Source: a virus. From it: a DNA stretch of 64,000 nt. Position numbers and translations under genes: made by a program. Numbering within the stretch: position 1 is the first letter of the stretch; each line of letters opens with the position of its first letter. Shown one piece after another: positions 1-64,000 of this stretch. The DNA is taken from positions 38,687 through 102,686 of the IMG/VR virus record IMGVR_UViG_3300032268_000887; one strand, 5' to 3'. The notes below the pieces were generated by a model. It was not told the origin of the DNA and made no database searches. It saw nothing but the letters and a program-made list of their open reading frames with translations.

Positions 1-26
1 TAGGCTTAAAGTCTTGATTGCACCAA

Positions 27-848
27 CTACATTGTTTCACTTAATTCCTTTAGAGAGGCTATCTTAATTACTCCATCCCCAGCCTCGTCACAAGTTTTTC
101 TGACTGGACAATTTTTACAGACCTTAGAATTATTTCTATAGTTTTTGATTGGCAACTGTTTATTTTTCCAAGCACTATGGACTTCGTTCATCCATTCAAA
201 TGTATTATCGATCCACTGTCTATAGTGATCGTTAACTTCAATAGGAAACAACAACAACTCGTGATTGTTTTTGTTTTCATAAATCACAATACCTTTAGAT
301 CTTTTGAGAATTTTCATGTATATAAGAGTTTGTTCTATATGATCTAGTTTAGCCTTGCCAACTTTTTTTCTATATTCAAACGCTTCTTGACTTGTTGTTT
401 TTATTTCTCCAACAATCTCTTCATCATTCCAAACTAGCATACAGTCACCATATCCAAAAATTGGTGGTTGAGAATTTGATACTTTAAACTCTGTTGTATC
501 ATTGTTATCGTCATCTTTAAAAGATTTTGCAATTCCAGAATCAAGCATTACTTTTTGAATTCTGCTATGTGACAAAACCCCATTTCCCATATTGGCTATA
601 CTAGTAGCAGTATTGTTACTTTCAAAAGTTGTGCCCTCAAAAGCAATATACCAATACCTTGGACAAACCCCGTTGCCATCACTATAAGATATTGTTGATG
701 GGGCAAATGTTTTTTTCTTAGTAAATTTTGGAACCTGCCCAATAAGGTACCCATCGTTAATCTTTTCAATCATTCCAGACACATCAAAGTCTGGCTTTGG
801 AATGCTATCTGCTTTAATCATAATTTGCTGTAATAAGTTTTTAGTCAT
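27..848 (-). CDS. Cas4-like PD-(D/E)xK exonuclease with 4-Cys Fe-S cluster
   Basis: CPRYWY near N-terminus, GYGD..EIKT nuclease core, QxxxY (QTLIY), C-terminal CKNCxxxxxC. Start taken at ATG 848; ORF track extends to 887. Confidence 0.85.
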   Translation of the reverse strand: MTKNLLQQIMIKADSIPKPDFDVSGMIEKINDGYLIGQVPKFTKKKTFAPSTISYSDGNGVCPRYWYIAFEGTTFESNNTATSIANMGNGVLSHSRIQKVMLDSGIAKSFKDDDNNDTTEFKVSNSQPPIFGYGDCMLVWNDEEIVGEIKTTSQEAFEYRKKVGKAKLDHIEQTLIYMKILKRSKGIVIYENKNNHELLLFPIEVNDHYRQWIDNTFEWMNEVHSAWKNKQLPIKNYRNNSKVCKNCPVRKTCDEAGDGVIKIASLKELSETM

Positions 849-883
849 ATCTCTCTTTTCATTAGCATTCAGTATATCAGTTA

Positions 884-1189
884 TCAACGTGCTATGTATT
901 TAAGAGCAGACACTAAATTGTTTACTGACTCTGCTGCAGTGTAGTATATGTTTTTCTTTGCCCTGTTATTTTTATCTACATTAGCCATCCAAGTTGCTTT
1001 TAAAGATAGTTTTGCTGCGATGGCTTGTAATCTAACTATTTCTACAGTTGCCACTGCAATTGGAATGTCTGGCCTAATAATTAATTTAGCAATCATTTCC
1101 AATGAAGTTGTAAGTTCTTCGTCGTCCATATATTCTGCAATTTCTGCTAAACCATTAATGCTTTCAAGCGTTGTTTTTACTGGCTCCAT
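884..1189 (-). CDS. Hypothetical helical protein
   Basis: 101-aa ORF with AGAGGA upstream, in the recombination cluster. Confidence 0.7.
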   Translation of the reverse strand: MEPVKTTLESINGLAEIAEYMDDEELTTSLEMIAKLIIRPDIPIAVATVEIVRLQAIAAKLSLKATWMANVDKNNRAKKNIYYTAAESVNNLVSALKYIAR

Positions 1190-1844
1190 CTTTTCCTCTT
1201 TTCAGTTTGTCTAGTTGTTCAAAAAATTGTTTTCTATACTCAATCATTCTTGGCATATTATTATGTTTTGCCACAATAAATTCTCTTTCTATTGGAGACA
1301 TTTGTTTTTCTGCATAAGGCTTATGGTCATGTTTATTAGAAAAATGAAACACAATTACTTCACATCTATCGTTTTCTTTTAATGTAACGGGTGCTCTCCA
1401 GTGTATTCTTTCTGCTGCCTCAAAAACTAAAACCTCATTGTTTTTTAAAAAGAACTCTTGTCCTTCTACAACTACAGCCCAATCTATGTTACTTGACATT
1501 TGATAGTCAATGCTTACTTTTGTATAATAATTCTCTGTATCTAAATGTGGCGGAAGCATAGGGGAGTTTCCATTTCCATATTTTCCATAGTAGTCTAAAT
1601 ATTGATAATGAGTTAATTCCAGATCTGGGTCATTAACATATTCTAAAGCAAGATTTTTTAATTTTTCTACAATATTGCCTGGAGCATCGAACTCAATCTG
1701 TACCCTTGACATGCTCTCAATTGTCATAGGGGAGTATCTGCTTACTCCAGGAGTTAGCATTCTATTTGTTTCAACTAGTAGTCTAAGTTCTTCTTCTTCT
1801 TCTCTTGTAAAAAAATTTTTTACAATTCCGCAATTAGTATTCAT
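1164..1844 (-). CDS. 2OG-Fe(II) dioxygenase-family protein
   Basis: LPPHLD (HxD) and distal IHWR; paralog of 2135, 3477 and 61606 genes. Confidence 0.8.
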   Translation of the reverse strand: MNTNCGIVKNFFTREEEEELRLLVETNRMLTPGVSRYSPMTIESMSRVQIEFDAPGNIVEKLKNLALEYVNDPDLELTHYQYLDYYGKYGNGNSPMLPPHLDTENYYTKVSIDYQMSSNIDWAVVVEGQEFFLKNNEVLVFEAAERIHWRAPVTLKENDRCEVIVFHFSNKHDHKPYAEKQMSPIEREFIVAKHNNMPRMIEYRKQFFEQLDKLKRGKDGASKNNA

Positions 1845-1850
1845 ATTAAA

Positions 1851-1859
1851 ATTATACCC
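1851..1859 (-). promoter_or_regulatory. -10 box, leaderless promoter
   Basis: GGGTATAAT-TTTAAT-ATG (6 nt to ATG 1844). Confidence 0.7.
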
Positions 1860-2142
1860 TATCTACCAAATCTTCAATAACCGATAGTTCGGCAACTAGC
1901 AATCGTGTTTTTTTAGGCCCATTGCCTAACACTATTATTAGTGCTGGAGATTTATTAATTCCAGATTTAATGGCATCTGTTGTTATTTTTGCCCAAACAT
2001 TTTCATTTAACGTAAAAGATTTTTTTGCTTCCTTTATATCAACCACAAAAGATTTCCAGGTAGCATCTCCTTTTTTATTTCCTCTTCCAGAATTTTTATG
2101 AGGAATAGCATTCATTCTTTTTATTTCATTTTTTTCACTCAT
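1852..2142 (-). CDS. Putative Holliday junction resolvase (PD-(D/E)xK)
   Basis: HKNSGRG..KGDA..DIKE..KSFTL pattern; lies between RecA and the Cas4-like gene. Confidence 0.6.
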   Translation of the reverse strand: MSEKNEIKRMNAIPHKNSGRGNKKGDATWKSFVVDIKEAKKSFTLNENVWAKITTDAIKSGINKSPALIIVLGNGPKKTRLLVAELSVIEDLVDRV

Positions 2143-3469
2143 TGCTATACCTTTTTATGGCTTCCTTTAAATCTAAGTTTTCTTTCATTAGATCGACAGA
2201 AAATTTATTTGAAAATCTCATCATGTTTGACTCTATTTTTTGCTTTTCATCTAAAGTTATTGGCAGACTATCCTCTAAAGAAAAATGACAAAACAGCATT
2301 TCTACAAAATCTCCATCTTTAAATTCTATTGGTTTTCTCCAATGAACTTGATGTGTTCCAGAAAAAGCAGCAGCCATGTTATTTCCAAGTTTAATTTCGT
2401 AATCTTCTACTACAATTGCCCACTCAACGTTAGCCCTTAGTTGTACATCTAATGTAACCCTGGGATGCGTAAATGTATTGTCATAGTGTGGAGTTAATAC
2501 TGGAATGTCTGAGTATTCTTTAGAGTATCTTGCAAAAGAGATTTCTTCTAGTTTTACATTTTGCATATGAATAGTTTTCATTTGCATTGCAACTTTATCT
2601 TTTATTGTTTGAGGAAGATCTATAAACCAAACTTTTTGTCCATAAATTTTAACCTTTGTCGTGCCCTCACTAGAGTTTAAATCTATTGTTTTGTAAATTA
2701 GGTCAATCTCATCTTGTGTAAAAATATTGCCGTATCTTCCTTTATGGGTTAGTGGTGATCTTTTTTCAACGCCAGATTCTTTATAGCCTTCTATTTTTAT
2801 TGGAATATCGCTTATTTGTGTTTCTTCTTTTAGCAACTTTTTGCGTTTTTCCATAATTGTATAACTATCGTTGCTAAACTCTCTTTGTTTTTTATGGGTT
2901 AAAAAAACAAACATTAAAACTGTTTCTTGTCCTGGTTTTATTTTTTTATTTTCTCGCCAATGCATCTGGTTAGTCCCGCCAAATAAAATTGCTTGCCCAT
3001 CTTTTAGATCATAATCTTTTCCTTCTACAACAAGATTCCATTTATGATTAGATAATATTTGAAGATCAAAGATAAGTGTTTCTAATGCCCTTGAATCGTA
3101 ATGCGGAAATAGTTTTACTTCCCAGCCAAAGTCAGCAGTATATTTTGTTAAAGAAAGGTTTGCAATTTCTAACTCTTCTCCATAGGCTTCGCTACAGAAT
3201 TGTTGAATTCTTTTATGAATTGATTTAAATGTTGGATCTTCCATTGAAATATTTAAGTTTGCTTGGCCATCCCAATTTTTAAGAACAATTTTATCTTCTG
3301 GAATATTTTTAACTAAATTTTGAATATATAATAATTCATCTGAAGATAAAAAATTGTCAAAAATAAAAGGTGGCAAATCTTCATCATTTACAATTTCATT
3401 TTTTTCTTTTTGTTCTTCTCTTAACTTTTTATATTCTGGCAATTTAGAGTAGTCTGGAAAATTATTCAT
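2135..3469 (-). CDS. Tandem double-domain 2OG-Fe(II) dioxygenase
   Basis: Two domains: LFPHYD..MHWR and LTPHYD..VHWR. Start moved to ATG 3469 because TATAAT (3476-3481) is 6 nt upstream. Confidence 0.8.
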   Translation of the reverse strand: MNNFPDYSKLPEYKKLREEQKEKNEIVNDEDLPPFIFDNFLSSDELLYIQNLVKNIPEDKIVLKNWDGQANLNISMEDPTFKSIHKRIQQFCSEAYGEELEIANLSLTKYTADFGWEVKLFPHYDSRALETLIFDLQILSNHKWNLVVEGKDYDLKDGQAILFGGTNQMHWRENKKIKPGQETVLMFVFLTHKKQREFSNDSYTIMEKRKKLLKEETQISDIPIKIEGYKESGVEKRSPLTHKGRYGNIFTQDEIDLIYKTIDLNSSEGTTKVKIYGQKVWFIDLPQTIKDKVAMQMKTIHMQNVKLEEISFARYSKEYSDIPVLTPHYDNTFTHPRVTLDVQLRANVEWAIVVEDYEIKLGNNMAAAFSGTHQVHWRKPIEFKDGDFVEMLFCHFSLEDSLPITLDEKQKIESNMMRFSNKFSVDLMKENLDLKEAIKRYSNE

Positions 3470-3476
3470 GTTAATA

Positions 3477-4145
3477 TTATACACTTTCCCTTAAGGTTTC
3501 GTCACTTAAAATATTGGTCTCTCTTTGAAGAACTTTTTGTCTTTCAAGCATATTAACTGATTGAGTTTCAGATATAGGTTTTGAAATTTTATGCTTAAGC
3601 CAGCAGAACATCATTAGAATTTCTGAGTTATCTTGCAATTTTTTATTTTCTCTCCAGTGCATCTGTTGAGTACCAGAAAATAATAGGGCCTGATTGTCTA
3701 AAAGATTAAATTGTTTGCCTTCAACAATTATTCCCCAATCCTCATTTGTTTGCAATTGAATATCAAAAACAAACATCTCATACGGCCTTGTGTCATAATG
3801 TGGAAATAGTTTAACTTCATATCCGTATTCAGGAGAATACCTGACAATAGAATATTCTGCAACAATCAAGTCTTTATTGCATGCTTCTGATGCTAAGTTT
3901 TGTATTTTTGCAATTACGCTATTTGAAATTTTTATATGATCTAAAACTCCTTGCCCACCCCATTTTTGAATTCTAATTTTTTCTAAAGGAAATTCTTTGG
4001 CTGTTTGCAATATATCTTTTAGTTCTTTATCAGTAAAAATATTATCTACTAATATTGGAATAAAATCTTGATCAGACACATAGTCTTGAGATGTGCGTAA
4101 TTTTTTATACTCAGGAAATTCATCTAGGTTAGGGAAAATACTCAT
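3477..4145 (-). CDS. 2OG-Fe(II) dioxygenase-family protein
   Basis: LFPHYD..MHWRENKK, close to domain 1 of 2135..3469; leaderless -10 at 4152-4157. Confidence 0.8.
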   Translation of the reverse strand: MSIFPNLDEFPEYKKLRTSQDYVSDQDFIPILVDNIFTDKELKDILQTAKEFPLEKIRIQKWGGQGVLDHIKISNSVIAKIQNLASEACNKDLIVAEYSIVRYSPEYGYEVKLFPHYDTRPYEMFVFDIQLQTNEDWGIIVEGKQFNLLDNQALLFSGTQQMHWRENKKLQDNSEILMMFCWLKHKISKPISETQSVNMLERQKVLQRETNILSDETLRESV

Positions 4146-4152
4146 AATAATA

Positions 4153-4332
4153 TTATACCCTACCCCTCTTTGTATAACTTGTTTGCTTAACTAGTGTTAA
4201 TCTTGATAAATGTTTTTTACTGCACATCCACGTACACTCTGTTGTTTCTGGAAAAAGTCTCATAGATGTTACTTCTTCTTTACAGGTCTGACATAAAAAT
4301 TTGCCAGGATATACCGAATACTGTTTATCCAA
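4153..4332 (-). CDS. Small zinc-ribbon protein (not in ORF track)
   Basis: Manual translation from a TTG overlapping the recA end: MDKQYSVYPGKFLCQTCKEE...CTWMCSKKH..., 59 aa. Confidence 0.6.
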   Translation of the reverse strand: MDKQYSVYPGKFLCQTCKEEVTSMRLFPETTECTWMCSKKHLSRLTLVKQTSYTKRGRV

Positions 4333-5362
4333 ACTCTTTGACCTTACTTAGGATGTCTGCAAACAATTCTTTGTCTTCTCTAACTTTACTGATAAAACCT
4401 TCTCTTCCTTGAACCTTTGTTTCATCTGGAAGAATGTACCAAGCACCAGTCCTGTTTACAATACCCATTAACTCTGCTGTATCTACTAGATCGGCAATTG
4501 TGTCAATTCCTGTTTTGCCCCCTCGAAAATAGAAGTCATACTCTCCAGATTGAAATCCAGGGGATGTCTTTGAAAATTGTAAGTCCCACCTAATTTTTCT
4601 TCCAACCTTTTCTTCTATTAATTTATCACCTACATGGATCTTGCCTTTGATGGCTTGATTATCTGACTCTGAAGAAAATAATTTAATAACACAAGAAGAG
4701 TAGAATTTTGTAGCCTGACCACCAGAAGGTTGTTGGCTAGTATACATAGCATTAATATTATTCCTAGATTGAGAAATTAAAATAAATAAAGTTGGCTTAA
4801 CTTTGTTGTTTGCATAATTGATCATTTTCCATGCGTTACTAAAGTCACGAGACTCTGCCCCAATTTGTTTTGTATTTTCTAATTGCTTTAATTCGCTTGA
4901 ATCTTTTTCAAAATAAATTGCCGGAAGTAAAGAGGTTATTGAGTCTACAACAACTAAATCTACACCCGCATTAATTAGGTTAGTTCCAACATCAACCATT
5001 TCATTAATAGTTCTGGCAGAAGAGTAAATTAATTTTGAAGTATCTACTCCTAAACTTTGTGCCCAATCTTCAGAGTATGACATCTCTGCATCTATCCAAG
5101 CACAAACCTTTCCTTCTTGTTGAGCAAGAGCAATTGTTTGTAAACATAAAGATGACTTGGCACTTGATTTACTGCCCCAAATTAACACTTGGCGACCATA
5201 TGGAAGTCCACCATTTAGTGCTTTGTTAAGTCCATGGCTTGGTGTTGGCTGATACTCTACACGAATGCCTTCTCCGTTTGTTAAATTTTTTCTAATTCTT
5301 GGATCAAGTTGTGCTAATACATCTTCTGTGGTCATTGTCATTTTTATTTTTTCCTTTTCCAT
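4325..5362 (-). CDS. recA: RecA/UvsX-like recombinase
   Basis: NGGLPYGR, Walker A variant GSKSSAKS, WIDAE, VVVDSI, ISQ, GGQATKFYSS, GAWY, QGRE. Confidence 0.93.
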   Translation of the reverse strand: MEKEKIKMTMTTEDVLAQLDPRIRKNLTNGEGIRVEYQPTPSHGLNKALNGGLPYGRQVLIWGSKSSAKSSLCLQTIALAQQEGKVCAWIDAEMSYSEDWAQSLGVDTSKLIYSSARTINEMVDVGTNLINAGVDLVVVDSITSLLPAIYFEKDSSELKQLENTKQIGAESRDFSNAWKMINYANNKVKPTLFILISQSRNNINAMYTSQQPSGGQATKFYSSCVIKLFSSESDNQAIKGKIHVGDKLIEEKVGRKIRWDLQFSKTSPGFQSGEYDFYFRGGKTGIDTIADLVDTAELMGIVNRTGAWYILPDETKVQGREGFISKVREDKELFADILSKVKEFG

Positions 5363-5365
5363 ATT

Positions 5366-8300
5366 TTAAATAAGTACATCATCTAGTATAACAGTTCCAT
5401 CTTTTGTTTTTCCAAAAACAAAATTATACGAGTTGCCTTCTTTAATATTCATATAGGCCTTAGCAAATGCCGTAGGAAATATAAGCACAGATTTTAATTC
5501 CCTAGATGTATTAGCCAAGGTCATTGAGGCCATTTTTTTACCTTCTTTAGTTGTTCTTGGTTTAAATGCAACAACAAACATTTCTTCATCTTTAAATGGT
5601 AATTGTTTATAACTTAAAAATTTAACAAGAGCACTAGAAGATTGCTTTATTTCATCAATAGGAACTGAAGATATAATCCTATTATCATTAGCAAGAACCA
5701 GGTAAGTGCGACCCGTCTCAATAACTGTTCCTTCTTCATCAAATATACCAACACTCCCAGTTTTGTCCAGAATTTCAACTCGTGACCAACCCTTTCCTCG
5801 CTTAATTGCTTTTACCATACCCATCAAAATAAAAGAACCTTTTTCTTCAAACTCATCAACTTGCTGAATAAAAGCATGGTAATGAGATGGAATATTAATA
5901 TTAAATTCTGGAAGATTTAAATATTCGTATAGATTTTCTTTTATTTGATCATCATTACGAGGGTTGTCTAAAAAGGTTAATGATCCAACAGCATTCATTG
6001 CTGCTAATGCACGACTGTTTACCCCGTTACCTTTAGTAAAAGTAAAATCTTCTACCTCTTTATAAGATTTAAATGGTCTTGCAGCAATATATTTATCTGC
6101 TATCTTGTCCGATATATATTTAATTGCAGTTAGGCCAAATCTAATTCCTTTTCCCTCAATTTGAAAATCTTTGCCAGAGTCATTAATATGTGGAAGTTTA
6201 ACTGGAATTCCCATTCGTTTTGCTTCAATTAAATACTCAGTTCTGTTGTCAGGATTTTTTTCATTTTTTAATAAAGCAAACATAAATTCTAGTGGATAGT
6301 AATACTTTAACCACGCCGTCCAATACGAGAGCGTAGAATAAGCAACCGCATGACTCTTGTTGAACGAATAGCCTGCATGCGCCTCAAAGTCATGCCATAA
6401 ATCACGAGCCTGATTAGGAGTAATATAGGAAGAAGCGCCAGTAATAAAACGTTCTTTATAAATATCGAACTCTTTGGCGTCTTTCTTTTTTCCAATGATC
6501 TTTCTAACTTTATCTGCTTCAGACATGGACATTTGTCCAAGGTGTACGCATGCTTGCATAACTTGTTCCTGGTAAAGAATGCAGCCATAGGTGTCCTCCG
6601 TGTAAGGCTTTAATATCTGATGTAAATATGATACAGCCTGTTTTCCGTGTTTTCTTGCAACGTAGTCTTTTCCAATAGTATTCATTGCTCCTGGTCTAAC
6701 AAGAGCGTTTGATGCTGCTAATTCATTAAGATTTTTTACACCCATCTTAACAATTAAATTGGTGTAGGGCGTTGCTTCACACTGAAAAATTCCTTTAGTG
6801 TGTCCATCTGAAATCATTTCGTACACTTTGGGATCTTCCATGTCTATCTCAAGTGGATTAATTTTAACAAAATGATTTTTTTCAATCATCTTGATAGTAT
6901 CATCTAAAACACTTAAAGTTTTTAGTCCTAGGGCATCGATTTTAATTAGGCCTATTCTTTCTGCTTCTTCCATATCTACCCCGACAACTGGTATGCGATT
7001 TTCTGATCCTGGAGAAGACCTTGTTTCTAGTGGAGCATGTTTAAAAATTGGCTCTTTACTAGTAACAATTCCAGCAGCATGAATTCCGGTGCCTCTAATA
7101 CGGCCACGCAATTGTTCTCCATAAACTTCCACCTCTGGATATTTTTCTCTAAATTCTAACGTAGATTTAGAAGTACAAAAATCATCCCATGTATCTACTG
7201 TTTTTAAAATTTTGTTTACATCTGATAATGGAATATTAAGAACTCTGGCAACATCACGAACAATTCCTTTTCCTGTAAACTCTAAAAATGTTGCAATAGA
7301 GGCTACATGCCTATACTGTCTAACAAGATAATCTTTTACTTCTTCTCTTCTAGAATCTTGAATGTCTGTGTCAATATCTGGGAAATCGTTACGTTCTGGA
7401 TTAATAAATCGAAAGAACAAAAGCCCATGCTCTATTGGATCAATTTCTGTAATTCCAATTAAATAACAAAGTAAAGAGCCAGCAGAAGATCCACGACCTG
7501 GACCAACTCTAATGCCTTCTTTTTTTGCCCAATTAATCATGTTGCTTACAACAAGAAAATAGGGAGCAAATTTTTTATCTCTAATAATTGATAGTTCTTC
7601 ATCAAGTCTTTGTTCGTATATATCATTACCAAGCCAGTTAGAGTTAAGTCTTTTTTCTTCTAGTCCAGCAAAGGCAAGGTTTGCCAACTCTTGATCTGGA
7701 TTTTTATATTGAACTGGCAATAAGTTTAAATGTTCTTTAATATCATAATCTTCTACTTTATTCATAATTTCAAGAGTTGAATCAAACATGTCTGTTCTTG
7801 TAAACATTTGTTTTTGCATTTCTTCTAACATTTCTGTTCCACTTAATAGGTGAATATTAAACTTGTTAAAACTCATTTGTCTATCTTTGCCATACAAATA
7901 ATCAAGTTTTGTCATCATGTCATTATACTTTTTAGATTTTTCGTAAGTAACGTTTTTCTCTAATTTTGCATGAGTATTTAAAATTAACTTTAATTCTTGG
8001 ATTTCTTTTTGACTTTTATCCGAATGATGACAATCTGGAGTAACAACAATTTTTATATTAAATTCATCTGCTAAATCCATTAAATGCATGTTTACTTGCT
8101 GTGGGTTATGTGGCATTATTTCTATATAGTAGTCGTCCTTAAATGTATCTTTAAACCATTTTATAGACTTTTTGGCTTTTGCAAATTCTTCAAGTTCTAC
8201 TGCCTTGGTAACAATTCCACTTAAACATCCCGATGTAACAATAATTCCTTCTTTGTATTTTTCTAATGTTTCAAAATCAAACCTTGGTTTTCTAAAGTAA

Positions 8301-8650
8301 CCCTCAGTCCATGCAATTTCATTAATTTTGTTAAGATTTTCCAAGCCCTGTTTATTCTTGGCTAGAAGAACTATATGGTTGTATACATTATCTAGTGGAT
8401 CTTTTCTTTCTGCCCTGTCTCTTTTATCAAAACGGTCAGCACACATATAGCCTTCTATGCCAAGAATTGGTTTTATACCTTTTTCTTTTGCAATGCGGTA
8501 GAACTCACGATGCCCAGATAGAGTGCCATGATCTGTAATTGCCAGTGCTGGCATACCAAGAGTCACGGCACGTTCTAAATATTCTTCTGGTGTAGCAACA
8601 CCATCCATTAATGAATAGTGCGTATGTACGTGTAGTCCTATATAATTCAC
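5366..8650 (-). CDS. dnaE: DNA polymerase III alpha subunit (family C)
   Basis: PHP domain HVHTHYSLMDG/AITDHG, GPGRGSSAGSL, FPDIDTD, GIHAAG, KIDALGL, YSFNKSHA. Confidence 0.97.
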   Translation of the reverse strand: MNYIGLHVHTHYSLMDGVATPEEYLERAVTLGMPALAITDHGTLSGHREFYRIAKEKGIKPILGIEGYMCADRFDKRDRAERKDPLDNVYNHIVLLAKNKQGLENLNKINEIAWTEGYFRKPRFDFETLEKYKEGIIVTSGCLSGIVTKAVELEEFAKAKKSIKWFKDTFKDDYYIEIMPHNPQQVNMHLMDLADEFNIKIVVTPDCHHSDKSQKEIQELKLILNTHAKLEKNVTYEKSKKYNDMMTKLDYLYGKDRQMSFNKFNIHLLSGTEMLEEMQKQMFTRTDMFDSTLEIMNKVEDYDIKEHLNLLPVQYKNPDQELANLAFAGLEEKRLNSNWLGNDIYEQRLDEELSIIRDKKFAPYFLVVSNMINWAKKEGIRVGPGRGSSAGSLLCYLIGITEIDPIEHGLLFFRFINPERNDFPDIDTDIQDSRREEVKDYLVRQYRHVASIATFLEFTGKGIVRDVARVLNIPLSDVNKILKTVDTWDDFCTSKSTLEFREKYPEVEVYGEQLRGRIRGTGIHAAGIVTSKEPIFKHAPLETRSSPGSENRIPVVGVDMEEAERIGLIKIDALGLKTLSVLDDTIKMIEKNHFVKINPLEIDMEDPKVYEMISDGHTKGIFQCEATPYTNLIVKMGVKNLNELAASNALVRPGAMNTIGKDYVARKHGKQAVSYLHQILKPYTEDTYGCILYQEQVMQACVHLGQMSMSEADKVRKIIGKKKDAKEFDIYKERFITGASSYITPNQARDLWHDFEAHAGYSFNKSHAVAYSTLSYWTAWLKYYYPLEFMFALLKNEKNPDNRTEYLIEAKRMGIPVKLPHINDSGKDFQIEGKGIRFGLTAIKYISDKIADKYIAARPFKSYKEVEDFTFTKGNGVNSRALAAMNAVGSLTFLDNPRNDDQIKENLYEYLNLPEFNINIPSHYHAFIQQVDEFEEKGSFILMGMVKAIKRGKGWSRVEILDKTGSVGIFDEEGTVIETGRTYLVLANDNRIISSVPIDEIKQSSSALVKFLSYKQLPFKDEEMFVVAFKPRTTKEGKKMASMTLANTSRELKSVLIFPTAFAKAYMNIKEGNSYNFVFGKTKDGTVILDDVLI

Positions 8651-8653
8651 ATA

Positions 8654-9304
8654 CTACCAATCAGCATTTGTTGCTGAAGTTACTGACGGTGAATCAAAGC
8701 CAAGATAAAAACTTTCTTGCTCTGCATATGGAATACGACGCAAAGCCAGTTCAAGTGGATAAGGCGCTATGCCTTCCCAATTAAATGGTTCTTTATCTGG
8801 AGCAGACGGAATCATGGTATAACTAGTTTCTGTGCTTTGTCCATTACGCTTAAGTTTCCAAGTTAGATTTGAGATGCTTCCTGTTTCTAAAGCAAACTCA
8901 CGAATTGTATTAAATGATGATTGCTTGCTAACACCCATTGACCAAATTGCCACATATGGTGGTTCAATACCATCATCTACTAAAACGTTGCAATAAAAAC
9001 GAAGGCGTGCTCTCCAGCCAGCCTTTGGATCTTTTCTGTGCATTTCTTCTGCCCAGTCACGACCTTCGGCATCCATGGTGTCTACAGCCTTGCGCTTATA
9101 GTCTTTTGGATTAACATGTTCTTTTACAACAAGAGCAAGACCACGATCTGCATTGTAACTTGCAGAATCCTCATCTAGTTCTTCTATAAAACGAATTTTA
9201 ACTGATTGTCCGTCAGCCAACTTAAGCCAACGAACTTTTGGTGAATCTGATTTTGGTTTGTCGAGCAGGGCGTTGATGTTCTTTAGTCCCTTAATAACGC
9301 TCAT
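8654..9304 (-). CDS. Single-stranded DNA-binding protein (gp32-like)
   Basis: WLKLADGQSVKIRF..KLKRNG..TSY OB-fold-like pattern; between primase and polymerase. Confidence 0.65.
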   Translation of the reverse strand: MSVIKGLKNINALLDKPKSDSPKVRWLKLADGQSVKIRFIEELDEDSASYNADRGLALVVKEHVNPKDYKRKAVDTMDAEGRDWAEEMHRKDPKAGWRARLRFYCNVLVDDGIEPPYVAIWSMGVSKQSSFNTIREFALETGSISNLTWKLKRNGQSTETSYTMIPSAPDKEPFNWEGIAPYPLELALRRIPYAEQESFYLGFDSPSVTSATNADW

Positions 9305-9330
9305 AGTTTTCTCCTTTGTGTTTTGTATAT

Positions 9331-10263
9331 CTAGTTTAGCATAAGCGATATAGATTTGTCAAACTGAAATTCTAGATTCCTGATTGCATTATCATCCATA
9401 TCGCCTATGTCTTTATATTCTGTATTAAGTTGTATTACGGAGACACGAGATTTTAATTTTTCAATTATTCTCTCTTTCATGTTTCCCCCTGCTTCATCGT
9501 TATCTGCAATAACAATAATGTTATTGAAATATTTTTGAAGCAAATCTATTTGTGTGTTTGATACATTGGCCCCTAGGGTAGCAACAGCAGCAAAGCCAAC
9601 CTGATCTAGCCTAATTGCATCAAATGAAGATTCTACTACATAAACCTTTTCTGATGCCTTAACTCTGTAAAGATTAAAAAGTGTTTTTGCTTTTGGAAGT
9701 TTGGGAGTATTTTTAAAATCTTTTCCTTCAATAGACCTTCCAACAAAACCAACTGCCAATCCGTCTGGAGAATGAACTGGAACAGTAACCATATCTTGTT
9801 TTTCTGAATAGCCTAAGTTAAATTTAATAACTGAGTCTTTTGTTATTTTTCTGCTTTCATAATAAGACATAGCCCTTGGTGAAATTAATGCGTGATTATT
9901 TAATCTTTTAATAACTAATTCATCAAAAGCAATATATTCTGGAACATCTACAAGGGCTTTGTTAACAAACTGTTCAATGTTTGTTTCTTTCCCTTTACTT
10001 GCAATAAATCTAATTGTTTCAAAGTAGGTTCTATTTGTAGCATTCATGACTAACTCAACTAAATCTTTAGTTTCTTGACAAGAAAAACAAAAGAATGTTC
10101 CTTTTGTTTTTGACACTTCTCCTGCAGGGGTTCTAAAATTATTGTGATACGGACAAAATATCATAAAGTCATTATCCATTTCTGACTCTATATTAATACC
10201 AGATCCGTCTAGTACTCTTTTTACCTGATCTTCGCTATATAAATCTATTTTATTATTTGCCAC
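9331..10263 (-). CDS. dnaG: DNA primase (Zn finger + TOPRIM)
   Basis: CPYH..CFSC Zn finger; VVESSFD and ADNDEAG TOPRIM motifs; KDIGD. Confidence 0.9.
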   Translation of the reverse strand: MANNKIDLYSEDQVKRVLDGSGINIESEMDNDFMIFCPYHNNFRTPAGEVSKTKGTFFCFSCQETKDLVELVMNATNRTYFETIRFIASKGKETNIEQFVNKALVDVPEYIAFDELVIKRLNNHALISPRAMSYYESRKITKDSVIKFNLGYSEKQDMVTVPVHSPDGLAVGFVGRSIEGKDFKNTPKLPKAKTLFNLYRVKASEKVYVVESSFDAIRLDQVGFAAVATLGANVSNTQIDLLQKYFNNIIVIADNDEAGGNMKERIIEKLKSRVSVIQLNTEYKDIGDMDDNAIRNLEFQFDKSISLMLN

Positions 10264-11482
10264 TTAGATCCTCAAAATCTTTATATCGATAGTATCCTTT
10301 ATCAAAGTCTGCTTGAACTAAAAATTCTCCCATAAAACCATTTCTATTTTTTCTAAAAGCACATTCAATAATATCACTATTTGCTGCTCGGCCTAATGCT
10401 AGCACCCAGTCTGCATCATAGGCAATCTGTCTAGACCAAGCGGTTTGGCCCAGTGTAGGCACTGTGTTAAGGTTTGTGACATCATCTGGGGTTGCTGATG
10501 AGATAGCAATGATAGGTACTTCTTCACCAATTGCCATAAGTTTTAATTCTCTTGAAAGGTTTTTCATTCTTACCGTTTCGTTATCAGATTTTTGGTTTGG
10601 AGACATTAGTTGTAGATAATCTACAATAACAAAGTCTGGTCTGTATTGATCAATTTTTCCACGGACAACTGAAGGGTTTACTTCTCCACCACTGTCATTT
10701 GAAATAATGTGAAACTCTGGTTTTCCAACTAGATTTTTTTCATGCCATGACTTTAACATATCTAGTTCAATCTCACCATTGCTTATTTTTCTGTGTGACC
10801 AAACGCCTTGTCCCATAATAGTGTATACACGATTTCTAACTTCTACCTCTGACATTTCTAAACTTATTACTAGTGGAGACTTGCCTTGTTTCCACGCTTG
10901 TACCGCAAAATAAAGAGCAAGCCAAGATTTACCAATTCCTGGATATGCAAGAAAAACGCCAAGTTGTCCTGGCATGATTCCAGATGGCAGGTAATTATCA
11001 AATCCTGGTAAGCCTGTTTTAATTCCAATTGCGCCCAACTCTTTCATCTTTTGAACATTAGTAAAATACGCAAGAGCAGAGTCTAAATCCGTAGCATCAA
11101 TATCTCTAATTGTTGCAACATTCTTTTTTAATTCTGATGTTTTATTAATTAACCCTGTTAGGGCTATGTCTCCATTTCCACCCTGAACATCTGTTGCAGC
11201 AGACCTTAAAATATCTTTTAAACTATCGGTTAAATATTCGGCCTGTAATTCTTCTAAATGATACTTAGTTGCACCAATATTTTCTATTGTTTGAAAATCC
11301 CTAAATTTTTCAACAACCAATGACTCGGGAGGAACTGCATTGTTGGCCTCATAATACTTTCTTATAAATAGCCAAAGGTCTGTATGTGTTTTTAAAAGAT
11401 TTTCAACATTAGCCTGCAAAAGAACATGCATTTGTTTATCTTTAAGAAGTGCCGATATAAGTTTAGATTCTGTGTTATTCAC
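10253..11482 (-). CDS. dnaB: Replicative DnaB-like helicase
   Basis: AYPGIGKS Walker A, SLEMS, VIVDYLQLM, SRELKLMA, KNRNG. Confidence 0.93.
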   Translation of the reverse strand: MNNTESKLISALLKDKQMHVLLQANVENLLKTHTDLWLFIRKYYEANNAVPPESLVVEKFRDFQTIENIGATKYHLEELQAEYLTDSLKDILRSAATDVQGGNGDIALTGLINKTSELKKNVATIRDIDATDLDSALAYFTNVQKMKELGAIGIKTGLPGFDNYLPSGIMPGQLGVFLAYPGIGKSWLALYFAVQAWKQGKSPLVISLEMSEVEVRNRVYTIMGQGVWSHRKISNGEIELDMLKSWHEKNLVGKPEFHIISNDSGGEVNPSVVRGKIDQYRPDFVIVDYLQLMSPNQKSDNETVRMKNLSRELKLMAIGEEVPIIAISSATPDDVTNLNTVPTLGQTAWSRQIAYDADWVLALGRAANSDIIECAFRKNRNGFMGEFLVQADFDKGYYRYKDFEDLSGK

Positions 11483-11783
11483 TTAGCCACTCCTTTGCAA
11501 GTCTTTTTCGTTCTTCACGTTCTTTATCATCTTTAATTTTATTTAATTTTGCTTGAAGTATTTTCTCTGCATTGTATGCAAAGTAATTCCAAGAGGGGGC
11601 TGAAGCAACATCAAAATAGTACTGAAGTAAATCATAGCACTGTCCTATGCCGTAGGATTCTATTAAAGCGTCAGAAGCCCATTGCTCAACATTTAAGTTT
11701 AACGATGCTTTTTGCTCATACTTTGCCGTATGTAACTTACTATACCTACTTAGCAAAGCCATTCGGTCTTTGCGTTCAGCCAC
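11475..11783 (-). CDS. Hypothetical protein (replication module)
   Basis: 102-aa ORF overlapping both neighbours. Confidence 0.7.
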   Translation of the reverse strand: MAERKDRMALLSRYSKLHTAKYEQKASLNLNVEQWASDALIESYGIGQCYDLLQYYFDVASAPSWNYFAYNAEKILQAKLNKIKDDKEREERKRLAKEWLSE

Positions 11784-12010
11784 TATACGTCTATTTCTGC
11801 TTTGGCTTCGTTAAGTTTATTGGTTAATTTATCTTCAACAAACTTATAAACTCTTTCAAAAGCCTGATCCGTATTTTCCCCATCACGCCTGCTATCGACT
11901 ACGCCAAGATCAAGCCTTAGTGATTGGAAATTTCCAAGGTTTAGCGTATAGCCAAGTGTTACTGATACTTTGGTTGGTTCATTTATTGCCACAGGATTAT
12001 TGTCTGACAT
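11783..12010 (-). CDS. Hypothetical protein
   Basis: 75 aa, stop/start overlap at 11783. Confidence 0.7.
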   Translation of the reverse strand: MSDNNPVAINEPTKVSVTLGYTLNLGNFQSLRLDLGVVDSRRDGENTDQAFERVYKFVEDKLTNKLNEAKAEIDV

Positions 12011-12032
12011 CTTGTTACCCCTTTCAATTTAA

Positions 12033-12578
12033 CTATCTTATTGATTCGTTCCAAATAGGAATAAATCTTCCATCTTCAGTTTTCGTATATGTAAGTATAC
12101 CATCGCCCATTTTTCTTGTCAACTCTTGTTTTGTGGGAGTCATATTGTTTGTAATTAATCCATCCTTTCTAGGTTGGCCAATATGTATACTTGCAAGTAT
12201 ATCACGTATCTCTTTTACTTGTGATTCAGAGTAGTATGCTCTTATCTGATATCCACGCTTTCCATTTTCAGAACAGCCAAGTGGAGGAGGAATGACTCCT
12301 CGTTTTATTAAACTTGGCATGTATTTTCTATGCCTATTGACAAGTTTAGCGGTCTCTGCTATAGTATATGCCTTTTCTCTATTTTTTTTAAAATCTAAAA
12401 TAAAACAAAGTTCAATTTTATTTTTAACAATATTATAAATAGCAACAGTTCCATCTGATCTATTGTAGTGACGAATTCTAACTAAGTCTTTATTTAAAAA
12501 CCAAACTGAGCCACTACCTTTTATTACAGATGACTGATTGTATTCTTGGCCCTCAATTTTTCCTTTTGCAGTAGCCAT
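12033..12578 (-). CDS. MerR-like helix-turn-helix DNA-binding protein
   Basis: YTIAETAKLVNRH..IKRGVIPPP..RAYYSESQV. Confidence 0.7.
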   Translation of the reverse strand: MATAKGKIEGQEYNQSSVIKGSGSVWFLNKDLVRIRHYNRSDGTVAIYNIVKNKIELCFILDFKKNREKAYTIAETAKLVNRHRKYMPSLIKRGVIPPPLGCSENGKRGYQIRAYYSESQVKEIRDILASIHIGQPRKDGLITNNMTPTKQELTRKMGDGILTYTKTEDGRFIPIWNESIR

Positions 12579-12715
12579 AGCCCCTCACTTGATGTTGACG
12601 GTGGATTATAAAATTTTCTAGTACCACATTTTAAGCAAAATGTTTCTAAGTGCTGTTCTTGACTGTACTGTCGATCAATAAACATTCTATCTTTACATTT
12701 TGGACATTTAATCAT
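12524..12715 (-). CDS. Small zinc-ribbon protein
   Basis: MIKCPKC..FCLKCG; start at TAATG overlap (12715). Confidence 0.7.
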   Translation of the reverse strand: MIKCPKCKDRMFIDRQYSQEQHLETFCLKCGTRKFYNPPSTSSEGLWLLQKEKLRAKNTISHL

Positions 12716-13158
12716 TAATTTGGAATGCCTACAATAATAAGATTTACCCATACTGATAAATCTCCAGACGCTCCGAATTTTACGCTCCCCTCTACACGAG
12801 AAGTTGTAATATTTTTTAAAATTATAGATACATTTTTTCCTGCTGGAGTGTTTCCTACGTTAACTGGGGTTGCCGTAACAATTGGAGCATACTTAAAGTT
12901 AGTGCTAAAGTTATAGAAAAAATCTTTTTCTGTTGTTGGCGTTACGGTCGTGTTATTAAAAATTTCAACTCGGCCAGCAACTACTCTTAACTCTGAGGTT
13001 TTTACGTTTGTTTTATCTGATCCAATTGTGTCTACTGTTGCATAATTAGAAGTTGTTGAAGAAACTTCTGACGCAAGATCATTTACGGCTTCGGCCAATT
13101 GGTAGATGTACGTTACATCTAAAGGCTGTCCTCTTTCTGGTAATGGTATTTTTGACAT
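12715..13158 (-). CDS. Putative minor tail/fibre protein
   Basis: F..APIVTAT..NITTS..NLIIVG beta-rich fibre-tip pattern at end of tail operon. Confidence 0.5.
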   Translation of the reverse strand: MSKIPLPERGQPLDVTYIYQLAEAVNDLASEVSSTTSNYATVDTIGSDKTNVKTSELRVVAGRVEIFNNTTVTPTTEKDFFYNFSTNFKYAPIVTATPVNVGNTPAGKNVSIILKNITTSRVEGSVKFGASGDLSVWVNLIIVGIPN

Positions 13159-13179
13159 TTTTCTCCTTTTACTATTATA

Positions 13180-13734
13180 TCAGGTCAAACTTTTTAAATC
13201 ACTAATTAGATACGTGGCTGCATTAAATGGTCCCTTTAATATGGTCACCTTTTGCACTCTAATTTTAATATGGCTTGGAGCATCAACAGTATATGGATAA
13301 GAGATTGAATAACTTGTTCCTGTAGATTTTCCAACCCAAATCCAGTTACTTAAAACGCTGTCTGTTGTCCATTGAACATAAATATCAAATTCTTTAATTG
13401 ATGCCTGCTCTGCTTGTAATATTTTTTCTTCATCTGTTGGATCAGCAATTAATAAGGAAGGCAGTGTCCATGAAATATTAACTATGTGTGCGCTAGTGTC
13501 AACACTAACATTGTGAGGAATGTTAGTAGTTTCTGGACTACTTGGATTAAAGCCAGTTTCAATAAATGTATTTTGTATTTCTATTTGTTTTATTGGAGAC
13601 CAGTGTGAGAACCTGTTCTTGTCTTCTGATAATATTCGATATCTTAGCGTATAGACTAAGTTTGTATTGTCTCCTAATGTTGGGGGGAGGTCAGATGACT
13701 TTATAATACTTTGTTTAATGCCAGCGTCTGCCAT
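13180..13734 (-). CDS. Putative minor tail protein
   Basis: YRILSEDKNRFSHWS; coupled to the 13734 gene. Confidence 0.55.
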   Translation of the reverse strand: MADAGIKQSIIKSSDLPPTLGDNTNLVYTLRYRILSEDKNRFSHWSPIKQIEIQNTFIETGFNPSSPETTNIPHNVSVDTSAHIVNISWTLPSLLIADPTDEEKILQAEQASIKEFDIYVQWTTDSVLSNWIWVGKSTGTSYSISYPYTVDAPSHIKIRVQKVTILKGPFNAATYLISDLKSLT

Positions 13735-14858
13735 TATCCCACACCAATAGAAAATTTAAATTCTACGTAGTTGCTTGTGTTTGAAGATTTAATAATTGTT
13801 GTAGCGTTGTCATTTTGAACAACTGAATACCCCACTAGTCCATAAAGTGGATTTATTGTGTTTAAATTTTCAAGTCTGAGTGCATCTAAGACAACATAAA
13901 AGTCATCAGACTCAGTCCCACCATCAACAACTGACACATAAATATTAATAGTATCAGCAGTGGCCCATGTAAAATTTGATGTGGTGTAAAGTTCCTGCTT
14001 TTGTTTTTTTACAATGCAATATCTGTTATTTACAAAATCTTGTTGTCCAGAACCACTACCGTTAGCAACGGTTGCTTCAAATCTGGAAAATTTAGTTTCA
14101 TCACTACTGCTAACAAACTCAACAATAACTTTAACTGTATCTGGAACTGCTACAGAATCTCCGTCTTTATTTATTACAGAAAATGCTAGGCTTAATTCAT
14201 CTGAAGGAGCATTCTTCGAAAGATCTAAAGATATCCCACTTGTTCTAATGTGTTGAGGGTCACTTCCTACAACTAAATGTCCTCCAGAACTTGTCATTGT
14301 CGAAGAGTCTCCACGTATTGCAATAATGTTATTGTAATATCTGCAACGCTCATACCTTTCTGCCCTGTTTGTATTATAAAAAATTTTGTTGTCTGCATTG
14401 GTTTCAAAAATTTTTGACGTTGTTTCAATTACGTTATCTGATAACGATCCATCTAGGGGCTGCGTAATTCTTTCAATATCTACAGTTGCGCTTGGAGAAA
14501 CGTGTTGCCAATTTTCTGTTTGTGTAAAAGTTAACAAAGTTCTACTATCATAGGCTCCAGCATAAGGGTTTGATCCAGCAGAATAAATACCAATTTCAGA
14601 AATTTCATACCTTTCTTCTGTTGGTAACTCTGCTGTTAACACCAACTTTGACTGTCCATCTTCTACAACATATCCTCTTGAACTTATTGGTATGCGAAAC
14701 ATTTCAAAATCTAAATTTTCTTTTGTAGCGTAATCTGGTGGGCTATCGGATGTATCTAGGGGTTTAGGTCCGCAGCCAAGAGCCATGTATGAAGCATATG
14801 CTGGAGTCTGGCCCAACAAATATTTTGCAATAATGTACTTTCCAGTGTTAGTTATCAT
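13734..14858 (-). CDS. Putative minor tail protein
   Basis: MITNTGK..YMALG..EISEIGIY, typical tail-protein N-terminus. Confidence 0.6.
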   Translation of the reverse strand: MITNTGKYIIAKYLLGQTPAYASYMALGCGPKPLDTSDSPPDYATKENLDFEMFRIPISSRGYVVEDGQSKLVLTAELPTEERYEISEIGIYSAGSNPYAGAYDSRTLLTFTQTENWQHVSPSATVDIERITQPLDGSLSDNVIETTSKIFETNADNKIFYNTNRAERYERCRYYNNIIAIRGDSSTMTSSGGHLVVGSDPQHIRTSGISLDLSKNAPSDELSLAFSVINKDGDSVAVPDTVKVIVEFVSSSDETKFSRFEATVANGSGSGQQDFVNNRYCIVKKQKQELYTTSNFTWATADTINIYVSVVDGGTESDDFYVVLDALRLENLNTINPLYGLVGYSVVQNDNATTIIKSSNTSNYVEFKFSIGVG

Positions 14859-15535
14859 GATTCTCCCGCTTCAAGCACTATAGTATACATTGTACCACTT
14901 ATGCTCAATTGCACCTCTATCTGTTCGTCTATATCCAAATTCACTAAATCAATAACAATGTCTTGGCTATCATTTAAATATACATTTTCTCCATTAGGGC
15001 CGTTACCAATAAAAGGTATTTTATTTTCTAGTTTAATACCAAAATTAGAAAAATATTTGTCTGAAGTATTTTGTAGGCTTAATAAGCGCTTTGAAGAAAA
15101 TTCTTGATTTAAAGATGTTAAATTTTTAATCAATTGATTAGGAACGTAATCTCCTGAAATTGTGTCATGTCTGGACATAGACAAAAGTTCTTGTCCTCCA
15201 ATGTCTTCAAACAAAATATCAATTAACGTTATGGCTGGCAGAGTTTCATCATCAAACAAAATTATTTCCGGTGTAGCAGTTTTTACTTTATACGTTGTTG
15301 GTGGGGGTGGTGGTGGGGCTGGTAAATTTATTGGAACCGCAGTAACGGTTGGCACAAAGATAACAGGGTCGGAAGAAAATGGTACTATGTCTACTACTAC
15401 TGTTTTATCTTTTGCTTTAATTGATGTAGTATCTCCTCTTTCTCCCGCTCTATAATTATTCCAGTCCTCACCTCTTGTTACGGCTTTTGTTGTTTTTGAA
15501 ATAAACTTACCTTCTCCCGAATTTTCTCCTGGCAT
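14855..15535 (-). CDS. Putative minor tail protein with poly-Pro linker
   Basis: In tail operon; PAPPPPPPT run. Confidence 0.55.
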   Translation of the reverse strand: MPGENSGEGKFISKTTKAVTRGEDWNNYRAGERGDTTSIKAKDKTVVVDIVPFSSDPVIFVPTVTAVPINLPAPPPPPPTTYKVKTATPEIILFDDETLPAITLIDILFEDIGGQELLSMSRHDTISGDYVPNQLIKNLTSLNQEFSSKRLLSLQNTSDKYFSNFGIKLENKIPFIGNGPNGENVYLNDSQDIVIDLVNLDIDEQIEVQLSISGTMYTIVLEAGES

Positions 15536-15536
15536 G

Positions 15537-18500
15537 TTACACCTCCGCCATATATAGTGTCATGCTTGGGCCACTAACATTTCTTTTATAGTCTATGTTA
15601 TATATAACAAACTGTTTATTTGAGTCTGAAATTAAATCTACCCCATCTTTGTTGTAATCAATTTTAACTATATCCCCTAGTTGAATTATTGGTAATGAGA
15701 ATATTTCTGCGCCAACTAGTTTTTTAGGTTTCATTGATTTTTCAACAATCCACCCCAAAATATTTTCAGCGTCTGACGATGTTTGAATATATGGAGTTTC
15801 TAAAGTAAAACTACTAACCCCATAATTTATTCTACTTTGCTTAATTTGATTGTAATCTTGAATGTTTATTAATTCAGACCTAATTGTTGTATTATCTAAA
15901 TTGTTTGACTCAGAAAAATTTGACTTTTTATTAAAATAATCATCCACAGATAACGTGTATGTTGTGTCTTGTGTAAATGTTATTCCTTGAATTTTTAAAA
16001 AATTTCCTCCAGTTCCATCTAAGGAAAGTACGGAATCTGTTGCATTAAATACTAAAAATTCTGCTCCGTAAGAGTCTGCTTGAAAACCGGAAACAACGTA
16101 TCCTTTTATTGTGCTTGGGGAGGGGGACATTTTTGCATACAACGCTGGATATGCTTTATCATATTTTATATTAAAAGATGCAACTTCTCTAAAAATAGAA
16201 CCAAACTCATCATAATACATGTTGTATCTTGGTGGCTCTAAACTGGATATTCCACTCAAATATGTAGATTGAACAATTCCACTCATTGCATATTTTCTTA
16301 GTGCTGAATTGGCGTTAACCTGGTTTGCTCCAAATACTGAAGATATAGAGTCAGTAACATTAAACACTGTATTCTGAGAATAATTTTCTCCTAAAGCATA
16401 AATATTTTCAAACATGCATTTTGAAGACCCTCTTACAAAAAGAGAAACATTGTTGTATGCTGGCAAGGGTTCAGCGTCGTCAACTATACCAACTAATTTA
16501 TTGTTAATATATAAATAAAATTTTCTTGTTGTTCCGACATTGGAGTACTCAACTGCTAAGTCATATACGGTTGGATTTTCTTCTCCAGATTTTCTATACT
16601 GGCCAGTAAACTTGCCATCATCTACCAAGACATTAGTTAACCCTGACCAAAGTTTTATTGGTATGGCATTTCCAGAACTATCTTTTTTAATTTTATAAAA
16701 AACAATATTTGAAATACTGTTTTCAGATGACCCATCAGAATTAACTTTTAAATATGATTCAACATTTTTTTCTGTTAATGCAACTATTTCAAAGTAATAG
16801 CCATTATTTGTTTCTGGGTTGATCATAAGACCAAGACCGCCAGATCCGCCACCAATGCTTGAATTTTGATTTGGCTGTGTTGTTGGCACTTGATAATATG
16901 CTGAACTGCCTATTGGGGTTTGAAGTCTATCTTCATTACTTCCCTGATTTCCAACAATTCTTATTCTAGTTCCAAAATGTTTATAAGAATTGTTTAATGG
17001 TTTGTATACATAAGATATAAAGTCTATAGGGGTATCTGTAGAGGTAAATGATGGGCCAGACATGACTAAGGCTGAGGACTGCATAGTTCCGCTTTGGGTT
17101 GATTGCAGACTATTAAGTTCTGTCTCTGTTAAATAATTGCTTGCCATAAAATTTCTGACTATGCCAGTTCTTGAAGATTTTTTAGCCAATACGTTATTAA
17201 TTCCAGCAGCCCCTTCTGTAAGATTTAGAGGATACTCAATTGTTGAATTGGTTGTAAACAGATATTCCGATTTCATCGTACATCCACGAAGATATGTATT
17301 TTCAGTCCAATGACTGGATATTCCAGACAAATGTTCGCTAATTAGAGTTCCAAACTGTCCCCTGCCATGTTCAAAAACTGGACCATTTTTTATTTTTGTT
17401 TCGCCATCTATTGTTTCATAATACGGGTTTGCTAAAATTCTAATAAGTCCAGTAGGATATATTTTTCCATTAAAGGGAAGAGATGCCATGTACTCTTGAT
17501 ACTCTTGATTATTTGATATCCAAACATTTCCAGTTCCTGTTACATTAAACTGGACAGCATCATATCTAAGAATTTCCCCATTAGAATAAAAATAACCTTT
17601 GTGTTGAGTTATCCAATAAATATTTTCTCCAAGATCCACAACATTATTAATAATGGATCTATTGACAACTGACGGAACTAATGCTGGTAAATTAGAATTA
17701 ATTGGCATAGCGCTTAGCGCAAGACTTGACTGTTTGGCTACTTGTGAATTTATTGTTTTTAGTACGTCTTGTCCTGATGCTTCCCATAGCAATGATGGTT
17801 TATATATCCAAGTTTTTTCTTTATCAATTAACGTGCTTTGTTTAATCGATCCATAAGATCTTTGTATGTACCTTTGAGTATAATTTATTTTCCCGTCGTT
17901 GTATATTTTTTTATCATTTGAGGATATAGAAATGATGTTAGGCAATTCTGATGATGTTTGTTTGTTTTTAATTTGACCAAGTTTTGCCTGATTGTTGGTG
18001 CCAACTAAAGTAAAAGATGACTCTCTTTCTCCAGCATTTGGCATTATGTAGTTTTTACTCATAACAGTAAAATTATTGTATTCATCAAAAAACATTGCAG
18101 TTTGAGTTGATACGGCCAAGTCATTTAGAACTTGGGCTAAAGTTTGATCTGGAGCAATAAAGAAAAAGGGAATGGTTGGGTCTTTTTCTAGTCCTATTCT
18201 TTTAAATGTATAGTTAGAAAATCCGACTGAGTCTAGTAATGTCGATATTGCAAAACTTAAAGAAACATCTGTCAATAGCATTCTTGGTGCCGTTTGAGAT
18301 TCAAAATAAAAATAAAAATCACGTAATTCAATTGAGACTAAAGAGCCGTCATCGCTTGCTTGTGGAAAATTGTCTGAGTATAATGTTTTTATTGGTACAA
18401 AATAATCAATAGTAAAATCATCATTATATATGTTTTCATAAAAAACAAATTTTATATTTTTATTTAAATAATTTTTTATAATACTGTTTTCATTGTTTTC

Positions 18501-19667
18501 ATTAAAAGATAAGTCTTCATCAAAAATAGATATAGTTCCATTTGAGGCAAGTAGTTGTCCTACTGGCATAGCCCCTTGAGACATATCGGACATTGTCTTT
18601 GTTATTGAAAAATCTAAAACGTTGTTTGAAACATTTATAGCAAGTCTTGGAGATATCTCAATTAAATCAAAGACTGAGTCAAATTTATTCATTGATAAAA
18701 CTACTACTCTTATTCCGTCAATATATTCAAACTCATTATAAAAAAATGTATTATCACTATTAGTTGTCTTTAGTGGGTTAGAAATTTTTGTAACAAATGG
18801 GGTTTCATTGTCAACTGTTTCAGATTTTAAAAACCATTCATTGTTTAAATATGATAATTCTAAATATCCATCTGGACCAATAATATCAGAACCATCTGCT
18901 CTTGTATCATTTTGATTAATACTTAAAATATCTATCCAGTTATTATTCTTTAAAACTTGTATTTTAAATCTATTTGGAACGGTTTTATTTTCATTGCCAT
19001 AAAATGGACTAGAGTTTGTTCCAAGAATATCTTGAAAATTTCCTGGATCTTCTTGTCCTACGTTAGTTTGCATTTTTATTACAATTCTGTTGCAAGGAAC
19101 GCTTTCTTTATAGACTACAAAGGGGCATGAGTCTTCTATATAATTAATGCCATTTACTTTGTTGTTTGCAATTCCCCTCTCAATTCCATCTTCTTTTCTA
19201 TAGGATGTCCAATATTTAAAAATATCATTTCTTGAAGACATGTAGTATCTTGGGGCATTATTTCCAAACATAACATTTGTTGGTATATATTTTTTAGTAA
19301 AAAAAGACATCTTATTAATGCCAGACCTTGGTCTAAAAGGTTTAATACAATCTTCTAGCGAGTAATATAAAGATCTTTTTTGGTCTAAAGATTTAAAAAT
19401 TTGTGGAGTAGCGTCAGTATTATATGTATTTTGTTTTTGTTCATAAGACAATTCGGCATCTGTATAATAGTCTCCGCTATCTTCTAAATCAAAAGTATTT
19501 GGAATATTTCTATAAATGCTAGAATTGTTTTGTGGTCTATATCTATAATTTCCTATCTTTTTTATATTGCCAGGAGTATTCATATTCCATTCAGCAATAA
19601 CAATTGACCTCAAAGAAACATCGCTAGATGTTTTTAAATAATCTACAAGATCGCTATTACTAAACAT
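15537..19667 (-). CDS. Large tail tip/hub protein
   Basis: 1376 aa, two genes after the tape measure; C-terminal PIIQLGDIVKI hub-type motif. Confidence 0.7.
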   Translation of the reverse strand: MFSNSDLVDYLKTSSDVSLRSIVIAEWNMNTPGNIKKIGNYRYRPQNNSSIYRNIPNTFDLEDSGDYYTDAELSYEQKQNTYNTDATPQIFKSLDQKRSLYYSLEDCIKPFRPRSGINKMSFFTKKYIPTNVMFGNNAPRYYMSSRNDIFKYWTSYRKEDGIERGIANNKVNGINYIEDSCPFVVYKESVPCNRIVIKMQTNVGQEDPGNFQDILGTNSSPFYGNENKTVPNRFKIQVLKNNNWIDILSINQNDTRADGSDIIGPDGYLELSYLNNEWFLKSETVDNETPFVTKISNPLKTTNSDNTFFYNEFEYIDGIRVVVLSMNKFDSVFDLIEISPRLAINVSNNVLDFSITKTMSDMSQGAMPVGQLLASNGTISIFDEDLSFNENNENSIIKNYLNKNIKFVFYENIYNDDFTIDYFVPIKTLYSDNFPQASDDGSLVSIELRDFYFYFESQTAPRMLLTDVSLSFAISTLLDSVGFSNYTFKRIGLEKDPTIPFFFIAPDQTLAQVLNDLAVSTQTAMFFDEYNNFTVMSKNYIMPNAGERESSFTLVGTNNQAKLGQIKNKQTSSELPNIISISSNDKKIYNDGKINYTQRYIQRSYGSIKQSTLIDKEKTWIYKPSLLWEASGQDVLKTINSQVAKQSSLALSAMPINSNLPALVPSVVNRSIINNVVDLGENIYWITQHKGYFYSNGEILRYDAVQFNVTGTGNVWISNNQEYQEYMASLPFNGKIYPTGLIRILANPYYETIDGETKIKNGPVFEHGRGQFGTLISEHLSGISSHWTENTYLRGCTMKSEYLFTTNSTIEYPLNLTEGAAGINNVLAKKSSRTGIVRNFMASNYLTETELNSLQSTQSGTMQSSALVMSGPSFTSTDTPIDFISYVYKPLNNSYKHFGTRIRIVGNQGSNEDRLQTPIGSSAYYQVPTTQPNQNSSIGGGSGGLGLMINPETNNGYYFEIVALTEKNVESYLKVNSDGSSENSISNIVFYKIKKDSSGNAIPIKLWSGLTNVLVDDGKFTGQYRKSGEENPTVYDLAVEYSNVGTTRKFYLYINNKLVGIVDDAEPLPAYNNVSLFVRGSSKCMFENIYALGENYSQNTVFNVTDSISSVFGANQVNANSALRKYAMSGIVQSTYLSGISSLEPPRYNMYYDEFGSIFREVASFNIKYDKAYPALYAKMSPSPSTIKGYVVSGFQADSYGAEFLVFNATDSVLSLDGTGGNFLKIQGITFTQDTTYTLSVDDYFNKKSNFSESNNLDNTTIRSELINIQDYNQIKQSRINYGVSSFTLETPYIQTSSDAENILGWIVEKSMKPKKLVGAEIFSLPIIQLGDIVKIDYNKDGVDLISDSNKQFVIYNIDYKRNVSGPSMTLYMAEV

Positions 19668-19668
19668 G

Positions 19669-20271
19669 TTAAACTTCTTCTAGCGTTAAATTAATATTCC
19701 ATAGGTCATGAGTAGTTGATCCTCTTTTTACTACAGAGTAAGAAAAATCTGTAAAATACATTTGAATTATTTGATTGTATTTAGTGTTATCATCATATTT
19801 ATCATATGCCAAATAGACCCAAAAAGGACCTTTATGATTTTCGTACCACTCTAATAATTCTAATCCGCCAGCGCCACCATCAACAGTAAATTCATCGGTA
19901 GTTCCCTTAAGAGATGTTAGGCCTGATGTATCAAATGCTGGGTTATCAGCGTATGCTTTTGATGGTAACATTTGCCAAGATGTTGATAAACTAATCTTAT
20001 CTGCAATGTTATATGCCCTCATATTTCCATTGATCATTCTTTCTCTTTTTTGTATTCTTTCTTGACTAAAGGCTAGTTCAGCCCTATTATGATCCGACAA
20101 AATTAAAAATGTATTCTGTTCATCTGTTGGAACCCCCGCTAAATCTGATCCAATTTCATATCCGTCTGGATAATAAAATCCGCTAGATAAAGTTCCTGAA
20201 TTTTCAGACCAAAGCATTGCTTGCGGAAGTCCATACTTACGTCTACCTGCTAAATATGCTGAGTTAGCCAT
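19669..20271 (-). CDS. Distal tail (Dit-like) protein
   Basis: Directly follows tape measure; RMING..WNINLTLEEV. Confidence 0.6.
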   Translation of the reverse strand: MANSAYLAGRRKYGLPQAMLWSENSGTLSSGFYYPDGYEIGSDLAGVPTDEQNTFLILSDHNRAELAFSQERIQKRERMINGNMRAYNIADKISLSTSWQMLPSKAYADNPAFDTSGLTSLKGTTDEFTVDGGAGGLELLEWYENHKGPFWVYLAYDKYDDNTKYNQIIQMYFTDFSYSVVKRGSTTHDLWNINLTLEEV

Positions 20272-23200
20272 TAGTATGTATTCCCCCTCAATCTTCTAGC
20301 ATCCATTTGTCTAATTTGTGTAATTACTGTTCTTGCAATATCATCTGGACTTGCAGAGGTATCATTTACCCCCACACTTAGACTATAATTATACACTGAA
20401 GTGTTGTTGTTATTTACTGAATTATTATTAATTGCTGTGACTGTAGGAGTTCCTCCAAGAGACAAACTGTCTGGATATTTGGACTCATTTATTCTTTCTA
20501 GTAATGGCCCAAATTTTTGTGAAGCAGCCCTATTCATAACAAACTCTCCTGGGGTAAGCATTGCACGAACGCTGTCCGTCATTCCGGATCCAGAAACTGA
20601 GCCTCCTGATGAATATTTCTTTATAAACCCACCGTACATGTTTCTTTCTCCTGCACGAAAATTTTGATATGCTGCATTATTTTTATATCCTGCCCCTAAT
20701 GCGCTTGCTGTTATGTTTGCGTCTGGGGCCTGTGTGCCAGCCTTTATTGCTGATGAAATTGGCGTACCTACTGTATTAACACTTAATGTTATATTTTTAT
20801 CTTTAATATCGTCCCAAAGTTTTTTAATTGCAGCAACAATACCTTCTCCAATTTTAAATCTATCATTGGTTTTATCTGCTTCAAATGCTGCCGCTTGTAT
20901 AGCCAGTTGTTGATTTTCCCATGCTGTTCTTGCTGTATCAATATTTTTAATTCTTGCATCCAAAGCATCTCTAAGCGGTTGTAACTCATTAACCTGATAA
21001 TTATAGTTTTTATCTTGTAGCGCTGTAATTTCAGCAATTATTGGTAATCTTTTTTGTTCAAGATTATATATTTTTTCTTCAATTTGCGCCCTAGTAAATC
21101 CTCCTGCTGTAAGTGCTGAAATTTCTGATTCTTTTGCTGTCTGTAAAGCATTAGAACTTATCTGTATGGCATTTGCAGCATCGGTAGCACGCATTTCTTG
21201 TGCTGCTCTTGCTGCAGCAGAAATATCTCCACTTGTTAAAGCATCTGCAAGATTTAATCTTCCTCTTTCTTGTTCAGCAATTTCTTGATTAAGACTAGAT
21301 ATTTTTTCAAGTGCTTTTTCTTGTTTATCATATTTTTTATTAATATCATCTGCAGCCTTATTAATTATTGCTAAGTCTTGATTAAGTTTTTCAATTGGTC
21401 TGTCATAATCCATCTCAATGCTGCGTTGCTTAATGTCGATTAATTTTTCGTTAGCATCAATAAGTCCGTTAACTCTATCAATTTCTGGTTGAGCAGCAGC
21501 CCTTGCTTGTTTTTCAAGGAAGTCATAATATTTCATTGCCTTATTCATTTGAATATCAAAGGCTTTTTCTGGGTCAGTGTCTTCTAATAATTTTTGTTCT
21601 GCAGCCACTCTTTCATTATATTTTGCAATTAACTTATCCTGTAACTCAATACTTTTTGCCTGTTGTAGGTCATACATAAATTGTTCATCGCTCATCATTT
21701 CTAAAGAGTCTGCAACAGAAACTCCAGCCTCTCTAAGCCTAATAAAACCTTCTGTCTGCATCTTTATTGCGGTTATTGCTGTATCAGCCTCTGCAGCAAA
21801 ACCACCTAAGCCTGCTTCTTGCATAAGTTGCATAGCCTTTTCTCCAACAGGAGTAAGTTCTACGAATCCCTCTTTAAGTTTTGCAACATTAAGGTATGCT
21901 GCTTGAGTTTTATTGTCTAATCCTTCAATAAAATTAACAAAGTCAAGGTTTGCACCCATGTCATTAAGTTGTTGAATAACACCAGTGAATTTTGTCATAT
22001 CTCCGCCAGACTCTTTAAATATTCTATTAAGTTCTCCTATTCCACCTTCTGCATCAATACCTGCATCCCTTGTCATTTTTAATTTTCTTAAAAGATCGTC
22101 AAGGGTTGTATCTCGATCGCCACCGCCTAAGCCAGCACCGCCTGGTTGATTGCCTGAACTTGTTTTTTCTTTAGGAAGATATTCTTTTGTTGCTTTTGCA
22201 GCACCTTTATCACTTATTTTATATGAATATACTTTTTCTCCTTCTTTGTCTACACCTTCTATTTTTTCTATAGATCCTGCACCTTCTGCAATGAGTTGGC
22301 TTTCTTTTATATCTCTTCCTATACCCGTTAAACCAACTAGTTGATCGTCTATGTTTTGTGCTGCTGCTGCATTGGCTGAAGCCAGATCTGCATACCTTGT
22401 TTCACGAATTGTTACAAATTTAGAAATTGCTTCTTTTTGTATTGAGTCTGGTAAAGCATCAAAATCTTTCCATTGTGACATTAAAAGTTCTAGTGACTTT
22501 TCGTCAAGTCCAGTTCCATTAAGTGCACCATCTTTAAGAGATTGTATAATAATCTTTTTAGATAATTTTTTAGGTAATTTTTCTACAATTGATAGTTTAT
22601 CTGCTAACTTTACTAGTCCATCATATCCAACAGTCTCTATATATGCAGACATATTTACTTCATGACCATCTAATACTTGCAGTGCAGCAAGTGCTTCTCC
22701 AATTTTATCAAAAGTTGCAGGATCAGAGTTTATAATTTGTGTAGATATCTTAACTGCTTTTTCTTTATCTAAATCAAGACCTGTAAAAAAGTCTAGCATT
22801 GCTACAGTTTTTTCTGATCCCTGTTTTCTAATTCCAAGGGCAAGTGTTTGTTGTAACTCTGGCAATTTGCCTGCAAATAAATCTAGCAAGGCATTACTTT
22901 GCTCTGGATTTAAAATTTTATTTTTCAATAACAAAGACATTTGAACTTCAAGTTCTTGGGCTTTTTCTGCTGATCCAAAACCACTTTTTGTTTTTCCACC
23001 ATCAAGTAGGGAAAGACCGCCGGTTAAATCACTTAATTTAGAAAGACGTTTTAATGCATTGCTAGCAAGGCCTTCATACTCTGTACCTTTATATGCATCT
23101 TTTACTGTTGATTTAAGAGAGTCAAAATATGCGTCTTCTCGCATATTTGTATCGTTAAATGGCAAATCAATAGCAAATTGATCTTTAGTCTGAATCCTTG

Positions 23201-26200
23201 TTTTAAATATTTCTATTTCTTTTTGTAGCCTATCGGATAACATGGTATTAATTTTTGAAACATCTGTTGCTTGATTTGTTTCTAAATCTGATATTTGTTG
23301 TTTTATTTGAAGTTGTTTTTCAAGGCTTGCTGTTGTTTCTAATTGCTTGTTTAGTAAATCAATTTGTTTTTGATACATCATGTTGGTCGCATCTGCTTGA
23401 GCCTGTATGATTTCTAAGTTATTTGCACCAACTGCTGCAATTCTTGCTGCTTCATTTCTTCCGGTAGTCGATCCAGACTCTGCTTTTGATAACCTTGTTA
23501 ATTCTTTATCTGTTCGCTTAATAGCCTGAGCAATAATTTGTGTTCTAATTCTTAATGGGTCTTTTGCTAAATCTTCTCCATTTGGACCTATAATTGATCT
23601 AATATTTCCTTTAATTTCAATGCCATATTTTTGATTTCCAAGTTGAATGCCTATTTGTTCTGCTATTCCCTCTGCTTGTTCGGCAGTTAAAACACCATCA
23701 GATACATATGTTGATAGTTGTAATGCAAAGTCTGATGCTGCTTGTTTTGATCCAAACTTTTCCATATTTTCAACAAAACCTTTAACCATGTTTTTGCCAA
23801 GATCGGATTGTAAGAATTTATCTCCAAACATTGAACCTGCTCTTTGAGCATCATTATATGCTCCAAAAGAGCCAGATCTTCTCCTTCTTTCCATTATTTG
23901 CGAAGCACCGACTGCTCCTGTTATTTTTCCAACTTCTTCCATTTTCTGTGCTGTTCCAGATGTTGCTTTTACGAACTCTGCTTGTTTCTTTGCGCTTTGT
24001 TCTAAATTTTTACTTAATAATAAAAATCCCCCAGCAAGTGCTGCTGCAGCGGCTGCTGCTGCGACATATGGGTTCATTAGCATTGGGAGCATTGATGTTA
24101 CAGCAGATGCACCCATTAATCCCATACCCAAATTATTATTGCCAGTCATAAATGCACCCATAGAGGCCATACCTAACGCACCCGCTGCTGGTCCCGCAAC
24201 AGATCCAACTCTTTGTGCACGTTGTGCCCTTTGTTCACGTTTTAGATCTTTAGCACTTTGTGTTGTTGGCTGTGTTAGTTTATCTGTTGCCTCTGTGTTT
24301 GCATTTAATGATGTAATTAACTGTTGAAGTTGTGTGCCAGGAACATTTATATTTGGAGCAATACTGCTCATTGGGGCAACATTGCCCATTTTAAATCCTG
24401 ATCCTGGCGTAGTAACAGAAGGATTCACCCATCCACCATCTGCGCCTAAAGCAAAACTTCCAGGGCCTTTAAATCCAGGCCTAGGAATAACTCTCATAAC
24501 CTTTGACGCATCCAAAAGACGAGTATCTCGCTTACTTCCACCTATTTGTGTTGTATCTTTTGTTTTAGAGTTTCCAGTTGATGGTGTTACTTGACTTGCT
24601 CTTCCTTTATTGTCTATAACGCCTTCTCCCGGAGCCACAGCAATTTTAGGCTTTGTGCCACCTCTCATTGCCTCAAGTAAGGCGTTGTCTTCTCTATCGT
24701 AACGGGCCTGCTGAATTCTACGTATGTCATCTACTATAGTGCTTCCTGTTTTTCCTGCTACAGTAGATGCTGTAGGTTGGTACCCTTGTGCCAAAGATTT
24801 ATCTGAAAAATAAATTCTATTGGCTTTTGATCCACGGCCAAGACTTACTTCTTTTCCATCGTTAGTTTTAATAATAAGACTTTTTGTTGCTGTTGCTCCA
24901 GATTGTCTTTGTCTTGTTTCCACTCTAAAGTCTTTAATAATCCCAGCACGTTTTGCTTGTTCTAAAACTTTAGCGCTAGTCTCAGGAGTAGATCCTAATC
25001 CTCTTCCTAAAGAGTATCCCCCAATTCTGTCATACTGACTTAGCATTTTTTGATATGCTGGAGTAGATTTAATATTGTCAGGAACATTCTTAAAAGCATT
25101 TTCTATAACGGCATCAGTAACTCTTGGAGATCTTCTTATTTGATCCATCATTGCTGAATCAATTGATTGGGCTTGTGCTGAAGTTAATCCTGAAGGTGCC
25201 CACTTATTTGGGCGACTTGTCCATTCTCTTTCAAAATCGATTAAAGACACACCATTCTTTGTTGCCAAACCTTTATTTAGGTTAGGATCAAATGAAAGTG
25301 CTAAGGAGCCATATGCTCTTGCTTCTGGATATTTTCCTGTTGCTTTTAATATATCTCTATATATTTGGGCTTGAAGTTTTTCATTTTTTGTTAGCCTTCC
25401 TTGTGCAATTATGTCATCTATATTTGTTAATCTTCCCCCGCCTACGTGAGTATAGTCATCTCCTGCAGAAACAGTTCCTCCTCCGTACTGTTTAATTTTT
25501 CCAGTAACAAGCGCTTCTACAATTGGTTTATATTTGTCATCTTGTGCAATGCCTGTAGGAATAACAGCCTCTCCTGGCATCAAGAGAGACGGTATAGAAT
25601 CTTTTCCTGGAGTTCCACCAACAACACCAGTTGTACCTGATGCAAATTTCTTTGGAGTTTTTCCACCTTTAATTGCGCCAGGACCCATCATTCCAGGATT
25701 TGCTCTTGCAAAGTTTGTTGCTGCTATTGTTGCATCAATATATGCTTGACGCAATAGTCTGACTGCTGATGCTTCTGCAGAAAAAGATTGTGTTAAACGA
25801 GTGTGTGCCTGATTTAATGATGCTGCTACTGTTGCTGCTTCTAGTTGTTCTGAATTTAAATAACTTGTTTGGTCAGCCAGGACTTTTGTATTGCTTCCTG
25901 CTTTTAAGAAGCCAACTCTCATTGTTACAAATAGTTTAATGATGTTTGCAACACCGTTTGCCAACAAACCAAATGTCATTAATAATACTGGGCCAATTAT
26001 TCCAACAAGTGCTGATGCTACAACAATAAACTTTTTAGTTCCTTCCCCCAGGTTGTCAAATTTATCTAATAATCTTCCTAAAAATTTTACAACTGGAGTT
26101 ATTGCTTCTAAAAATGCCTTACCTATTGGGACAATAGCAAGTTTTAATTTTTCAACAGATTCTTTAAAATCAACCCCTATAGCATTTTCAACTGTTCCTA

Positions 26201-27656
26201 ATTCTCGTTCTGCTAAAATGGCAAGTTCTTCAATAGAGGCATTTGTAAGTTGTAAAACCTTATTAGCCTGTGTTCCCTCTTTAGTAACGTTTTGGAATAA
26301 TGTTGATAGACGTGAAAATTGGAACTTACCAAATAGTTGCTCAATAGCACGAGCACGATTAAGTGGATCTAGTGTATCTAGTGCTTGTGCAAATCCTATT
26401 ACGGTATTTTTAATGTCCCCCTGATTTGCTTCAACAATTCCTTTAATATTAACGCCAAAGCCAGCCAACATTTCACTAGCCTTTTTGCTTGGATTAATTA
26501 ATGATGCTAGGCCAGATTTTAGAGCGTTTGCTCCTTCAGATGCATTAATTCCACCCTCTTTCATAGCGGTCATGAAGAATGCTAAATCTTCAACTGATCC
26601 ACCTAGTTGTTTGACAACTGGGCCTGCTTTAGGAATTGCTTCTGTTAAATCTTCAATAGATAAAATTGTCTGGTTTTCAACTGAGTTAAGAAAATTTATT
26701 TTGTTTGCCAAATCTTCTGATGCTATACCAAAAGCATTTGTAACAGAGATAGTTGTCTCTAAGGCTTGTGCTTGTTCTACTCCGCCAAGGACTGCAAGCC
26801 TTGTGGCTTCTGATACTTGAGCAGTTAAATCAGCCCCCATCTTACCCATTGCTGCTGCAGAGGCTGCCATCTCCATAGTTTGAGTAACGGCAACTCCATA
26901 CTTTGTAAATGATTCAGCAAGTTTTTGAATTTCTCCTAGCGCTTTATTTGTTTCATCAGTAGTTGTAAACATGTCTCCATAAACACGCTTAAACTTAATC
27001 GCTTGTTTTTCAAGATCCATAAATGTCTTTGCAGCAGCGGTACCAAAATAGGCAAGTGGTATTGTAAAGCCAACCATAAGTTGACGTCCTGCCCATTGTG
27101 TATTTTTACCAAAGTTTAAAAGATTAGTAGATCCTTGTTTTAGTAATTGATTTAATAGTGCTTGTTTTTGTGCTGCTAAGGCTGTTTTAGTTGCATAGTC
27201 ATTCATGTCCAAAGTTCTTGGAGTGATTGACATTGCCTTAATAGCACCAGATGCATCACGACCCATTTTGATATATTGAGTCTGCATTTTCTTAACACGC
27301 TCTTCGGCTACCTTGCCAATAGTGTTAAATTCTTGCTTAAATAATTTTCCAAATGTTCTTGTAGATCCGCCTGCATAACGGAAATACTCACGCATTGAAA
27401 GTTTGTTCTTTTCAAGTGAGTGAGTAAATGACTCTGTCGAACTTCTTACTAGCCCCATTTGGGCAGAAAATTTGCCCGTAGCATTAATTGAATTTAAAAG
27501 ATTAGTAGATAGATTTTTTTGCGCTGCAACAGAGGCAGCACTGCCTTTTGATAGAGATGAATGAAAGGCTGCTAGTTGCCTCTGTAAACTTTTTAGTTCT
27601 GCTAAAGCGGCGGATGCATCTATACTTACGCCAATTTTAGCGTTTACATCAGCCAT
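20271..27656 (-). CDS. Tape measure protein
   Basis: 2461 aa, Ala/Gly-rich helical; TP901-type core (AGPV..LG..EDLA..GINASEGANALKS), hydrophobic segments, MLTPGEFVMN near C-terminus. Confidence 0.95.
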   Translation of the reverse strand: MADVNAKIGVSIDASAALAELKSLQRQLAAFHSSLSKGSAASVAAQKNLSTNLLNSINATGKFSAQMGLVRSSTESFTHSLEKNKLSMREYFRYAGGSTRTFGKLFKQEFNTIGKVAEERVKKMQTQYIKMGRDASGAIKAMSITPRTLDMNDYATKTALAAQKQALLNQLLKQGSTNLLNFGKNTQWAGRQLMVGFTIPLAYFGTAAAKTFMDLEKQAIKFKRVYGDMFTTTDETNKALGEIQKLAESFTKYGVAVTQTMEMAASAAAMGKMGADLTAQVSEATRLAVLGGVEQAQALETTISVTNAFGIASEDLANKINFLNSVENQTILSIEDLTEAIPKAGPVVKQLGGSVEDLAFFMTAMKEGGINASEGANALKSGLASLINPSKKASEMLAGFGVNIKGIVEANQGDIKNTVIGFAQALDTLDPLNRARAIEQLFGKFQFSRLSTLFQNVTKEGTQANKVLQLTNASIEELAILAERELGTVENAIGVDFKESVEKLKLAIVPIGKAFLEAITPVVKFLGRLLDKFDNLGEGTKKFIVVASALVGIIGPVLLMTFGLLANGVANIIKLFVTMRVGFLKAGSNTKVLADQTSYLNSEQLEAATVAASLNQAHTRLTQSFSAEASAVRLLRQAYIDATIAATNFARANPGMMGPGAIKGGKTPKKFASGTTGVVGGTPGKDSIPSLLMPGEAVIPTGIAQDDKYKPIVEALVTGKIKQYGGGTVSAGDDYTHVGGGRLTNIDDIIAQGRLTKNEKLQAQIYRDILKATGKYPEARAYGSLALSFDPNLNKGLATKNGVSLIDFEREWTSRPNKWAPSGLTSAQAQSIDSAMMDQIRRSPRVTDAVIENAFKNVPDNIKSTPAYQKMLSQYDRIGGYSLGRGLGSTPETSAKVLEQAKRAGIIKDFRVETRQRQSGATATKSLIIKTNDGKEVSLGRGSKANRIYFSDKSLAQGYQPTASTVAGKTGSTIVDDIRRIQQARYDREDNALLEAMRGGTKPKIAVAPGEGVIDNKGRASQVTPSTGNSKTKDTTQIGGSKRDTRLLDASKVMRVIPRPGFKGPGSFALGADGGWVNPSVTTPGSGFKMGNVAPMSSIAPNINVPGTQLQQLITSLNANTEATDKLTQPTTQSAKDLKREQRAQRAQRVGSVAGPAAGALGMASMGAFMTGNNNLGMGLMGASAVTSMLPMLMNPYVAAAAAAAALAGGFLLLSKNLEQSAKKQAEFVKATSGTAQKMEEVGKITGAVGASQIMERRRRSGSFGAYNDAQRAGSMFGDKFLQSDLGKNMVKGFVENMEKFGSKQAASDFALQLSTYVSDGVLTAEQAEGIAEQIGIQLGNQKYGIEIKGNIRSIIGPNGEDLAKDPLRIRTQIIAQAIKRTDKELTRLSKAESGSTTGRNEAARIAAVGANNLEIIQAQADATNMMYQKQIDLLNKQLETTASLEKQLQIKQQISDLETNQATDVSKINTMLSDRLQKEIEIFKTRIQTKDQFAIDLPFNDTNMREDAYFDSLKSTVKDAYKGTEYEGLASNALKRLSKLSDLTGGLSLLDGGKTKSGFGSAEKAQELEVQMSLLLKNKILNPEQSNALLDLFAGKLPELQQTLALGIRKQGSEKTVAMLDFFTGLDLDKEKAVKISTQIINSDPATFDKIGEALAALQVLDGHEVNMSAYIETVGYDGLVKLADKLSIVEKLPKKLSKKIIIQSLKDGALNGTGLDEKSLELLMSQWKDFDALPDSIQKEAISKFVTIRETRYADLASANAAAAQNIDDQLVGLTGIGRDIKESQLIAEGAGSIEKIEGVDKEGEKVYSYKISDKGAAKATKEYLPKEKTSSGNQPGGAGLGGGDRDTTLDDLLRKLKMTRDAGIDAEGGIGELNRIFKESGGDMTKFTGVIQQLNDMGANLDFVNFIEGLDNKTQAAYLNVAKLKEGFVELTPVGEKAMQLMQEAGLGGFAAEADTAITAIKMQTEGFIRLREAGVSVADSLEMMSDEQFMYDLQQAKSIELQDKLIAKYNERVAAEQKLLEDTDPEKAFDIQMNKAMKYYDFLEKQARAAAQPEIDRVNGLIDANEKLIDIKQRSIEMDYDRPIEKLNQDLAIINKAADDINKKYDKQEKALEKISSLNQEIAEQERGRLNLADALTSGDISAAARAAQEMRATDAANAIQISSNALQTAKESEISALTAGGFTRAQIEEKIYNLEQKRLPIIAEITALQDKNYNYQVNELQPLRDALDARIKNIDTARTAWENQQLAIQAAAFEADKTNDRFKIGEGIVAAIKKLWDDIKDKNITLSVNTVGTPISSAIKAGTQAPDANITASALGAGYKNNAAYQNFRAGERNMYGGFIKKYSSGGSVSGSGMTDSVRAMLTPGEFVMNRAASQKFGPLLERINESKYPDSLSLGGTPTVTAINNNSVNNNNTSVYNYSLSVGVNDTSASPDDIARTVITQIRQMDARRLRGNTY

Positions 27657-27675
27657 TCATTTACACCCCGTTTAG

Positions 27676-28011
27676 TTATTCGTTATTTGCGAGTACTGTA
27701 TTTAAAAGAGCATTTGCATCTGCTAATTTAATTCCAGAGGCTGCTTCAATAATTTTATAAGTTGTTGGAAGATCTAATATTTCTTCTAACTTATCAATAT
27801 CTTTAGATAATTCAGGACTAAATTGCTCCATAGCAATTTGAGCACATTCTACAAGTAGTGTCATAGATTTATCATTATCTTCGGCTACTGCTGCGACCTG
27901 TTCGAATTTCTTCATAAATGGTCTTAGTAATGAAAGTTTTAGTGGTCTTACACTAATTTTTGTTCCATCCATCAAGACAAGTTCTGTTCCTTCTGATTTT
28001 GCTGTTGGCAT
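27676..28011 (-). CDS. Tail assembly chaperone, short (G-like)
   Basis: Just upstream of tape measure; paralog of N-half of 28074..28754; own TGATATAAT and GGAAGGAAG. Confidence 0.7.
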   Translation of the reverse strand: MPTAKSEGTELVLMDGTKISVRPLKLSLLRPFMKKFEQVAAVAEDNDKSMTLLVECAQIAMEQFSPELSKDIDKLEEILDLPTTYKIIEAASGIKLADANALLNTVLANNE

Positions 28012-28073
28012 ATACTTCCTTCCCTATTTAGGTTGAACTTAATTATATCATAAAACCGTGTTTTTTTTAGACA

Positions 28074-28754
28074 CTAATTTAGATTTTCATAATCTAAACC
28101 CATGCCAATGCCAAACCCTGCTCTCTTGGCTTTATCGCCTGTATAGGTAAGAATGTCAGTATCTTGTCTTCCACCATTAAATACTTTATTTTTTAACTTA
28201 GTCCAGGCATCTTCTTCTTTTGGTTTATTTTTATCTAAATCAATTCCCTGAATAGCAGCAAGGAATTTCCTCTCTTCGTTGTCTACCTCTCTTTTTGATT
28301 GAAGGATGGCCATTAGTTCTGGCATAGATATCGAAGTTTCTAGTTCATTGTAGTCTTTCCATATTCCCAGCAAAAATGCTTCTGACTCTAATTTCACTAA
28401 ATCTAGATCTGCCCAAACTGACTTGTCTTCTATGATGTCTTTTGCTGTAGGCTCTTTTGACTTTTTGCTAATTTTAATACCTGCTGCTACATCTAATATT
28501 TCAAATATTGTTGGCATATCAAAATTATCCTCTACATCTTTTTTATTTTTGGACCACTCAGGATAAAATTGTTTCATACAAATTCTAATGCATTCTGTTA
28601 GAATGTCTGTAGCCTCTTCGTCAGTATTTGTATTTTTTACAGATTGAAAAGTTTCCATAAATTCTCTTAAATATTTAATTTTTAAAGGGCTAATTTCAAT
28701 CTCAAAATCGTCAACAGTATATACATTTTTAATATCATAAACAGTGCTTGCCAT
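28074..28754 (-). CDS. Tail assembly chaperone, long (GT-like)
   Basis: Between major tail and tape measure; G-like N-half plus in-frame T-like C-half (WKDYNELETSISMPEL). Confidence 0.7.
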   Translation of the reverse strand: MASTVYDIKNVYTVDDFEIEISPLKIKYLREFMETFQSVKNTNTDEEATDILTECIRICMKQFYPEWSKNKKDVEDNFDMPTIFEILDVAAGIKISKKSKEPTAKDIIEDKSVWADLDLVKLESEAFLLGIWKDYNELETSISMPELMAILQSKREVDNEERKFLAAIQGIDLDKNKPKEEDAWTKLKNKVFNGGRQDTDILTYTGDKAKRAGFGIGMGLDYENLN

Positions 28755-28760
28755 TATTCC

Positions 28761-28769
28761 ATTATATCA
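28761..28769 (-). promoter_or_regulatory. Extended -10, leaderless promoter
   Basis: TGATATAAT-GGAATA-ATG(28754). Confidence 0.75.
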
Positions 28770-28801
28770 AAAAAAAGACCCACCAGTTTGACTAGTGGGC
28801 C
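28769..28801 (-). terminator. Rho-independent terminator after major tail gene
   Basis: GGCCCACTAG-tcaaa-CTGGTGGGTC then T-run. Confidence 0.85.
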
Positions 28802-28823
28802 CTTCTTTTCTTTATTAAGTTTT

Positions 28824-29468
28824 TTATGAACCTTGAACTGTACGGTCAATAATTTTTCCGTAAGATCCTGTTGCATCTTCTGGTAGAAGACGGAAAGTAA
28901 CATCAAACATTGTTGCTGTGTCACGCTTTGCTGATACTGTAACATTTTCGATAGAAAGTGCACGGTATGCAACATAAACACGCTCAACGCTAGATGAATC
29001 TTCACAATCACCTGTTCCTGGACCTACTGCAATCAAAGCACGCTCTACTGGACATTCACCAATTTCGCCAGAAGCGAGATTAAGTGTGCGTCCTGCAGAT
29101 GATGATTTGGTGCCTGAAAGATCGTCGCCTTGTCCTGCGATTGAGAACAATAGATTTTCTAAAGTTGCCTCTGCAAAAGAAGTAGCAAGTGTTACCTGCA
29201 TACCTTGTTTGTAAAGTTTTGCAACGTCAAGAATTTGGTCTACTTGAACTTCGCCGAAATCAGGTTGGAATGTGATTTCAATACCATTACTTGTATATCC
29301 TACGTTTTCAATTCCGCCAGCGATATTAGCGCTATTAGATAGAGTCGTTTTGTAAGACTCAGTTGTAACGAAAGCAGGGACAGTTCCTGGTGTTAATGTA
29401 CTATCTGCTGTAAACAGTGCAGCAGCGCCAACGATAATATCGCTAGATGTACCTCTTGTATATGCCAT
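28824..29468 (-). CDS. Major tail (tube) protein
   Basis: IIVGAAALF..VGYTSNG..VDQILD..FAEATLENL..F.VTFRLLP; RBS GAGGTGA; own terminator. Confidence 0.85.
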   Translation of the reverse strand: MAYTRGTSSDIIVGAAALFTADSTLTPGTVPAFVTTESYKTTLSNSANIAGGIENVGYTSNGIEITFQPDFGEVQVDQILDVAKLYKQGMQVTLATSFAEATLENLLFSIAGQGDDLSGTKSSSAGRTLNLASGEIGECPVERALIAVGPGTGDCEDSSSVERVYVAYRALSIENVTVSAKRDTATMFDVTFRLLPEDATGSYGKIIDRTVQGS

Positions 29469-29537
29469 TTATTCACCTCTTTTTGTGGTTAGTATATGGA
29501 CGATTTGTTTCCTCATCCATAATTATACAGCCTTTTA

Positions 29538-30149
29538 TTATGATTCTTCTTGTGGCCATTGTGGATGTAATGGCCTATCAAACTCAAGAAAGTCTATATT
29601 GTCTTTTAAATGATAATCGTATTCTACTATGTACTTATGAACGCTTCCTCTTTTGTACCCGTCTAATTCAACTAGGTCTCGAGACTCGTCTGCTTGAAAG
29701 ACCCTGATGCTTCTAAAAAATACTTTCATGGGTAACTCTTTTGCAACAAGTCTTGTTTTGTTATCGGTCATCCATTTATTTAAATCTTGAGCAGAGTAGT
29801 CTTCTCGATCTAGGACCGCTAGCATTACATTTCCAATATTGTTGCAACTTTTGATAGATCCATAGACTGTGTATAAAACCTGCTCTCTCTTCCCTATTGG
29901 AAAAGCGCTAGATCTTAGGCGCATCATTCGGTCATAAAATAAAACAGCAGGAATTTCGTCATTTGCCGATGTCTGTAAATTTTGATAAATGTCTGAAATA
30001 TTAACTGCTTGTGCTGCAGGAAAAAATGGAATTATGCCATTAATGGACTCTGCCATATTTATGTCTTCATTATATTTAATAAATTGTTCATGCAAATATT
30101 CATTAATATATGATGCTGGAAAATCAAAGGTTGCTCTTGCGGATGCCAT
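29538..30149 (-). CDS. Putative tail terminator/neck protein
   Basis: Position directly before major tail gene. Confidence 0.5.
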   Translation of the reverse strand: MASARATFDFPASYINEYLHEQFIKYNEDINMAESINGIIPFFPAAQAVNISDIYQNLQTSANDEIPAVLFYDRMMRLRSSAFPIGKREQVLYTVYGSIKSCNNIGNVMLAVLDREDYSAQDLNKWMTDNKTRLVAKELPMKVFFRSIRVFQADESRDLVELDGYKRGSVHKYIVEYDYHLKDNIDFLEFDRPLHPQWPQEES

Positions 30150-30153
30150 GTTA

Positions 30154-30831
30154 CTATTCTACCTCAACTTTTGCATTAACCATCCATTTAAATCCTGTTG
30201 CTTTGCCTACTGACCTACCGCCTTTAATTCCTGCTGCAAAGTTCTTTTTGTATATCCTAGGATTGTCTAGGTATTGATAAAGACCTGTTGCAGTTAAAAA
30301 TGATTGAGCAAAATATGTATTCATAAATCCATCAAATACCTTTTCATAGGAACCTTTAACTTCTTTTCCTCCAGGAAAATTATTGACTATTGTTTTTTTA
30401 GTAAACACTGTTACTCCGTCATCTTCAAATACAAGAACATTACTATTTTTTGGCTTTATGACAACCGGAATTCCTTCTTCCATAATTTTTGCTTTATTGT
30501 AAAATGGTTCATAAGATCCAGATTGAATGGATCTAGATTGTCTAAATTTTGAATCAATTGATATTCCTAGACTTGTTACCTTATACTCAATATCAAATAA
30601 TCTTTGCCCTCTATTCCCTGTTTGGTACCATTCATATACGTGGTGCAATGCTTGTGGGTTACCTCTTGCCATAGCGTCTATGTATAATTTTAATCCCTCA
30701 ATAGTTCCCCTTGCAAGATTATCTAAAAATATTTTTTTGCCATCTTCGGCTCCTTCTAAAAACCCAAAAGAGTAGTCAACCATATTGTCTAATTGTTTTT
30801 GAAAAAGTTTAGTATTTAATCTAACTAACAT
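30154..30831 (-). CDS. Putative neck/tail-completion protein
   Basis: LHHVYEW motif; start at TAATG overlap 30831 (MLVRLNTK). Confidence 0.5.
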   Translation of the reverse strand: MLVRLNTKLFQKQLDNMVDYSFGFLEGAEDGKKIFLDNLARGTIEGLKLYIDAMARGNPQALHHVYEWYQTGNRGQRLFDIEYKVTSLGISIDSKFRQSRSIQSGSYEPFYNKAKIMEEGIPVVIKPKNSNVLVFEDDGVTVFTKKTIVNNFPGGKEVKGSYEKVFDGFMNTYFAQSFLTATGLYQYLDNPRIYKKNFAAGIKGGRSVGKATGFKWMVNAKVEVE

Positions 30832-31277
30832 TAATCTACCGACGCTTGGCTTTCGGTACGTCTCCAAACCATCTGATATGACTCTACGTTTCCAAAAGGG
30901 CCGACAAAAGGCTGTATTGTTGCAATTTCATAGATTGTACCTTTTCCAGAACGAATACCAGATGTTTCTTTATATATCATATTTCCATGCATATCTCTTA
31001 CGTTTGTAATCAATATGTCAGTAATTGCATATGGCTTATCAAGAGATGAAATTCTTAGATCTGTTGATGATCTTGCAATTAACTTATTGTTAAGTTGAGA
31101 AATCATTTTTGGATCTAATTCTTCAATATTTTTTCTAGTAGAAGGGGCAGCATTGCAGGCAATTGTTCTATCGACTAGCCATTCTTTTTTTATTTCTCCA
31201 TAACCACCTTGGGTAGATATTGCATAATAAATATCTGCACACATCGGATGTATAAAGTCATTTGGTTCGCATAACAT
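30831..31277 (-). CDS. Putative head-tail stopper
   Basis: 148 aa; ADIYY..YGEIKKEW..YEIATIQP; position after adaptor. Confidence 0.55.
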   Translation of the reverse strand: MLCEPNDFIHPMCADIYYAISTQGGYGEIKKEWLVDRTIACNAAPSTRKNIEELDPKMISQLNNKLIARSSTDLRISSLDKPYAITDILITNVRDMHGNMIYKETSGIRSGKGTIYEIATIQPFVGPFGNVESYQMVWRRTESQASVD

Positions 31278-32185
31278 TAAACTACACCTGGTCTGACAAT
31301 ATTGTTTACGTATTTGTCTAAAATTTTATCAACTATCATGTTTCCAGTACCTTCTAAAATTTTCTTGTTAAACTGAATTTTATATTGATCTGTATCATAT
31401 GAAGTAACATATCTCTTGTAGTAATCTAATTTTCCACATTTTAAATCTTCTATTAATAGAGTAGTAGCATATTTTACGTCTTCGGGAACTGTTTTATATC
31501 CTGTATCTAAAACAAAAATATAGTCATATCCTCTTGGAAAGTCTACGATTCTTCCACTTCCAACAGACCCTAAATCTCCATATGCTGGTGGCAACACAAT
31601 TGACCCTTGTTCAACACGGTTATACTGTGAATCAAAATAGCGTTGTACCCCAGAGTTGTCTGCCGTAATATTAAATGAGTATACGTTGTCATCAGGAGTT
31701 TCAAAATCATAAATTAAAATATTATTTTCATATACTTTTAGAATTTTGTTAAATCTTTTCCAAATATTAAAATAATCAGAGCCTTGCCCTACACCTTGAA
31801 TTATTTCTTTTGAATTATAAAAACCACCCTTAACAACTGTATCTATAATTGATCTAGCAATCATCTCTAACTGTGTGTATTCTGATACTTCAGATGCAGT
31901 TGATCCAAGCGAGTTTGGGTTGACGTATGGTCTTTTTATCTCTACTGTATCTTCTACAACAATATTTTCATCTTCGTCTAATACCTGAAACAAAAAATTT
32001 CTATCTAATAATAAATCTGACTGGGAAAATGTATATGTAACTTGAGAACCTGCTGTAGATGTTACGTTTGAACTTTCTAGCACATGGTCCACTAAATCTT
32101 CAACGTAAATTGTATAACTAGTGCTTGCATCTGGAACATCCCATGTGGTTACTTTAGGGTATGTGGGAACTCTTAATATATCCAT
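31277..32185 (-). CDS. Head-tail adaptor
   Basis: GYKTVPEDVKYAT..TGNMIVDKILDKY adaptor-like C-terminus. Confidence 0.65.
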   Translation of the reverse strand: MDILRVPTYPKVTTWDVPDASTSYTIYVEDLVDHVLESSNVTSTAGSQVTYTFSQSDLLLDRNFLFQVLDEDENIVVEDTVEIKRPYVNPNSLGSTASEVSEYTQLEMIARSIIDTVVKGGFYNSKEIIQGVGQGSDYFNIWKRFNKILKVYENNILIYDFETPDDNVYSFNITADNSGVQRYFDSQYNRVEQGSIVLPPAYGDLGSVGSGRIVDFPRGYDYIFVLDTGYKTVPEDVKYATTLLIEDLKCGKLDYYKRYVTSYDTDQYKIQFNKKILEGTGNMIVDKILDKYVNNIVRPGVV

Positions 32186-32186
32186 T

Positions 32187-32477
32187 TTATAGACCGTACT
32201 CCTTTGCTACCTCTTCTGGGCTTGCAATTCTAATTCCTGGCCTTGTAAGCCATTTTTCAGCATTAATTTTTTCTACTATATTGTATCCTTTTAATATTTT
32301 TCCAAAACCTGAAGAGTATATGTTTTTGTTAGAATATATGGCTACGTTGTCTTTTATAGGCTTTTCTTTTTTTTCTTTGATTTCTGAGAATGACTCTGAA
32401 GGTGCAGTAACAATACCAAATACATTATCGCTAATTGGTCCAAGGGATTGTATATTTTTTTGTTTAACATCAGACAT
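32187..32477 (-). CDS. Hypothetical protein after capsid gene
   Basis: 96 aa with AAGGAGG RBS and TGATATAAT upstream. Confidence 0.7.
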   Translation of the reverse strand: MSDVKQKNIQSLGPISDNVFGIVTAPSESFSEIKEKKEKPIKDNVAIYSNKNIYSSGFGKILKGYNIVEKINAEKWLTRPGIRIASPEEVAKEYGL

Positions 32478-32507
32478 AATATCCTCCTTCTTGTATTATA
32501 TCATTAT

Positions 32508-32547
32508 AAATAGAAAAGGGGGACAAGAGAATTAACTCTCATCCCCC
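32508..32547 (-). terminator. Rho-independent terminator after major capsid gene
   Basis: GGGGATGAGAG-loop-CTCTTGTCCCC then TTTTCTATTT. Confidence 0.8.
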
Positions 32548-32563
32548 TAAAACTGTTTACAGA

Positions 32564-33709
32564 TTAAGAATCTGAAGCAGCGTCAGCGAACGCAATTGCA
32601 TCCTGCTCTTCCCATTGAATACCAAAGCGAACAAATACTGTATATTCTACAGTGTCTTTCTTTGCCTTGTACTCACGGTTAACAGTGATATCACGTTGGA
32701 AACCCCATACACGGTTTGCTGGGAATGTAAGATCTACATAGCCTGCAGGGTAGTAAGGAACTTCTTGAACCGCAACACCAAGAACACGAGTTGTACGTGC
32801 TCCACCGAATGTTTGGCCCATTCCATCTAGGTAGTCTTGACGGTTTGCTTGAGTGCTTCCTGGTACTTGACCAGCAAAAGCCTCTGCAACAGCATCTGCA
32901 AGAGTACCATTATTCTTAACAATACCTTGGAAAGCATCTGTACCAGCATAGAACTTTAGGTTCTGCTTGATAGCACGATACTTACGTGGCATTGCTAGGA
33001 TGATGTCTTGCATAACGCCTGTTGTCCAAGCATTATCTGCTACGGTCACTTCTGACTCGTGAGCATCTCCATCTGTCTTAACCTTATTAACGAAACCATC
33101 CATAATTGAAAGGAATGATCCTGTTGCACCGTCACCATTAATGGCTAGATCTTCAATATCATTACCAAATGCGTTTGTCATAAGACGAACGATGTGGTCT
33201 TCTAATTGTGCACCTTCGATGTTATCTTCTAGTGCTTCTGCTGCAACTTCCCAATCTAGACGAATCTTCTTGGTTGTAAGTTCTACCTTACTGAATGTTG
33301 CTCCTGCGTTAGTGTAGTCACCAACTGCCTGTGAGGCAGCACGGATTACACGCTCACCAACGTTAACTTTTTCAAGTTCCATGGTGTTAGCCTTCATTGT
33401 TACACGACGACCATCTTGTGCAAGTACTGTTGCATCCCAAACATAGTCAATAAAACGACGTGCTTGTTCTGGACGAAGAATACCGCTTCCGACATCACCT
33501 GAAGGGTTTACTGCGTTTGCGCCTGTTGTTACGCCTGCTAGTGCAACTGGAATATTTCCAAGTTCGCCACCATCGCCGTAATTTCCTGGTACGTTTGTTC
33601 CTGCGTCTGAACCTGATGCGAATGCACCCTGACCTTGGTAAAGGCCTGGAGTTGTTCCGCCAAGTTGTCCGCTTGTACCTGGTTGATTTTTCTTAATTTC
33701 TTCCGACAT
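32564..33709 (-). CDS. Major capsid protein (HK97 fold)
   Basis: GILRPEQARRFID..LEDNIEG..DIEDLAINGD; AGGAGGTG RBS; follows protease. Confidence 0.9.
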   Translation of the reverse strand: MSEEIKKNQPGTSGQLGGTTPGLYQGQGAFASGSDAGTNVPGNYGDGGELGNIPVALAGVTTGANAVNPSGDVGSGILRPEQARRFIDYVWDATVLAQDGRRVTMKANTMELEKVNVGERVIRAASQAVGDYTNAGATFSKVELTTKKIRLDWEVAAEALEDNIEGAQLEDHIVRLMTNAFGNDIEDLAINGDGATGSFLSIMDGFVNKVKTDGDAHESEVTVADNAWTTGVMQDIILAMPRKYRAIKQNLKFYAGTDAFQGIVKNNGTLADAVAEAFAGQVPGSTQANRQDYLDGMGQTFGGARTTRVLGVAVQEVPYYPAGYVDLTFPANRVWGFQRDITVNREYKAKKDTVEYTVFVRFGIQWEEQDAIAFADAASDS

Positions 33710-33729
33710 TATTACACCTCCTAAGTGAT

Positions 33730-35064
33730 TTATCTAAATAGATCGGCTGTTTTGAGGAAACGTCCGCCCCATAGGGATTTCTCAACCATTTCTGGTTGTT
33801 CCTGAACAATCTCACCGAGATCGCCAGATTTTCGGAATGCTGTATCTGCTTCAACAGCATCTACACGCTTTCCAAATTCATTAAACTCGTCTTTTGCTGC
33901 GGTAACATCTTGTGATACTGCATCAATTGACTTTGTAATTGCATTAACCTGCTCTTGTAGAGACTTAACGGTTGCAACTAGATCGCTAAAGGCTGATGTG
34001 AGAGTATTGTTGATTTCTGTAACTGCTTCTGCAATTACTACATCAGACTTAGATACTTCTTCAGTCTTAACTTCAGAAACTACCTCTTCAGACTTAATAA
34101 CTTCTGAAACTGTTGGCTCTTCTGCCTTAGTTACTTCTGCTACCACAGCCTGCTCAGTTGTTAAAATTGTTTCTGCTACAACATCTTCTGATTTTGTAAC
34201 TTCAGCAACTTCAACTACGGCATCTTCTTGTGGAGCGACCTGAACATCTTCAACAGTAGCAATAGATTTCTCAACAATTTCTGTTGCTTCTTTTTTTGTT
34301 GTTTTTGCCATAGGATTTTCCTCCTTGTCTATCTTAGAAATACTTGTGCCATTGGCACTTTCAACTAAGAACTTGATCATGCTTGTTTTCTCGTTGTCTG
34401 TTTTTTCAACGAAACCTATATTTTGCATCTGAACACCAGAGGTAGGGCTTAATTCGGATTCGTTTTCTGAAACCATAACAATTCCAGATTCTTTGTCCCA
34501 AAAAACATTTTCAATTATTGTGTCCATGCCTTTTATAATATCTACACCATCTACTTTTTCTACAGAAACAATATTTGCAAATTGATTTGCTGGACTATCA
34601 ACTAATGATAATTCTACTAAATCATAATCTTTAATAACTCTAATTTGTTTTTGTACCTGGTCGTCATATGCTTCGTCCCATTTATTCATTTTTCCACCTA
34701 TTGAAAATCCTGTGTATGTTCCATCTAAAACTTTTTCCCATGCATTCTGTGCACCTTTTGAAATGTATGCAGAAACCAAAACGCCGTTATACATTTTTTC
34801 TGATTTTGTATCATAATATTTATCTTCTTTAAATGAAACCATTTTGCCAACAGCGGATGGTTGATGCATTTCACGAATGTTTCCACGGAATTTTTTAAAT
34901 GCTTTTAGACTTGCTTCTGTTGTAACAATGTCATCTTGTTTATCAACGTTATCTAATGTAGCAAAACCTGAAACTGTGCGTCTTTCTTTATCTACCTTAC
35001 TAAAAGGCATTGAAAGTCGAAGTTGCTCGCCCTCAGTGTTCCACTGGGCCTTAGTTATAATCAT
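33730..35064 (-). CDS. Prohead protease fused to acidic scaffold
   Basis: REMH, GFSIGG, ELSLVDSPAN; E/V/K/T-rich low-complexity and coiled-coil C-half. Confidence 0.88.
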   Translation of the reverse strand: MIITKAQWNTEGEQLRLSMPFSKVDKERRTVSGFATLDNVDKQDDIVTTEASLKAFKKFRGNIREMHQPSAVGKMVSFKEDKYYDTKSEKMYNGVLVSAYISKGAQNAWEKVLDGTYTGFSIGGKMNKWDEAYDDQVQKQIRVIKDYDLVELSLVDSPANQFANIVSVEKVDGVDIIKGMDTIIENVFWDKESGIVMVSENESELSPTSGVQMQNIGFVEKTDNEKTSMIKFLVESANGTSISKIDKEENPMAKTTKKEATEIVEKSIATVEDVQVAPQEDAVVEVAEVTKSEDVVAETILTTEQAVVAEVTKAEEPTVSEVIKSEEVVSEVKTEEVSKSDVVIAEAVTEINNTLTSAFSDLVATVKSLQEQVNAITKSIDAVSQDVTAAKDEFNEFGKRVDAVEADTAFRKSGDLGEIVQEQPEMVEKSLWGGRFLKTADLFR

Positions 35065-35104
35065 CTTACCATATAGTATAGGGCACTTTTTTACAATATC
35101 TCAA

Positions 35105-36694
35105 TTATTGAGACGCTCTGCCAGAACCTTTTGGATTCCTGCCAGAAACTGTTGCTACCCCGTCAGATTGATTATTTGTTCTTTCAGAATCTCTTTGTCG
35201 ATCTGCAGTATCGTTTGCTGCGTCTTGTGGTTTTAATTGAAACGGCTCGTCTCCATGGGCTACCTGTGGCAATCCCAATTTTTGCCTTGCCTCATTAGGA
35301 AGCATAACCTGAGTTTTAACATACCTCTCAAGAATTTGAGATTGAGCGATTTCGTCTGTGAGTGTTAACTCATTAAACTTAAATTCTAAGATGTCAGTTT
35401 TTTCACGAATAACTTTATTGATCATTTTTTCTATTTGACGTTGTGCTGGTCTTGCAACCTGCTCTTTAAATGTACGATCTTGTGATAGGGCTGCTGCTAT
35501 TGCTGAAGAATCAGATCCTCCTAATTTTGATAGTGGAACTTGGTGAGCAATTAAAATATCATCACGATTTTGTTTTCTATATTCTTTAAAAGATCCATCC
35601 TGAATTCCATTTTCAATTGGTTCCATTTTAAATTCAACTTTGTTATTATCACTGTCTCCAGGAAGAGGAATATACAGCGTTCTGTGAGACTGTCCTTTTA
35701 AGTTTGTCTGCAAAAATCTAAACATCTTATCTTCAGCATCTGAAGAAAGTTTTGCTCCTTTTAATGTAACAACATATCTTGGAACAGCCTTGTTAGAAAA
35801 ATAATCTATATTGTATTGAGATGCTAACTGATCTCCATGCAGTGAAGATATAGCAGAGATAATATCTGGTACTCCATAAAATGTGTTTAATGGAGAGTAT
35901 TGCTTTAGGTGAATAATTTCATTTGGACGATTGTCTAGTGTAACTGGGTTGTAATTTTTAGCCCCAAAATTTCTAAAATAAACCACTTTATTTGCAATAA
36001 TTTGAACAAAGCCATCACGCATGCGACGCACACGCATTGTTGTTGCAGGAATGTGTCCAACATACCCAATTTCTCCTCTTGTGGTTCTTCCAATTTCTAG
36101 GTAACCATTTCCAGTTGCCTGAACGTCTGTATAAACTTTTTCCATAGTTGTTGTAAATGAATCATCTGTGTTTAAACTTTCCAGCCAGTCTGTAAGTTCA
36201 ATTTTTGACCTTTCAATTCTTTTGCGAGCACGGTCAGTTGCTGTACTGTCTATAGACGATTCTAGTTTTAGCATTGTCCTAGGAGAAATTTCAAATGTAT
36301 ATCCAAGTCCTACAATGTTCTCTACTTTTGCATCGATTGCTGCATGATTAGCAAAAGATGTATCATAATAATTTGCTAACTCATAAACGTTCCATGGCGG
36401 GGTAATAACATCAAACAAACCATAGGCATTTCTATATAAAACTCCTGGATTTATTTCTTTTGATTTTGCGCCATCTAACCCAGAACTAATTGCCTTTGCA
36501 TTTTCTATGTAAGCAGGAGATGCCTCGACTTTTGACATTCTTGCTGCACGTCTTTTAAAGTTATTATCCAAACCAGATAAATTTTTTAGTTCATCCCAAG
36601 TCTTATTAAAGGGATCGCTTTTTTTAAATTCACTATCTGTATCAATTAATTCATCAATGCTTGCCCCAATGTTGTACTGTGTCTCTTCGCTCAT
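35105..36694 (-). CDS. Portal protein
   Basis: TGNGYLEI, HIPATTMRV, NEIIH, YGVPD, FSNKAVP, HQVP, NEARQKLG; start at TAATG overlap 36694. Confidence 0.92.
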   Translation of the reverse strand: MSEETQYNIGASIDELIDTDSEFKKSDPFNKTWDELKNLSGLDNNFKRRAARMSKVEASPAYIENAKAISSGLDGAKSKEINPGVLYRNAYGLFDVITPPWNVYELANYYDTSFANHAAIDAKVENIVGLGYTFEISPRTMLKLESSIDSTATDRARKRIERSKIELTDWLESLNTDDSFTTTMEKVYTDVQATGNGYLEIGRTTRGEIGYVGHIPATTMRVRRMRDGFVQIIANKVVYFRNFGAKNYNPVTLDNRPNEIIHLKQYSPLNTFYGVPDIISAISSLHGDQLASQYNIDYFSNKAVPRYVVTLKGAKLSSDAEDKMFRFLQTNLKGQSHRTLYIPLPGDSDNNKVEFKMEPIENGIQDGSFKEYRKQNRDDILIAHQVPLSKLGGSDSSAIAAALSQDRTFKEQVARPAQRQIEKMINKVIREKTDILEFKFNELTLTDEIAQSQILERYVKTQVMLPNEARQKLGLPQVAHGDEPFQLKPQDAANDTADRQRDSERTNNQSDGVATVSGRNPKGSGRASQ

Positions 36695-37098
36695 TAGTCG
36701 TCTGACCCCCACTTTTTCACTGTTTGCTGCGCTGCGTGCACTGCTCCTAAGTCGTTCATGTTTGGAATTAAGCCTTGGGACATTCTATCTTTTTGTTCTG
36801 AATATTCTTCTTCTGAAATTCTATTTAATCCTGGAACAAAAATACATTCTCCATCTCCTGGATCTCCATAATACTGTGCTGCTTTTTTTAATTCTGATAT
36901 CTTTGATATATCCCCCTTCATAGAAGGAATATTTAAAACAGACCCAGTTCCATCGGTAAACCATTTTCCGGTTGATTGCTTATAAACATAAAGACCCCAG
37001 TCATAATACTTATCAATTACTTTTATACGAGACTCTCCCACTTGGCCTTTCATTTTGGGCCTAGGCTTGCCAACTTTTTTCTTTTTGTCTAAATTCAT
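36694..37098 (-). CDS. Hypothetical protein upstream of portal
   Basis: Coupled to portal; TGGTATACT 7 nt before ATG 37098. Confidence 0.7.
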   Translation of the reverse strand: MNLDKKKKVGKPRPKMKGQVGESRIKVIDKYYDWGLYVYKQSTGKWFTDGTGSVLNIPSMKGDISKISELKKAAQYYGDPGDGECIFVPGLNRISEEEYSEQKDRMSQGLIPNMNDLGAVHAAQQTVKKWGSDD

Positions 37099-37116
37099 AA
37101 CCATCAGTATACCATA

Positions 37117-40100
37117 TTAGACTGGATTGACAATCTGTGTTTGCCAAGATGTATCTGAATATATCTTTACAGAATCTGCCGTAAATGTTAGATCTTGCTG
37201 GGTATTGCTATCAATTACGATCTTATTTCTGCCAGTGTAATTTTCGTATAAGACTGATGGATTTACTCCGTATAACTCTGATGAGGATAGAACCAAAACT
37301 CCATTCCAGTTATAAGATGTGTACCAATATGTCCAATATAAATCAGAAGACCCACTATTCTTTACCCTAAGCCATGGCCTATAAATTTTGCTTTGAATGT
37401 CTTGTAATGCAGTAGACTGGTAGTTAGTAATATTATTAAAAAGAAAAGGTCCATTTAAATTTATATATCCTAAGAAATTGTCTATATTAATGCTATTTGC
37501 AAAAGAGACTCCAATAACAGACCACTCTTTTGCTTCCAGAACTGGATCTTTTACTAGATTTCCATTAATATAAAATGCAAGACCATTTACTTGCTGTCCA
37601 TTTGATTTATTAACGGCAAACAATTTTCCTCTATCTCCTTGTTCACTGATAGCAGAAACAAAAAATTGAATAGTGTCATTTTTATGCTGCAACTCAAAAA
37701 CCTGTACAGAGCCGTATGGAAATTTATCAAAACCATATCTTAGCCATACCTGTAAAGCACTTATCTTGTAATTATTTGAAAGACTGCTGTTTATTGGGAC
37801 GCTTACTCCTCTATTTGTAAAAGGGCTAAATGATCCTCTTATTTCTATTCCGCTTTTTTTTGTTAAATATAAATATGGGGCACTTTCTTTAAATATAGTA
37901 GTTGGATTTTTAGCCCTATAGTCGTAGTAAATACCAGATTTTTTATATGGGTAAATTGGAACACCAAATCTTGTTCCAATCTTTTTTGCACTATTATAGT
38001 CAAATGCTTGAGAAGCAATTTCTAGTTTTTTTAATTTTATATTCTTATTTTGAGTTCCTTGTATTTTAAAGTCTAAATGTACAACAATTGCTAATGAGTT
38101 AAAATCTACCCCAATTGGAGGATAAATAATTGTGTTATCTGCAACTTCAAAAATTTTATTTTGCCAATTTGAAAAATTAGAAACATTTAAAACTTTATCA
38201 TTATTTAATAAAACAATGTTTCCTGCATCAAAATCATTTAGATTTTTATTGGCTCCCGACTCAATAGATTGAATACTTATATAACTTTTAATCATAGAGG
38301 AAGAAGTGTCGTAATAGTATGTTTTAACAGATTTTTGTCTGACATCTTCATAATCTTCCCACCCAGTAAATAGAGCATTGTCTAATTGGCTATATGATCT
38401 TTGAACGGTATGATCATAGGCAAGTTCTAAGCCTTCATAATCCCACATAGGCGATTGCTCTGTAGAAGAAAGAACTGTTGGGGCTGGATAATCTAAATTA
38501 AATTGTAATAAATCAAGGCCGTAAATTTTTTCTCCACGAGAATTGTTTACGTATGAAGCAAAATATGACAAAGGAATATAGTCTTCCCAATATCCAGCAG
38601 AAGCCGTATCTAGGTAAAATTTTTGATATTTTAATTGAGGAATTAAACTATAAGTAGATGTATGCTCCCTAAAGTCATTTCCCTTGATTATTTTTACCAA
38701 ACCATTTGACTCAAATAGGTCAGAAACCAAACTAATATTGTAGTTACTAAAAATATGAAATTTAAAAAATTTACCTTTAAAATTTTCAAGACCACTGTTA
38801 TTTGCTCCTAAATAAATCTTTAATTTACTTTTATTTCCAAAAAATGTTGATAGGTTGGAGCCAAAAGAATTAACCATTGTTTTCAAATCAAACCCGACTG
38901 GTACATACGTGTCTGCTAAAACTGAAACGCTTTCATTTAAGACTGTTAAGTTTTGATTATATGAAAAATAATATTTTATAACATCATCTTCTAGCGTTGC
39001 CTTAAAGTAGTCCCCGTTATCAATATTGTGAATTTGAAAGATTGTTTGAACATCTTCCAGCGCAGCATCAAATTTTATAACACCGACAATGCCCTGAATG
39101 TCTTCTTTAATTATAGAAAAATTATCAAAATAGGCGTATGTTTTTTTATTATCCCAGTCTTCGTTAGGCCTAAATGTAAAGTAGTTAAAATCATCATCTT
39201 GAATTAAACTGTTATCATCTGCAAATTTTTCATTTGTATAATCATCTAAAAATATTGTTGGCAAATTGTATTTTGGCAAAGACATGGTTTTTTCTGTAAC
39301 AGCAAGGTTATCTCTTGTTCCCTGAGCCCATCTTCCCATATTTGGATATGTATAGTTTGCTGTATACTCTGCAAAAGGATAATCAATGTAGGCTGAGGTT
39401 GCCCCGTAGCCCGCATTCATTGTTTCTGGGGAGACAACTGCCTGTCCATAGACCCATCTTTTTTTTGCTACGAGGTCTGACACTAAATATGAATAAATAG
39501 CAATACAGTCTATTTCATATTGATGATTGTTGTAACAATAAAATCCTAACCAATCTTGCTCTTTGTCAGACTCACTAAACTCTGATGGCAAACTTATAGT
39601 TGACATATCAATATTTAATGAAATAACCTGCTCTCCGTTAATTAACAAAGAAGCGTTGCTAGAAGAAAGTTTTATTTGAACAAGCATTGGCCTATACCAT
39701 TCTCCAACATAGTGAGACTCAAAATGTTTTCCAATAACAAGAGTTATGAACCCATCTTCTACGTATAGTCCGTCGTTTGATCCAATTGGTCCAAAAATTC
39801 TTGATGCCCCGACATTTTCTCCATAGTTAATTCTTATCCACATTTCTGTCGTATATTCTCTATATTTACCAATCTCATTTAAGAAACCAAATCCCGGAAT
39901 AATTAAAGATGGCTTTGAGGTGTCGCTATTTGGAATAATTTTTGTAATACTGTCAGAGCCATATACCATTGGAATACTCGTATTTTTAGCAGTTAACTTA
40001 TTATTGTCTACTAGATAATAGCCATTTTTTATTCCCGAAACATATGAATTTAAATTTACGGCCCCATCTATTCCCGACAGTTCAATGTTGTTTGGAAAAG

Positions 40101-40722
40101 AAGAAACTGTTTTACCTAAAGATGTTGTGTTAAAGTTTTCAGAGCATTGGCCAACAGTAAAACCATTAGTAAAAACTTGGTAGTTATCTGTTGATGGTGC
40201 GCCACCTTCAAATTTTATTTTTATTATTGGCCTAAAAGAAGTGTTTTGGTTTGGAAATATAGAAGTGCTAGAAAGAAATGCCCATTTTTGAGAAGTGCTA
40301 AAAGAATATTCTGTAATTTTTTCAACATTTTCTCCAGAAGAGACATCGGTATATTCAAACCCAATTGATATTGATTTTAAAAATGCGCTTTCTGTGTAAA
40401 AGTAACACCCTGTAGTTAAAGTTGCTAAATCAAAATTTAACTGATTAAGACTAGTTAGATCCGACCCTGTAAATTTAAGTTCTTTTTCTGCACCTACAAA
40501 ATCATCAAATTCTATTAAATTTTTTACACTATTGGAAAATGGTTGATTTAAATCTGAGGTATCACTAGTAACTGTAGAATCAGGAGACGTCCAGAGGCTT
40601 GTCAAGTTTCTTTGTGCTTCCGAAATTAAAGATAAGTAGTCAGCATTATCGTCTAGTGACCAAAGCCCTATTGGGTGCTCTGCAAAAATTTTTTCTGCAT
40701 ATAAATTAGATTTAATAGACAT
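37117..40722 (-). CDS. Large virion structural protein with LamG/ConA-like regions
   Basis: 1201 aa; EHPIGLWSLDD, YTTEMWIRI, LLINGEQV, IDCIAIYSY patterns. Confidence 0.6.
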   Translation of the reverse strand: MSIKSNLYAEKIFAEHPIGLWSLDDNADYLSLISEAQRNLTSLWTSPDSTVTSDTSDLNQPFSNSVKNLIEFDDFVGAEKELKFTGSDLTSLNQLNFDLATLTTGCYFYTESAFLKSISIGFEYTDVSSGENVEKITEYSFSTSQKWAFLSSTSIFPNQNTSFRPIIKIKFEGGAPSTDNYQVFTNGFTVGQCSENFNTTSLGKTVSSFPNNIELSGIDGAVNLNSYVSGIKNGYYLVDNNKLTAKNTSIPMVYGSDSITKIIPNSDTSKPSLIIPGFGFLNEIGKYREYTTEMWIRINYGENVGASRIFGPIGSNDGLYVEDGFITLVIGKHFESHYVGEWYRPMLVQIKLSSSNASLLINGEQVISLNIDMSTISLPSEFSESDKEQDWLGFYCYNNHQYEIDCIAIYSYLVSDLVAKKRWVYGQAVVSPETMNAGYGATSAYIDYPFAEYTANYTYPNMGRWAQGTRDNLAVTEKTMSLPKYNLPTIFLDDYTNEKFADDNSLIQDDDFNYFTFRPNEDWDNKKTYAYFDNFSIIKEDIQGIVGVIKFDAALEDVQTIFQIHNIDNGDYFKATLEDDVIKYYFSYNQNLTVLNESVSVLADTYVPVGFDLKTMVNSFGSNLSTFFGNKSKLKIYLGANNSGLENFKGKFFKFHIFSNYNISLVSDLFESNGLVKIIKGNDFREHTSTYSLIPQLKYQKFYLDTASAGYWEDYIPLSYFASYVNNSRGEKIYGLDLLQFNLDYPAPTVLSSTEQSPMWDYEGLELAYDHTVQRSYSQLDNALFTGWEDYEDVRQKSVKTYYYDTSSSMIKSYISIQSIESGANKNLNDFDAGNIVLLNNDKVLNVSNFSNWQNKIFEVADNTIIYPPIGVDFNSLAIVVHLDFKIQGTQNKNIKLKKLEIASQAFDYNSAKKIGTRFGVPIYPYKKSGIYYDYRAKNPTTIFKESAPYLYLTKKSGIEIRGSFSPFTNRGVSVPINSSLSNNYKISALQVWLRYGFDKFPYGSVQVFELQHKNDTIQFFVSAISEQGDRGKLFAVNKSNGQQVNGLAFYINGNLVKDPVLEAKEWSVIGVSFANSINIDNFLGYINLNGPFLFNNITNYQSTALQDIQSKIYRPWLRVKNSGSSDLYWTYWYTSYNWNGVLVLSSSELYGVNPSVLYENYTGRNKIVIDSNTQQDLTFTADSVKIYSDTSWQTQIVNPV

Positions 40723-40742
40723 TGTTAGTCTATTTTATCATA

Positions 40743-41342
40743 TTAAAGGTTTTCCCAAAGCGGATTTCCCCAATGAATATCTTCGTATTTTAAACCTAAA
40801 TATGGAGATTCTCCAATTGGAGCATTCCAAAAATCAGACAGGAACATGTCTTTTTCTGTGACCGTTGTAAAGCCTCTCATAAAGTCTTTAGTTTCTGGAA
40901 AAATAATGCAATCTCCAACCTTGAGTTCTTTTGCTATTTTATAATTTTCAAATTTAAATATTCCGCCACCATGGGAATCATTCCATTTGACTATTGATCT
41001 AAATACGTTTTTTGGCCTATCTTCTGAATAAAACATTGTTATTTCTTTTCCTGGAGAATATCTTAAAATATAACTTTTTCCAAGAATGGGACGATTATAT
41101 TCAATTCCTGTTATTTTAGTAACTGCTTCTTTTATAGCAATTGCATATTTTTCAAATATAGATACAACCTCTTTTGGCATATCCCCATAAGTAGTTATAT
41201 CAAAATTTATTCCAGGAATATTAAATAAAGAGTCATGAAGCGGTATATGATCTTCTGGAGTATTAAATTTTACAGAATTGAGAAATTCTTCAATAGTCTT
41301 TAAATCTTCTTTAGTAGCAACATTTATTATTTGGTAACTCAT
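40743..41342 (-). CDS. Prolyl-4-hydroxylase-like 2OG-Fe(II) fold protein, metal ligands apparently lost
   Basis: RYSPG..WNDSHGGGIFKF..GDCIIFP scaffold, but HxD site reads MFYSE and distal His site reads FMRG. Confidence 0.6.
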   Translation of the reverse strand: MSYQIINVATKEDLKTIEEFLNSVKFNTPEDHIPLHDSLFNIPGINFDITTYGDMPKEVVSIFEKYAIAIKEAVTKITGIEYNRPILGKSYILRYSPGKEITMFYSEDRPKNVFRSIVKWNDSHGGGIFKFENYKIAKELKVGDCIIFPETKDFMRGFTTVTEKDMFLSDFWNAPIGESPYLGLKYEDIHWGNPLWENL

Positions 41343-41351
41343 TTTATCTCC

Positions 41352-43382
41352 TTAGTAAAATTTAATTTCACAGGCATCTGTACTGCAATAAGCCTCGCCT
41401 TGTGCTTCTAGATTTTTTACGCCATCATAAATTGCAGACCAATCAATTTTTCCAATTTTTCCAACATAAGAATTATACTCTTCTTTAGTTATTTGAGTAT
41501 AAGGTTGTTGAGGATATGTTTTATTTCCCATTGGTAAAAATGATACTGCTTTTAATTGCCCCTCGTACATGTGCAAGGCTGGAGCAATAAATTTAGACTC
41601 TGTGTCTTTGTCAAATGAAAGCGTTACAGAGACCCCATTGTCTGACCAATACTTTTGAGCGGTTGCAGCCAAACCAATCTTTTCAAAAAGACTTACATCC
41701 TTTTCAGAACGAGGATGTCCAGATGCTACTGGGAAATATACTACTGAAGTATTTGCTGATACTACGTCATCTTCAATTTTATACCCTGCTGCTTTAAATA
41801 AATGCATCATTGGGTCTGTATTTCCAAACCTTATAGCACGAAGATAAAATTCTCCTCCTGGACCCCAATGAACTCCTGGCGTAGCACCAGAAAGCAATGA
41901 AACAGAGCCTGAAGGCTTGACGGTAGTTACACGAATTGATTCTCTAACGCATAGCCATTCTGAATAACTATGATCATATGAGCGAATCTTTTGATACCCC
42001 TCATCCATCCATTGACGTACTGTTGGCATACCTTTAATGTCTGCAAAAGATGCAATACCAGTTAAAGATGTTCCAATGCGACGATTACGTTGCATAATTC
42101 CATTTGTAGTTTGCCAGTGTGTTGGCATAAGCGTTACAGTTTTGCCATATAGATATGCAAATTTTAATGTACGCAAGAAATCTTCTTTGTCTTCATGTCT
42201 ATTAAGATGAACTTCTACCAATGTACAAAGTTCATAAGATTCTAATGGTTGTTCAGCGCAAGGATTAAAGCCCATAACACGAGAATCTTTTTGATCTGCA
42301 GGATCTGCTAGACGTCCATAATTACGAGCAACATCTAGCCAAATAAATCCTGGCTCTCCGTTATTTGCAATTAAATCAACATAGTCTTCATATTTTGTTC
42401 CAACCTCTGCCGAAATAGAATTATTAGACATCCAGGCCCATCCTGGATTTTCTGAATCAAAAGAATTTCTATCTGGAAAAACCTCTGCATTTTTTAAATT
42501 AATAAAATCTTTATCTTCTGGTAGCCCTAAAGCCAATGTAGCAGAACGACGTACATTTCCAGAAACAACACATGTGCCAATAAGATTTACAATGTCTACT
42601 ATTGCACGAGAGTCAAGCGTTTCTCCTGCTCTACCGCCAATTACCGTATCTATCTTACTATGTAATGCAATAAGTGGTGCGGGACCGCTAGCAACCCCTC
42701 CAAAGCCTTTTATAGGGGATCCTAGAGGACGAATAAGGTCATAGTTAAATTTCTGTATAGCCTGATTAGGACGCAGGTATGAGTTTAAAAGCATTCTTAC
42801 AGAATCTACCCAGCCTTCACGAGTATCTGGAATATCCCACATGTTTTCTGGCTCTGTTGGAGAATAAATAGACATTTCTTTATCTTGTCCTAGGGTGTCA
42901 AATCCCACTCCTATACCCAACATTAATGCGTCCATAACCCAGGCAAACAATGCTCCTGGATCATTTCGATCAATATCACGAGTAGAAACCATTGCACAAT
43001 TTTGAAGGGATGCAGAGTTACGATTTTCCATAGTCATTGGAGTTCCAAAAGCCCAAAGACCACGACCAGGAGGTGTCCATTTTAATGTAAATAGACGGTC
43101 ATATGCTTCTTGAGCAGATTTTTGAGCCTTATAGTCATTCCATGGAAGTCTATTTTCCTTGGCATGATTTTTTTGTACTGAATACATTCCTTCAACTACA
43201 CGCTTGCAAACTTCATACCATCTTTCTTTAGTTCCATCTTCTTTCATTCTAGAATAAGTACGAATAAAAGTGATCTCTCCTAGAGAGTTAGTAGCAGCAT
43301 CCTTAAATCCAAAGGGAGGTTCTGTTTGTTTATAACTCTCTAGGAATTCTGGAGATAATTTAAAAGAAAAAAAGTCTGACAT
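41352..43382 (-). CDS. nrdJ: Class II (adenosylcobalamin-dependent) ribonucleotide reductase, RTPR type
   Basis: PPGRGLW, LQNC, GNVRRSA, NPCAEQ, ELCTL, TTVKPSGS, C-terminal CSTDAC. Confidence 0.95.
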   Translation of the reverse strand: MSDFFSFKLSPEFLESYKQTEPPFGFKDAATNSLGEITFIRTYSRMKEDGTKERWYEVCKRVVEGMYSVQKNHAKENRLPWNDYKAQKSAQEAYDRLFTLKWTPPGRGLWAFGTPMTMENRNSASLQNCAMVSTRDIDRNDPGALFAWVMDALMLGIGVGFDTLGQDKEMSIYSPTEPENMWDIPDTREGWVDSVRMLLNSYLRPNQAIQKFNYDLIRPLGSPIKGFGGVASGPAPLIALHSKIDTVIGGRAGETLDSRAIVDIVNLIGTCVVSGNVRRSATLALGLPEDKDFINLKNAEVFPDRNSFDSENPGWAWMSNNSISAEVGTKYEDYVDLIANNGEPGFIWLDVARNYGRLADPADQKDSRVMGFNPCAEQPLESYELCTLVEVHLNRHEDKEDFLRTLKFAYLYGKTVTLMPTHWQTTNGIMQRNRRIGTSLTGIASFADIKGMPTVRQWMDEGYQKIRSYDHSYSEWLCVRESIRVTTVKPSGSVSLLSGATPGVHWGPGGEFYLRAIRFGNTDPMMHLFKAAGYKIEDDVVSANTSVVYFPVASGHPRSEKDVSLFEKIGLAATAQKYWSDNGVSVTLSFDKDTESKFIAPALHMYEGQLKAVSFLPMGNKTYPQQPYTQITKEEYNSYVGKIGKIDWSAIYDGVKNLEAQGEAYCSTDACEIKFY

Positions 43383-43423
43383 AAGCGTAATCCTCCAGAT
43401 TTTGTTAAATAATTAATAACGTA

Positions 43424-43496
43424 AGTATAGCAGAGTTTTTTAAATTATAAAACTGTCTATCAACTAAAGGTATAGAGTTTTATAAAAAGTAAAACT
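43424..43496 (-). promoter_or_regulatory. nrdJ extended -10 plus two palindromic operator-like sites
   Basis: TGCTATACT at 43424-43432; AGTTTT-N9-AAAACT at 43434-43454 and 43476-43496. Confidence 0.55.
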
Positions 43497-43501
43497 ATAA
43501 A

Positions 43502-44197
43502 TTATAATAATGGGATCCATGGGATACCTGGATCATGTATTGCCTTACTTAGTGGAACAATATTAAAAGCAATGGTTATTCTTGGCTTGTCAAATGGCCA
43601 GGTATCTACTCCATGGTGGTAACCATTTAAAGAAAGAAGTATTTTTCCATTTTTGTTTTCATGTGCAAATAAAACATCGTGATCTAATTTATAAACTGTA
43701 GAGTTTGGCTCAGCATCAATTGCGTAATACCCATGAAACTCTGTTGGATCGCTACCGTGATCATCGTAAGCAATTTGTCCTGGTGTAACCACTTTAGGAC
43801 CTTTAGTATAATTAATCCAAGCAGACATGTAGTATTTTTCTTTTGCATAGTCAATTTCGTAATAATCGCAAGCCTCAATTACTAAATTTTTAACTAAAAG
43901 CATTACGTCATGCATTCTTGTATCCATAAAATTTAAAAAATTATAAGATTTTTGAAACGCTTGCATTTTTTCAGCATTATCTTTTTTGTACTCGATTGCG
44001 TCTCCAGTTATTTGATCTGTAGTAGACTTTAAATATTTCCAAGTTTCTTCTATAAAATTTCTTAACCCTGGATCATTTCTGTAAATTTCACCAGTAAAAA
44101 ACTTATGTGGCTTCCCAGTTTTTTCTAACATTGTTTGATTTGACATTTTATCTCCTTTTTTATTATTATTTTTGCTGTCTAGGTTAGTGGTATCCAC
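43502..44197 (-). CDS. Putative 2OG-Fe(II) oxygenase-like protein
   Basis: AWIN..YDDH..FHGYY..HHGV..PRITIAFN; paralog of the next two genes; start may be the internal MSNQ. Confidence 0.7.
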   Translation of the reverse strand: MDTTNLDSKNNNKKGDKMSNQTMLEKTGKPHKFFTGEIYRNDPGLRNFIEETWKYLKSTTDQITGDAIEYKKDNAEKMQAFQKSYNFLNFMDTRMHDVMLLVKNLVIEACDYYEIDYAKEKYYMSAWINYTKGPKVVTPGQIAYDDHGSDPTEFHGYYAIDAEPNSTVYKLDHDVLFAHENKNGKILLSLNGYHHGVDTWPFDKPRITIAFNIVPLSKAIHDPGIPWIPLL

Positions 44198-44856
44198 TTA
44201 TGTGGATCAAAATTTAACATGTTTTTTGCTGGAGATATGTCATAGGCAATAGTTATTCTTGGTTTATCTTCAAACCAATCATCTCTTCCATGTGGATGAC
44301 CAGTCTCTGACAGAATAGCCCTATTATTTTTGTTGATATTTTCAAAAATTTTGTCATCTTCTGCATCTATTTTATAAAATGTTGAAGAGGGTTCTGCATT
44401 AACACAGTAGTATCCATGAAACCAAGGAGCGCCCATGCCACCAGAATGATCATGAAAATGATGTGGATTTTTTAATGGATTTACGCCTCCATTATCTTTT
44501 TCTGATTTTATGGTTTTATAATCTAAATTAAACCAACCATGTATAAAATATTGCTCATTTTCAAAGTCTATGTCGTAATAATTGCACGCTTCTTTTGCCA
44601 ATTTGGAAAGTGATTTATACAGATTATGTATGGCTGGATGCGTAAATGTAAAAATATTATAATGATCTATTCCAAAAATTGTAACAGCGCCTGGATTATT
44701 TTTATGCTTTAAAAATAAATCATTGGGGATGCTGCAAATATTATCTTTTACAATTTTTTCGTTTAACTGTGTTAGATATTCAAAAAGACTATCTAAATTA
44801 TTATCAACATATGTATCAAAGAATTGATGTTTTTTTTTCATGCTAGAGGAATCCAA
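44179..44856 (-). CDS. Putative 2OG-Fe(II) oxygenase-like protein
   Basis: GWFN..FHDH..FHGYY..HPHG..PRITIAYD. Confidence 0.75.
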   Translation of the reverse strand: MDSSSMKKKHQFFDTYVDNNLDSLFEYLTQLNEKIVKDNICSIPNDLFLKHKNNPGAVTIFGIDHYNIFTFTHPAIHNLYKSLSKLAKEACNYYDIDFENEQYFIHGWFNLDYKTIKSEKDNGGVNPLKNPHHFHDHSGGMGAPWFHGYYCVNAEPSSTFYKIDAEDDKIFENINKNNRAILSETGHPHGRDDWFEDKPRITIAYDISPAKNMLNFDPHKWIPLT

Positions 44857-45485
44857 TGTTGCTCCCAGTCATACATAACCCCTTTAAAAGGAATAACATC
44901 ATACGCAATGGTTATTCTTGGACCAGCCCAATCCCAATCAGCCATAGCATGAGGATGTCCAGTTTCAGAAAGAATAGCCCTATTGTTTTTATTTATATTT
45001 TCAAAATCTTTATCAAATACTTTATAATGAGTTGTTGATGGTTCTGCCTTTACAGAATAATACCCGTGAAACCATGGAGCGCCCGAGCCACCATGCTCGT
45101 GCCAATCAAGTTTTCCAGTATGGCTATAATTAACATTAAACCAGCCTTGTACCCAAAAATCTTCTTTTTCAAAATCAAGATTATAATGTTTGCAAGCCTC
45201 AACAGTCATGTCCCTTACTGATCTAAATAATTTATGAATTGCTGGGTGATAAAATTGAAAAACATTATATTTATTCCACTTGCTTGTAGTTATACTTCCG
45301 GAAGAATCCCAAATAGTTTTTTCGCCTTTGTCATCTTTTAATATTTCGCCATTTTTAATACGTTCAGACTGTGCAATTAAAAAATTTGATAAATTGTCTA
45401 AGTCAGAGTCTAAAGTCCTTTCAAAAAATTTATGAGGGACGTCTTTATTTTGACTAGTACTTTTTAAAGGAACATTTTCGTACAT
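44838..45485 (-). CDS. Putative 2OG-Fe(II) oxygenase-like protein
   Basis: GWFN..WHEH..FHGYY..HPHA..PRITIAYD; TGCTATACT and GGAG upstream. Confidence 0.75.
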   Translation of the reverse strand: MYENVPLKSTSQNKDVPHKFFERTLDSDLDNLSNFLIAQSERIKNGEILKDDKGEKTIWDSSGSITTSKWNKYNVFQFYHPAIHKLFRSVRDMTVEACKHYNLDFEKEDFWVQGWFNVNYSHTGKLDWHEHGGSGAPWFHGYYSVKAEPSTTHYKVFDKDFENINKNNRAILSETGHPHAMADWDWAGPRITIAYDVIPFKGVMYDWEQHWIPLA

Positions 45486-45533
45486 TTAATCTCCATTTCT
45501 TTATATAGTATAGCATAAAGAAAATAAGATTTT

Positions 45534-46766
45534 TTACTTATTGTGTACTAAATAGTCTCCAGCAACAAACCAGTCCTGTGGCTCACAGTTAAACTGATAA
45601 ACGGTATGATTTTCATGAATTGTGTCGATAGTAACTATTGGGCATTCAAGTAAAGACCCATCTTCATTTACCTTAATCAATATATCTTCAGTAACAATTG
45701 ATGTTGTAGGAATAATCATGTAAGATCCTTCTCTTTTTATAAACATTGGCTGTGTAGCAGAATATTTCTTTTCTATTTCTCCATTAAAATAAATTACTTG
45801 TCCTTTAACACTTGGAACAATATTAACTACTTCAACTTCAACTAGTCCTTCTGAGGTTAAAGATGAAGATGTAAATCCAGAGTAGTCAAAATCTCCAGAA
45901 CTTTCAAGTGTTGGTATTTCAGAAATACCTAATGAAACTATTGTATCTCCAACATTAACGTCTTTAGCAGGAACTAAACCATTTGGTGTTCTAATTAATG
46001 TGTCCGCTTCAATACATGCACCACCACCCTGTGAAAATCCATATGGAGTGAAACCAAATGGCGTAAAACCAAACGGTGTAAAACCAAATGCTCCGAATGG
46101 TGTAAAGCCAAATGCTCCGAATGGTGTGAATCCAAAAGCACCGAACGGTGCGAATGAGAATGGTGTAAATGAGAATGATGTTACTGATCCTGAATTAGAA
46201 GATGTACCTGAATTACCATTAGCGTTAGTTGCATAAACGTTGTATGTTTGTGCTGTTCCCGCTTCTTGCGCTACAGTAACAGATGTTCCTCCCTGTGTTC
46301 CTCCCTTGCCATCGCTAGATGCCCAGGTGTAAGAAGTAATAGCACTTCCACCAGTTGCTGGTGCTGACCAGGAAACGTCATCATTTGCTGCTGCACCTTG
46401 TGCAGTTGCGCTAGGTGCTGATGGAGTTGCAGGAACTGTTGTTGCAGTTACTGGGCTGCTTGCTGAACTTGCTGCCGATGTTCCATAAGCATTAGTTGCA
46501 GTTACTGTAAATGTATAAGCAGTATCACTTGATAAACCTGTAACCCGAATTGGAGAACTCGAGCCAGAAGCGGTGTAATTTCCTGGGGTTGATAAAACTG
46601 TATAAGAGGTTGCAGCATTTCTTGGGTCTGCAGTGAAGGAAACATCTACAGCACCATCATCATATGGACGAGCAGTTCCAACATTGGATGCAGAATTAAT
46701 TGTTGGTGCATATGGCATTAAAAAGTCATTAGCACCTTGCGATTTACGACCACTTCTTTTACTCAT
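45534..46766 (-). CDS. FN3-FN3 + Phe/Gly/Thr/Pro repeat + C-terminal Hint domain protein
   Basis: FN3 (VTGLSSDTAYTFTVTATNAYG; SWSAPATGGSAITSY); repeat; Hint from CIEADTLI (C1 at 46014-46016) to GDYLVHNK*. Confidence 0.85.
   Translation of the reverse strand: MSKRSGRKSQGANDFLMPYAPTINSASNVGTARPYDDGAVDVSFTADPRNAATSYTVLSTPGNYTASGSSSPIRVTGLSSDTAYTFTVTATNAYGTSAASSASSPVTATTVPATPSAPSATAQGAAANDDVSWSAPATGGSAITSYTWASSDGKGGTQGGTSVTVAQEAGTAQTYNVYATNANGNSGTSSNSGSVTSFSFTPFSFAPFGAFGFTPFGAFGFTPFGAFGFTPFGFTPFGFTPYGFSQGGGACIEADTLIRTPNGLVPAKDVNVGDTIVSLGISEIPTLESSGDFDYSGFTSSSLTSEGLVEVEVVNIVPSVKGQVIYFNGEIEKKYSATQPMFIKREGSYMIIPTTSIVTEDILIKVNEDGSLLECPIVTIDTIHENHTVYQFNCEPQDWFVAGDYLVHNK
46035..46175 (-). repeat. Coding repeat FSFTP-FSFAP-(FGAFGFTP)3-(FGFTP)2-YGF
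   Basis: Read from translation; imperfect 24-nt and 15-nt DNA units. Confidence 0.95.
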
Positions 46767-46810
46767 AAACTCTTCTCCCCTTATTTATTAATTTTTTTAC
46801 TGTCTAACAA

Positions 46811-48313
46811 TTACGCTGTAAGATCTCCAAAGGCTACCCAAACGTTTGTATCACGCTTAAATAGTGTTGCAGATGACCACCGTGTACGAAGTTTTAGTCC
46901 AGGAGTAGCATTTACTGTTACTCCGCCTGCGCCAGCAAGAGTAACCTGTCCGACATTTGTTTGAAGAATATCTATGGTTGTTCCTATTGGATATGGGACT
47001 GAAGCGTGTGTTGGAATTGTGATTGTTTTTCCATCTGCATGACTTACCTCAATTAATGAATCTCTTTCGCTAAGAAGTGAAAGTTCATAATTATCTGTTT
47101 TTGGGATAATGTTTGTCCGTGAAGGAACGCCTTCTTTAGTCTGAGTTCCGTCTGTATAAGCAATACCATTTGCTGCAACAGTTACAAGACCTGTAAATGT
47201 AGGGGAAGCAAGTGGTGCCTTTAATGCAATTGAGTTTGCAGTTGTTGCTGCAAAGTTTGCGTCATCACCAAGTGCTGCTGCAAGTTCATCAAGAGTATTT
47301 AGAAGTCCTGGTGCAGACTCAGTTAATATAGCAATTTCTTGCTGCACAAACGCTGTAGTAGCAATCTGTGTTGTATTAGTTGCTGTATTTGCTGTTGGTG
47401 CAGTTGGAGTACCAGTAAGTGCTGGTGAAGCCAATGGTGCCTTAAGGTCAACAGAGGCCTGACTTGCTAATAGGCCAAGATCTGTTGTAAGGTTTGCGAT
47501 ATGAGATTGAGCAATGTTGTTTGCTAATTTAGCATCTGTTACTGCTCCATTTGCAATTTTTGCTGTTTCTACAGAGTCGCTAGCAAGTTTTGCTGCTGTA
47601 ACTGCTGCATTTGCAATCTTTCCTGTCTCTACTGCATCAGAAGCAATCTTTGCTGCTGTTACTGATGCTGATGAAGGAGTTCTTTCATCTGAAAGACGTG
47701 AATCGTTTGTGTAAACAAGGTTTAAGGTATTTGAGATACCATGAACGCTTGTGTTTGCTGATGAGTGACTTGATAGCGAGTTAGAAACTGCAGTAAGGTC
47801 TTCATCATAGACTAGGTTAAAGACGTTTGAAATACCATGAACGCTTGTATTTGCTGCAATGTGATCGTTTACGTCACCGCTAAGTTCTGACAAGGTGTTG
47901 GCATTAGTAGTTACAGTGTTTGACAGAGTAGAAAGATTATTAGCCAAAGCATCATTAGTAACACCTTGCGCTGTTAAAGTATTTTGTATGCTTGCAAAAT
48001 TATTGCTAATTGAATTTGCAAAAGATGGGTCATCGCCAATTGCTGCAGCAAGTTCATTAAAAGTATTTAAAGTGTTTGGTGCTGCGTCAATAATTGCGTC
48101 AATTGCAGAAGATACAGCGGCTGTTACTTCTGCTGAATCCATGACGGTTGATGCGTCTACGAAATATGTTAGGCTTGTGTATGCAGTGCTTCCGTTACCT
48201 ACTTTAAACTTATTGGTATCTGTTTCAAAACCAATTTCTCCTGCGCCCAGTACTGGATTTGCTGCAGTCCATTGTGCTGCTGTACCTCTGCGCTGTTGCA
48301 TTCTAGTTGCCAT
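46811..48313 (-). CDS. Fibre protein with Mtd-N-like N-terminus
   Basis: MQQRRGTAAQW..NPVLGAGEIGFETDT..FKVGNG; two AP..LNT..ELAAA.GDD.NF repeats; LASPALTGTPTAPT; C-terminal TPGLKLRTRWSSATL domain. Confidence 0.8.
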   Translation of the reverse strand: MATRMQQRRGTAAQWTAANPVLGAGEIGFETDTNKFKVGNGSTAYTSLTYFVDASTVMDSAEVTAAVSSAIDAIIDAAPNTLNTFNELAAAIGDDPSFANSISNNFASIQNTLTAQGVTNDALANNLSTLSNTVTTNANTLSELSGDVNDHIAANTSVHGISNVFNLVYDEDLTAVSNSLSSHSSANTSVHGISNTLNLVYTNDSRLSDERTPSSASVTAAKIASDAVETGKIANAAVTAAKLASDSVETAKIANGAVTDAKLANNIAQSHIANLTTDLGLLASQASVDLKAPLASPALTGTPTAPTANTATNTTQIATTAFVQQEIAILTESAPGLLNTLDELAAALGDDANFAATTANSIALKAPLASPTFTGLVTVAANGIAYTDGTQTKEGVPSRTNIIPKTDNYELSLLSERDSLIEVSHADGKTITIPTHASVPYPIGTTIDILQTNVGQVTLAGAGGVTVNATPGLKLRTRWSSATLFKRDTNVWVAFGDLTA

Positions 48314-48360
48314 TTTTCATTTCCTCCTGGGGGTTATGGGTATAATTATAACAGATTATT

Positions 48361-48816
48361 TTAGTTAAAATTATCTATTGCTGTTCCGCCATCATACGTT
48401 AATGTCCAAGATGATGTTGATGGTGACCCTGCATCTTGTGGTGTTCCTTGTGGTGCATTATAGAATCCACTACTTATAAATTGACTGACTATAAAGCCAG
48501 TTCCATCTATTGCTGTATCGTGAATGTGATCTGTTAGTGTTTGTGTGTCATCAATTGATGCAATTGTAATCCAAGAACCATTGTAATAAACGTTGGCTCG
48601 AGATGTTAACGTATCAAACCATAGTTGTCCATTTGTTGGAGAAACGGGGGCAGTTGATGATGCTGGCATTGAGCCAACTGCTGAATCAACATATGCTTTA
48701 GTGGCTGCATGGGTGCTTTCAGTTGGAGTTCCAACTACTACAGCATTTCCAAAACTACCGCCAGCAGTAACAATAAGGCCATTTTTGATCTTAAAGTCTT
48801 TTTCTACTGTTGCCAT
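48361..48816 (-). CDS. Short fibre/decoration protein
   Basis: MATVEKDFKIKNGL N-terminus shared with 48846 gene; HAATKAYVD; PTNGQLWFD. Confidence 0.65.
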   Translation of the reverse strand: MATVEKDFKIKNGLIVTAGGSFGNAVVVGTPTESTHAATKAYVDSAVGSMPASSTAPVSPTNGQLWFDTLTSRANVYYNGSWITIASIDDTQTLTDHIHDTAIDGTGFIVSQFISSGFYNAPQGTPQDAGSPSTSSWTLTYDGGTAIDNFN

Positions 48817-48845
48817 TTATCTCCCCCGTTTTTAGTTATTTTTTA

Positions 48846-50321
48846 TTACGCTACTAGTGTTCCGACAACTGTTACTGTTGAACTGTTATTAGCAGTTGTT
48901 ACATTGAGTCGGACATCTGCTCCTGAAATACTTGCTGAAATTGTTGATGCTGAACCATTGGTTCCAACAATTGCGTATTCAGTGATTGCAATGTTATCTG
49001 AAGTATCAAGTGTCAAAAGAACCTTTGAGATTTCAGTGTGTGCTCCATAAGCAACCTTTACAAGGTATTCTGCTGAACGGTATGTAGCCTTTGCAAAAGA
49101 ATGTGCTACTTGAATTCCTGCTGTTGGTGCTGATAGTTGTGCTGCAACCTGCTTAGCAACTGTGTTTAACTCAACTGCTGTAAATTTTGGAACAACTGCT
49201 TCAAGAGCAGATACTGCACGAGCATTTGAGAAGTAAAGATTTGAAGTTCCTTCTGACAAATCATCAGTATCAGAATCTCCTACACCGTTTTCAGCAGTGA
49301 TAGTAAGTCCTGAACCTGAGCCTGTTATTGTGATGTTTGAAAGTGTTGCGTTAGTTAAAAGATCTGCTGCTGCAGACTTTGAACGAGCATTTGAGAAGTA
49401 AAGGTTAGAAGCACCTTCTTCAATATCGTCTGTGTCAAGTGCTGCGATTGCATTTGCTGCGGTTCCTGCTGCGTCATATGATGCTGCAGTTGCTGCTTGT
49501 GCACGAGCATTTGAGAAGTAAAGATTAGAAGCACCTTCTGAAACATCATCTGTGTCAAGGCTAGTTACAGAAATTGTATTTCCTGTAATATCAATGTTTG
49601 ACCCTGCAGTTAAAATGTTTTGCTTTAATGCAACTGAGTTAGCAAGTGTTACAGCAAAGTTTGCGTCATCACCAATTGCGTTTGCTAATTCATTAAGAGT
49701 ATTAAGCAAATCTGGTGCTGAATCAACAATTGCTGCTACAGCGTTGGCTGCTGCTTCATCTGCATAATCTTGTGCATCTGATAATGCATTTGCTGCTGCG
49801 CCTGCAAGATCGTATGATCCAGCAAGTGCTGCTTGGGCACGTGCATTTGAGAAGTAAAGGTTTGTTGTACCTTCTGTTAGGTCGTCAGTATCAGAATCTG
49901 CTACACCGTTTTCTGCAGAGATAGTAAGTCCTGAACCTGATCCTGTAATTGTAATGTTTGTTAGAGTTGCACCAGTTAAAAGATCTGCTGTTGCAGACTT
50001 TGAACGTGCATTTGTAAAGTAAAGGTTTGAAGTGCCTTCTGATAAATCATCAGCATCAAAGTTTGAAATGTCTGATACTTGACCAGTTACATCTCCAACA
50101 AGATCTGCTGTTATTACATTTGCAGCAAAGTTTTTGTTGCCATCACGAAGTACAATAGAGTTTGCTACTGATGCTGAGTTTGCTACTCCGCCAACAAGTC
50201 CCTGTATGTAAGTTGTGTCTCCTGCTGATTTTGTAAGAACGTCATTTCCGTTAACGGTTGCTGTAGCACCTTCAACGATTAGACCATATTTAACTTTAAA
50301 ATCTTTTGTTACTGTTGCCAT
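48846..50321 (-). CDS. Fibre protein with internal repeats
   Basis: Five DDxxEGxxNLYFxNAR repeats plus one APDLLNTLNELA repeat; C-terminal domain shared with 50337 gene. Confidence 0.8.
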   Translation of the reverse strand: MATVTKDFKVKYGLIVEGATATVNGNDVLTKSAGDTTYIQGLVGGVANSASVANSIVLRDGNKNFAANVITADLVGDVTGQVSDISNFDADDLSEGTSNLYFTNARSKSATADLLTGATLTNITITGSGSGLTISAENGVADSDTDDLTEGTTNLYFSNARAQAALAGSYDLAGAAANALSDAQDYADEAAANAVAAIVDSAPDLLNTLNELANAIGDDANFAVTLANSVALKQNILTAGSNIDITGNTISVTSLDTDDVSEGASNLYFSNARAQAATAASYDAAGTAANAIAALDTDDIEEGASNLYFSNARSKSAAADLLTNATLSNITITGSGSGLTITAENGVGDSDTDDLSEGTSNLYFSNARAVSALEAVVPKFTAVELNTVAKQVAAQLSAPTAGIQVAHSFAKATYRSAEYLVKVAYGAHTEISKVLLTLDTSDNIAITEYAIVGTNGSASTISASISGADVRLNVTTANNSSTVTVVGTLVA

Positions 50322-50336
50322 TTTGTATCTCCTAGG

Positions 50337-50783
50337 TTATGCCTTAAGTCCCATACGTGCGTAACGTACGGTGATCGGGCGGATTGATATGTCGGGATCT
50401 ACTGTTAAATAAACAGTGTTTCCACTTCTAGAGACGCTTATGGTGCCAATATTCCCATCATTGTCTATCGTGCCGTACTCGCTTACGGAAATGTCGCTTC
50501 CATCTACAAGTATTGTCATCTCTGTGGCATAAAATTTATTATCGCCAGCAGAAGTCTTTGAAATTGCTATCAGATATTTAACCATTCGCCATTCAGTTGC
50601 ACTGAAACTGTCTATTGTGGTTAAATTTTCAATACCAGTAATAGTATTGTCATTGTTACCCGCAGACCCTAAACTTGTTGCTTGGGATGCAGTAGTATCA
50701 ATAAGATTTATGTAATCGGCCTGTGTAGGGCGGTCACCTGTTTGAAACAAATTCTTTACATTTGGGATTGATATGATTGCCAT
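50337..50783 (-). CDS. Virion decoration/fibre-associated protein
   Basis: FQTGDRPTQADY N-terminus; C-domain paralogous to 48846 C-terminus; leaderless -10 at 50790-50795. Confidence 0.6.
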   Translation of the reverse strand: MAIISIPNVKNLFQTGDRPTQADYINLIDTTASQATSLGSAGNNDNTITGIENLTTIDSFSATEWRMVKYLIAISKTSAGDNKFYATEMTILVDGSDISVSEYGTIDNDGNIGTISVSRSGNTVYLTVDPDISIRPITVRYARMGLKA

Positions 50784-50806
50784 GGCATTATTATAACATT
50801 ATTTTA

Positions 50807-51370
50807 TTACAGTTTTTCAATCCAAACCTGATAACCTTTTTGTAAAATTTTAATCTTAAGTTCGTTGTTTTTTAAAAATTTATCAATACCATTTAAAGGT
50901 TTTAAGTCAACATTTCGACTTGGGTGCTCCCATCCGTAATCATCAAAGGCAAGGATTCCTCCTGATTTTAAAAGCGGGAATGCTAAAATTGCATCATTAT
51001 AAACACCTTCTGCCGAATGATCTCCATCTATATATATAAAGTCAAACTTTGCATCAGAAGAAGATAGGTATTCTTTGCTATCTTTTTTGATCTTTATAGA
51101 ATTAGGGAACTGGCTCATTTTTTCATCATACATTGATTCAATTTCATCCCAGTCAAATTCTGTGTGAATTTTTTCTTTTGAGCCTTTCCAAGTATCTATG
51201 TCTGTAAGGCTTGATGCTTTGTCTGTTAATATATTTTTTAGCAGCCACTCAGAGCCATGGCCAAGGTATACCCCAATTTGTAAAAAGTTAACATCTGGAA
51301 GATCTTTATACTTGTTTAAAAATTTTTCAAATGTTGGAATGTTGCTAGAAAACCAATTTGGGTACTTCAT
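50807..51370 (-). CDS. Class I SAM-dependent methyltransferase (Methyltransf_24-like)
   Basis: LQIGVYLG, DIDTW, FDFIYIDGDH, LKSGGILAFDDY. Confidence 0.88.
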   Translation of the reverse strand: MKYPNWFSSNIPTFEKFLNKYKDLPDVNFLQIGVYLGHGSEWLLKNILTDKASSLTDIDTWKGSKEKIHTEFDWDEIESMYDEKMSQFPNSIKIKKDSKEYLSSSDAKFDFIYIDGDHSAEGVYNDAILAFPLLKSGGILAFDDYGWEHPSRNVDLKPLNGIDKFLKNNELKIKILQKGYQVWIEKL

Positions 51371-52094
51371 GATTCCTCCAATATTCTAAGGTCTGTTCTT
51401 TTGATGTTGTGTGAATAGAAAATTTACCAGTCTCTTCTGCTGTTTTATCAAATTCTAAATTAATTGAAGACCCATAATCCATTGTGTAAGTAAAAAGTGG
51501 AATAGATAAGGTTTTACAACCATCATATATCAGAATATCTGCTAATGCTGCTCGTGAAGTTGGCAAGACATATTTTCCATCAACAAAGTATTGTTTTAAT
51601 AGAGTCTCCGCCCTGCTTCTTTTAATTAAATAACATGCTGCAGACCAATCTCTTTTTTCTTTCATATGTAAGGATGGATTGACTCTATAGTTATGAATAA
51701 TGCAAAGTTGTAACATGTCATATGGTTTTTTTATTGATTCTACGAAATTAGAAAATTCAAAATTCCAAAAGTCTACAGTTTCTAGACTTAAATCGTCTTC
51801 AGTAATAATTGCATATTCAGAATCTGAAGTTTCTAGCCAATGTTTAATTGTTTCAAGATGCGAGATAGTTGCTCCTAATTCATTTTTTGCTAATTGAAGT
51901 TTATCTTTTTCAAAAACAATTTTATCAAAATCAAAAGTGTCACCATCATAGGCTGGAATAATTTTATAATCTTTTATTTCATACTTTTCAAAATGATTTT
52001 TTATATAGTCTAGCCTGTCTGACTTAGACTCAAGATTAATTACGTATATTGGGGACAACCCCTTTAATTTATTTAAACCAGTATGTTCCAGCAT
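51345..52094 (-). CDS. Glycosyltransferase family 25
   Basis: YVINL..DRL, AYDG, ELGATISH, IITEDD. Confidence 0.85.
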   Translation of the reverse strand: MLEHTGLNKLKGLSPIYVINLESKSDRLDYIKNHFEKYEIKDYKIIPAYDGDTFDFDKIVFEKDKLQLAKNELGATISHLETIKHWLETSDSEYAIITEDDLSLETVDFWNFEFSNFVESIKKPYDMLQLCIIHNYRVNPSLHMKEKRDWSAACYLIKRSRAETLLKQYFVDGKYVLPTSRAALADILIYDGCKTLSIPLFTYTMDYGSSINLEFDKTAEETGKFSIHTTSKEQTLEYWRNHEVPKLVF

Positions 52095-52782
52095 GGGACA
52101 CCCTCACATATGGCGCAAGATAAATTTTTCCACCACTTTCTTTCCATAGTTTGCAAAATTGATAATCTTCAGATAACAATCTTTCGCTTTCGTCATCAAT
52201 TGTTGTTTGCCAAAAATCATATATTGGGTCCCCAAAAACAATGCTACCAATCTGTGGCTGATCACACCTATATTGTTTGATATCTTTTTTAATTGTTTCA
52301 AGAACATTCCTGGATATTAACATTAAGCCAGTGCCCATGTAATCAACTTCTGCTATGGTATTTGGATTTTCTTTTAACATTTTTCTTTGTTCTTTATTCA
52401 TATTAACATTAAATATTGCAGTGTGCTCATCTAAATTTTCTTTACCATCTAAAACGGCCTTTTTTACTCTTGCCCAATTAATAGCCTTCATTGGTACTGC
52501 TGCGCCAATCAGGTCTACATTTTCATTTATCATTCTTACAACAGCCTGTGCGTCAAAACCTTGATCTGCATCTATAAATAAAAGATAGTCACTCATACTT
52601 CTTAAAAACATTTCTGTCAAAGTATTTCTTGCTCTGGTAATTAAAGACTCATTAGAAAGATCAATAAAATTAAGTTGATGTCCTGCATTAGAAACTGCTT
52701 GGGCCAACTGTAAAACACTTTTCATAAAAGCGCCACTACACATACCGCCATACATTGGCGTTGCCAAAGTAATATGAGCCAT
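52069..52782 (-). CDS. GT-A fold glycosyltransferase-like protein
   Basis: ATPMYGG, NESLITRARN, LFIDAD (DxD), GTGLMLI, LSEDYQFC, H.G. Confidence 0.8.
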   Translation of the reverse strand: MAHITLATPMYGGMCSGAFMKSVLQLAQAVSNAGHQLNFIDLSNESLITRARNTLTEMFLRSMSDYLLFIDADQGFDAQAVVRMINENVDLIGAAVPMKAINWARVKKAVLDGKENLDEHTAIFNVNMNKEQRKMLKENPNTIAEVDYMGTGLMLISRNVLETIKKDIKQYRCDQPQIGSIVFGDPIYDFWQTTIDDESERLLSEDYQFCKLWKESGGKIYLAPYVRVSHAGTYWFK

Positions 52783-52793
52783 TGTTCTCCTAT

Positions 52794-52994
52794 CTATAAA
52801 ATGTAGTTACTATACCCGATTACTTGTAGTGGAATTGGAGGTGGGTTTCCTGGACCAAACCCTTCAACACCAATACTTGTAAAGCGAACTCTAAAAGGTA
52901 ATACTTCATTTATTAAAATAATTCTTGGATAATCTGCTAAATTGATTTTTTTTGCTTTTACAGATGTTTTGCTTTTTAATACTGCAGTGGACAT
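52794..52994 (-). CDS. Hypothetical protein
   Basis: 66 aa, coupled to the 52994 gene. Confidence 0.6.
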   Translation of the reverse strand: MSTAVLKSKTSVKAKKINLADYPRIILINEVLPFRVRFTSIGVEGFGPGNPPPIPLQVIGYSNYIL

Positions 52995-53404
52995 TAGTCT
53001 GTGACATCCTCAAGGACAACCAAACTTCCTTGAGCGACAGTCCAAACTTGAGCATTTCCTGCAGAGGACAGTTGTATGTCAAAAATATCTCCGGTTATCA
53101 AAGATACTGATTCTGCTGCTGTTAAAGAAACAGTAAACTCTCCTGGCAAATCATCTGCGTCACGAATTGGTGTTAATGCCATAATTGTTACAGCGTCATC
53201 TGTAATTTTTCCTAAATTTGCAGCAAGATTTGGACGTTTAATTTTCATTGCAATTGTCCAGTCTGCAATAGTCAAGGGACTCTTTGCATCATCGGTTACA
53301 TAAACTTTAAATGCTGAGGTATCCCCTTTTACAAAAGTCCAAACCACTGTTGGTGGTTTTTCTCCAACATCATATTCTTTATTTCTGCTTCTTGTTGTTG
53401 CCAT
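52994..53404 (-). CDS. BppU-N-like beta-sandwich virion protein
   Basis: FVKGDT..FDIQL..TVAQG; paralog of 58376 and 59683; leaderless -10 at 53411-53416. Confidence 0.55.
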   Translation of the reverse strand: MATTRSRNKEYDVGEKPPTVVWTFVKGDTSAFKVYVTDDAKSPLTIADWTIAMKIKRPNLAANLGKITDDAVTIMALTPIRDADDLPGEFTVSLTAAESVSLITGDIFDIQLSSAGNAQVWTVAQGSLVVLEDVTD

Positions 53405-53420
53405 GATTTAATTATAACAC

Positions 53421-53951
53421 TTAAAGTCCGTTTTTAACAGCACCCCAAGTGGCATTTCCTCCTTTGATAGGCGAAACTAATATTTTTCCATCTGTTGCAT
53501 GTGAATATGAAACAACCCCGACAACTCCAGAACCATCTGTTGGGCGAGTATCGGTTAGTCCACCAGAAGCGCCAATATAAAGTTTGTCTCCTTCAGAATA
53601 TGTGGAGGTATTGATATTTTCTAAAACTCCAATTGTTACTACAACTCCTTCTTGCCCATCTAAAATTTGAGCCTTTGTCAAACCAACACATGGGAATGTA
53701 TTAATATCATCAGACTCACATTTTTCAACAGTTGCCTTACCACTAGAGTATCCAGTTATATATACGGGAGTTCCTTTTATTAATGTTGCCCCGCTTATAT
53801 TTTTTACATCAAGAGATAAATAAGGGACCTGTAGGGCAGTAAGTAAGTCATTTACCCTTTCTGCCAATCCCTGCATATCAGAATGAACGTTTACTGGATC
53901 ATCTGACAGCGGATATGGTATTAATTGCGGAGTTGTTGAACCTGATGCCAT
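53421..53951 (-). CDS. Putative virion decoration protein
   Basis: PYP..D..LAERVN N-terminus; VKNISGATLIKGTPVYI..GDKLYI domain. Confidence 0.5.
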   Translation of the reverse strand: MASGSTTPQLIPYPLSDDPVNVHSDMQGLAERVNDLLTALQVPYLSLDVKNISGATLIKGTPVYITGYSSGKATVEKCESDDINTFPCVGLTKAQILDGQEGVVVTIGVLENINTSTYSEGDKLYIGASGGLTDTRPTDGSGVVGVVSYSHATDGKILVSPIKGGNATWGAVKNGL

Positions 53952-53984
53952 AATTTTATATTATACCACTAAAAGCATTGGGGG

Positions 53985-54014
53985 TTGACAAAAACAGTTT
54001 GAGGTTGCTATAAT
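53985..54014 (+). promoter_or_regulatory. Consensus sigma70/SigA promoter
   Basis: TTGACA (53985-53990), 18 nt, TATAAT (54009-54014) with TG extension; divergent TGGTATAAT at 53960-53968. Confidence 0.85.
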
Positions 54015-54060
54015 TAAGTTATTGACACCGAAAGGTGTTATTTTACTTATAGGAGGATCT

Positions 54061-54588
54061 ATGAATAAAGAAGATTTTATTACTGGGATTGCCGGAAGTT
54101 TTATTGCTGCTGTGGTTGGTTTAACTGGGGCTAATGCAGATCTAAAAGAAATTGTGCCTGTAGAAACGGCAAATGAAAAGGCTGAGTCAGGAACTCCCTC
54201 CGCAATAAAAACAAAATATGCCAACGTTACGACCTTGTCAGATAAAGAATTAAAGAGTTTGTTAAAGGCGGTTGGCTTTGAAGGACAAGGTTTAAAAATG
54301 GCATGGGCGGTTGCTAAAAAAGAAAGCAATGGCAGACCTTTAGCCTTTAATGGCAACAAAGACACTGGGGACCATTCATTTGGAATATTTCAAATTAATA
54401 TGAATGGAGAGTTAATGGAAAGTAGATTAGAGAAATTTGACCTTAATTCTGTTTCTGATCTTTTTAATCCAGTAACTAATGCGGAGATTGCATTTTATAT
54501 GACAAAAGGTGGAAAAGATTGGTCATCATGGACCTATCTTGATGGGGAAAGAATTAAGCAGTTTTTGGCTAAATATCCAACGGTTTAA
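54061..54588 (+). CDS. Lysozyme-like/lytic transglycosylase with N-terminal hydrophobic anchor
   Basis: AVAKKESNG (catalytic E), SFGIFQIN, LFNPVTNAEIA, WSSW; AGGAGG before ATG 54061. Confidence 0.85.
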   Translation: MNKEDFITGIAGSFIAAVVGLTGANADLKEIVPVETANEKAESGTPSAIKTKYANVTTLSDKELKSLLKAVGFEGQGLKMAWAVAKKESNGRPLAFNGNKDTGDHSFGIFQINMNGELMESRLEKFDLNSVSDLFNPVTNAEIAFYMTKGGKDWSSWTYLDGERIKQFLAKYPTV

Positions 54589-55197
54589 CTAAAAATAGCC
54601 GACTAAGCAATATTTTTTTCCAGAAACAACTTCTTCTTCTTTGTGTTGATATTGATTGCTAGATGGAAAAATTAAAACATCTCCCTGCTCTATGCGAAGT
54701 GGCTCATTGCCAAGCCTATCTTTAAAATAAAACTCTCCACCAACATAATCATTGTTAAGGCCAATAATTATTGTATATTTATTTTTAGATCCATCTCTAT
54801 CGATGTTGTTGTGAAAAACATTTGACTCTTTTTGTAAGCATATAGTCCAATCTTTTACTCCCTTAATTTTTAATTCCAAACTATCAACATAATCTTTTAT
54901 AAAATTAAAAGCATAAAAAGTAATTAAACTTTTTAGTTTGCATGTTTCGTAATAGCGTTTTGTTTCTTCTGGATTGTTGTTATTTATAATTTTTTCTAAA
55001 TTATATGTACCAGATTTTAAATAGAAAACTTGTTTGTCTAAAGTAAAATCAGTATCTCTTATATTTGACTTTGAAGAAATCTCCCAAACATTTCCATCTA
55101 TTGCTGCGCTTTCAATACTCTCTAAATTTAATAAAAAATTTGGAACATTATTGTTTTTATATAAAAATATATCGCTATCTAATTGTTTTTTTATCAT
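54589..55197 (-). CDS. Prolyl-4-hydroxylase-like 2OG-Fe(II) protein
   Basis: FHNNID..LNNDYVGGEFYF..GDVLIFPS..YQH..VVSGKKY. Confidence 0.75.
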   Translation of the reverse strand: MIKKQLDSDIFLYKNNNVPNFLLNLESIESAAIDGNVWEISSKSNIRDTDFTLDKQVFYLKSGTYNLEKIINNNNPEETKRYYETCKLKSLITFYAFNFIKDYVDSLELKIKGVKDWTICLQKESNVFHNNIDRDGSKNKYTIIIGLNNDYVGGEFYFKDRLGNEPLRIEQGDVLIFPSSNQYQHKEEEVVSGKKYCLVGYF

Positions 55198-55198
55198 T

Positions 55199-55828
55199 TT
55201 ATATATTGTTTCCTAACAAGATCATATTTTCTGTTACATAGAAATTTCCATTAGATAAAGACATAGAAAATAATGGCATTTTGTTTGTTGCTAATAAAGC
55301 GGACTTTATTTGTTTGTCAAAAACAAAAAAGTTTTTAGTGTCTGTTTTAATATCTTTTTCTAAAGATATAAAATATTCAGGTTCTGGTTCAATATTAATA
55401 TTTAATTTATTAATATTTAATCTTGAAATCGTTTTTATTTTAACTATATTTTCATCTTTAATTTTACTGTCGTCTTTTCCCTTAGCAACAACATTGACAG
55501 TTAAGAATAACTGACTTTCGTGTACAAGACTAACATTATTATTTGCGTCAATAAGTGGGATAATTCTAGACTTATGTTGGCTATGGTGCCTGATGTCTGT
55601 AATGTGGGATGATGATATTTGCAACTGTTCTGGATTAATTTTTATTGTATTGTTATTAAAATATTTAAAATATGTATCTGCAGAACTATCTAGATCTTCT
55701 CCCAATAAATTAATAGATAAAATTTCATCACCAAACTTTAAATTTTCAATTTCAACTAATTCTCTATTTTTTAAATAAATTTTTGTTCCTATTGGAATAA
55801 ACCCGAACGCTTCATCATTTATTGACAT
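55199..55828 (-). CDS. Stand-alone degenerate Hint-like protein
   Basis: FIPIGTKIYL..EIENLKFGDEILSI matches Hint block A without Cys1; ends FYVTENMILLGNNI rather than FVAG.YLVHNK. Confidence 0.65.
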   Translation of the reverse strand: MSINDEAFGFIPIGTKIYLKNRELVEIENLKFGDEILSINLLGEDLDSSADTYFKYFNNNTIKINPEQLQISSSHITDIRHHSQHKSRIIPLIDANNNVSLVHESQLFLTVNVVAKGKDDSKIKDENIVKIKTISRLNINKLNINIEPEPEYFISLEKDIKTDTKNFFVFDKQIKSALLATNKMPLFSMSLSNGNFYVTENMILLGNNI

Positions 55829-55838
55829 ATAAAATTTT

Positions 55839-56696
55839 CTACTTATTATGTACTAGATAGTTTCCGGCAACAAACCAGTCTTGTGGTTCGCAACCAAACT
55901 GATAAACTGTTGCATCCTCTGTTAAATAATCAATATTTAAAATTTCTGTTTCTAGCAATTGTCCATCTGGATCAATAGAAATTAAAAAGTCTCCAACTTC
56001 TATGGCACCAGAAGGAATTATTTCATAATAAGTATTTCTTTTAATAAAAAATGGCTGAGATGTAGAAAATAGTGCAGAATTATCTTGATTAAAAAACAGC
56101 AAACTATTTTTTACTGATGGAAGAATGTCTACTATTGTGGTAAGAGTTTTTTCTTGTACCGTTAATGTTGATGATATAAAACCAACATAGTCAAAATCTG
56201 ATCCACCATCTATTCCGGCATTTGGAATTTCGTCAAAAGAGACAGAAACAATTTCATCCCCAACCTGTAAATCTTTTGCCTTTATTTTTCCACTTGAAGT
56301 ATCAATTAATGTATCTTCGTGAACGCAAGACGGTGGAGAAAATGTAAATGGCCCTGGAGTAAAACCAAATGGGGTAAATCCAAATGGGGTAAAACCAAAT
56401 GGGGTAAAACCAAATGCTCCAAACGGAGTAAAACCAAATGCTCCAAACGGAGTAAAACTAAAAGTATAATTTACTAGGTTAACATTTGTTCCAATAGCCT
56501 GAACTTCTCCTGCTGCAATACTTTGAGTTTTAATTGTATTGTTTTGCCCAGCATCTGTTGTATTTTCATTTGTTGTATTATAAACAAAGCCAGCATTGGT
56601 TAAATTTGTCTCTGCAGTAGTTTTTGCAACCCCAACTACGTTTGGGACTGAGTTTTTACGTGATCCCTTATTTCCACGGCCAATATTTTTTGCCAT
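55839..56696 (-). CDS. PASTA + Phe/Gly/Thr/Pro repeat + C-terminal Hint domain protein
   Basis: VPNVVG..A...L.NAGF..IKTQS..AG..GTNVNL (PASTA); repeat; Hint from CVHEDTLI (C1 at 56325-56327) to GNYLVHNK*; start at TAATG overlap 56696. Confidence 0.85.
   Translation of the reverse strand: MAKNIGRGNKGSRKNSVPNVVGVAKTTAETNLTNAGFVYNTTNENTTDAGQNNTIKTQSIAAGEVQAIGTNVNLVNYTFSFTPFGAFGFTPFGAFGFTPFGFTPFGFTPFGFTPGPFTFSPPSCVHEDTLIDTSSGKIKAKDLQVGDEIVSVSFDEIPNAGIDGGSDFDYVGFISSTLTVQEKTLTTIVDILPSVKNSLLFFNQDNSALFSTSQPFFIKRNTYYEIIPSGAIEVGDFLISIDPDGQLLETEILNIDYLTEDATVYQFGCEPQDWFVAGNYLVHNK
56340..56462 (-). repeat. Coding repeat FSFTP-(FGAFGFTP)2-(FGFTP)3-GPFTF
   Basis: Read from translation; near-exact 24-nt and 15-nt DNA units. 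Confidence 0.95.
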
Positions 56697-57316
56697 TATG
56701 CAACCAAATCTCCCATAGCAACCCAAGTGTTTGCTGCACGTTTTACAATCGTTGCGCTAGACCATTGTGTTCTAATTTTTAATCCAGGGGTGGCATTTAC
56801 TGTTACCCCACCTGCACCAGCAATTGTAACTTGAGATGAAGATGTTTGCAAAATATCAATAGCGGTGCCAACTGGGAAATTAAATGTGGCGTCTGCGGGA
56901 ATTGTTAAGGTTCCGCCAGCAGACATTTCTATCATCTTAAAAGAATCTGATTCCACAATAGTGTAAGAAGATGCTTGTGGATTAAAAGTGTATAGAGGGT
57001 CTACTATTGATAGCCAGGCTGTTCCATCATAAACTTGTAAGTCATTTATAACATTTCCGTTAGCATCTTGTTTTAAAAATACAACAGTTCCATAAATTGG
57101 TGTAGCAATTGCTGCAATTCTTGCTGCTGGGTTTAAAAAGATATTAACATTTTTTGCAACTACGGTAGAGTTTAAAGATACAGTAGAGTCAAATGTTTGT
57201 GCTGCAGTCCAAGTATATGCTGATGCTGTGTTTACTTTTCCCGCAAGTTCATACCACTGATCAGTAGCCTCATCATAAACATATCCTGGTCTTGGCGTTG
57301 AATTAAATGTTGGCAC
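56696..57316 (-). CDS. Short fibre protein
   Basis: C-terminal FPVGTAIDILQT..TPGLKIRTQWSSATIVKR..WVAMGDL domain, paralogous to 46811 C-terminus. Confidence 0.75.
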   Translation of the reverse strand: MPTFNSTPRPGYVYDEATDQWYELAGKVNTASAYTWTAAQTFDSTVSLNSTVVAKNVNIFLNPAARIAAIATPIYGTVVFLKQDANGNVINDLQVYDGTAWLSIVDPLYTFNPQASSYTIVESDSFKMIEMSAGGTLTIPADATFNFPVGTAIDILQTSSSQVTIAGAGGVTVNATPGLKIRTQWSSATIVKRAANTWVAMGDLVA

Positions 57317-57759
57317 TAGATCACCTGAATAAAAGCGGTAGTGTTAGAGTCGTAAACATACATTTCTAATGGAGATGTTCCTTTTTTAACCCATAGTAAA
57401 CCATCAACAAGGCCAGATGCTGGCGTTGTGTTTTGATAAACAGAAGTTGCCGATATAGGACTTCCTGTTACAGATGTTGAAGTGTCTACCCATAAAAATC
57501 CATCTACTGGGGAAGATGGTTCTGTGTTTTGAACATCTGCTGCAGCAGCAGGGGTATTTAAATTATCTATAATTTGTTCTTGCAAATCATTTAGCGTATA
57601 GGCTAACGATGGATTTATTAAAGCAGAGGTGTTTGCATTGTTAATATCATAAGTTGTTGATCCATAATGATATAGCCTTAGTGCTGCTTGTATGTCAGCA
57701 GCATCTTCGTACCCAGGAATTTTACTTGGGTATAAATTTCCAATATTTTCAGAAGCCAT
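57316..57759 (-). CDS. Putative virion protein
   Basis: IPGYEDAADIQAALRLYHYG; two P...DG.LWV repeats. Confidence 0.6.
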   Translation of the reverse strand: MASENIGNLYPSKIPGYEDAADIQAALRLYHYGSTTYDINNANTSALINPSLAYTLNDLQEQIIDNLNTPAAAADVQNTEPSSPVDGFLWVDTSTSVTGSPISATSVYQNTTPASGLVDGLLWVKKGTSPLEMYVYDSNTTAFIQVI

Positions 57760-57782
57760 AGTTCACCGCCATCATTATTATA

Positions 57783-58376
57783 TCACGATTCCTCTGAAAT
57801 TGGCTCTAAAATAACTGTAATTAAAGTGTGTACCGTAACTGGGGCTGATAGGTTTTGCCAAGTTCCAGAACTTAGTTCGGCTGCTTTAAGAGTTATTACT
57901 AAATTTTCATTACTAGGGCCAGTTATTGCAACAGAAGATATTGATGCTGCAACTGCATTAGAATGTCCTATTGAAAACTTAACTGAAAAATTTTCTTCAG
58001 TTAAAGATGCTCCCGATATTTGAACAATATTTGCAATTGGAATTGTTATGTTTGCGCTGCCGGATGTCCAGTTAGAGACAAGATGATTTGCTGAATAAAT
58101 AGTTGGGTTAATTTTTAAAATTGGAATCCAAGTTTGTTCCCCTAAACTAGAAACGTATTGATATAAGTAGGAATATTCATCTGTTGGAGCATTATTGATA
58201 TATAAATCGTTTAATACTGGATCTTGTCCAATTTCAATTTCATTTGGATTGCCAGTTCCTACAAACACTTGACTACCACGGTCCCCAGTTGCTCCAATAT
58301 CTAATTGAACACTAACTTGTGCTGGTGGGCCTAAAACTGTAATGTCATCGGTATTAACTAAAACCTCTACCGACAT
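57783..58376 (-). CDS. Putative virion/baseplate-associated protein
   Basis: GATGDRGS..G.GNP..DLYIN motif. Confidence 0.5.
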   Translation of the reverse strand: MSVEVLVNTDDITVLGPPAQVSVQLDIGATGDRGSQVFVGTGNPNEIEIGQDPVLNDLYINNAPTDEYSYLYQYVSSLGEQTWIPILKINPTIYSANHLVSNWTSGSANITIPIANIVQISGASLTEENFSVKFSIGHSNAVAASISSVAITGPSNENLVITLKAAELSSGTWQNLSAPVTVHTLITVILEPISEES

Positions 58377-58738
58377 TAGATTGCTCCAGTTACGTCATCT
58401 GTTATTGTAATAGTTCCAGTAACTAATGTAATAATATTTGTAGAACTAGAGTTAATTTGAACATCATAAACATATGTTCCTGCTGCCAAAGATCTACCAA
58501 CTGCTGGAAGAATTGTGCAAGTTATGGTATCGTTTGTTGTATTGATTATTGCTTGTGCAGAAGTTTTTGTTCCCGCAACTCCTCGTGCAGTAGCAATTGT
58601 ATAAATTGCGCTGTTTACTCCTCCTGGAGCGTAACTGTCTAACTGAAAAACTGTACCATCGGAATTTTTGGGAGAAAGAACGAATTGATGAGTATCACCA
58701 CGATAGTAATTAAAGTTATATGTTCCTGGAAATGCCAT
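58376..58738 (-). CDS. BppU-N-like beta-sandwich virion protein
   Basis: YYRGDT..LAAGTYVYDVQI..TLVTGTITI; AAGGAG RBS. Confidence 0.6.
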   Translation of the reverse strand: MAFPGTYNFNYYRGDTHQFVLSPKNSDGTVFQLDSYAPGGVNSAIYTIATARGVAGTKTSAQAIINTTNDTITCTILPAVGRSLAAGTYVYDVQINSSSTNIITLVTGTITITDDVTGAI

Positions 58739-58761
58739 TTTTTGTCTCCTTGTGCTTTAGA

Positions 58762-58832
58762 CTTTGAGTGAAGGAATCGAACCTTCATTATCAGGTTCGG
58801 AACCTGGAGTCCGACCATTAGACGAACTCAAA
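58762..58832 (-). tRNA. tRNA, anticodon CCG (nominally Arg; atypical body)
   Basis: Cloverleaf TTTGAGT/ACTCAAA, D GTCT/GGAC, anticodon arm CCAGG-TTCCGAA-CCTGA, T arm GAAGG-TTCGATT-CCTTC, G73, no encoded CCA; TGGTATAAT at 58849-58857. Confidence 0.9.
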
Positions 58833-58857
58833 TTTTTAAAGCGTTATCATTATACCA

Positions 58858-59580
58858 TTAACAGATAGAAATAGTCATGCTTTTTAAAATCATATCTGAT
58901 GGAAAGTCGGTTCTTATTTGTGGCTTTGCTATACCCCTAAAAGATGCATCCTCTATATATAGGGTTTGATCTATAATAAAATCATAGGTATTTTGATATT
59001 TTAAAGATCCTACAAAATTTACATGCTCTTTGTTATTTTTTGCAAAAAGCGTTCTTACCCAAACGTCAGTATTTGCAGAGTAAGTTGATAGTTCAATGTT
59101 ATAAGAAATTTGTACTTTTGTTCCTGTTTTAAGACCTAAAAAATTAAACCCTTGCGCCTCGTCAATCCATAGCCTTTCGTTATCTTTGGGCAAAAACTCT
59201 TCATTGCTTAACTTTCTTTTAAAATTAAGAGTTACCCAGCCATTATCTCCTTCTGTTATTCCTAAATTTATTTTTTGTGTTTGAGAATTATAGTATTTTG
59301 CCCAACCTGGTTGTTGTCCAGATAAAGATATTCCATCTTTAGGAGTTTTTCCATCTTTGCCTTTTTCTCCCCTTGCCCCCTCTGGTCCTGTAAGTCCAGT
59401 ATCGCCTTTTGGTCCAGCAGGTCCTTGTGCTCCTTGTGGGCCTTGTGGTCCTGGAACTGGAACATATGTTTGTGTGGCAGGAAAAATTTCTGAAGGTATA
59501 TTTTGTTGCGCTTCTATAACTTTTTCAATATATGAATCTTTTGTTGCAAATGGCGTTGGCACGTTTTTACTTATTGCCAT
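58858..59580 (-). CDS. Collagen-repeat virion protein
   Basis: GPQGPQGAQGPAGPKGDTGLTGPEGARGEKGKDGK followed by a globular domain. Confidence 0.85.
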   Translation of the reverse strand: MAISKNVPTPFATKDSYIEKVIEAQQNIPSEIFPATQTYVPVPGPQGPQGAQGPAGPKGDTGLTGPEGARGEKGKDGKTPKDGISLSGQQPGWAKYYNSQTQKINLGITEGDNGWVTLNFKRKLSNEEFLPKDNERLWIDEAQGFNFLGLKTGTKVQISYNIELSTYSANTDVWVRTLFAKNNKEHVNFVGSLKYQNTYDFIIDQTLYIEDASFRGIAKPQIRTDFPSDMILKSMTISIC

Positions 59581-59584
59581 AAGG

Positions 59585-59683
59585 TTACTTCTTTATTTTT
59601 ATTGTTTTGCTTAATCCAGACGCAGTTATACGAATAACATCTGGTAAATTATTTTTAACATTACTAACCTTAACAATAGCCAC
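59585..59683 (-). CDS. Small basic protein (not in ORF track)
   Basis: GTG start overlapping upstream stop (TAGTG): MAIVKVSNVKNNLPDVIRITASGLSKTIKIKK. Confidence 0.5.
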   Translation of the reverse strand: MAIVKVSNVKNNLPDVIRITASGLSKTIKIKK

Positions 59684-60069
59684 TACAAACTTCCAGAGAC
59701 GTTGCCAACTACAGATATGGTGCCAAGAACGGGAGTCCAAATAGTGTCATTTGTATCATTTAGGGCAACCTGTAGATCAAAACTTAACTCTGCTACAATT
59801 CCACTGTAAGTACTTCCCCAAAATGCTGTAATTTCGGCGGGGGCAGTGATAATAGCGTATCCTTCAAATGATTCAACCTCTAACTCATCTATAATGTCTG
59901 TCTTTTTATCATAGGCACTAGCGGTATATGACCAATCATCAGTATCAATGTATGTAACTTCGTCATTGTTTAAAAAATCAACTCTCAAGGTGCAAGTATC
60001 GCCACGGACAATGGTCCATTTAATATTTGCTGGATCTGATCCAAAAATCTCATTTTCACAAGAAGACAT
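59683..60069 (-). CDS. BppU-N-like beta-sandwich virion protein
   Basis: IVRGDT..FDLQV..WTPVLGTI; leaderless -10 at 60076-60081. Confidence 0.55.
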   Translation of the reverse strand: MSSCENEIFGSDPANIKWTIVRGDTCTLRVDFLNNDEVTYIDTDDWSYTASAYDKKTDIIDELEVESFEGYAIITAPAEITAFWGSTYSGIVAELSFDLQVALNDTNDTIWTPVLGTISVVGNVSGSL

Positions 60070-60264
60070 AATAGGATTATACCACTAAATATCAAAAAAA
60101 ATATATGAAGGTTTTATAACAATTTGGTAACTTTTAAAAAAGTTGTCTCACTCTTTAAGATTTGGCCCCAGGATATAAAATCTATAGTGTATACTTAAAA
60201 TATATAAAGGGAAAAGAGTACCTTTAAACCTTAGATATTTTTATATATTATATATAGTAAAAAA

Positions 60265-60531
60265 TTATTTATCAGTTTTTGATATATGGGTTAACAGAGT
60301 ATCGAACATTTTATCTATTTTAGCGTCCATCTCTTTTCTCATCTCATTTGCTTCTGTCATCCGAACCTCTAACCTTGTGACCTGGTCCTTTAAACTTGTT
60401 CCAGAATTGGGGCGAATTTCGGATCGTATTTCGTCAAAATAATGTTTTGTTAGCCACTTGATACTTCCAGCGACAAATGCTACAATGGTAAAGATGGATA
60501 CAACTAGGGCTGCGGTATCAGTTGTTGACAT
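60265..60531 (-). CDS. Membrane protein with coiled coil (holin-like/lysis accessory)
   Basis: One N-terminal TM segment, then PNSGTSLKDQVTRLE coiled coil. Confidence 0.6.
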   Translation of the reverse strand: MSTTDTAALVVSIFTIVAFVAGSIKWLTKHYFDEIRSEIRPNSGTSLKDQVTRLEVRMTEANEMRKEMDAKIDKMFDTLLTHISKTDK

Positions 60532-60571
60532 AATAAAGTAATTATAACATTATTATTAGGAGAAAATTAAA

Positions 60572-61330
60572 ATGAAAGACGCTATATTGGAAACGCTAAG
60601 TAAGTTTCAAAAAATTATAATCTCTCCAGATATTGATGGTTTTATGTCGGCGGAGTTGTTGAGTCGAAAATTCGATTCGGTCGTTGTTGGTACGTATGAT
60701 AAAAATTTATTATGTCTTGCTGACGATGTTAAGCCTGAAGAGTGTCTTTTTTTAGATTGCGATATGAACACAAAAGATTTCGTTTCGGTCGGAAATCATA
60801 TGAGAATTGAAAATGACAATATGGCTGATTCGTCGTTTAATCCAAATCGTTTTTGGAATACGAAAGTATATACCTCTAAGTTTCCTTATGCAACCTGTTT
60901 TTTAATTTCGTCGGCAATAGAGGTTGACCTAGACCTATATGACCTTAAACGCATGGCACATGCTGACTCAACACTAATCAATATGGATAATTACAGCAAC
61001 AACATGCTGAAATGGTCAAGTAGGCTCAGAGAAATAGATGTCAAACCAATTATCGAAAAAACCTTAGATATCTCAGACATTCGAGAAAAGTATCCAACAC
61101 AAGCATTTGCATCAAGAAGGTTTGGCAAAGATAGATATTTAACAACATTAAATGCTGCTCTAGAAAACGAGGGGATAAAGCATAAGCCAATAACCCATAC
61201 TAAGAAATACCTATCCGATAAAGTAGGAATAAACACCCTTATGAGGTATATGGACGATATAATATCTTATGCAGAAATATATTCAGGCGAGTATAGTGTG
61301 ACGTATAACCAGGAGATGGAATGGAGATAA
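60572..61330 (+). CDS. DHH-family phosphoesterase-like protein
   Basis: ISPDIDGFMSA (DxDG), FLD, GNH in place of DHH, HADS; AGGAG RBS. Confidence 0.55.
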   Translation: MKDAILETLSKFQKIIISPDIDGFMSAELLSRKFDSVVVGTYDKNLLCLADDVKPEECLFLDCDMNTKDFVSVGNHMRIENDNMADSSFNPNRFWNTKVYTSKFPYATCFLISSAIEVDLDLYDLKRMAHADSTLINMDNYSNNMLKWSSRLREIDVKPIIEKTLDISDIREKYPTQAFASRRFGKDRYLTTLNAALENEGIKHKPITHTKKYLSDKVGINTLMRYMDDIISYAEIYSGEYSVTYNQEMEWR

Positions 61331-61384
61331 TGGCAATAGGTTTGATAATGTTTGTTATTGCGCTTATGGCTGTTATTAAGAAGT

Positions 61385-61585
61385 ATGTCCGATGATGTTA
61401 AGCCTTGGGATTTGCTTAATCCTAATCAGCCAAGAAGCCAAGAGGATCTTGTTAATTCCCGCTTAAAAATATGCAGAGGTTGTGAATTCTTTAGACCTAA
61501 AACCGAAACCTGTCGCAAGTGTGGATGTTTTATGAAATTAAAGACTATGCTAGAAAATGCTAAATGTCCAATTGATAAATGGTAA
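61385..61585 (+). CDS. Small Cys-rich metal-binding protein
   Basis: RLKICRGC..CRKCGCFM..K..CPIDKW; start taken at ATG 61385. Confidence 0.75.
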   Translation: MSDDVKPWDLLNPNQPRSQEDLVNSRLKICRGCEFFRPKTETCRKCGCFMKLKTMLENAKCPIDKW

Positions 61586-61590
61586 AAGGA

Positions 61591-61599
61591 TGTTATAAT
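61591..61599 (+). promoter_or_regulatory. Extended -10, leaderless promoter
   Basis: TGTTATAAT-AACTAG-ATG(61606). Confidence 0.75.
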
Positions 61600-61605
61600 A
61601 ACTAG

Positions 61606-62343
61606 ATGAGTGTTAAAAGAATAGAACCTTTTCAAATAGATAAATTTTTTACACAAGAAGATATTGACCTTGTTTATAAAAACGTAGATGAGCACATGGC
61701 TAGAGGCCTTGAAAAGACTGGCGATAAGTACAGCGAGATGTTTAGATTTCCTAATAATGGTTTTATAACCTTATACATGGGTTGGGATCAAAAAACATTA
61801 GATCTTATTAGAAATAAAGCCGAAGAATTAGGTATGGGCAAAGTACCTTACGAAAATACTATTTTGATTTTTGCTAGATACACTGCTGACAGTGGTGGTC
61901 AGCCTAATTTATCTCCACATGCAGATGTTGTCACCAACAAAACCATGTACACATGTACAATAAGGTTGAACTCTAGCAAGCAATGGGATATTTACGTAAA
62001 AGATGAAAAATTTGAAATGGGAGAGCATGGTTCTGCTGTATGGTTTACTGGAAATCAAGATGTTCACTGGAGACCAGATTTAGAGTTTGCCCCAGATGAG
62101 TATTATGATATCTTGTTGTGTCAGGCTTGGTCAGATGTTGATAATGAGTTGTATCCAGAAGACCACAAAGAAAAGATGCTTGCTCAAGAAAAAGAATATT
62201 GCGACAAATATAGAGATCAACTACAAATAGCATTTAGTATGGAAAAGCCTAACCAAACCGATTGTGTAGGAATTAGTGAAGGTCAAACCACTGATGATGC
62301 CTACAATATGGCTCAAACAAATAGAGAAAATCCTTTACTTTAA
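61606..62343 (+). CDS. 2OG-Fe(II) dioxygenase-family protein
   Basis: FARY..LSPHAD..FTGNQDVHWR; same family as the 1-4 kb oxygenases. Confidence 0.8.
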   Translation: MSVKRIEPFQIDKFFTQEDIDLVYKNVDEHMARGLEKTGDKYSEMFRFPNNGFITLYMGWDQKTLDLIRNKAEELGMGKVPYENTILIFARYTADSGGQPNLSPHADVVTNKTMYTCTIRLNSSKQWDIYVKDEKFEMGEHGSAVWFTGNQDVHWRPDLEFAPDEYYDILLCQAWSDVDNELYPEDHKEKMLAQEKEYCDKYRDQLQIAFSMEKPNQTDCVGISEGQTTDDAYNMAQTNRENPLL

Positions 62344-62511
62344 AGAGTGATCTGTTTCAGATTTACAAGTACAGCCATCGCAACAAAATTCTTGAAAAAT
62401 CTTTAACGCCAAACCATCATTTATAACAGATTCGTTATCTTGTAATCTTGCTATAGTAGGTTCATATCCTTTAGGGGTTTGTCTACTCCAGGAATCGGGA
62501 TACTCGCTCAT
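62335..62511 (-). CDS. Small protein with CCxxCxC motif (not in ORF track)
   Basis: MSEYPDSW...EFCCDGCTCKSETDHSLK, 58 aa, ATGA-coupled. Confidence 0.55.
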   Translation of the reverse strand: MSEYPDSWSRQTPKGYEPTIARLQDNESVINDGLALKIFQEFCCDGCTCKSETDHSLK

Positions 62512-62606
62512 TGACCAAATACCTCGAAAAATAATGCTGCCAAACCAATTATGATTATTGATACAATAACTTGTAATGCAATTACTCTCATCAAGAATCT
62601 TTTCAT
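62508..62606 (-). CDS. Small membrane peptide (not in ORF track)
   Basis: MKRFLMRVIALQVIVSIIIIGLAALFFEVFGQ, 32 aa. Confidence 0.5.
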   Translation of the reverse strand: MKRFLMRVIALQVIVSIIIIGLAALFFEVFGQ

Positions 62607-62607
62607 G

Positions 62608-62760
62608 TTAGATTCCGTTATCTTCCATATACTTTAATCTTTCCATAAGAGTATTATACTCTGGATCTTCAAACATTTGTTTAATAGCGTCTGTAACTTT
62701 TTGACTTGGCATTCCGTCGTCATCTGCCATTGAGGCTTCTAGGTTGTCTAGGATAGCCAT
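62608..62760 (-). CDS. Small acidic protein (not in ORF track)
   Basis: MAILDNLEASMADDDG...MEDNGI, 50 aa, TAATG-coupled. Confidence 0.55.
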   Translation of the reverse strand: MAILDNLEASMADDDGMPSQKVTDAIKQMFEDPEYNTLMERLKYMEDNGI

Positions 62761-62900
62761 TACTTGCAACTACCGCAATAATTATATACTCTTAAGTTTT
62801 CTTTGGTTACCCATAATGTTTTACCACAGTCAAAGCAGGTCTTCATAGAGTATTGTTTTTCTCTACGGTCCCGCCGAATTTCTATTCCTAGTAAATGCAT
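62760..62900 (-). CDS. Small zinc-ribbon protein (not in ORF track)
   Basis: 46 aa with CFDC..CGSC; TGCTAATAT 6 nt before ATG. Confidence 0.6.
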   Translation of the reverse strand: MHLLGIEIRRDRREKQYSMKTCFDCGKTLWVTKENLRVYNYCGSCK

Positions 62901-62923
62901 GTATATATATTAGCACACCCTGG

Positions 62924-63082
62924 CTAAATTGTCCACCAGGTGTTATTGTTAAAGAAGAATCCAACTTTTTCTCTGTACGCTGCATACCCCGCATTAATCG
63001 TATTCCAGTCAGGATCGTGTGTTGTCAAACCACAGTATCCGCATAGGCCATGCCCTACATAGGTATAAGCGTGTTGGCACAT
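62924..63082 (-). CDS. Small Zn-binding protein (not in ORF track)
   Basis: MCQH..CGYCG..H, 52 aa; GGGTATAAT 6 nt before ATG. Confidence 0.6.
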   Translation of the reverse strand: MCQHAYTYVGHGLCGYCGLTTHDPDWNTINAGYAAYREKVGFFFNNNTWWTI

Positions 63083-63198
63083 ATCTTTATTATACCCCCT
63101 AGAAATCTGAAAAAATTTTTATTTTGACAAAATCTGAATATTTTGTTCAGATGTACGATGCACTATTTAAAAAATAAAAACTATAAAATATAGTGAGC

Positions 63199-63224
63199 AC
63201 ATAAAGGGGGGAAACCCTCTATGT
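63199..63224 (-). terminator. Hairpin ending the right-hand small-gene operon
   Basis: ACATAGAGGG-tttccc-CCCTTTATGT; weak U-tract. Confidence 0.4.
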
Positions 63225-63320
63225 TTTCTCTATGTAATGCGCCCTATCATAGTTAGCAAGTGTCCCACCGCTTTCGAGATGGGCTTGCCTGCGTAATTGT
63301 TCAGCAGAATACTCAGACAC
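63219..63320 (-). CDS. Small hypothetical protein (not in ORF track)
   Basis: GTG start: MSEYSAEQLRRQAHLESGGTLANYDRAHYIEKT. Confidence 0.4.
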   Translation of the reverse strand: MSEYSAEQLRRQAHLESGGTLANYDRAHYIEKT

Positions 63321-63498
63321 TCTTGCGCCCTTGTATCCAACCTGAATGAATACCGATTAGCGGTGCGTTAATGTTAACCGCTGTTCCTAATGGTAATGCG
63401 TCAGCATATCTCTCGATAAAATCTAACACGCTGTCCTTGTTTTCAAACGGCATCTCTTTTACTGTACCGCTTACTGATGTTAGTTCTACTGGTATCAC
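63313..63498 (-). CDS. Hypothetical protein
   Basis: 61 aa, AGGAG RBS, GTGA coupling. Confidence 0.7.
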   Translation of the reverse strand: MIPVELTSVSGTVKEMPFENKDSVLDFIERYADALPLGTAVNINAPLIGIHSGWIQGRKSV

Positions 63499-63632
63499 TT
63501 GTCTCTCCTAATCAATTTAATTGAATAAATGAACGCAATAGTGCCAACCAACAACCATGTTGGTATCTCTACTGCTAAGGCAATGCTCTCGGCATATAAA
63601 CCAAAACCATCTAAGTCTAAAAATAGTTCCAT
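63495..63632 (-). CDS. Small membrane protein (not in ORF track)
   Basis: MELFLDLDGFG..WLLVGTIAFIYSIKLIRRDK, 45 aa; GAGGAGG RBS. Confidence 0.65.
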   Translation of the reverse strand: MELFLDLDGFGLYAESIALAVEIPTWLLVGTIAFIYSIKLIRRDK

Positions 63633-63634
63633 AA

Positions 63635-63787
63635 TTATTTAACCTCCTCTAAATTGTATTGAGCAGAAAGATAAGCGTTAGCCTGACTTAGTGCGTCAAG
63701 TAAAGACTTATCCTCTCTATCATAGCGAGCCTGTTGGGCTTTTCTAATATCCGAGATAAGGGGATTGTTAGGGTTATTGTTTATCAT
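63635..63787 (-). CDS. 50-aa protein sharing a motif with the tape measure protein (not in ORF track)
   Basis: MINNNPNNPLISDIRKAQQARYDREDKSLLDALSQANAYLSAQYNLEEVK; AAAGGAG RBS; first gene after the 63829 promoter. Confidence 0.75.
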   Translation of the reverse strand: MINNNPNNPLISDIRKAQQARYDREDKSLLDALSQANAYLSAQYNLEEVK

Positions 63788-63828
63788 TTGTAGTTCTCCT
63801 TTCAAGAGACTTTCTTTCTATACCTGCA

Positions 63829-63850
63829 ATTCTAGCAGGGGGGTCTGACA
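63829..63850 (-). promoter_or_regulatory. Extended -10 promoter with TGTCAGACCCC upstream element
   Basis: TGTCAGACCCCCCTGCTAGAAT. Confidence 0.6.
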
Positions 63851-63878
63851 ATTTAGGGGGGTTATTTGCTAGGCTCAC

Positions 63879-63894
63879 TGTGATTTGTCTCACA
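63879..63894. promoter_or_regulatory. CRP/GlxR-consensus box
   Basis: TGTGA-TTTGTC-TCACA, flanked by TTGCTAGGCTCAC direct repeats (63866-63878, 63900-63912). Confidence 0.6.
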
Positions 63895-63950
63895 TTTACT
63901 TGCTAGGCTCACGCCCCTAAATAATTCTATATTTAATTTTCTATAATGGA

Positions 63951-63979
63951 ATTATAGCAGGGATAAGCCCAAAAGTCAA
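63951..63979 (-). promoter_or_regulatory. Near-consensus sigma70/SigA promoter
   Basis: TTGACT, 17 nt, TATAAT with TG extension. Confidence 0.8.
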
Positions 63980-64000
63980 CACGACACGCCGTTAATAACA

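Follow-up and report, generated by a model that had tools for sequence, protein, structure and literature searches.

A duplicated phage gene module combining tail fibres, tract-bearing BIL-type Hint proteins, and neighbouring 2OG/Fe oxygenases

Closest described systems

BIL domains cleave or ligate their own flanking sequences and are not mobile inteins. They gave the best sequence and fold matches (the A-type domain of Clostridium thermocellum, 2lwy, and the BIL2 domain from the BUBL1 locus of Tetrahymena, 6y75 and 6tmm) for two proteins, here called HintA and HintB, that are encoded in a 64,000-nucleotide stretch (the window) of an uncultured 102.7-kb IMG/VR phage (positions 38,687-102,686 of IMGVR_UViG_3300032268_000887). 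Cys1, a C-terminal His-Asn, and the absence of Cys, Ser, or Thr at +1 are common to BIL domains and to HintA and HintB. Unlike known BIL domains, the phage Hint domains are placed in fibre modules and form, with a single Lys, the very end of the protein, behind a low-complexity aromatic/Pro tract; in the window copies, Gln also replaces the block B His. Tetrahymena BIL2 forms an isopeptide bond to Lys without ATP (PMC8616854).

Hedgehog/Hog proteins (1at0) have a working N-terminal part and a C-terminal Hint that releases it through a thioester, the layout predicted for HintA and HintB. Membership in that family was ruled out because HintA and HintB end one residue past the Hint domain and have no sterol-recognition region; unlike Hedgehog/Hog, they also give no sign of lipid transfer and keep the intein-like His-Asn. 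A canonical mobile intein was ruled out as well, with one residue (Lys) following the domain and no functional C-extein.

Among viruses, the prolyl 4-hydroxylase (P4H) of chlorovirus PBCV-1 acts on viral Pro-rich repeats (reviewed in PMC3634087). The parallel, a virus with its own P4H-type 2OG enzyme and its own short-period repeats as possible substrate, suits the Pro-rich relatives of the phage discussed here. In contrast to PBCV-1, the tracts in the window contain only one Pro every 5-8 residues, most of the adjacent enzymes come from a different 2OG family without a Pfam model, the single P4H-type gene lacks the Asp of HxD, and any phage pairs are candidates from gene content. Phage tailspike and fibre proteins can also carry C-terminal chaperone domains (Peptidase_S74 type) that cleave themselves off by a Ser-Lys dyad when their job is done. 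These too are C-terminal, self-removing domains of fibre proteins, but their fold and chemistry are unrelated to the Hint thioester, and no Pfam match to a Peptidase_S74-type domain was found in the module proteins. The sole GenBank phage record matching the Hint domain was that of phage NCTB (LT598654; 27% identity, E 4e-4), in which a "putative phage tail protein, contains intein domain" is annotated next to an "intein domain protein." The tail protein ends in Cys1...His-Asn, and the next gene encodes a small second Hint, much as a degenerate Hint comes after HintB. NCTB differs from the window in being a jumbo phage with a collagen-like N-terminal part and an acidic/Gly linker instead of the aromatic tract, and it is known here from annotation only.

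Two copies of the gene set in the window

The phage encodes WhiB, and its host is therefore an actinobacterium; we assign it to the aquatic actinobacteria. In the window, a tail fibre gene is followed by a gene for a Phe-rich tract-Hint protein and by one or more genes for Fe/2OG oxygenases, and this set is present twice on the minus strand (Table 1). All of the ORFs in the repeated order noted by an earlier sequence-only reading were located at the positions it gave.

Table 1. Features of the two module copies and of the intervening operon, in window coordinates
Feature	Position	Strand	Assignment
oxyA, 231 aa	43502..44197	(-)	Divergent oxyC paralogue, 29% identity; phrog_2696
oxyB, 225 aa	44179..44856	(-)	oxyC paralogue, 47% identity
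oxyC, 215 aa	44838..45485	(-)	Predicted 2OG/Fe-oxygenase fold; family without Pfam model
HintA, 410 aa	45534..46766	(-)	Basic leader, fn3 and second Ig-like (PKD-like) domain, tract, BIL-type Hint
HintA BIL-type Hint domain	45537-46016	(-)	Cys251 to His-Asn-Lys-stop
HintA FSF/FGAFGFTP/FGFTP tract	about 46017-46175	(-)	
Fibre A, 500 aa	46811..48313	(-)	Mtd_N N-terminus, fibre repeats, C-terminal FIBC
Fibre A FIBC domain	about 46814-47158	(-)	
GT-A-like, GT25, and Methyltransf_24 genes	50807..52782	(-)	Pfam and PHROG; within fibre block
P4H-type 2OG-Fe(II) oxygenase (putative), 202 aa	54589..55197	(-)	PF13640; PHROG 2OG-Fe(II) oxygenase
Degenerate stand-alone Hint, 209 aa	55199..55828	(-)	No Cys1, ends ..GNNI
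HintB, 285 aa from ATG	55839..56696	(-)	Basic leader, PASTA, tract, BIL-type Hint
HintB BIL-type Hint domain	55842-56327	(-)	Ends His-Asn-Lys-stop
HintB FGAFGFTP/FGFTP tract	about 56328-56462	(-)	
Fibre B, 206 aa	56696..57316	(-)	FIBC-terminated
Fibre B FIBC domain	about 56699-57043	(-)	

Fibre A has an Mtd_N domain (Pfam E 2e-15) and matches PHROG tail fibre families. It shares about 110-150 C-terminal residues with Fibre B (46% identity, E 2e-33), which bears out the proposal of a common C-terminal domain, here called FIBC; Lys residues in FIBC are nearly invariant. The stop codon of Fibre B and the ATG of HintB share one base. This likely ATG lies at 56696, and the database call is the 285-aa form (P0001).

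HintA and HintB are 56% identical across the tract and Hint domain (E 2e-79). Each begins with the short basic leader that had been noted, and each leader is conserved among homologues. The surface domains are indeed unrelated, Ig-like in HintA and PASTA in HintB (Pfam E 2e-7), but the second domain of HintA is a PKD-like Ig domain and not, as had been thought, a second FN3. The suggestion that the two repeats use different codons was only partly right: the differences are mainly at third codon positions, but the repeat units common to both proteins are mostly the same DNA, and the mean column identity is 76% over the whole alignment, gaps included. In an AlphaFold (AF2) model of HintB, the PASTA and Hint domains are confident (the Hint mostly above pLDDT 85, with one 10-residue block near 67), and the tract between them falls below 50 and is predicted to be disordered.

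A Foldseek search with this model placed BIL2 6y75 (E 8e-8) and BIL domain 2lwy on top, with many mini-inteins also matching; the fold relatives included Hedgehog 1at0 (TM 0.77, normalised to the target). The best solved sequence relative of the Hint profile in the PDB was again 2lwy (E 3e-8). Cys1 is invariant in alignment A1 and present in 90% or more of A2, with Ser1 in some relatives. Both proteins end in ..LVHNK-stop, whose HNK hardly varies among close relatives, and a His-Asn end without Cys, Ser, or Thr at +1 defines A-type BIL domains. By sequence and predicted fold, the Hint domains of HintA and HintB are thus of the BIL type, a self-processing class, as had been proposed. In place of the block B Thr-x-x-His of inteins, both have Ser-x-x-Gln, and therefore their predicted activity could be weak or conditional; Gln and His alternate at this column among relatives.

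A Pfam search of oxyA, oxyB, and oxyC (43502-45485) gave zero matches, and none of the 120 listed among 738 oxyC homologues had a Pfam domain. The AF2 model of oxyC (pLDDT 89) matched double-stranded beta-helix 2OG/Fe enzymes, with 3bvc and 2rg4 on top (TM 0.63-0.67), followed by FtmOx1, ThoJ, and P. putida P4H/prolyl hydroxylases. Candidate ligands of the metal and 2OG are His131, His140, His179, and Arg190, which do not vary across the 25 sequences compared (alignment A3). The claim of three oxygenases therefore holds for the predicted fold, modelled for oxyC and extended to its paralogues oxyA and oxyB, albeit outside any Pfam family. The gene at 54589-55197, described earlier as P4H-like, does pass PF13640 (28.2 bits, gathering cut-off 27), but instead of the HxD...H iron triad it has H-N-N at the HxD columns, with the distal His kept. 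Its orthologues read H-D-D (L003) and I-D-D, with the His gone (L010), in a motif alignment. This putative P4H-type enzyme is possibly weakened. BLAST of the adjacent degenerate Hint against Hint domains found no similarity, but matching its profile to that of the Hint family in hhalign (97.7%, E 1.7e-12) identified it as a true homologue, as the description "dead Hint" had implied; the gene at this position in locus L015 retains Cys1.

Conservation of the module and placement of its oxygenases

The module is real, duplicated, conserved, and relocatable; its genome site varies between phages. The arrangement is far beyond chance and was met again in dozens of separate phage contigs. In our view, the odds are about even that both copies are accessory modules of the tail fibres in which the Hint cap removes itself to expose the tract and the downstream oxygenases modify the tract or fibre proteins. 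Judged from sequence, the tract-Hint proteins are most likely fibre-associated accessory proteins with a self-removing Hint cap and an exposed tract. The FIBC-terminated fibre gene precedes a gene for a four-part protein, which would consist of a short basic leader, a part that binds surfaces (a pair of Ig-like domains in copy A, PASTA of the peptidoglycan type in copy B), a disordered Phe-rich tract of low complexity, and a C-terminal BIL Hint. As a removable cap, the Hint would form a Cys1 thioester at the tract/Hint junction and depart, and therefore the mature protein would end in the exposed aromatic tract. We infer cap removal from the chemistry of the family and from the natural occurrence of proteins without a Hint. 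Function would reside in the tract, which would serve a fibre-borne binding protein as a sticky or docking tail. The downstream 2OG/Fe oxygenases, represented by three Pfam-less family members in copy A and by the degenerate Hint plus the P4H-type enzyme in copy B, would probably hydroxylate the tract or fibre proteins.

Aquatic phage genomes are rich in 2OG/Fe oxygenase genes without a known substrate. The module offers these orphan enzymes a candidate, a short-period aromatic/Pro tract that is fibre-borne and exposed by a putative self-removing Hint cap; if this is true, "metabolic" oxygenase genes serve to decorate the virion. Also new from the window are a large oxygenase family without a Pfam model and a Hint family with over 3000 sequence clusters, in the best matches of which a BIL-type Hint stands at the protein end, usually behind a low-complexity tract.

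We surveyed 64 related phage loci, counting unique genes. Of the 45 unique Hint genes, 42 come immediately after a FIBC gene. In every family member examined in these loci, and in most of 84 representative clusters, Hint residue 1 is immediately preceded by a low-complexity tract that is aromatic, Pro-rich, or both. The units include FGFTP, VFSFAP, PFFPPFFP, HFPP, SFPP, GFFAPP, YYNP, and GFYHGFSH. The tract is thus kept at the protein level, as had been claimed, while unit and copy number vary. Some genes that take the place of the Hint gene between FIBC and the oxygenases have no Hint and stop right past the tract (..FR-stop; L084, L085, L134, L141, and L145). Together with Ser1 relatives that lack His-Asn, these natural variants indicate the form of the mature product.

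Oxygenases usually lie downstream of the Hint gene in related loci. Conversely, a search seeded with the oxy family (50 dereplicated loci, each with at least 4 kb of upstream sequence) found a tract protein upstream in 46 and no tract gene within 8 kb in 4. The co-occurrence with oxygenases, suggested earlier as a check, was observed from both directions. That the neighbouring oxygenases modify the tract, also claimed earlier, is plausible and is the least certain step, argued from this conserved neighbourhood.

Movable accessory-gene islands are common in aquatic phages, and the oxygenases could instead form such an island at the end of the structural block, unrelated to the Hint proteins and adjacent to them through inherited synteny. 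We regard this as a real, if doubtful, possibility. It is consistent with the single backbone common to all loci (fibres, Hint, oxygenases, then RNR and polymerase), with the few oxy loci that have no tract gene, and with four further PF13640 genes that lie 65-75 kb away from the module in the window's genome. Relatives with 30-45% Pro tracts mostly have 4-8 P4H genes within 8 kb downstream, although some have none, and where present the arrays start directly after the Hint gene and reach up to 8 genes; the raw correlation of tract Pro content with P4H number (Spearman 0.45, p 0.008) is inseparable from shared ancestry, and the tree-corrected test, with 1-4 independent contrasts, is powerless. 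Against an unrelated island, copy B lies well inside the structural block, yet an oxygenase gene accompanies it there too. Moreover, the array tracks the Hint gene: the complete 8-gene array of G001 is at site B, after the sole Hint, with site A empty, whereas G002 and G003 have theirs at site A. Oxygenases also stay downstream of the Hint-less tract genes.

Ligation, peptide, and remnant alternatives

Rather than leaving as a cap, the Hint might ligate as BIL2 does, with a lysine amine resolving the thioester to give a covalently branched fibre or covalent adsorption. The candidate amines would be the invariant +1 Lys, a conserved FIBC Lys, or a host-wall amine. BIL2, which forms an isopeptide (PMC8616854), is the best structural match, nearly all close relatives end in His-Asn-Lys, FIBC with its nearly invariant Lys residues is the constant neighbour, and copy B carries a PASTA domain. 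Nevertheless, we consider ligation unlikely, since Hint-less relatives and Ser1 relatives without His-Asn manage without such a step, and HNK is missing from distant members. A more specific version, drawn by analogy with BIL2 and in our judgment improbable, would have the Hint act as a one-shot, enzyme-free ligase that couples a lysine to the aromatic tail, which would be hydroxylated and would still carry its Ig-like or PASTA head. A lysine on the fibre C-domain would yield branched fibres and one on the host wall covalent, irreversible adsorption, with the invariant +1 Lys and the neighbouring degenerate Hint taking part in the reaction.

The sequence-only reading had also raised RiPP-like peptides, in which tandem FGFTP cores would be tailored by the enzymes and then released. 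Short repeated units do lie beside tailoring-type enzymes, but we find this origin very improbable. The N-terminal Ig-like and PASTA domains are large and folded; there is no leader/core layout; the genes are positioned among, and translationally coupled to, fibre genes; and no RiPP protease, cyclase, or export gene was found in 43-58 kb by Pfam or PHROG. The units also vary freely in sequence and number, Pro-only linkers included, and some phages fuse the tract and Hint to long fibre-like proteins of 730-890 aa. Cyclisation of the tract, proposed in the same context, had no supporting sign. It is scarcely credible that the phage has no use for the Hints and that they are mere selfish mini-inteins or remnants in decay: despite an intein-like sequence and fold and a degenerate copy next door, their C-extein is one residue only, they have no homing endonuclease, they stand C-terminally in the best matches, usually after a tract, across thousands of clusters, and they are conserved at both sites across diverged phages.

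Within the accessory-module reading, Pro hydroxylation, as had been suggested, fits the window poorly, with tracts of 12-15% Pro next to a different oxygenase family and not P4H arrays. Glycosylation and methylation by the GT25/GT-A/methyltransferase operon gained no support either: the operon occurs in 11-13 of the 64 loci, in close relatives only among the loci listed, was not found in more distant relatives that retain the module, and is outside the conserved module. In relatives, the slot after the Hint gene also holds a sulfotransferase, an Asp/Asn hydroxylase, DUF6065, and a Skp1-type GlcNAc-transferase-like gene. The window's own variant pairs a Pro-poor FGFTP tract with an oxygenase family distinct from the P4H arrays that adjoin Pro-rich tracts.

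Layout of the two module copies

The genes named in the sequence-only reading of the window are all open and on the minus strand, at the coordinates that it assigned to them. The C-terminal domain common to the two fibres (FIBC) is 46% identical between fibre A and fibre B (E 2e-33), and HintA and HintB are 56% identical over the span between the first FSF unit and the stop codon (E 2e-79). The most likely start codon of HintB is the ATG at 56696, which gives a 1-base overlap with the fibre B stop and yields the 285-aa form found in the databases. The repeats of the two Hint genes had been described as using different codons. This description is only partly correct because the shared units are mostly identical DNA (76% mean column identity over the whole alignment, gaps counted), although the differences are mostly at the third position of a codon. 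The stretch separating the two copies contains GT25, GT-A-like, and Methyltransf_24 genes.

Features of the module copies and their surroundings in the window
Feature	Position	Strand	Remarks
P4H-type gene	40743-41342	-	Just after the RNR gene; no obvious HxD
oxyA, oxyB, oxyC	43502-45485	-	No Pfam match
HintA	45534-46766	-	fn3 and a second Ig-like domain (Pfam)
Fibre A	46811-48313	-	N-terminal Mtd_N; numerous PHROG tail-fibre matches
TTGACA-18-TATAAT perfect match with extended TG	53985-54014	+	Just 5' of the SLT-type gene
SLT-type lytic transglycosylase gene	54022-54588	+	The block's only plus-strand gene; flanked by the copy-B module and the gene for the cement-like protein
P4H-like gene	54589-55197	-	Passes PF13640; H-N-N at the family's HxD
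Degenerate Hint	55199-55828	-	209 aa; without Cys1 and without His-Asn; directly after HintB
HintB	55839-56696	-	PASTA domain (Pfam)
Fibre B	56696-57316	-	Matches confined to the C-terminal 100 residues
tRNA-Arg, anticodon CCG	58762-58832	-	Within the fibre gene block; ARAGORN-confirmed
Collagen-like minor tail protein	58858-59580	-	About 13 Gly-X-Y triplets

The source record is 102,686 bp long (IMG/VR; estimated completeness 94%), with the window spanning bases 38687 to 102686 and a GC content of ~30 to 42%. The genome encodes WhiB, and its class II ribonucleotide reductase (RNR) is nearest to those of Mycobacterium phage Gaia and Actinomycetia phage DSL-LC01 (~60% identity). These two features identify it as an actinobacterial phage, of an aquatic lineage that is uncultured. 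Among GenBank phages, megablast gave no match to the region and tblastn none to HintA or oxyC. Promoter and terminator scans returned background levels and were uninformative on operons.

Conservation of the tract and the Hint domain

The Hint protein has 279 homologues, and a scan of IMG/VR with it yielded 64 loci, onto which we mapped the window proteins and home-made profiles. Of the 45 unique Hint genes, 42 have a FIBC-terminated gene as their immediate upstream neighbour, and a short-period low-complexity tract directly precedes every Hint at these loci. The tract unit varies by lineage (FGFTP/FGAFGFTP, VFSFAP, PFFPPFFPFFP, HFPPHFPP, SFPP, GFFAPP, or YYNP). Downstream of the Hint genes are usually oxygenase genes: Pro-poor FGFTP-type tracts are followed by one to four oxy-family genes (modelled oxyC has a 2OG/Fe-oxygenase fold), and Pro-rich tracts by arrays of P4H-type (PF13640) genes, mostly four to eight in the next 8 kb. 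The window represents the Pro-poor FGFTP variant. PASTA and FN3 forms co-occur on the same long contigs. The glycosyltransferase and methyltransferase genes between the copies, previously counted as part of the pathway, are present in only 11 to 13 of the 64 loci, close relatives among the loci listed, and in distant relatives the two genes that flank them adjoin. Because of this restricted occurrence and the adjacent flanks elsewhere, they are an insertion in the fibre block, outside the module.

A Hint profile searched against 1.84 billion representative proteins matched 3063 clusters at E <= 1e-3 and 599 at E <= 1e-10. The Hint is at the extreme C-terminus in almost all of the best 150 clusters, and among the 84 clusters whose N-terminal sequence was long enough, most have a Pro and/or aromatic low-complexity tract directly before it. 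Tandem matches to the profile, five to eight per protein, were seen in metagenomic proteins of 500 to 1350 aa (P0303, P0331, P0338, P0370, and P0388).

The best solved relative of a Hint profile built from 20 diverse family members is a bacterial intein-like (BIL) domain of Clostridium thermocellum (2lwy, E 3e-8), with mini-inteins next; the Pfam intein and Hint models gave matches below threshold only. The AlphaFold model of HintB is confident for both the PASTA domain (residues 12 to 80) and the Hint (121 to 285), and the tract between them (85 to 120) is predicted to be disordered because its pLDDT is < 50. With this model, Foldseek ranked Tetrahymena BIL2 (6y75 and 6tmm) and 2lwy at the top, and Hedgehog 1at0 gave a TM score of 0.77. 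In the close family, Cys1 and the terminal Leu-Val-His-Asn-Lys-stop are almost invariant, and the block-B position reads Ser-x-x-Gln in HintA and HintB, with Gln or His among relatives. The gene described earlier as a dead Hint has no significant BLAST match to HintB, but by profile comparison it is a genuine homologue of the Hint domains (hhalign 97.7%, E 1.7e-12). At one related locus (L015), the gene in its position retains Cys at position 1.

On a tree of Hint domains, the PASTA-type and FN3-type Hints of one lineage group together and not by N-terminal domain. Because of this clustering, the two paralogues seem to exchange or homogenise their tract-plus-Hint cassette. The Hints concerned are both of those in L025, that of L010 with L018/L019, and the two in the window (45537-46016 and 55842-56327).

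Oxygenases and their link to the tract gene

We found 738 homologues of the oxy family, and none of the 120 listed has a Pfam domain. The oxyC model (pLDDT 89) matches the uncharacterised double-stranded beta-helix proteins 3bvc and 2rg4 (TM 0.63 to 0.67), with FtmOx1, ThoJ, and prolyl hydroxylases ranked lower; His131, His140, His179, and Arg190 are invariant in the 25 sequences aligned. At the HxD site of the P4H-like gene in copy B, the orthologues have H-D-D in L003 and I-D-D in L010. Like its neighbour, the degenerate Hint, the window copy is possibly weakened.

An independent scan with the oxy family gave 408 stretches, and the 80 best were retrieved. Dereplication left 50 loci with 4 kb or more of upstream sequence, and 46 of these encode a tract protein upstream of the first oxy gene. 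Some FN3-FN3-tract and PASTA-tract genes have no Hint, and these retain their position after FIBC and before the oxy genes. Five stop just past the tract, at ..FR-stop (L084, L085, L134, L141, and L145), and others have a short Cys-rich tail (L119:7201-7926, L120, and L128:6515-7738). The tails that replace the Hint include ..NWYGCAGWC and ..GCTPCCCGYYGCVQDGCHI. Variants with Ser1 and without His-Asn also occur, as do PASTA variants whose tract is entirely without Pro (GFYHGFSHGYGGF). These natural variants indicate that the working product is the N-terminal domain plus a free-ended tract, the Hint being dispensable, and that what stays constant in the tract across the oxy-seeded sub-clade is the combination of aromatic and small residues rather than proline.

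The link between Hint and oxygenases could be synteny and no more. The higher the Pro content of the tract, the more P4H genes tend to follow (Spearman 0.45, p 0.008, n=33, uncorrected for ancestry), but on the Hint tree this correlation shrinks to one to four independent contrasts, which makes it powerless and inseparable from ancestry in this locus set. Four oxy loci without a nearby tract gene also favour simple synteny, as do four PF13640 genes near whiB in the phage's own genome (G000:C1 4864-15200), 65 to 75 kb from the module. Against it stands the placement of arrays in three related records. G001 has a Hint only at the copy-B site, with eight PF13640 genes after it, and its copy-A site is empty, a g48361-like gene being followed directly by the RNR gene. 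In G002 there is a Hint at both sites and the array follows the site-A Hint, and in G003, which has a single Hint, the array is once more placed after it. Since the arrays follow a Hint at differing sites, the oxygenase array travels with a Hint-tract gene, and there is evidence that the module changes site between genomes. Simple synteny is also opposed by what relatives add at the Hint: throughout one sub-clade, a Sulfotransfer_2-family gene immediately after the Hint gene and ahead of the oxy genes (L125:7223-7936; L124 and L129-L139), an Asp/Asn beta-hydroxylase, DUF6065 proteins, and a weak Skp1-type GlcNAc-transferase match. The gene set after the Hint looks like a protein-decoration island.

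Proposed processing of the tract

In Hint domains, Cys1 undergoes an N-S acyl shift and the resulting thioester is resolved by hydrolysis or by nucleophilic attack; the terminal Asn is also able to cyclise. We propose that the phage Hint would be a removable cap whose loss would turn the aromatic tract into the free C-terminal tail of a binding protein carried on the fibre, that FIBC would be the fibre-side partner of the Hint protein, and that the downstream oxygenases would decorate the tract or the fibres. Taken jointly, these steps have about an even chance of being right. The closest precedent for decoration is the PBCV-1 P4H, which acts on viral Pro-rich repeats (PMC3634087). The collagen-like minor tail protein might be an alternative P4H target, a weak candidate because its Pro is mainly in the Gly-Pro-X position, with a single X-Pro-Gly.

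We also considered whether splicing onto the +1 Lys is required to give a basic C-terminal end. The Arg at the end of Hint-less forms and the Lys at -1 in several Ser1 forms would fit such a requirement, but Pro-rich tracts already have Arg near their end. In Tetrahymena BIL2 the thioester is resolved by Lys to an isopeptide without ATP (PMC8616854); by analogy the phage Hint could ligate in the same way, which we think quite improbable. It is unlikely that the module makes RiPP-like peptides, as the sequence-only reading had allowed, or that its Hints are selfish inteins.

Our literature search on BIL/Hint domains in phage fibres and on phage P4H targets, with incomplete coverage, found no account of a Hint-tract-oxygenase system. 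A search of GenBank phages with the Hint domain alone had a sole match, the jumbo phage NCTB, where a second, small Hint gene comes after the one annotated "tail protein, contains intein domain." NCTB (LT598654, our locus L154) is from surface water; its features are at 7960-9941 and 11305-15219, and its fibre genes include a Hint-ended collagen-like tail protein, that small Hint gene, and a "large intein domain protein" of 1304 aa.

Follow-up and report, generated by a model that had tools for sequence, protein, structure and literature searches.

A short helical module encoded both by a small gene and within the tape-measure protein of an uncultured freshwater phage

Introduction

Tape-measure proteins (TMPs) are usually seen as rulers and channel formers, and to our knowledge the only TMP-embedded motifs described as having a job of their own are cell-wall enzymes of actinophages. 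The TMPs of mycobacteriophages contain embedded accessory motifs 1–3, which are dispensable, among them motif 3 of TM4 gp17 (Piuri and Hatfull 2006, PMC1796659). These motifs are not needed for viability and are thought to act at entry; they are similar to cell-wall enzymes of the host and act as hydrolases. Certain small phage proteins are also functionally linked to the TMP and to DNA entry, such as the surface lipoprotein Ltp of phage TP-J34, which has HTH repeats, and the membrane protein gp15 of HK97; neither of them copies a segment of the TMP. In phage T4, Alt is packaged and injected, and its paralogues ModA and ModB are made early.

Here we analyse a 64,000-nucleotide stretch of phage DNA (the window) and show that one amphipathic helix module of ~26 residues is encoded twice in this phage lineage. 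The module forms the N-terminal half of a 50-residue protein and, flanked by linkers, a helix in the hypervariable centre of the TMP. The mycobacteriophage motifs come nearest to it among known systems: like them, it is a short conserved motif in a length-determining TMP that is patchy among related phages. It differs from them in being a helix of 26 residues that lacks an enzyme fold and has the phage's own small gene as its sole relative. The logic would be the same as that of Alt, ModA and ModB, with one activity supplied with the virion and then again by early synthesis. However, the T4 proteins are full ADP-ribosyltransferases and Alt is carried in the head, whereas the module is a peptide in a tail TMP for which delivery is only proposed, and the two systems have no sequence or fold relation. 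The small protein in turn differs from Ltp and gp15 in that it has no membrane anchor, no lipoprotein signal and no PHROG or Pfam match.

Results

The window and its relatives

The window corresponds to bases 38687–102686 of an IMG/VR record of 102,686 bp (94% complete, GC 34%) that derives from an uncultured freshwater phage of ~100 kb. Nearly all of its genes lie on the minus strand, and they include genes for tail fibres, ribonucleotide reductase, portal, protease, capsid, the TMP and a DnaE-type polymerase. No close cultured phage was found, and the small gene described below was found in none of the cultured phage relatives. A match to PF10145 (87.7 bits against a gathering cut-off of 33.2, E 1e-24) identifies the product of the longest virion-module gene as a TMP, and a tblastn search with this protein returned annotated actinophage TMPs. 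Likeness to the TMPs of large Streptomyces and Gordonia siphophages is confined to the N-terminal quarter, with 27–30% identity. The coordinates of the features are collected in Table 1.

Table 1. Positions of the features discussed, in the window unless a related locus is named
Feature	Position	Strand	Details
Small gene	63635..63787	minus	50 aa; ATG at 63787, TAA 63635-63637; AAAGGAG 8 nt upstream of ATG
Small-gene module	63683..63763	minus	PLISDIRKAQQARYDREDKSLLDALSQ; aligned with TMP
TMP gene	20271..27656	minus	2461 aa; Pfam PF10145 (PhageMin_Tail), residues 247-443
TMP module	24660..24740	minus	TMP residues 973-999, TIVDDIRRIQQARYDREDNALLEAMRG
Predicted sigma-70-type promoter	63951..63979	minus	TTGACT-17-TGcTATAAT; 11/12 matches, extended -10
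Leader	63788..63950	minus	~160 nt; 17-nt direct repeats, TGcTAGAAT element, inverted repeats
Next gene	63495..63632	minus	45-aa single-pass membrane protein; starts 2 nt past the small gene's TAA
Stand-alone C-terminal-half gene, G007	L052 1698-1790		
Stand-alone C-terminal-half gene, G015	L154 1152-1250		
Stand-alone C-terminal-half gene, G016	L153 1394-1492		

A protein-constrained small gene behind a near-consensus promoter

As far as the sequence allows us to judge, the 50-residue ORF is a genuine protein-constrained gene. Intact homologues of 44–62 residues are present on 23 related viral contigs, and among the relatives synonymous differences far outnumber non-synonymous ones (pN/pS ~0.1–0.3). 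The gene of the window differs from that of L003 by six synonymous changes and no non-synonymous ones, and from that of L023 with a pS of 0.49 and a pN of 0.056. The ATG is preceded by the strong SD sequence that an initial annotation of the window had pointed out (Table 1), and we take this ATG as the start because many relatives carry a stop two codons 5' of it. The same stop led us to drop a TTG at 63805, which would give a protein of 56 residues.

AF2 models the small protein as a single α-helix of 40 residues (residues 9–48) that follows an Asn/Pro-rich tail, with a pLDDT of 82. Q18, Q19, Y22, E25, D26 and L30 are invariant in the family and R15 nearly so, and the C-terminal half has a leucine-zipper-like a/d pattern when read from the sequence (L30, L33, N37, L40 and Y44). 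We found no hydrophobic segment and no membrane or secretion signal in the 50 residues, and the protein is thus predicted to be of a cytoplasmic, soluble type without a signal peptide.

Searches of Pfam, PHROG (E up to 0.1), PDB profiles and the ESM Atlas gave no usable match to the small protein, and none of the PHROG profiles in the categories of described anti-defence or host-takeover families matched it at E up to 0.1. With HMMER, 1.84 billion representative proteins were searched exhaustively, and six clusters of phage proteins of 48–74 residues came up, together with a weak hit, P0007; the set yielded no host homologue of the module. We treated P0007 as a chance match, since its E-value of 2e-4 in HMMER was accompanied by an hhalign probability of 3% and a gap was needed for the alignment. 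P0007, which lies outside the window, is a protein of 1098 residues with ~13 tandem 34-residue repeats containing TIRQSQNQYDREGKAI, which resembles the module core. Another database protein, P0008 (134 aa, NCBI source), consists of a small-protein homologue with an 85-residue C-terminal extension.

The small gene was originally described as the first gene behind two promoters. One of these is clear, a predicted sigma-70-type promoter that is one of two sites on the minus strand of the window to match the consensus so well and that is conserved in G001, G007, G015 and G016. The second consists only of an extended -10-like element, TGcTAGAAT (63825–63840), and lacks a good -35. A 16-nt repeat of the -10 region occurs at 63825–63840 and 63947–63962. 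The leader between the clear promoter and the gene also contains two 17-nt direct repeats 34 nt apart (63862–63878 and 63896–63912), and in a search of the leader against Rfam no family reached its gathering score.

The contig of the window ends 213 nt upstream of the small-gene ATG, and in the complete relative G001 the small gene opens the run of genes that follows a divergent intergenic region of ~460 nt. The membrane protein encoded next runs from an acidic N-terminus through a single transmembrane helix to a basic C-terminus. It has homologues at the same place in G001, G007, G015 and G016 and, of the two genes, is the more widely conserved at this position, and it is followed by a run of tiny genes, several of which are Cys-rich. 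The small gene is thus predicted to head an operon of small genes behind a near-consensus, host-type promoter, and it is this layout that suggests an early time of expression.

The small protein and the TMP contain the same helical module

The initial annotation had matched the small ORF to a stretch of the TMP with 15 identical residues, and our searches bear this out. The motif DIRRIQQARYDREDNALLEA lies at 24669–24728 in the TMP, exactly where it had been placed, and BLASTP aligned 32 residues of the two proteins with 15 identities, including QQARYDRED (E 4e-9). In an all-against-all comparison of the 475 ORFs of the genome the pair still had an E-value of 8e-8, so the match survives multiple testing, and when the small protein was searched against all six frames of the genome the TMP was the sole other match (E 3e-7). 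Furthermore, an HMM for which only the small-protein family was used scored the TMP of the window at 39.9 bits, and its TMP hits ranged from 27 to 41 bits.

The alignable stretch covers 27 codons, and only 48 of its 81 nucleotides are identical. The codon is the same at just 6 of the 15 identical residues, which indicates that the copies are not a recent DNA duplicate and agrees with the homology at the protein level that had been proposed. Indeed, no recent DNA copy between small gene and TMP module was seen among any of the pairs compared. The common core, R-x2-QQ-x2-Y-x3-D-x3-L, places the conserved residues on one helical face. AF2 models the module as a helix in both contexts, as anticipated in the initial annotation; in the TMP it is a helix of 25 residues whose flanks are low-confidence, Gly-rich coil.

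Within the TMP the module is the only conserved island in a variable centre

The TMP module lies between two hydrophobic blocks, at residues ~540–585 and ~1150–1215. When many relatives were aligned, the centre of the TMP, from a conserved LMPGEAVIP block to the second hydrophobic block, was essentially unalignable across lineages, and the module was the only conserved island in it. It usually sits 70–150 residues upstream of the second hydrophobic block, and in G001 and G002 it is found ~200 residues earlier. In three lineages (G004, G006 and G007; G009; L050) there is a clean gap of ~32 residues at the module site. This combination of a short conserved island, a variable surrounding region and a patchy occurrence among relatives is that of a TMP-embedded accessory motif. 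Pfam and the PDB gave no match that would liken the module to an enzyme or a host protein, and no host protein resembling it was present among the 1.84 billion representatives.

In the module-less TMPs of L041 and L035–L039 a motif-like stretch occurs at residues ~2058–2095. Its HMM score of ~0.6–4 bits is not significant, and we rejected it as a further copy. The stretch near residue 2058 is part of the C-terminal coiled coil, and gaps are needed to align it with the module.

The residues that are invariant in the TMP copies (R, QQ, Y, D and L) fall on the same face as the invariant residues of the small proteins, and by this comparison the TMP copy looks selected. An alternative is that the TMP centre is a hot spot that captured the helix as a tolerated length filler, with no function in common with the small protein. 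The centre does appear to be a recombination hot spot, in that TMPs that are nearly identical apart from their centres can differ by the exchange of a whole central cassette: P0011 is ~96% identical to L082 and L092 elsewhere, and their central cassettes (~270 aa, residues ~720–990) are unrelated. The module is also patchy and dispensable, as filler would be. However, filler would hardly be expected to form the sole conserved island among lineages that are otherwise unlike in this region, nor to keep the same polar residues invariant in both contexts despite scrambled synonymous sites. We therefore consider a mere filler unlikely, and the distribution of module classes described next also bears on it.

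The small gene has a modular make-up, and the helix may have been exchanged more than once

Both halves of the small protein have separate lives in relatives. G006, G007, G015 and G016 contain a stand-alone gene of 30–32 residues, a homologue of the C-terminal half (11 of 24 residues identical, E 5e-4; positions for three of these are given in Table 1), and the gene of the window thus looks like a fusion of two mini-modules, unless the other genomes carry a split version. In G006 and G007 the N-terminal module alone is retained, fused to a different tail. The first gene of G016 (L153 1483–1680) encodes a protein of 65 residues with an N-terminal, zinc-ribbon-like CxxC...CxxC arrangement and the module core RIAQQAKYAKE at its C-terminal end. 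Together with the half genes of G006 and G007, this core suggests that the functional unit may be smaller than assumed.

The TMP copies fall into three sequence classes. The copy of G012 has 17–19 of 28 residues in common with the small proteins and at most 15 with any other TMP copy, and it also has pre-helix residues that are found in the small proteins. That one TMP class is closer to the small proteins than to the other TMP copies suggests that small gene and TMP have exchanged the module more than once, an argument based on identity counts over 28 residues and not on a resolved tree. The small-gene locus is mosaic too, which is in keeping with a filler captured by general shuffling. Yet the module occurs in TMPs at two positions and in three classes, and it would be a coincidence if a gene of 150 nt in a genome of 100 kb had been its source by chance time after time.

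Small gene and TMP module are gained and lost independently

In the near clade the module is present in 8 of the 17 TMPs, and the small gene was found wherever its locus was covered. In the wider clade the module was detected in 6 of 80 distant TMP loci, 64 of which were near full length. Both loci could be assessed in ten genomes. Four of these have both copies (the phage of the window, G001, G002 and G016, the last with its variant small gene), five have the small gene and a module-less TMP (G004, G006, G007, G009 and G020), and one, G015, has the TMP module and no small gene. The G015 genome is 96% complete, and its syntenic first gene has been replaced. The replacement is an unrelated ORF of ~53–80 residues (L154 910–1152).

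The initial annotation had looked to co-occurrence and co-variation of the motif and the small gene, and neither is borne out: the first fails in the five genomes with the small gene only and in G015, and the second in the four genomes with both copies, where no paired substitutions were seen. These comparisons show that selection at the protein level maintains both copies, although each has been gained and lost independently of the other. Because module-less TMP lineages are common, any benefit of the module must be conditional.

This distribution bears directly on the possibility that the small protein binds the TMP module helix to helix, either to control how the TMP folds or assembles or to act on it once it is ejected. 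Two long helices with the same face, one of them with a zipper-like a/d pattern in its C-terminal half, could be made for such pairing. In the module half of the helix, however, the would-be core positions are occupied by polar residues, and direct partners would be expected to co-vary and to stay together, whereas the small gene is kept in five genomes with module-less TMPs and G015 has the module without the gene. A predicted complex of the small protein and a TMP fragment scored 0.02, a value that we counted neither for nor against such pairing. We regard direct pairing as quite improbable.

Three functional ideas had been put forward in the initial annotation, an inhibitor delivered twice, a decoy and exclusion by competition, and the twice-delivered inhibitor fits the distribution best. 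The idea that fits worst is a decoy, in which the small protein would divert an immune sensor that recognizes the TMP module. A decoy would be expected to take just this form, a copy of a virion epitope that is made early. However, a module that triggered immunity should be purged from TMPs, and here it is conserved and, in one class, apparently reacquired; moreover, phages without the TMP module need no decoy and yet keep the small gene. A decoy role therefore appears extremely improbable.

Exclusion by competition is possible. Here the TMP helix would dock to a host partner in DNA entry, and the early, free peptide would block this partner or the incoming TMP, and so exclude other module-bearing phages. 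Ltp-type exclusion proteins are known to target TMPs (PMC11480721), and the position of the small gene, first behind a strong promoter and 2 nt from a gene for a small membrane protein, would suit such a role. Its retention in phages without the TMP copy would also be understandable, and escape could explain the module-less TMPs, including those with the 32-residue gap found in three lineages. On the other hand, entry is an envelope event and neither a membrane signal nor a secretion signal was found in the small protein, and a variant-for-variant match of small gene and TMP was not seen. Since so few TMPs of the wider clade contain the module, there would be few rivals to exclude. Furthermore, the closeness of the G012 TMP copy to the small proteins fits movement from the small gene into the TMP better than mimicry of the TMP by the small gene. 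Taken with these points, exclusion strikes us as unlikely.

Discussion

We tentatively favour the reading that the module is a partner-binding helix that may be supplied by two routes, as a free protein and as an optional copy in the TMP. In this model, which is built from sequence comparison and structure prediction, the conserved polar face of the module would bind a single third party, probably a host protein. The free small protein would be the primary and widespread form, first made after infection, and some lineages would have put the same helix into the ejected TMP as well, so that it would be present at entry, before phage gene expression. The effect on the putative partner could be inhibition, anti-defence or takeover. 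A primary free form with an optional TMP copy would explain why the small gene is widespread and the TMP copy patchy, and it would also account for the possible repeated acquisition of the module and for the state of G015, in which only the TMP copy is present.

A stronger version of this two-route reading would make the TMP a vehicle for a host-targeting peptide, with the helix of the first-expressed protein grafted into it more than once and acting at time zero. We consider this version possible but doubtful. If it is true, it defines a dual-route effector strategy in siphophages, in which the same effector is both virion-borne and made early.

Here a non-enzymatic peptide module in a TMP recurs in the phage's own first gene, is conserved on a scrambled background and may have been exchanged more than once. 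The pair of small gene and TMP may hint that small accessory genes are connected with the DNA-entry machinery in a way not yet described, and the natural relatives without the module are ready controls for comparing the free with the TMP-borne peptide. Binding of the module to a host factor, if it occurs, would mean that TMPs are able to bring effector peptides into the cell.
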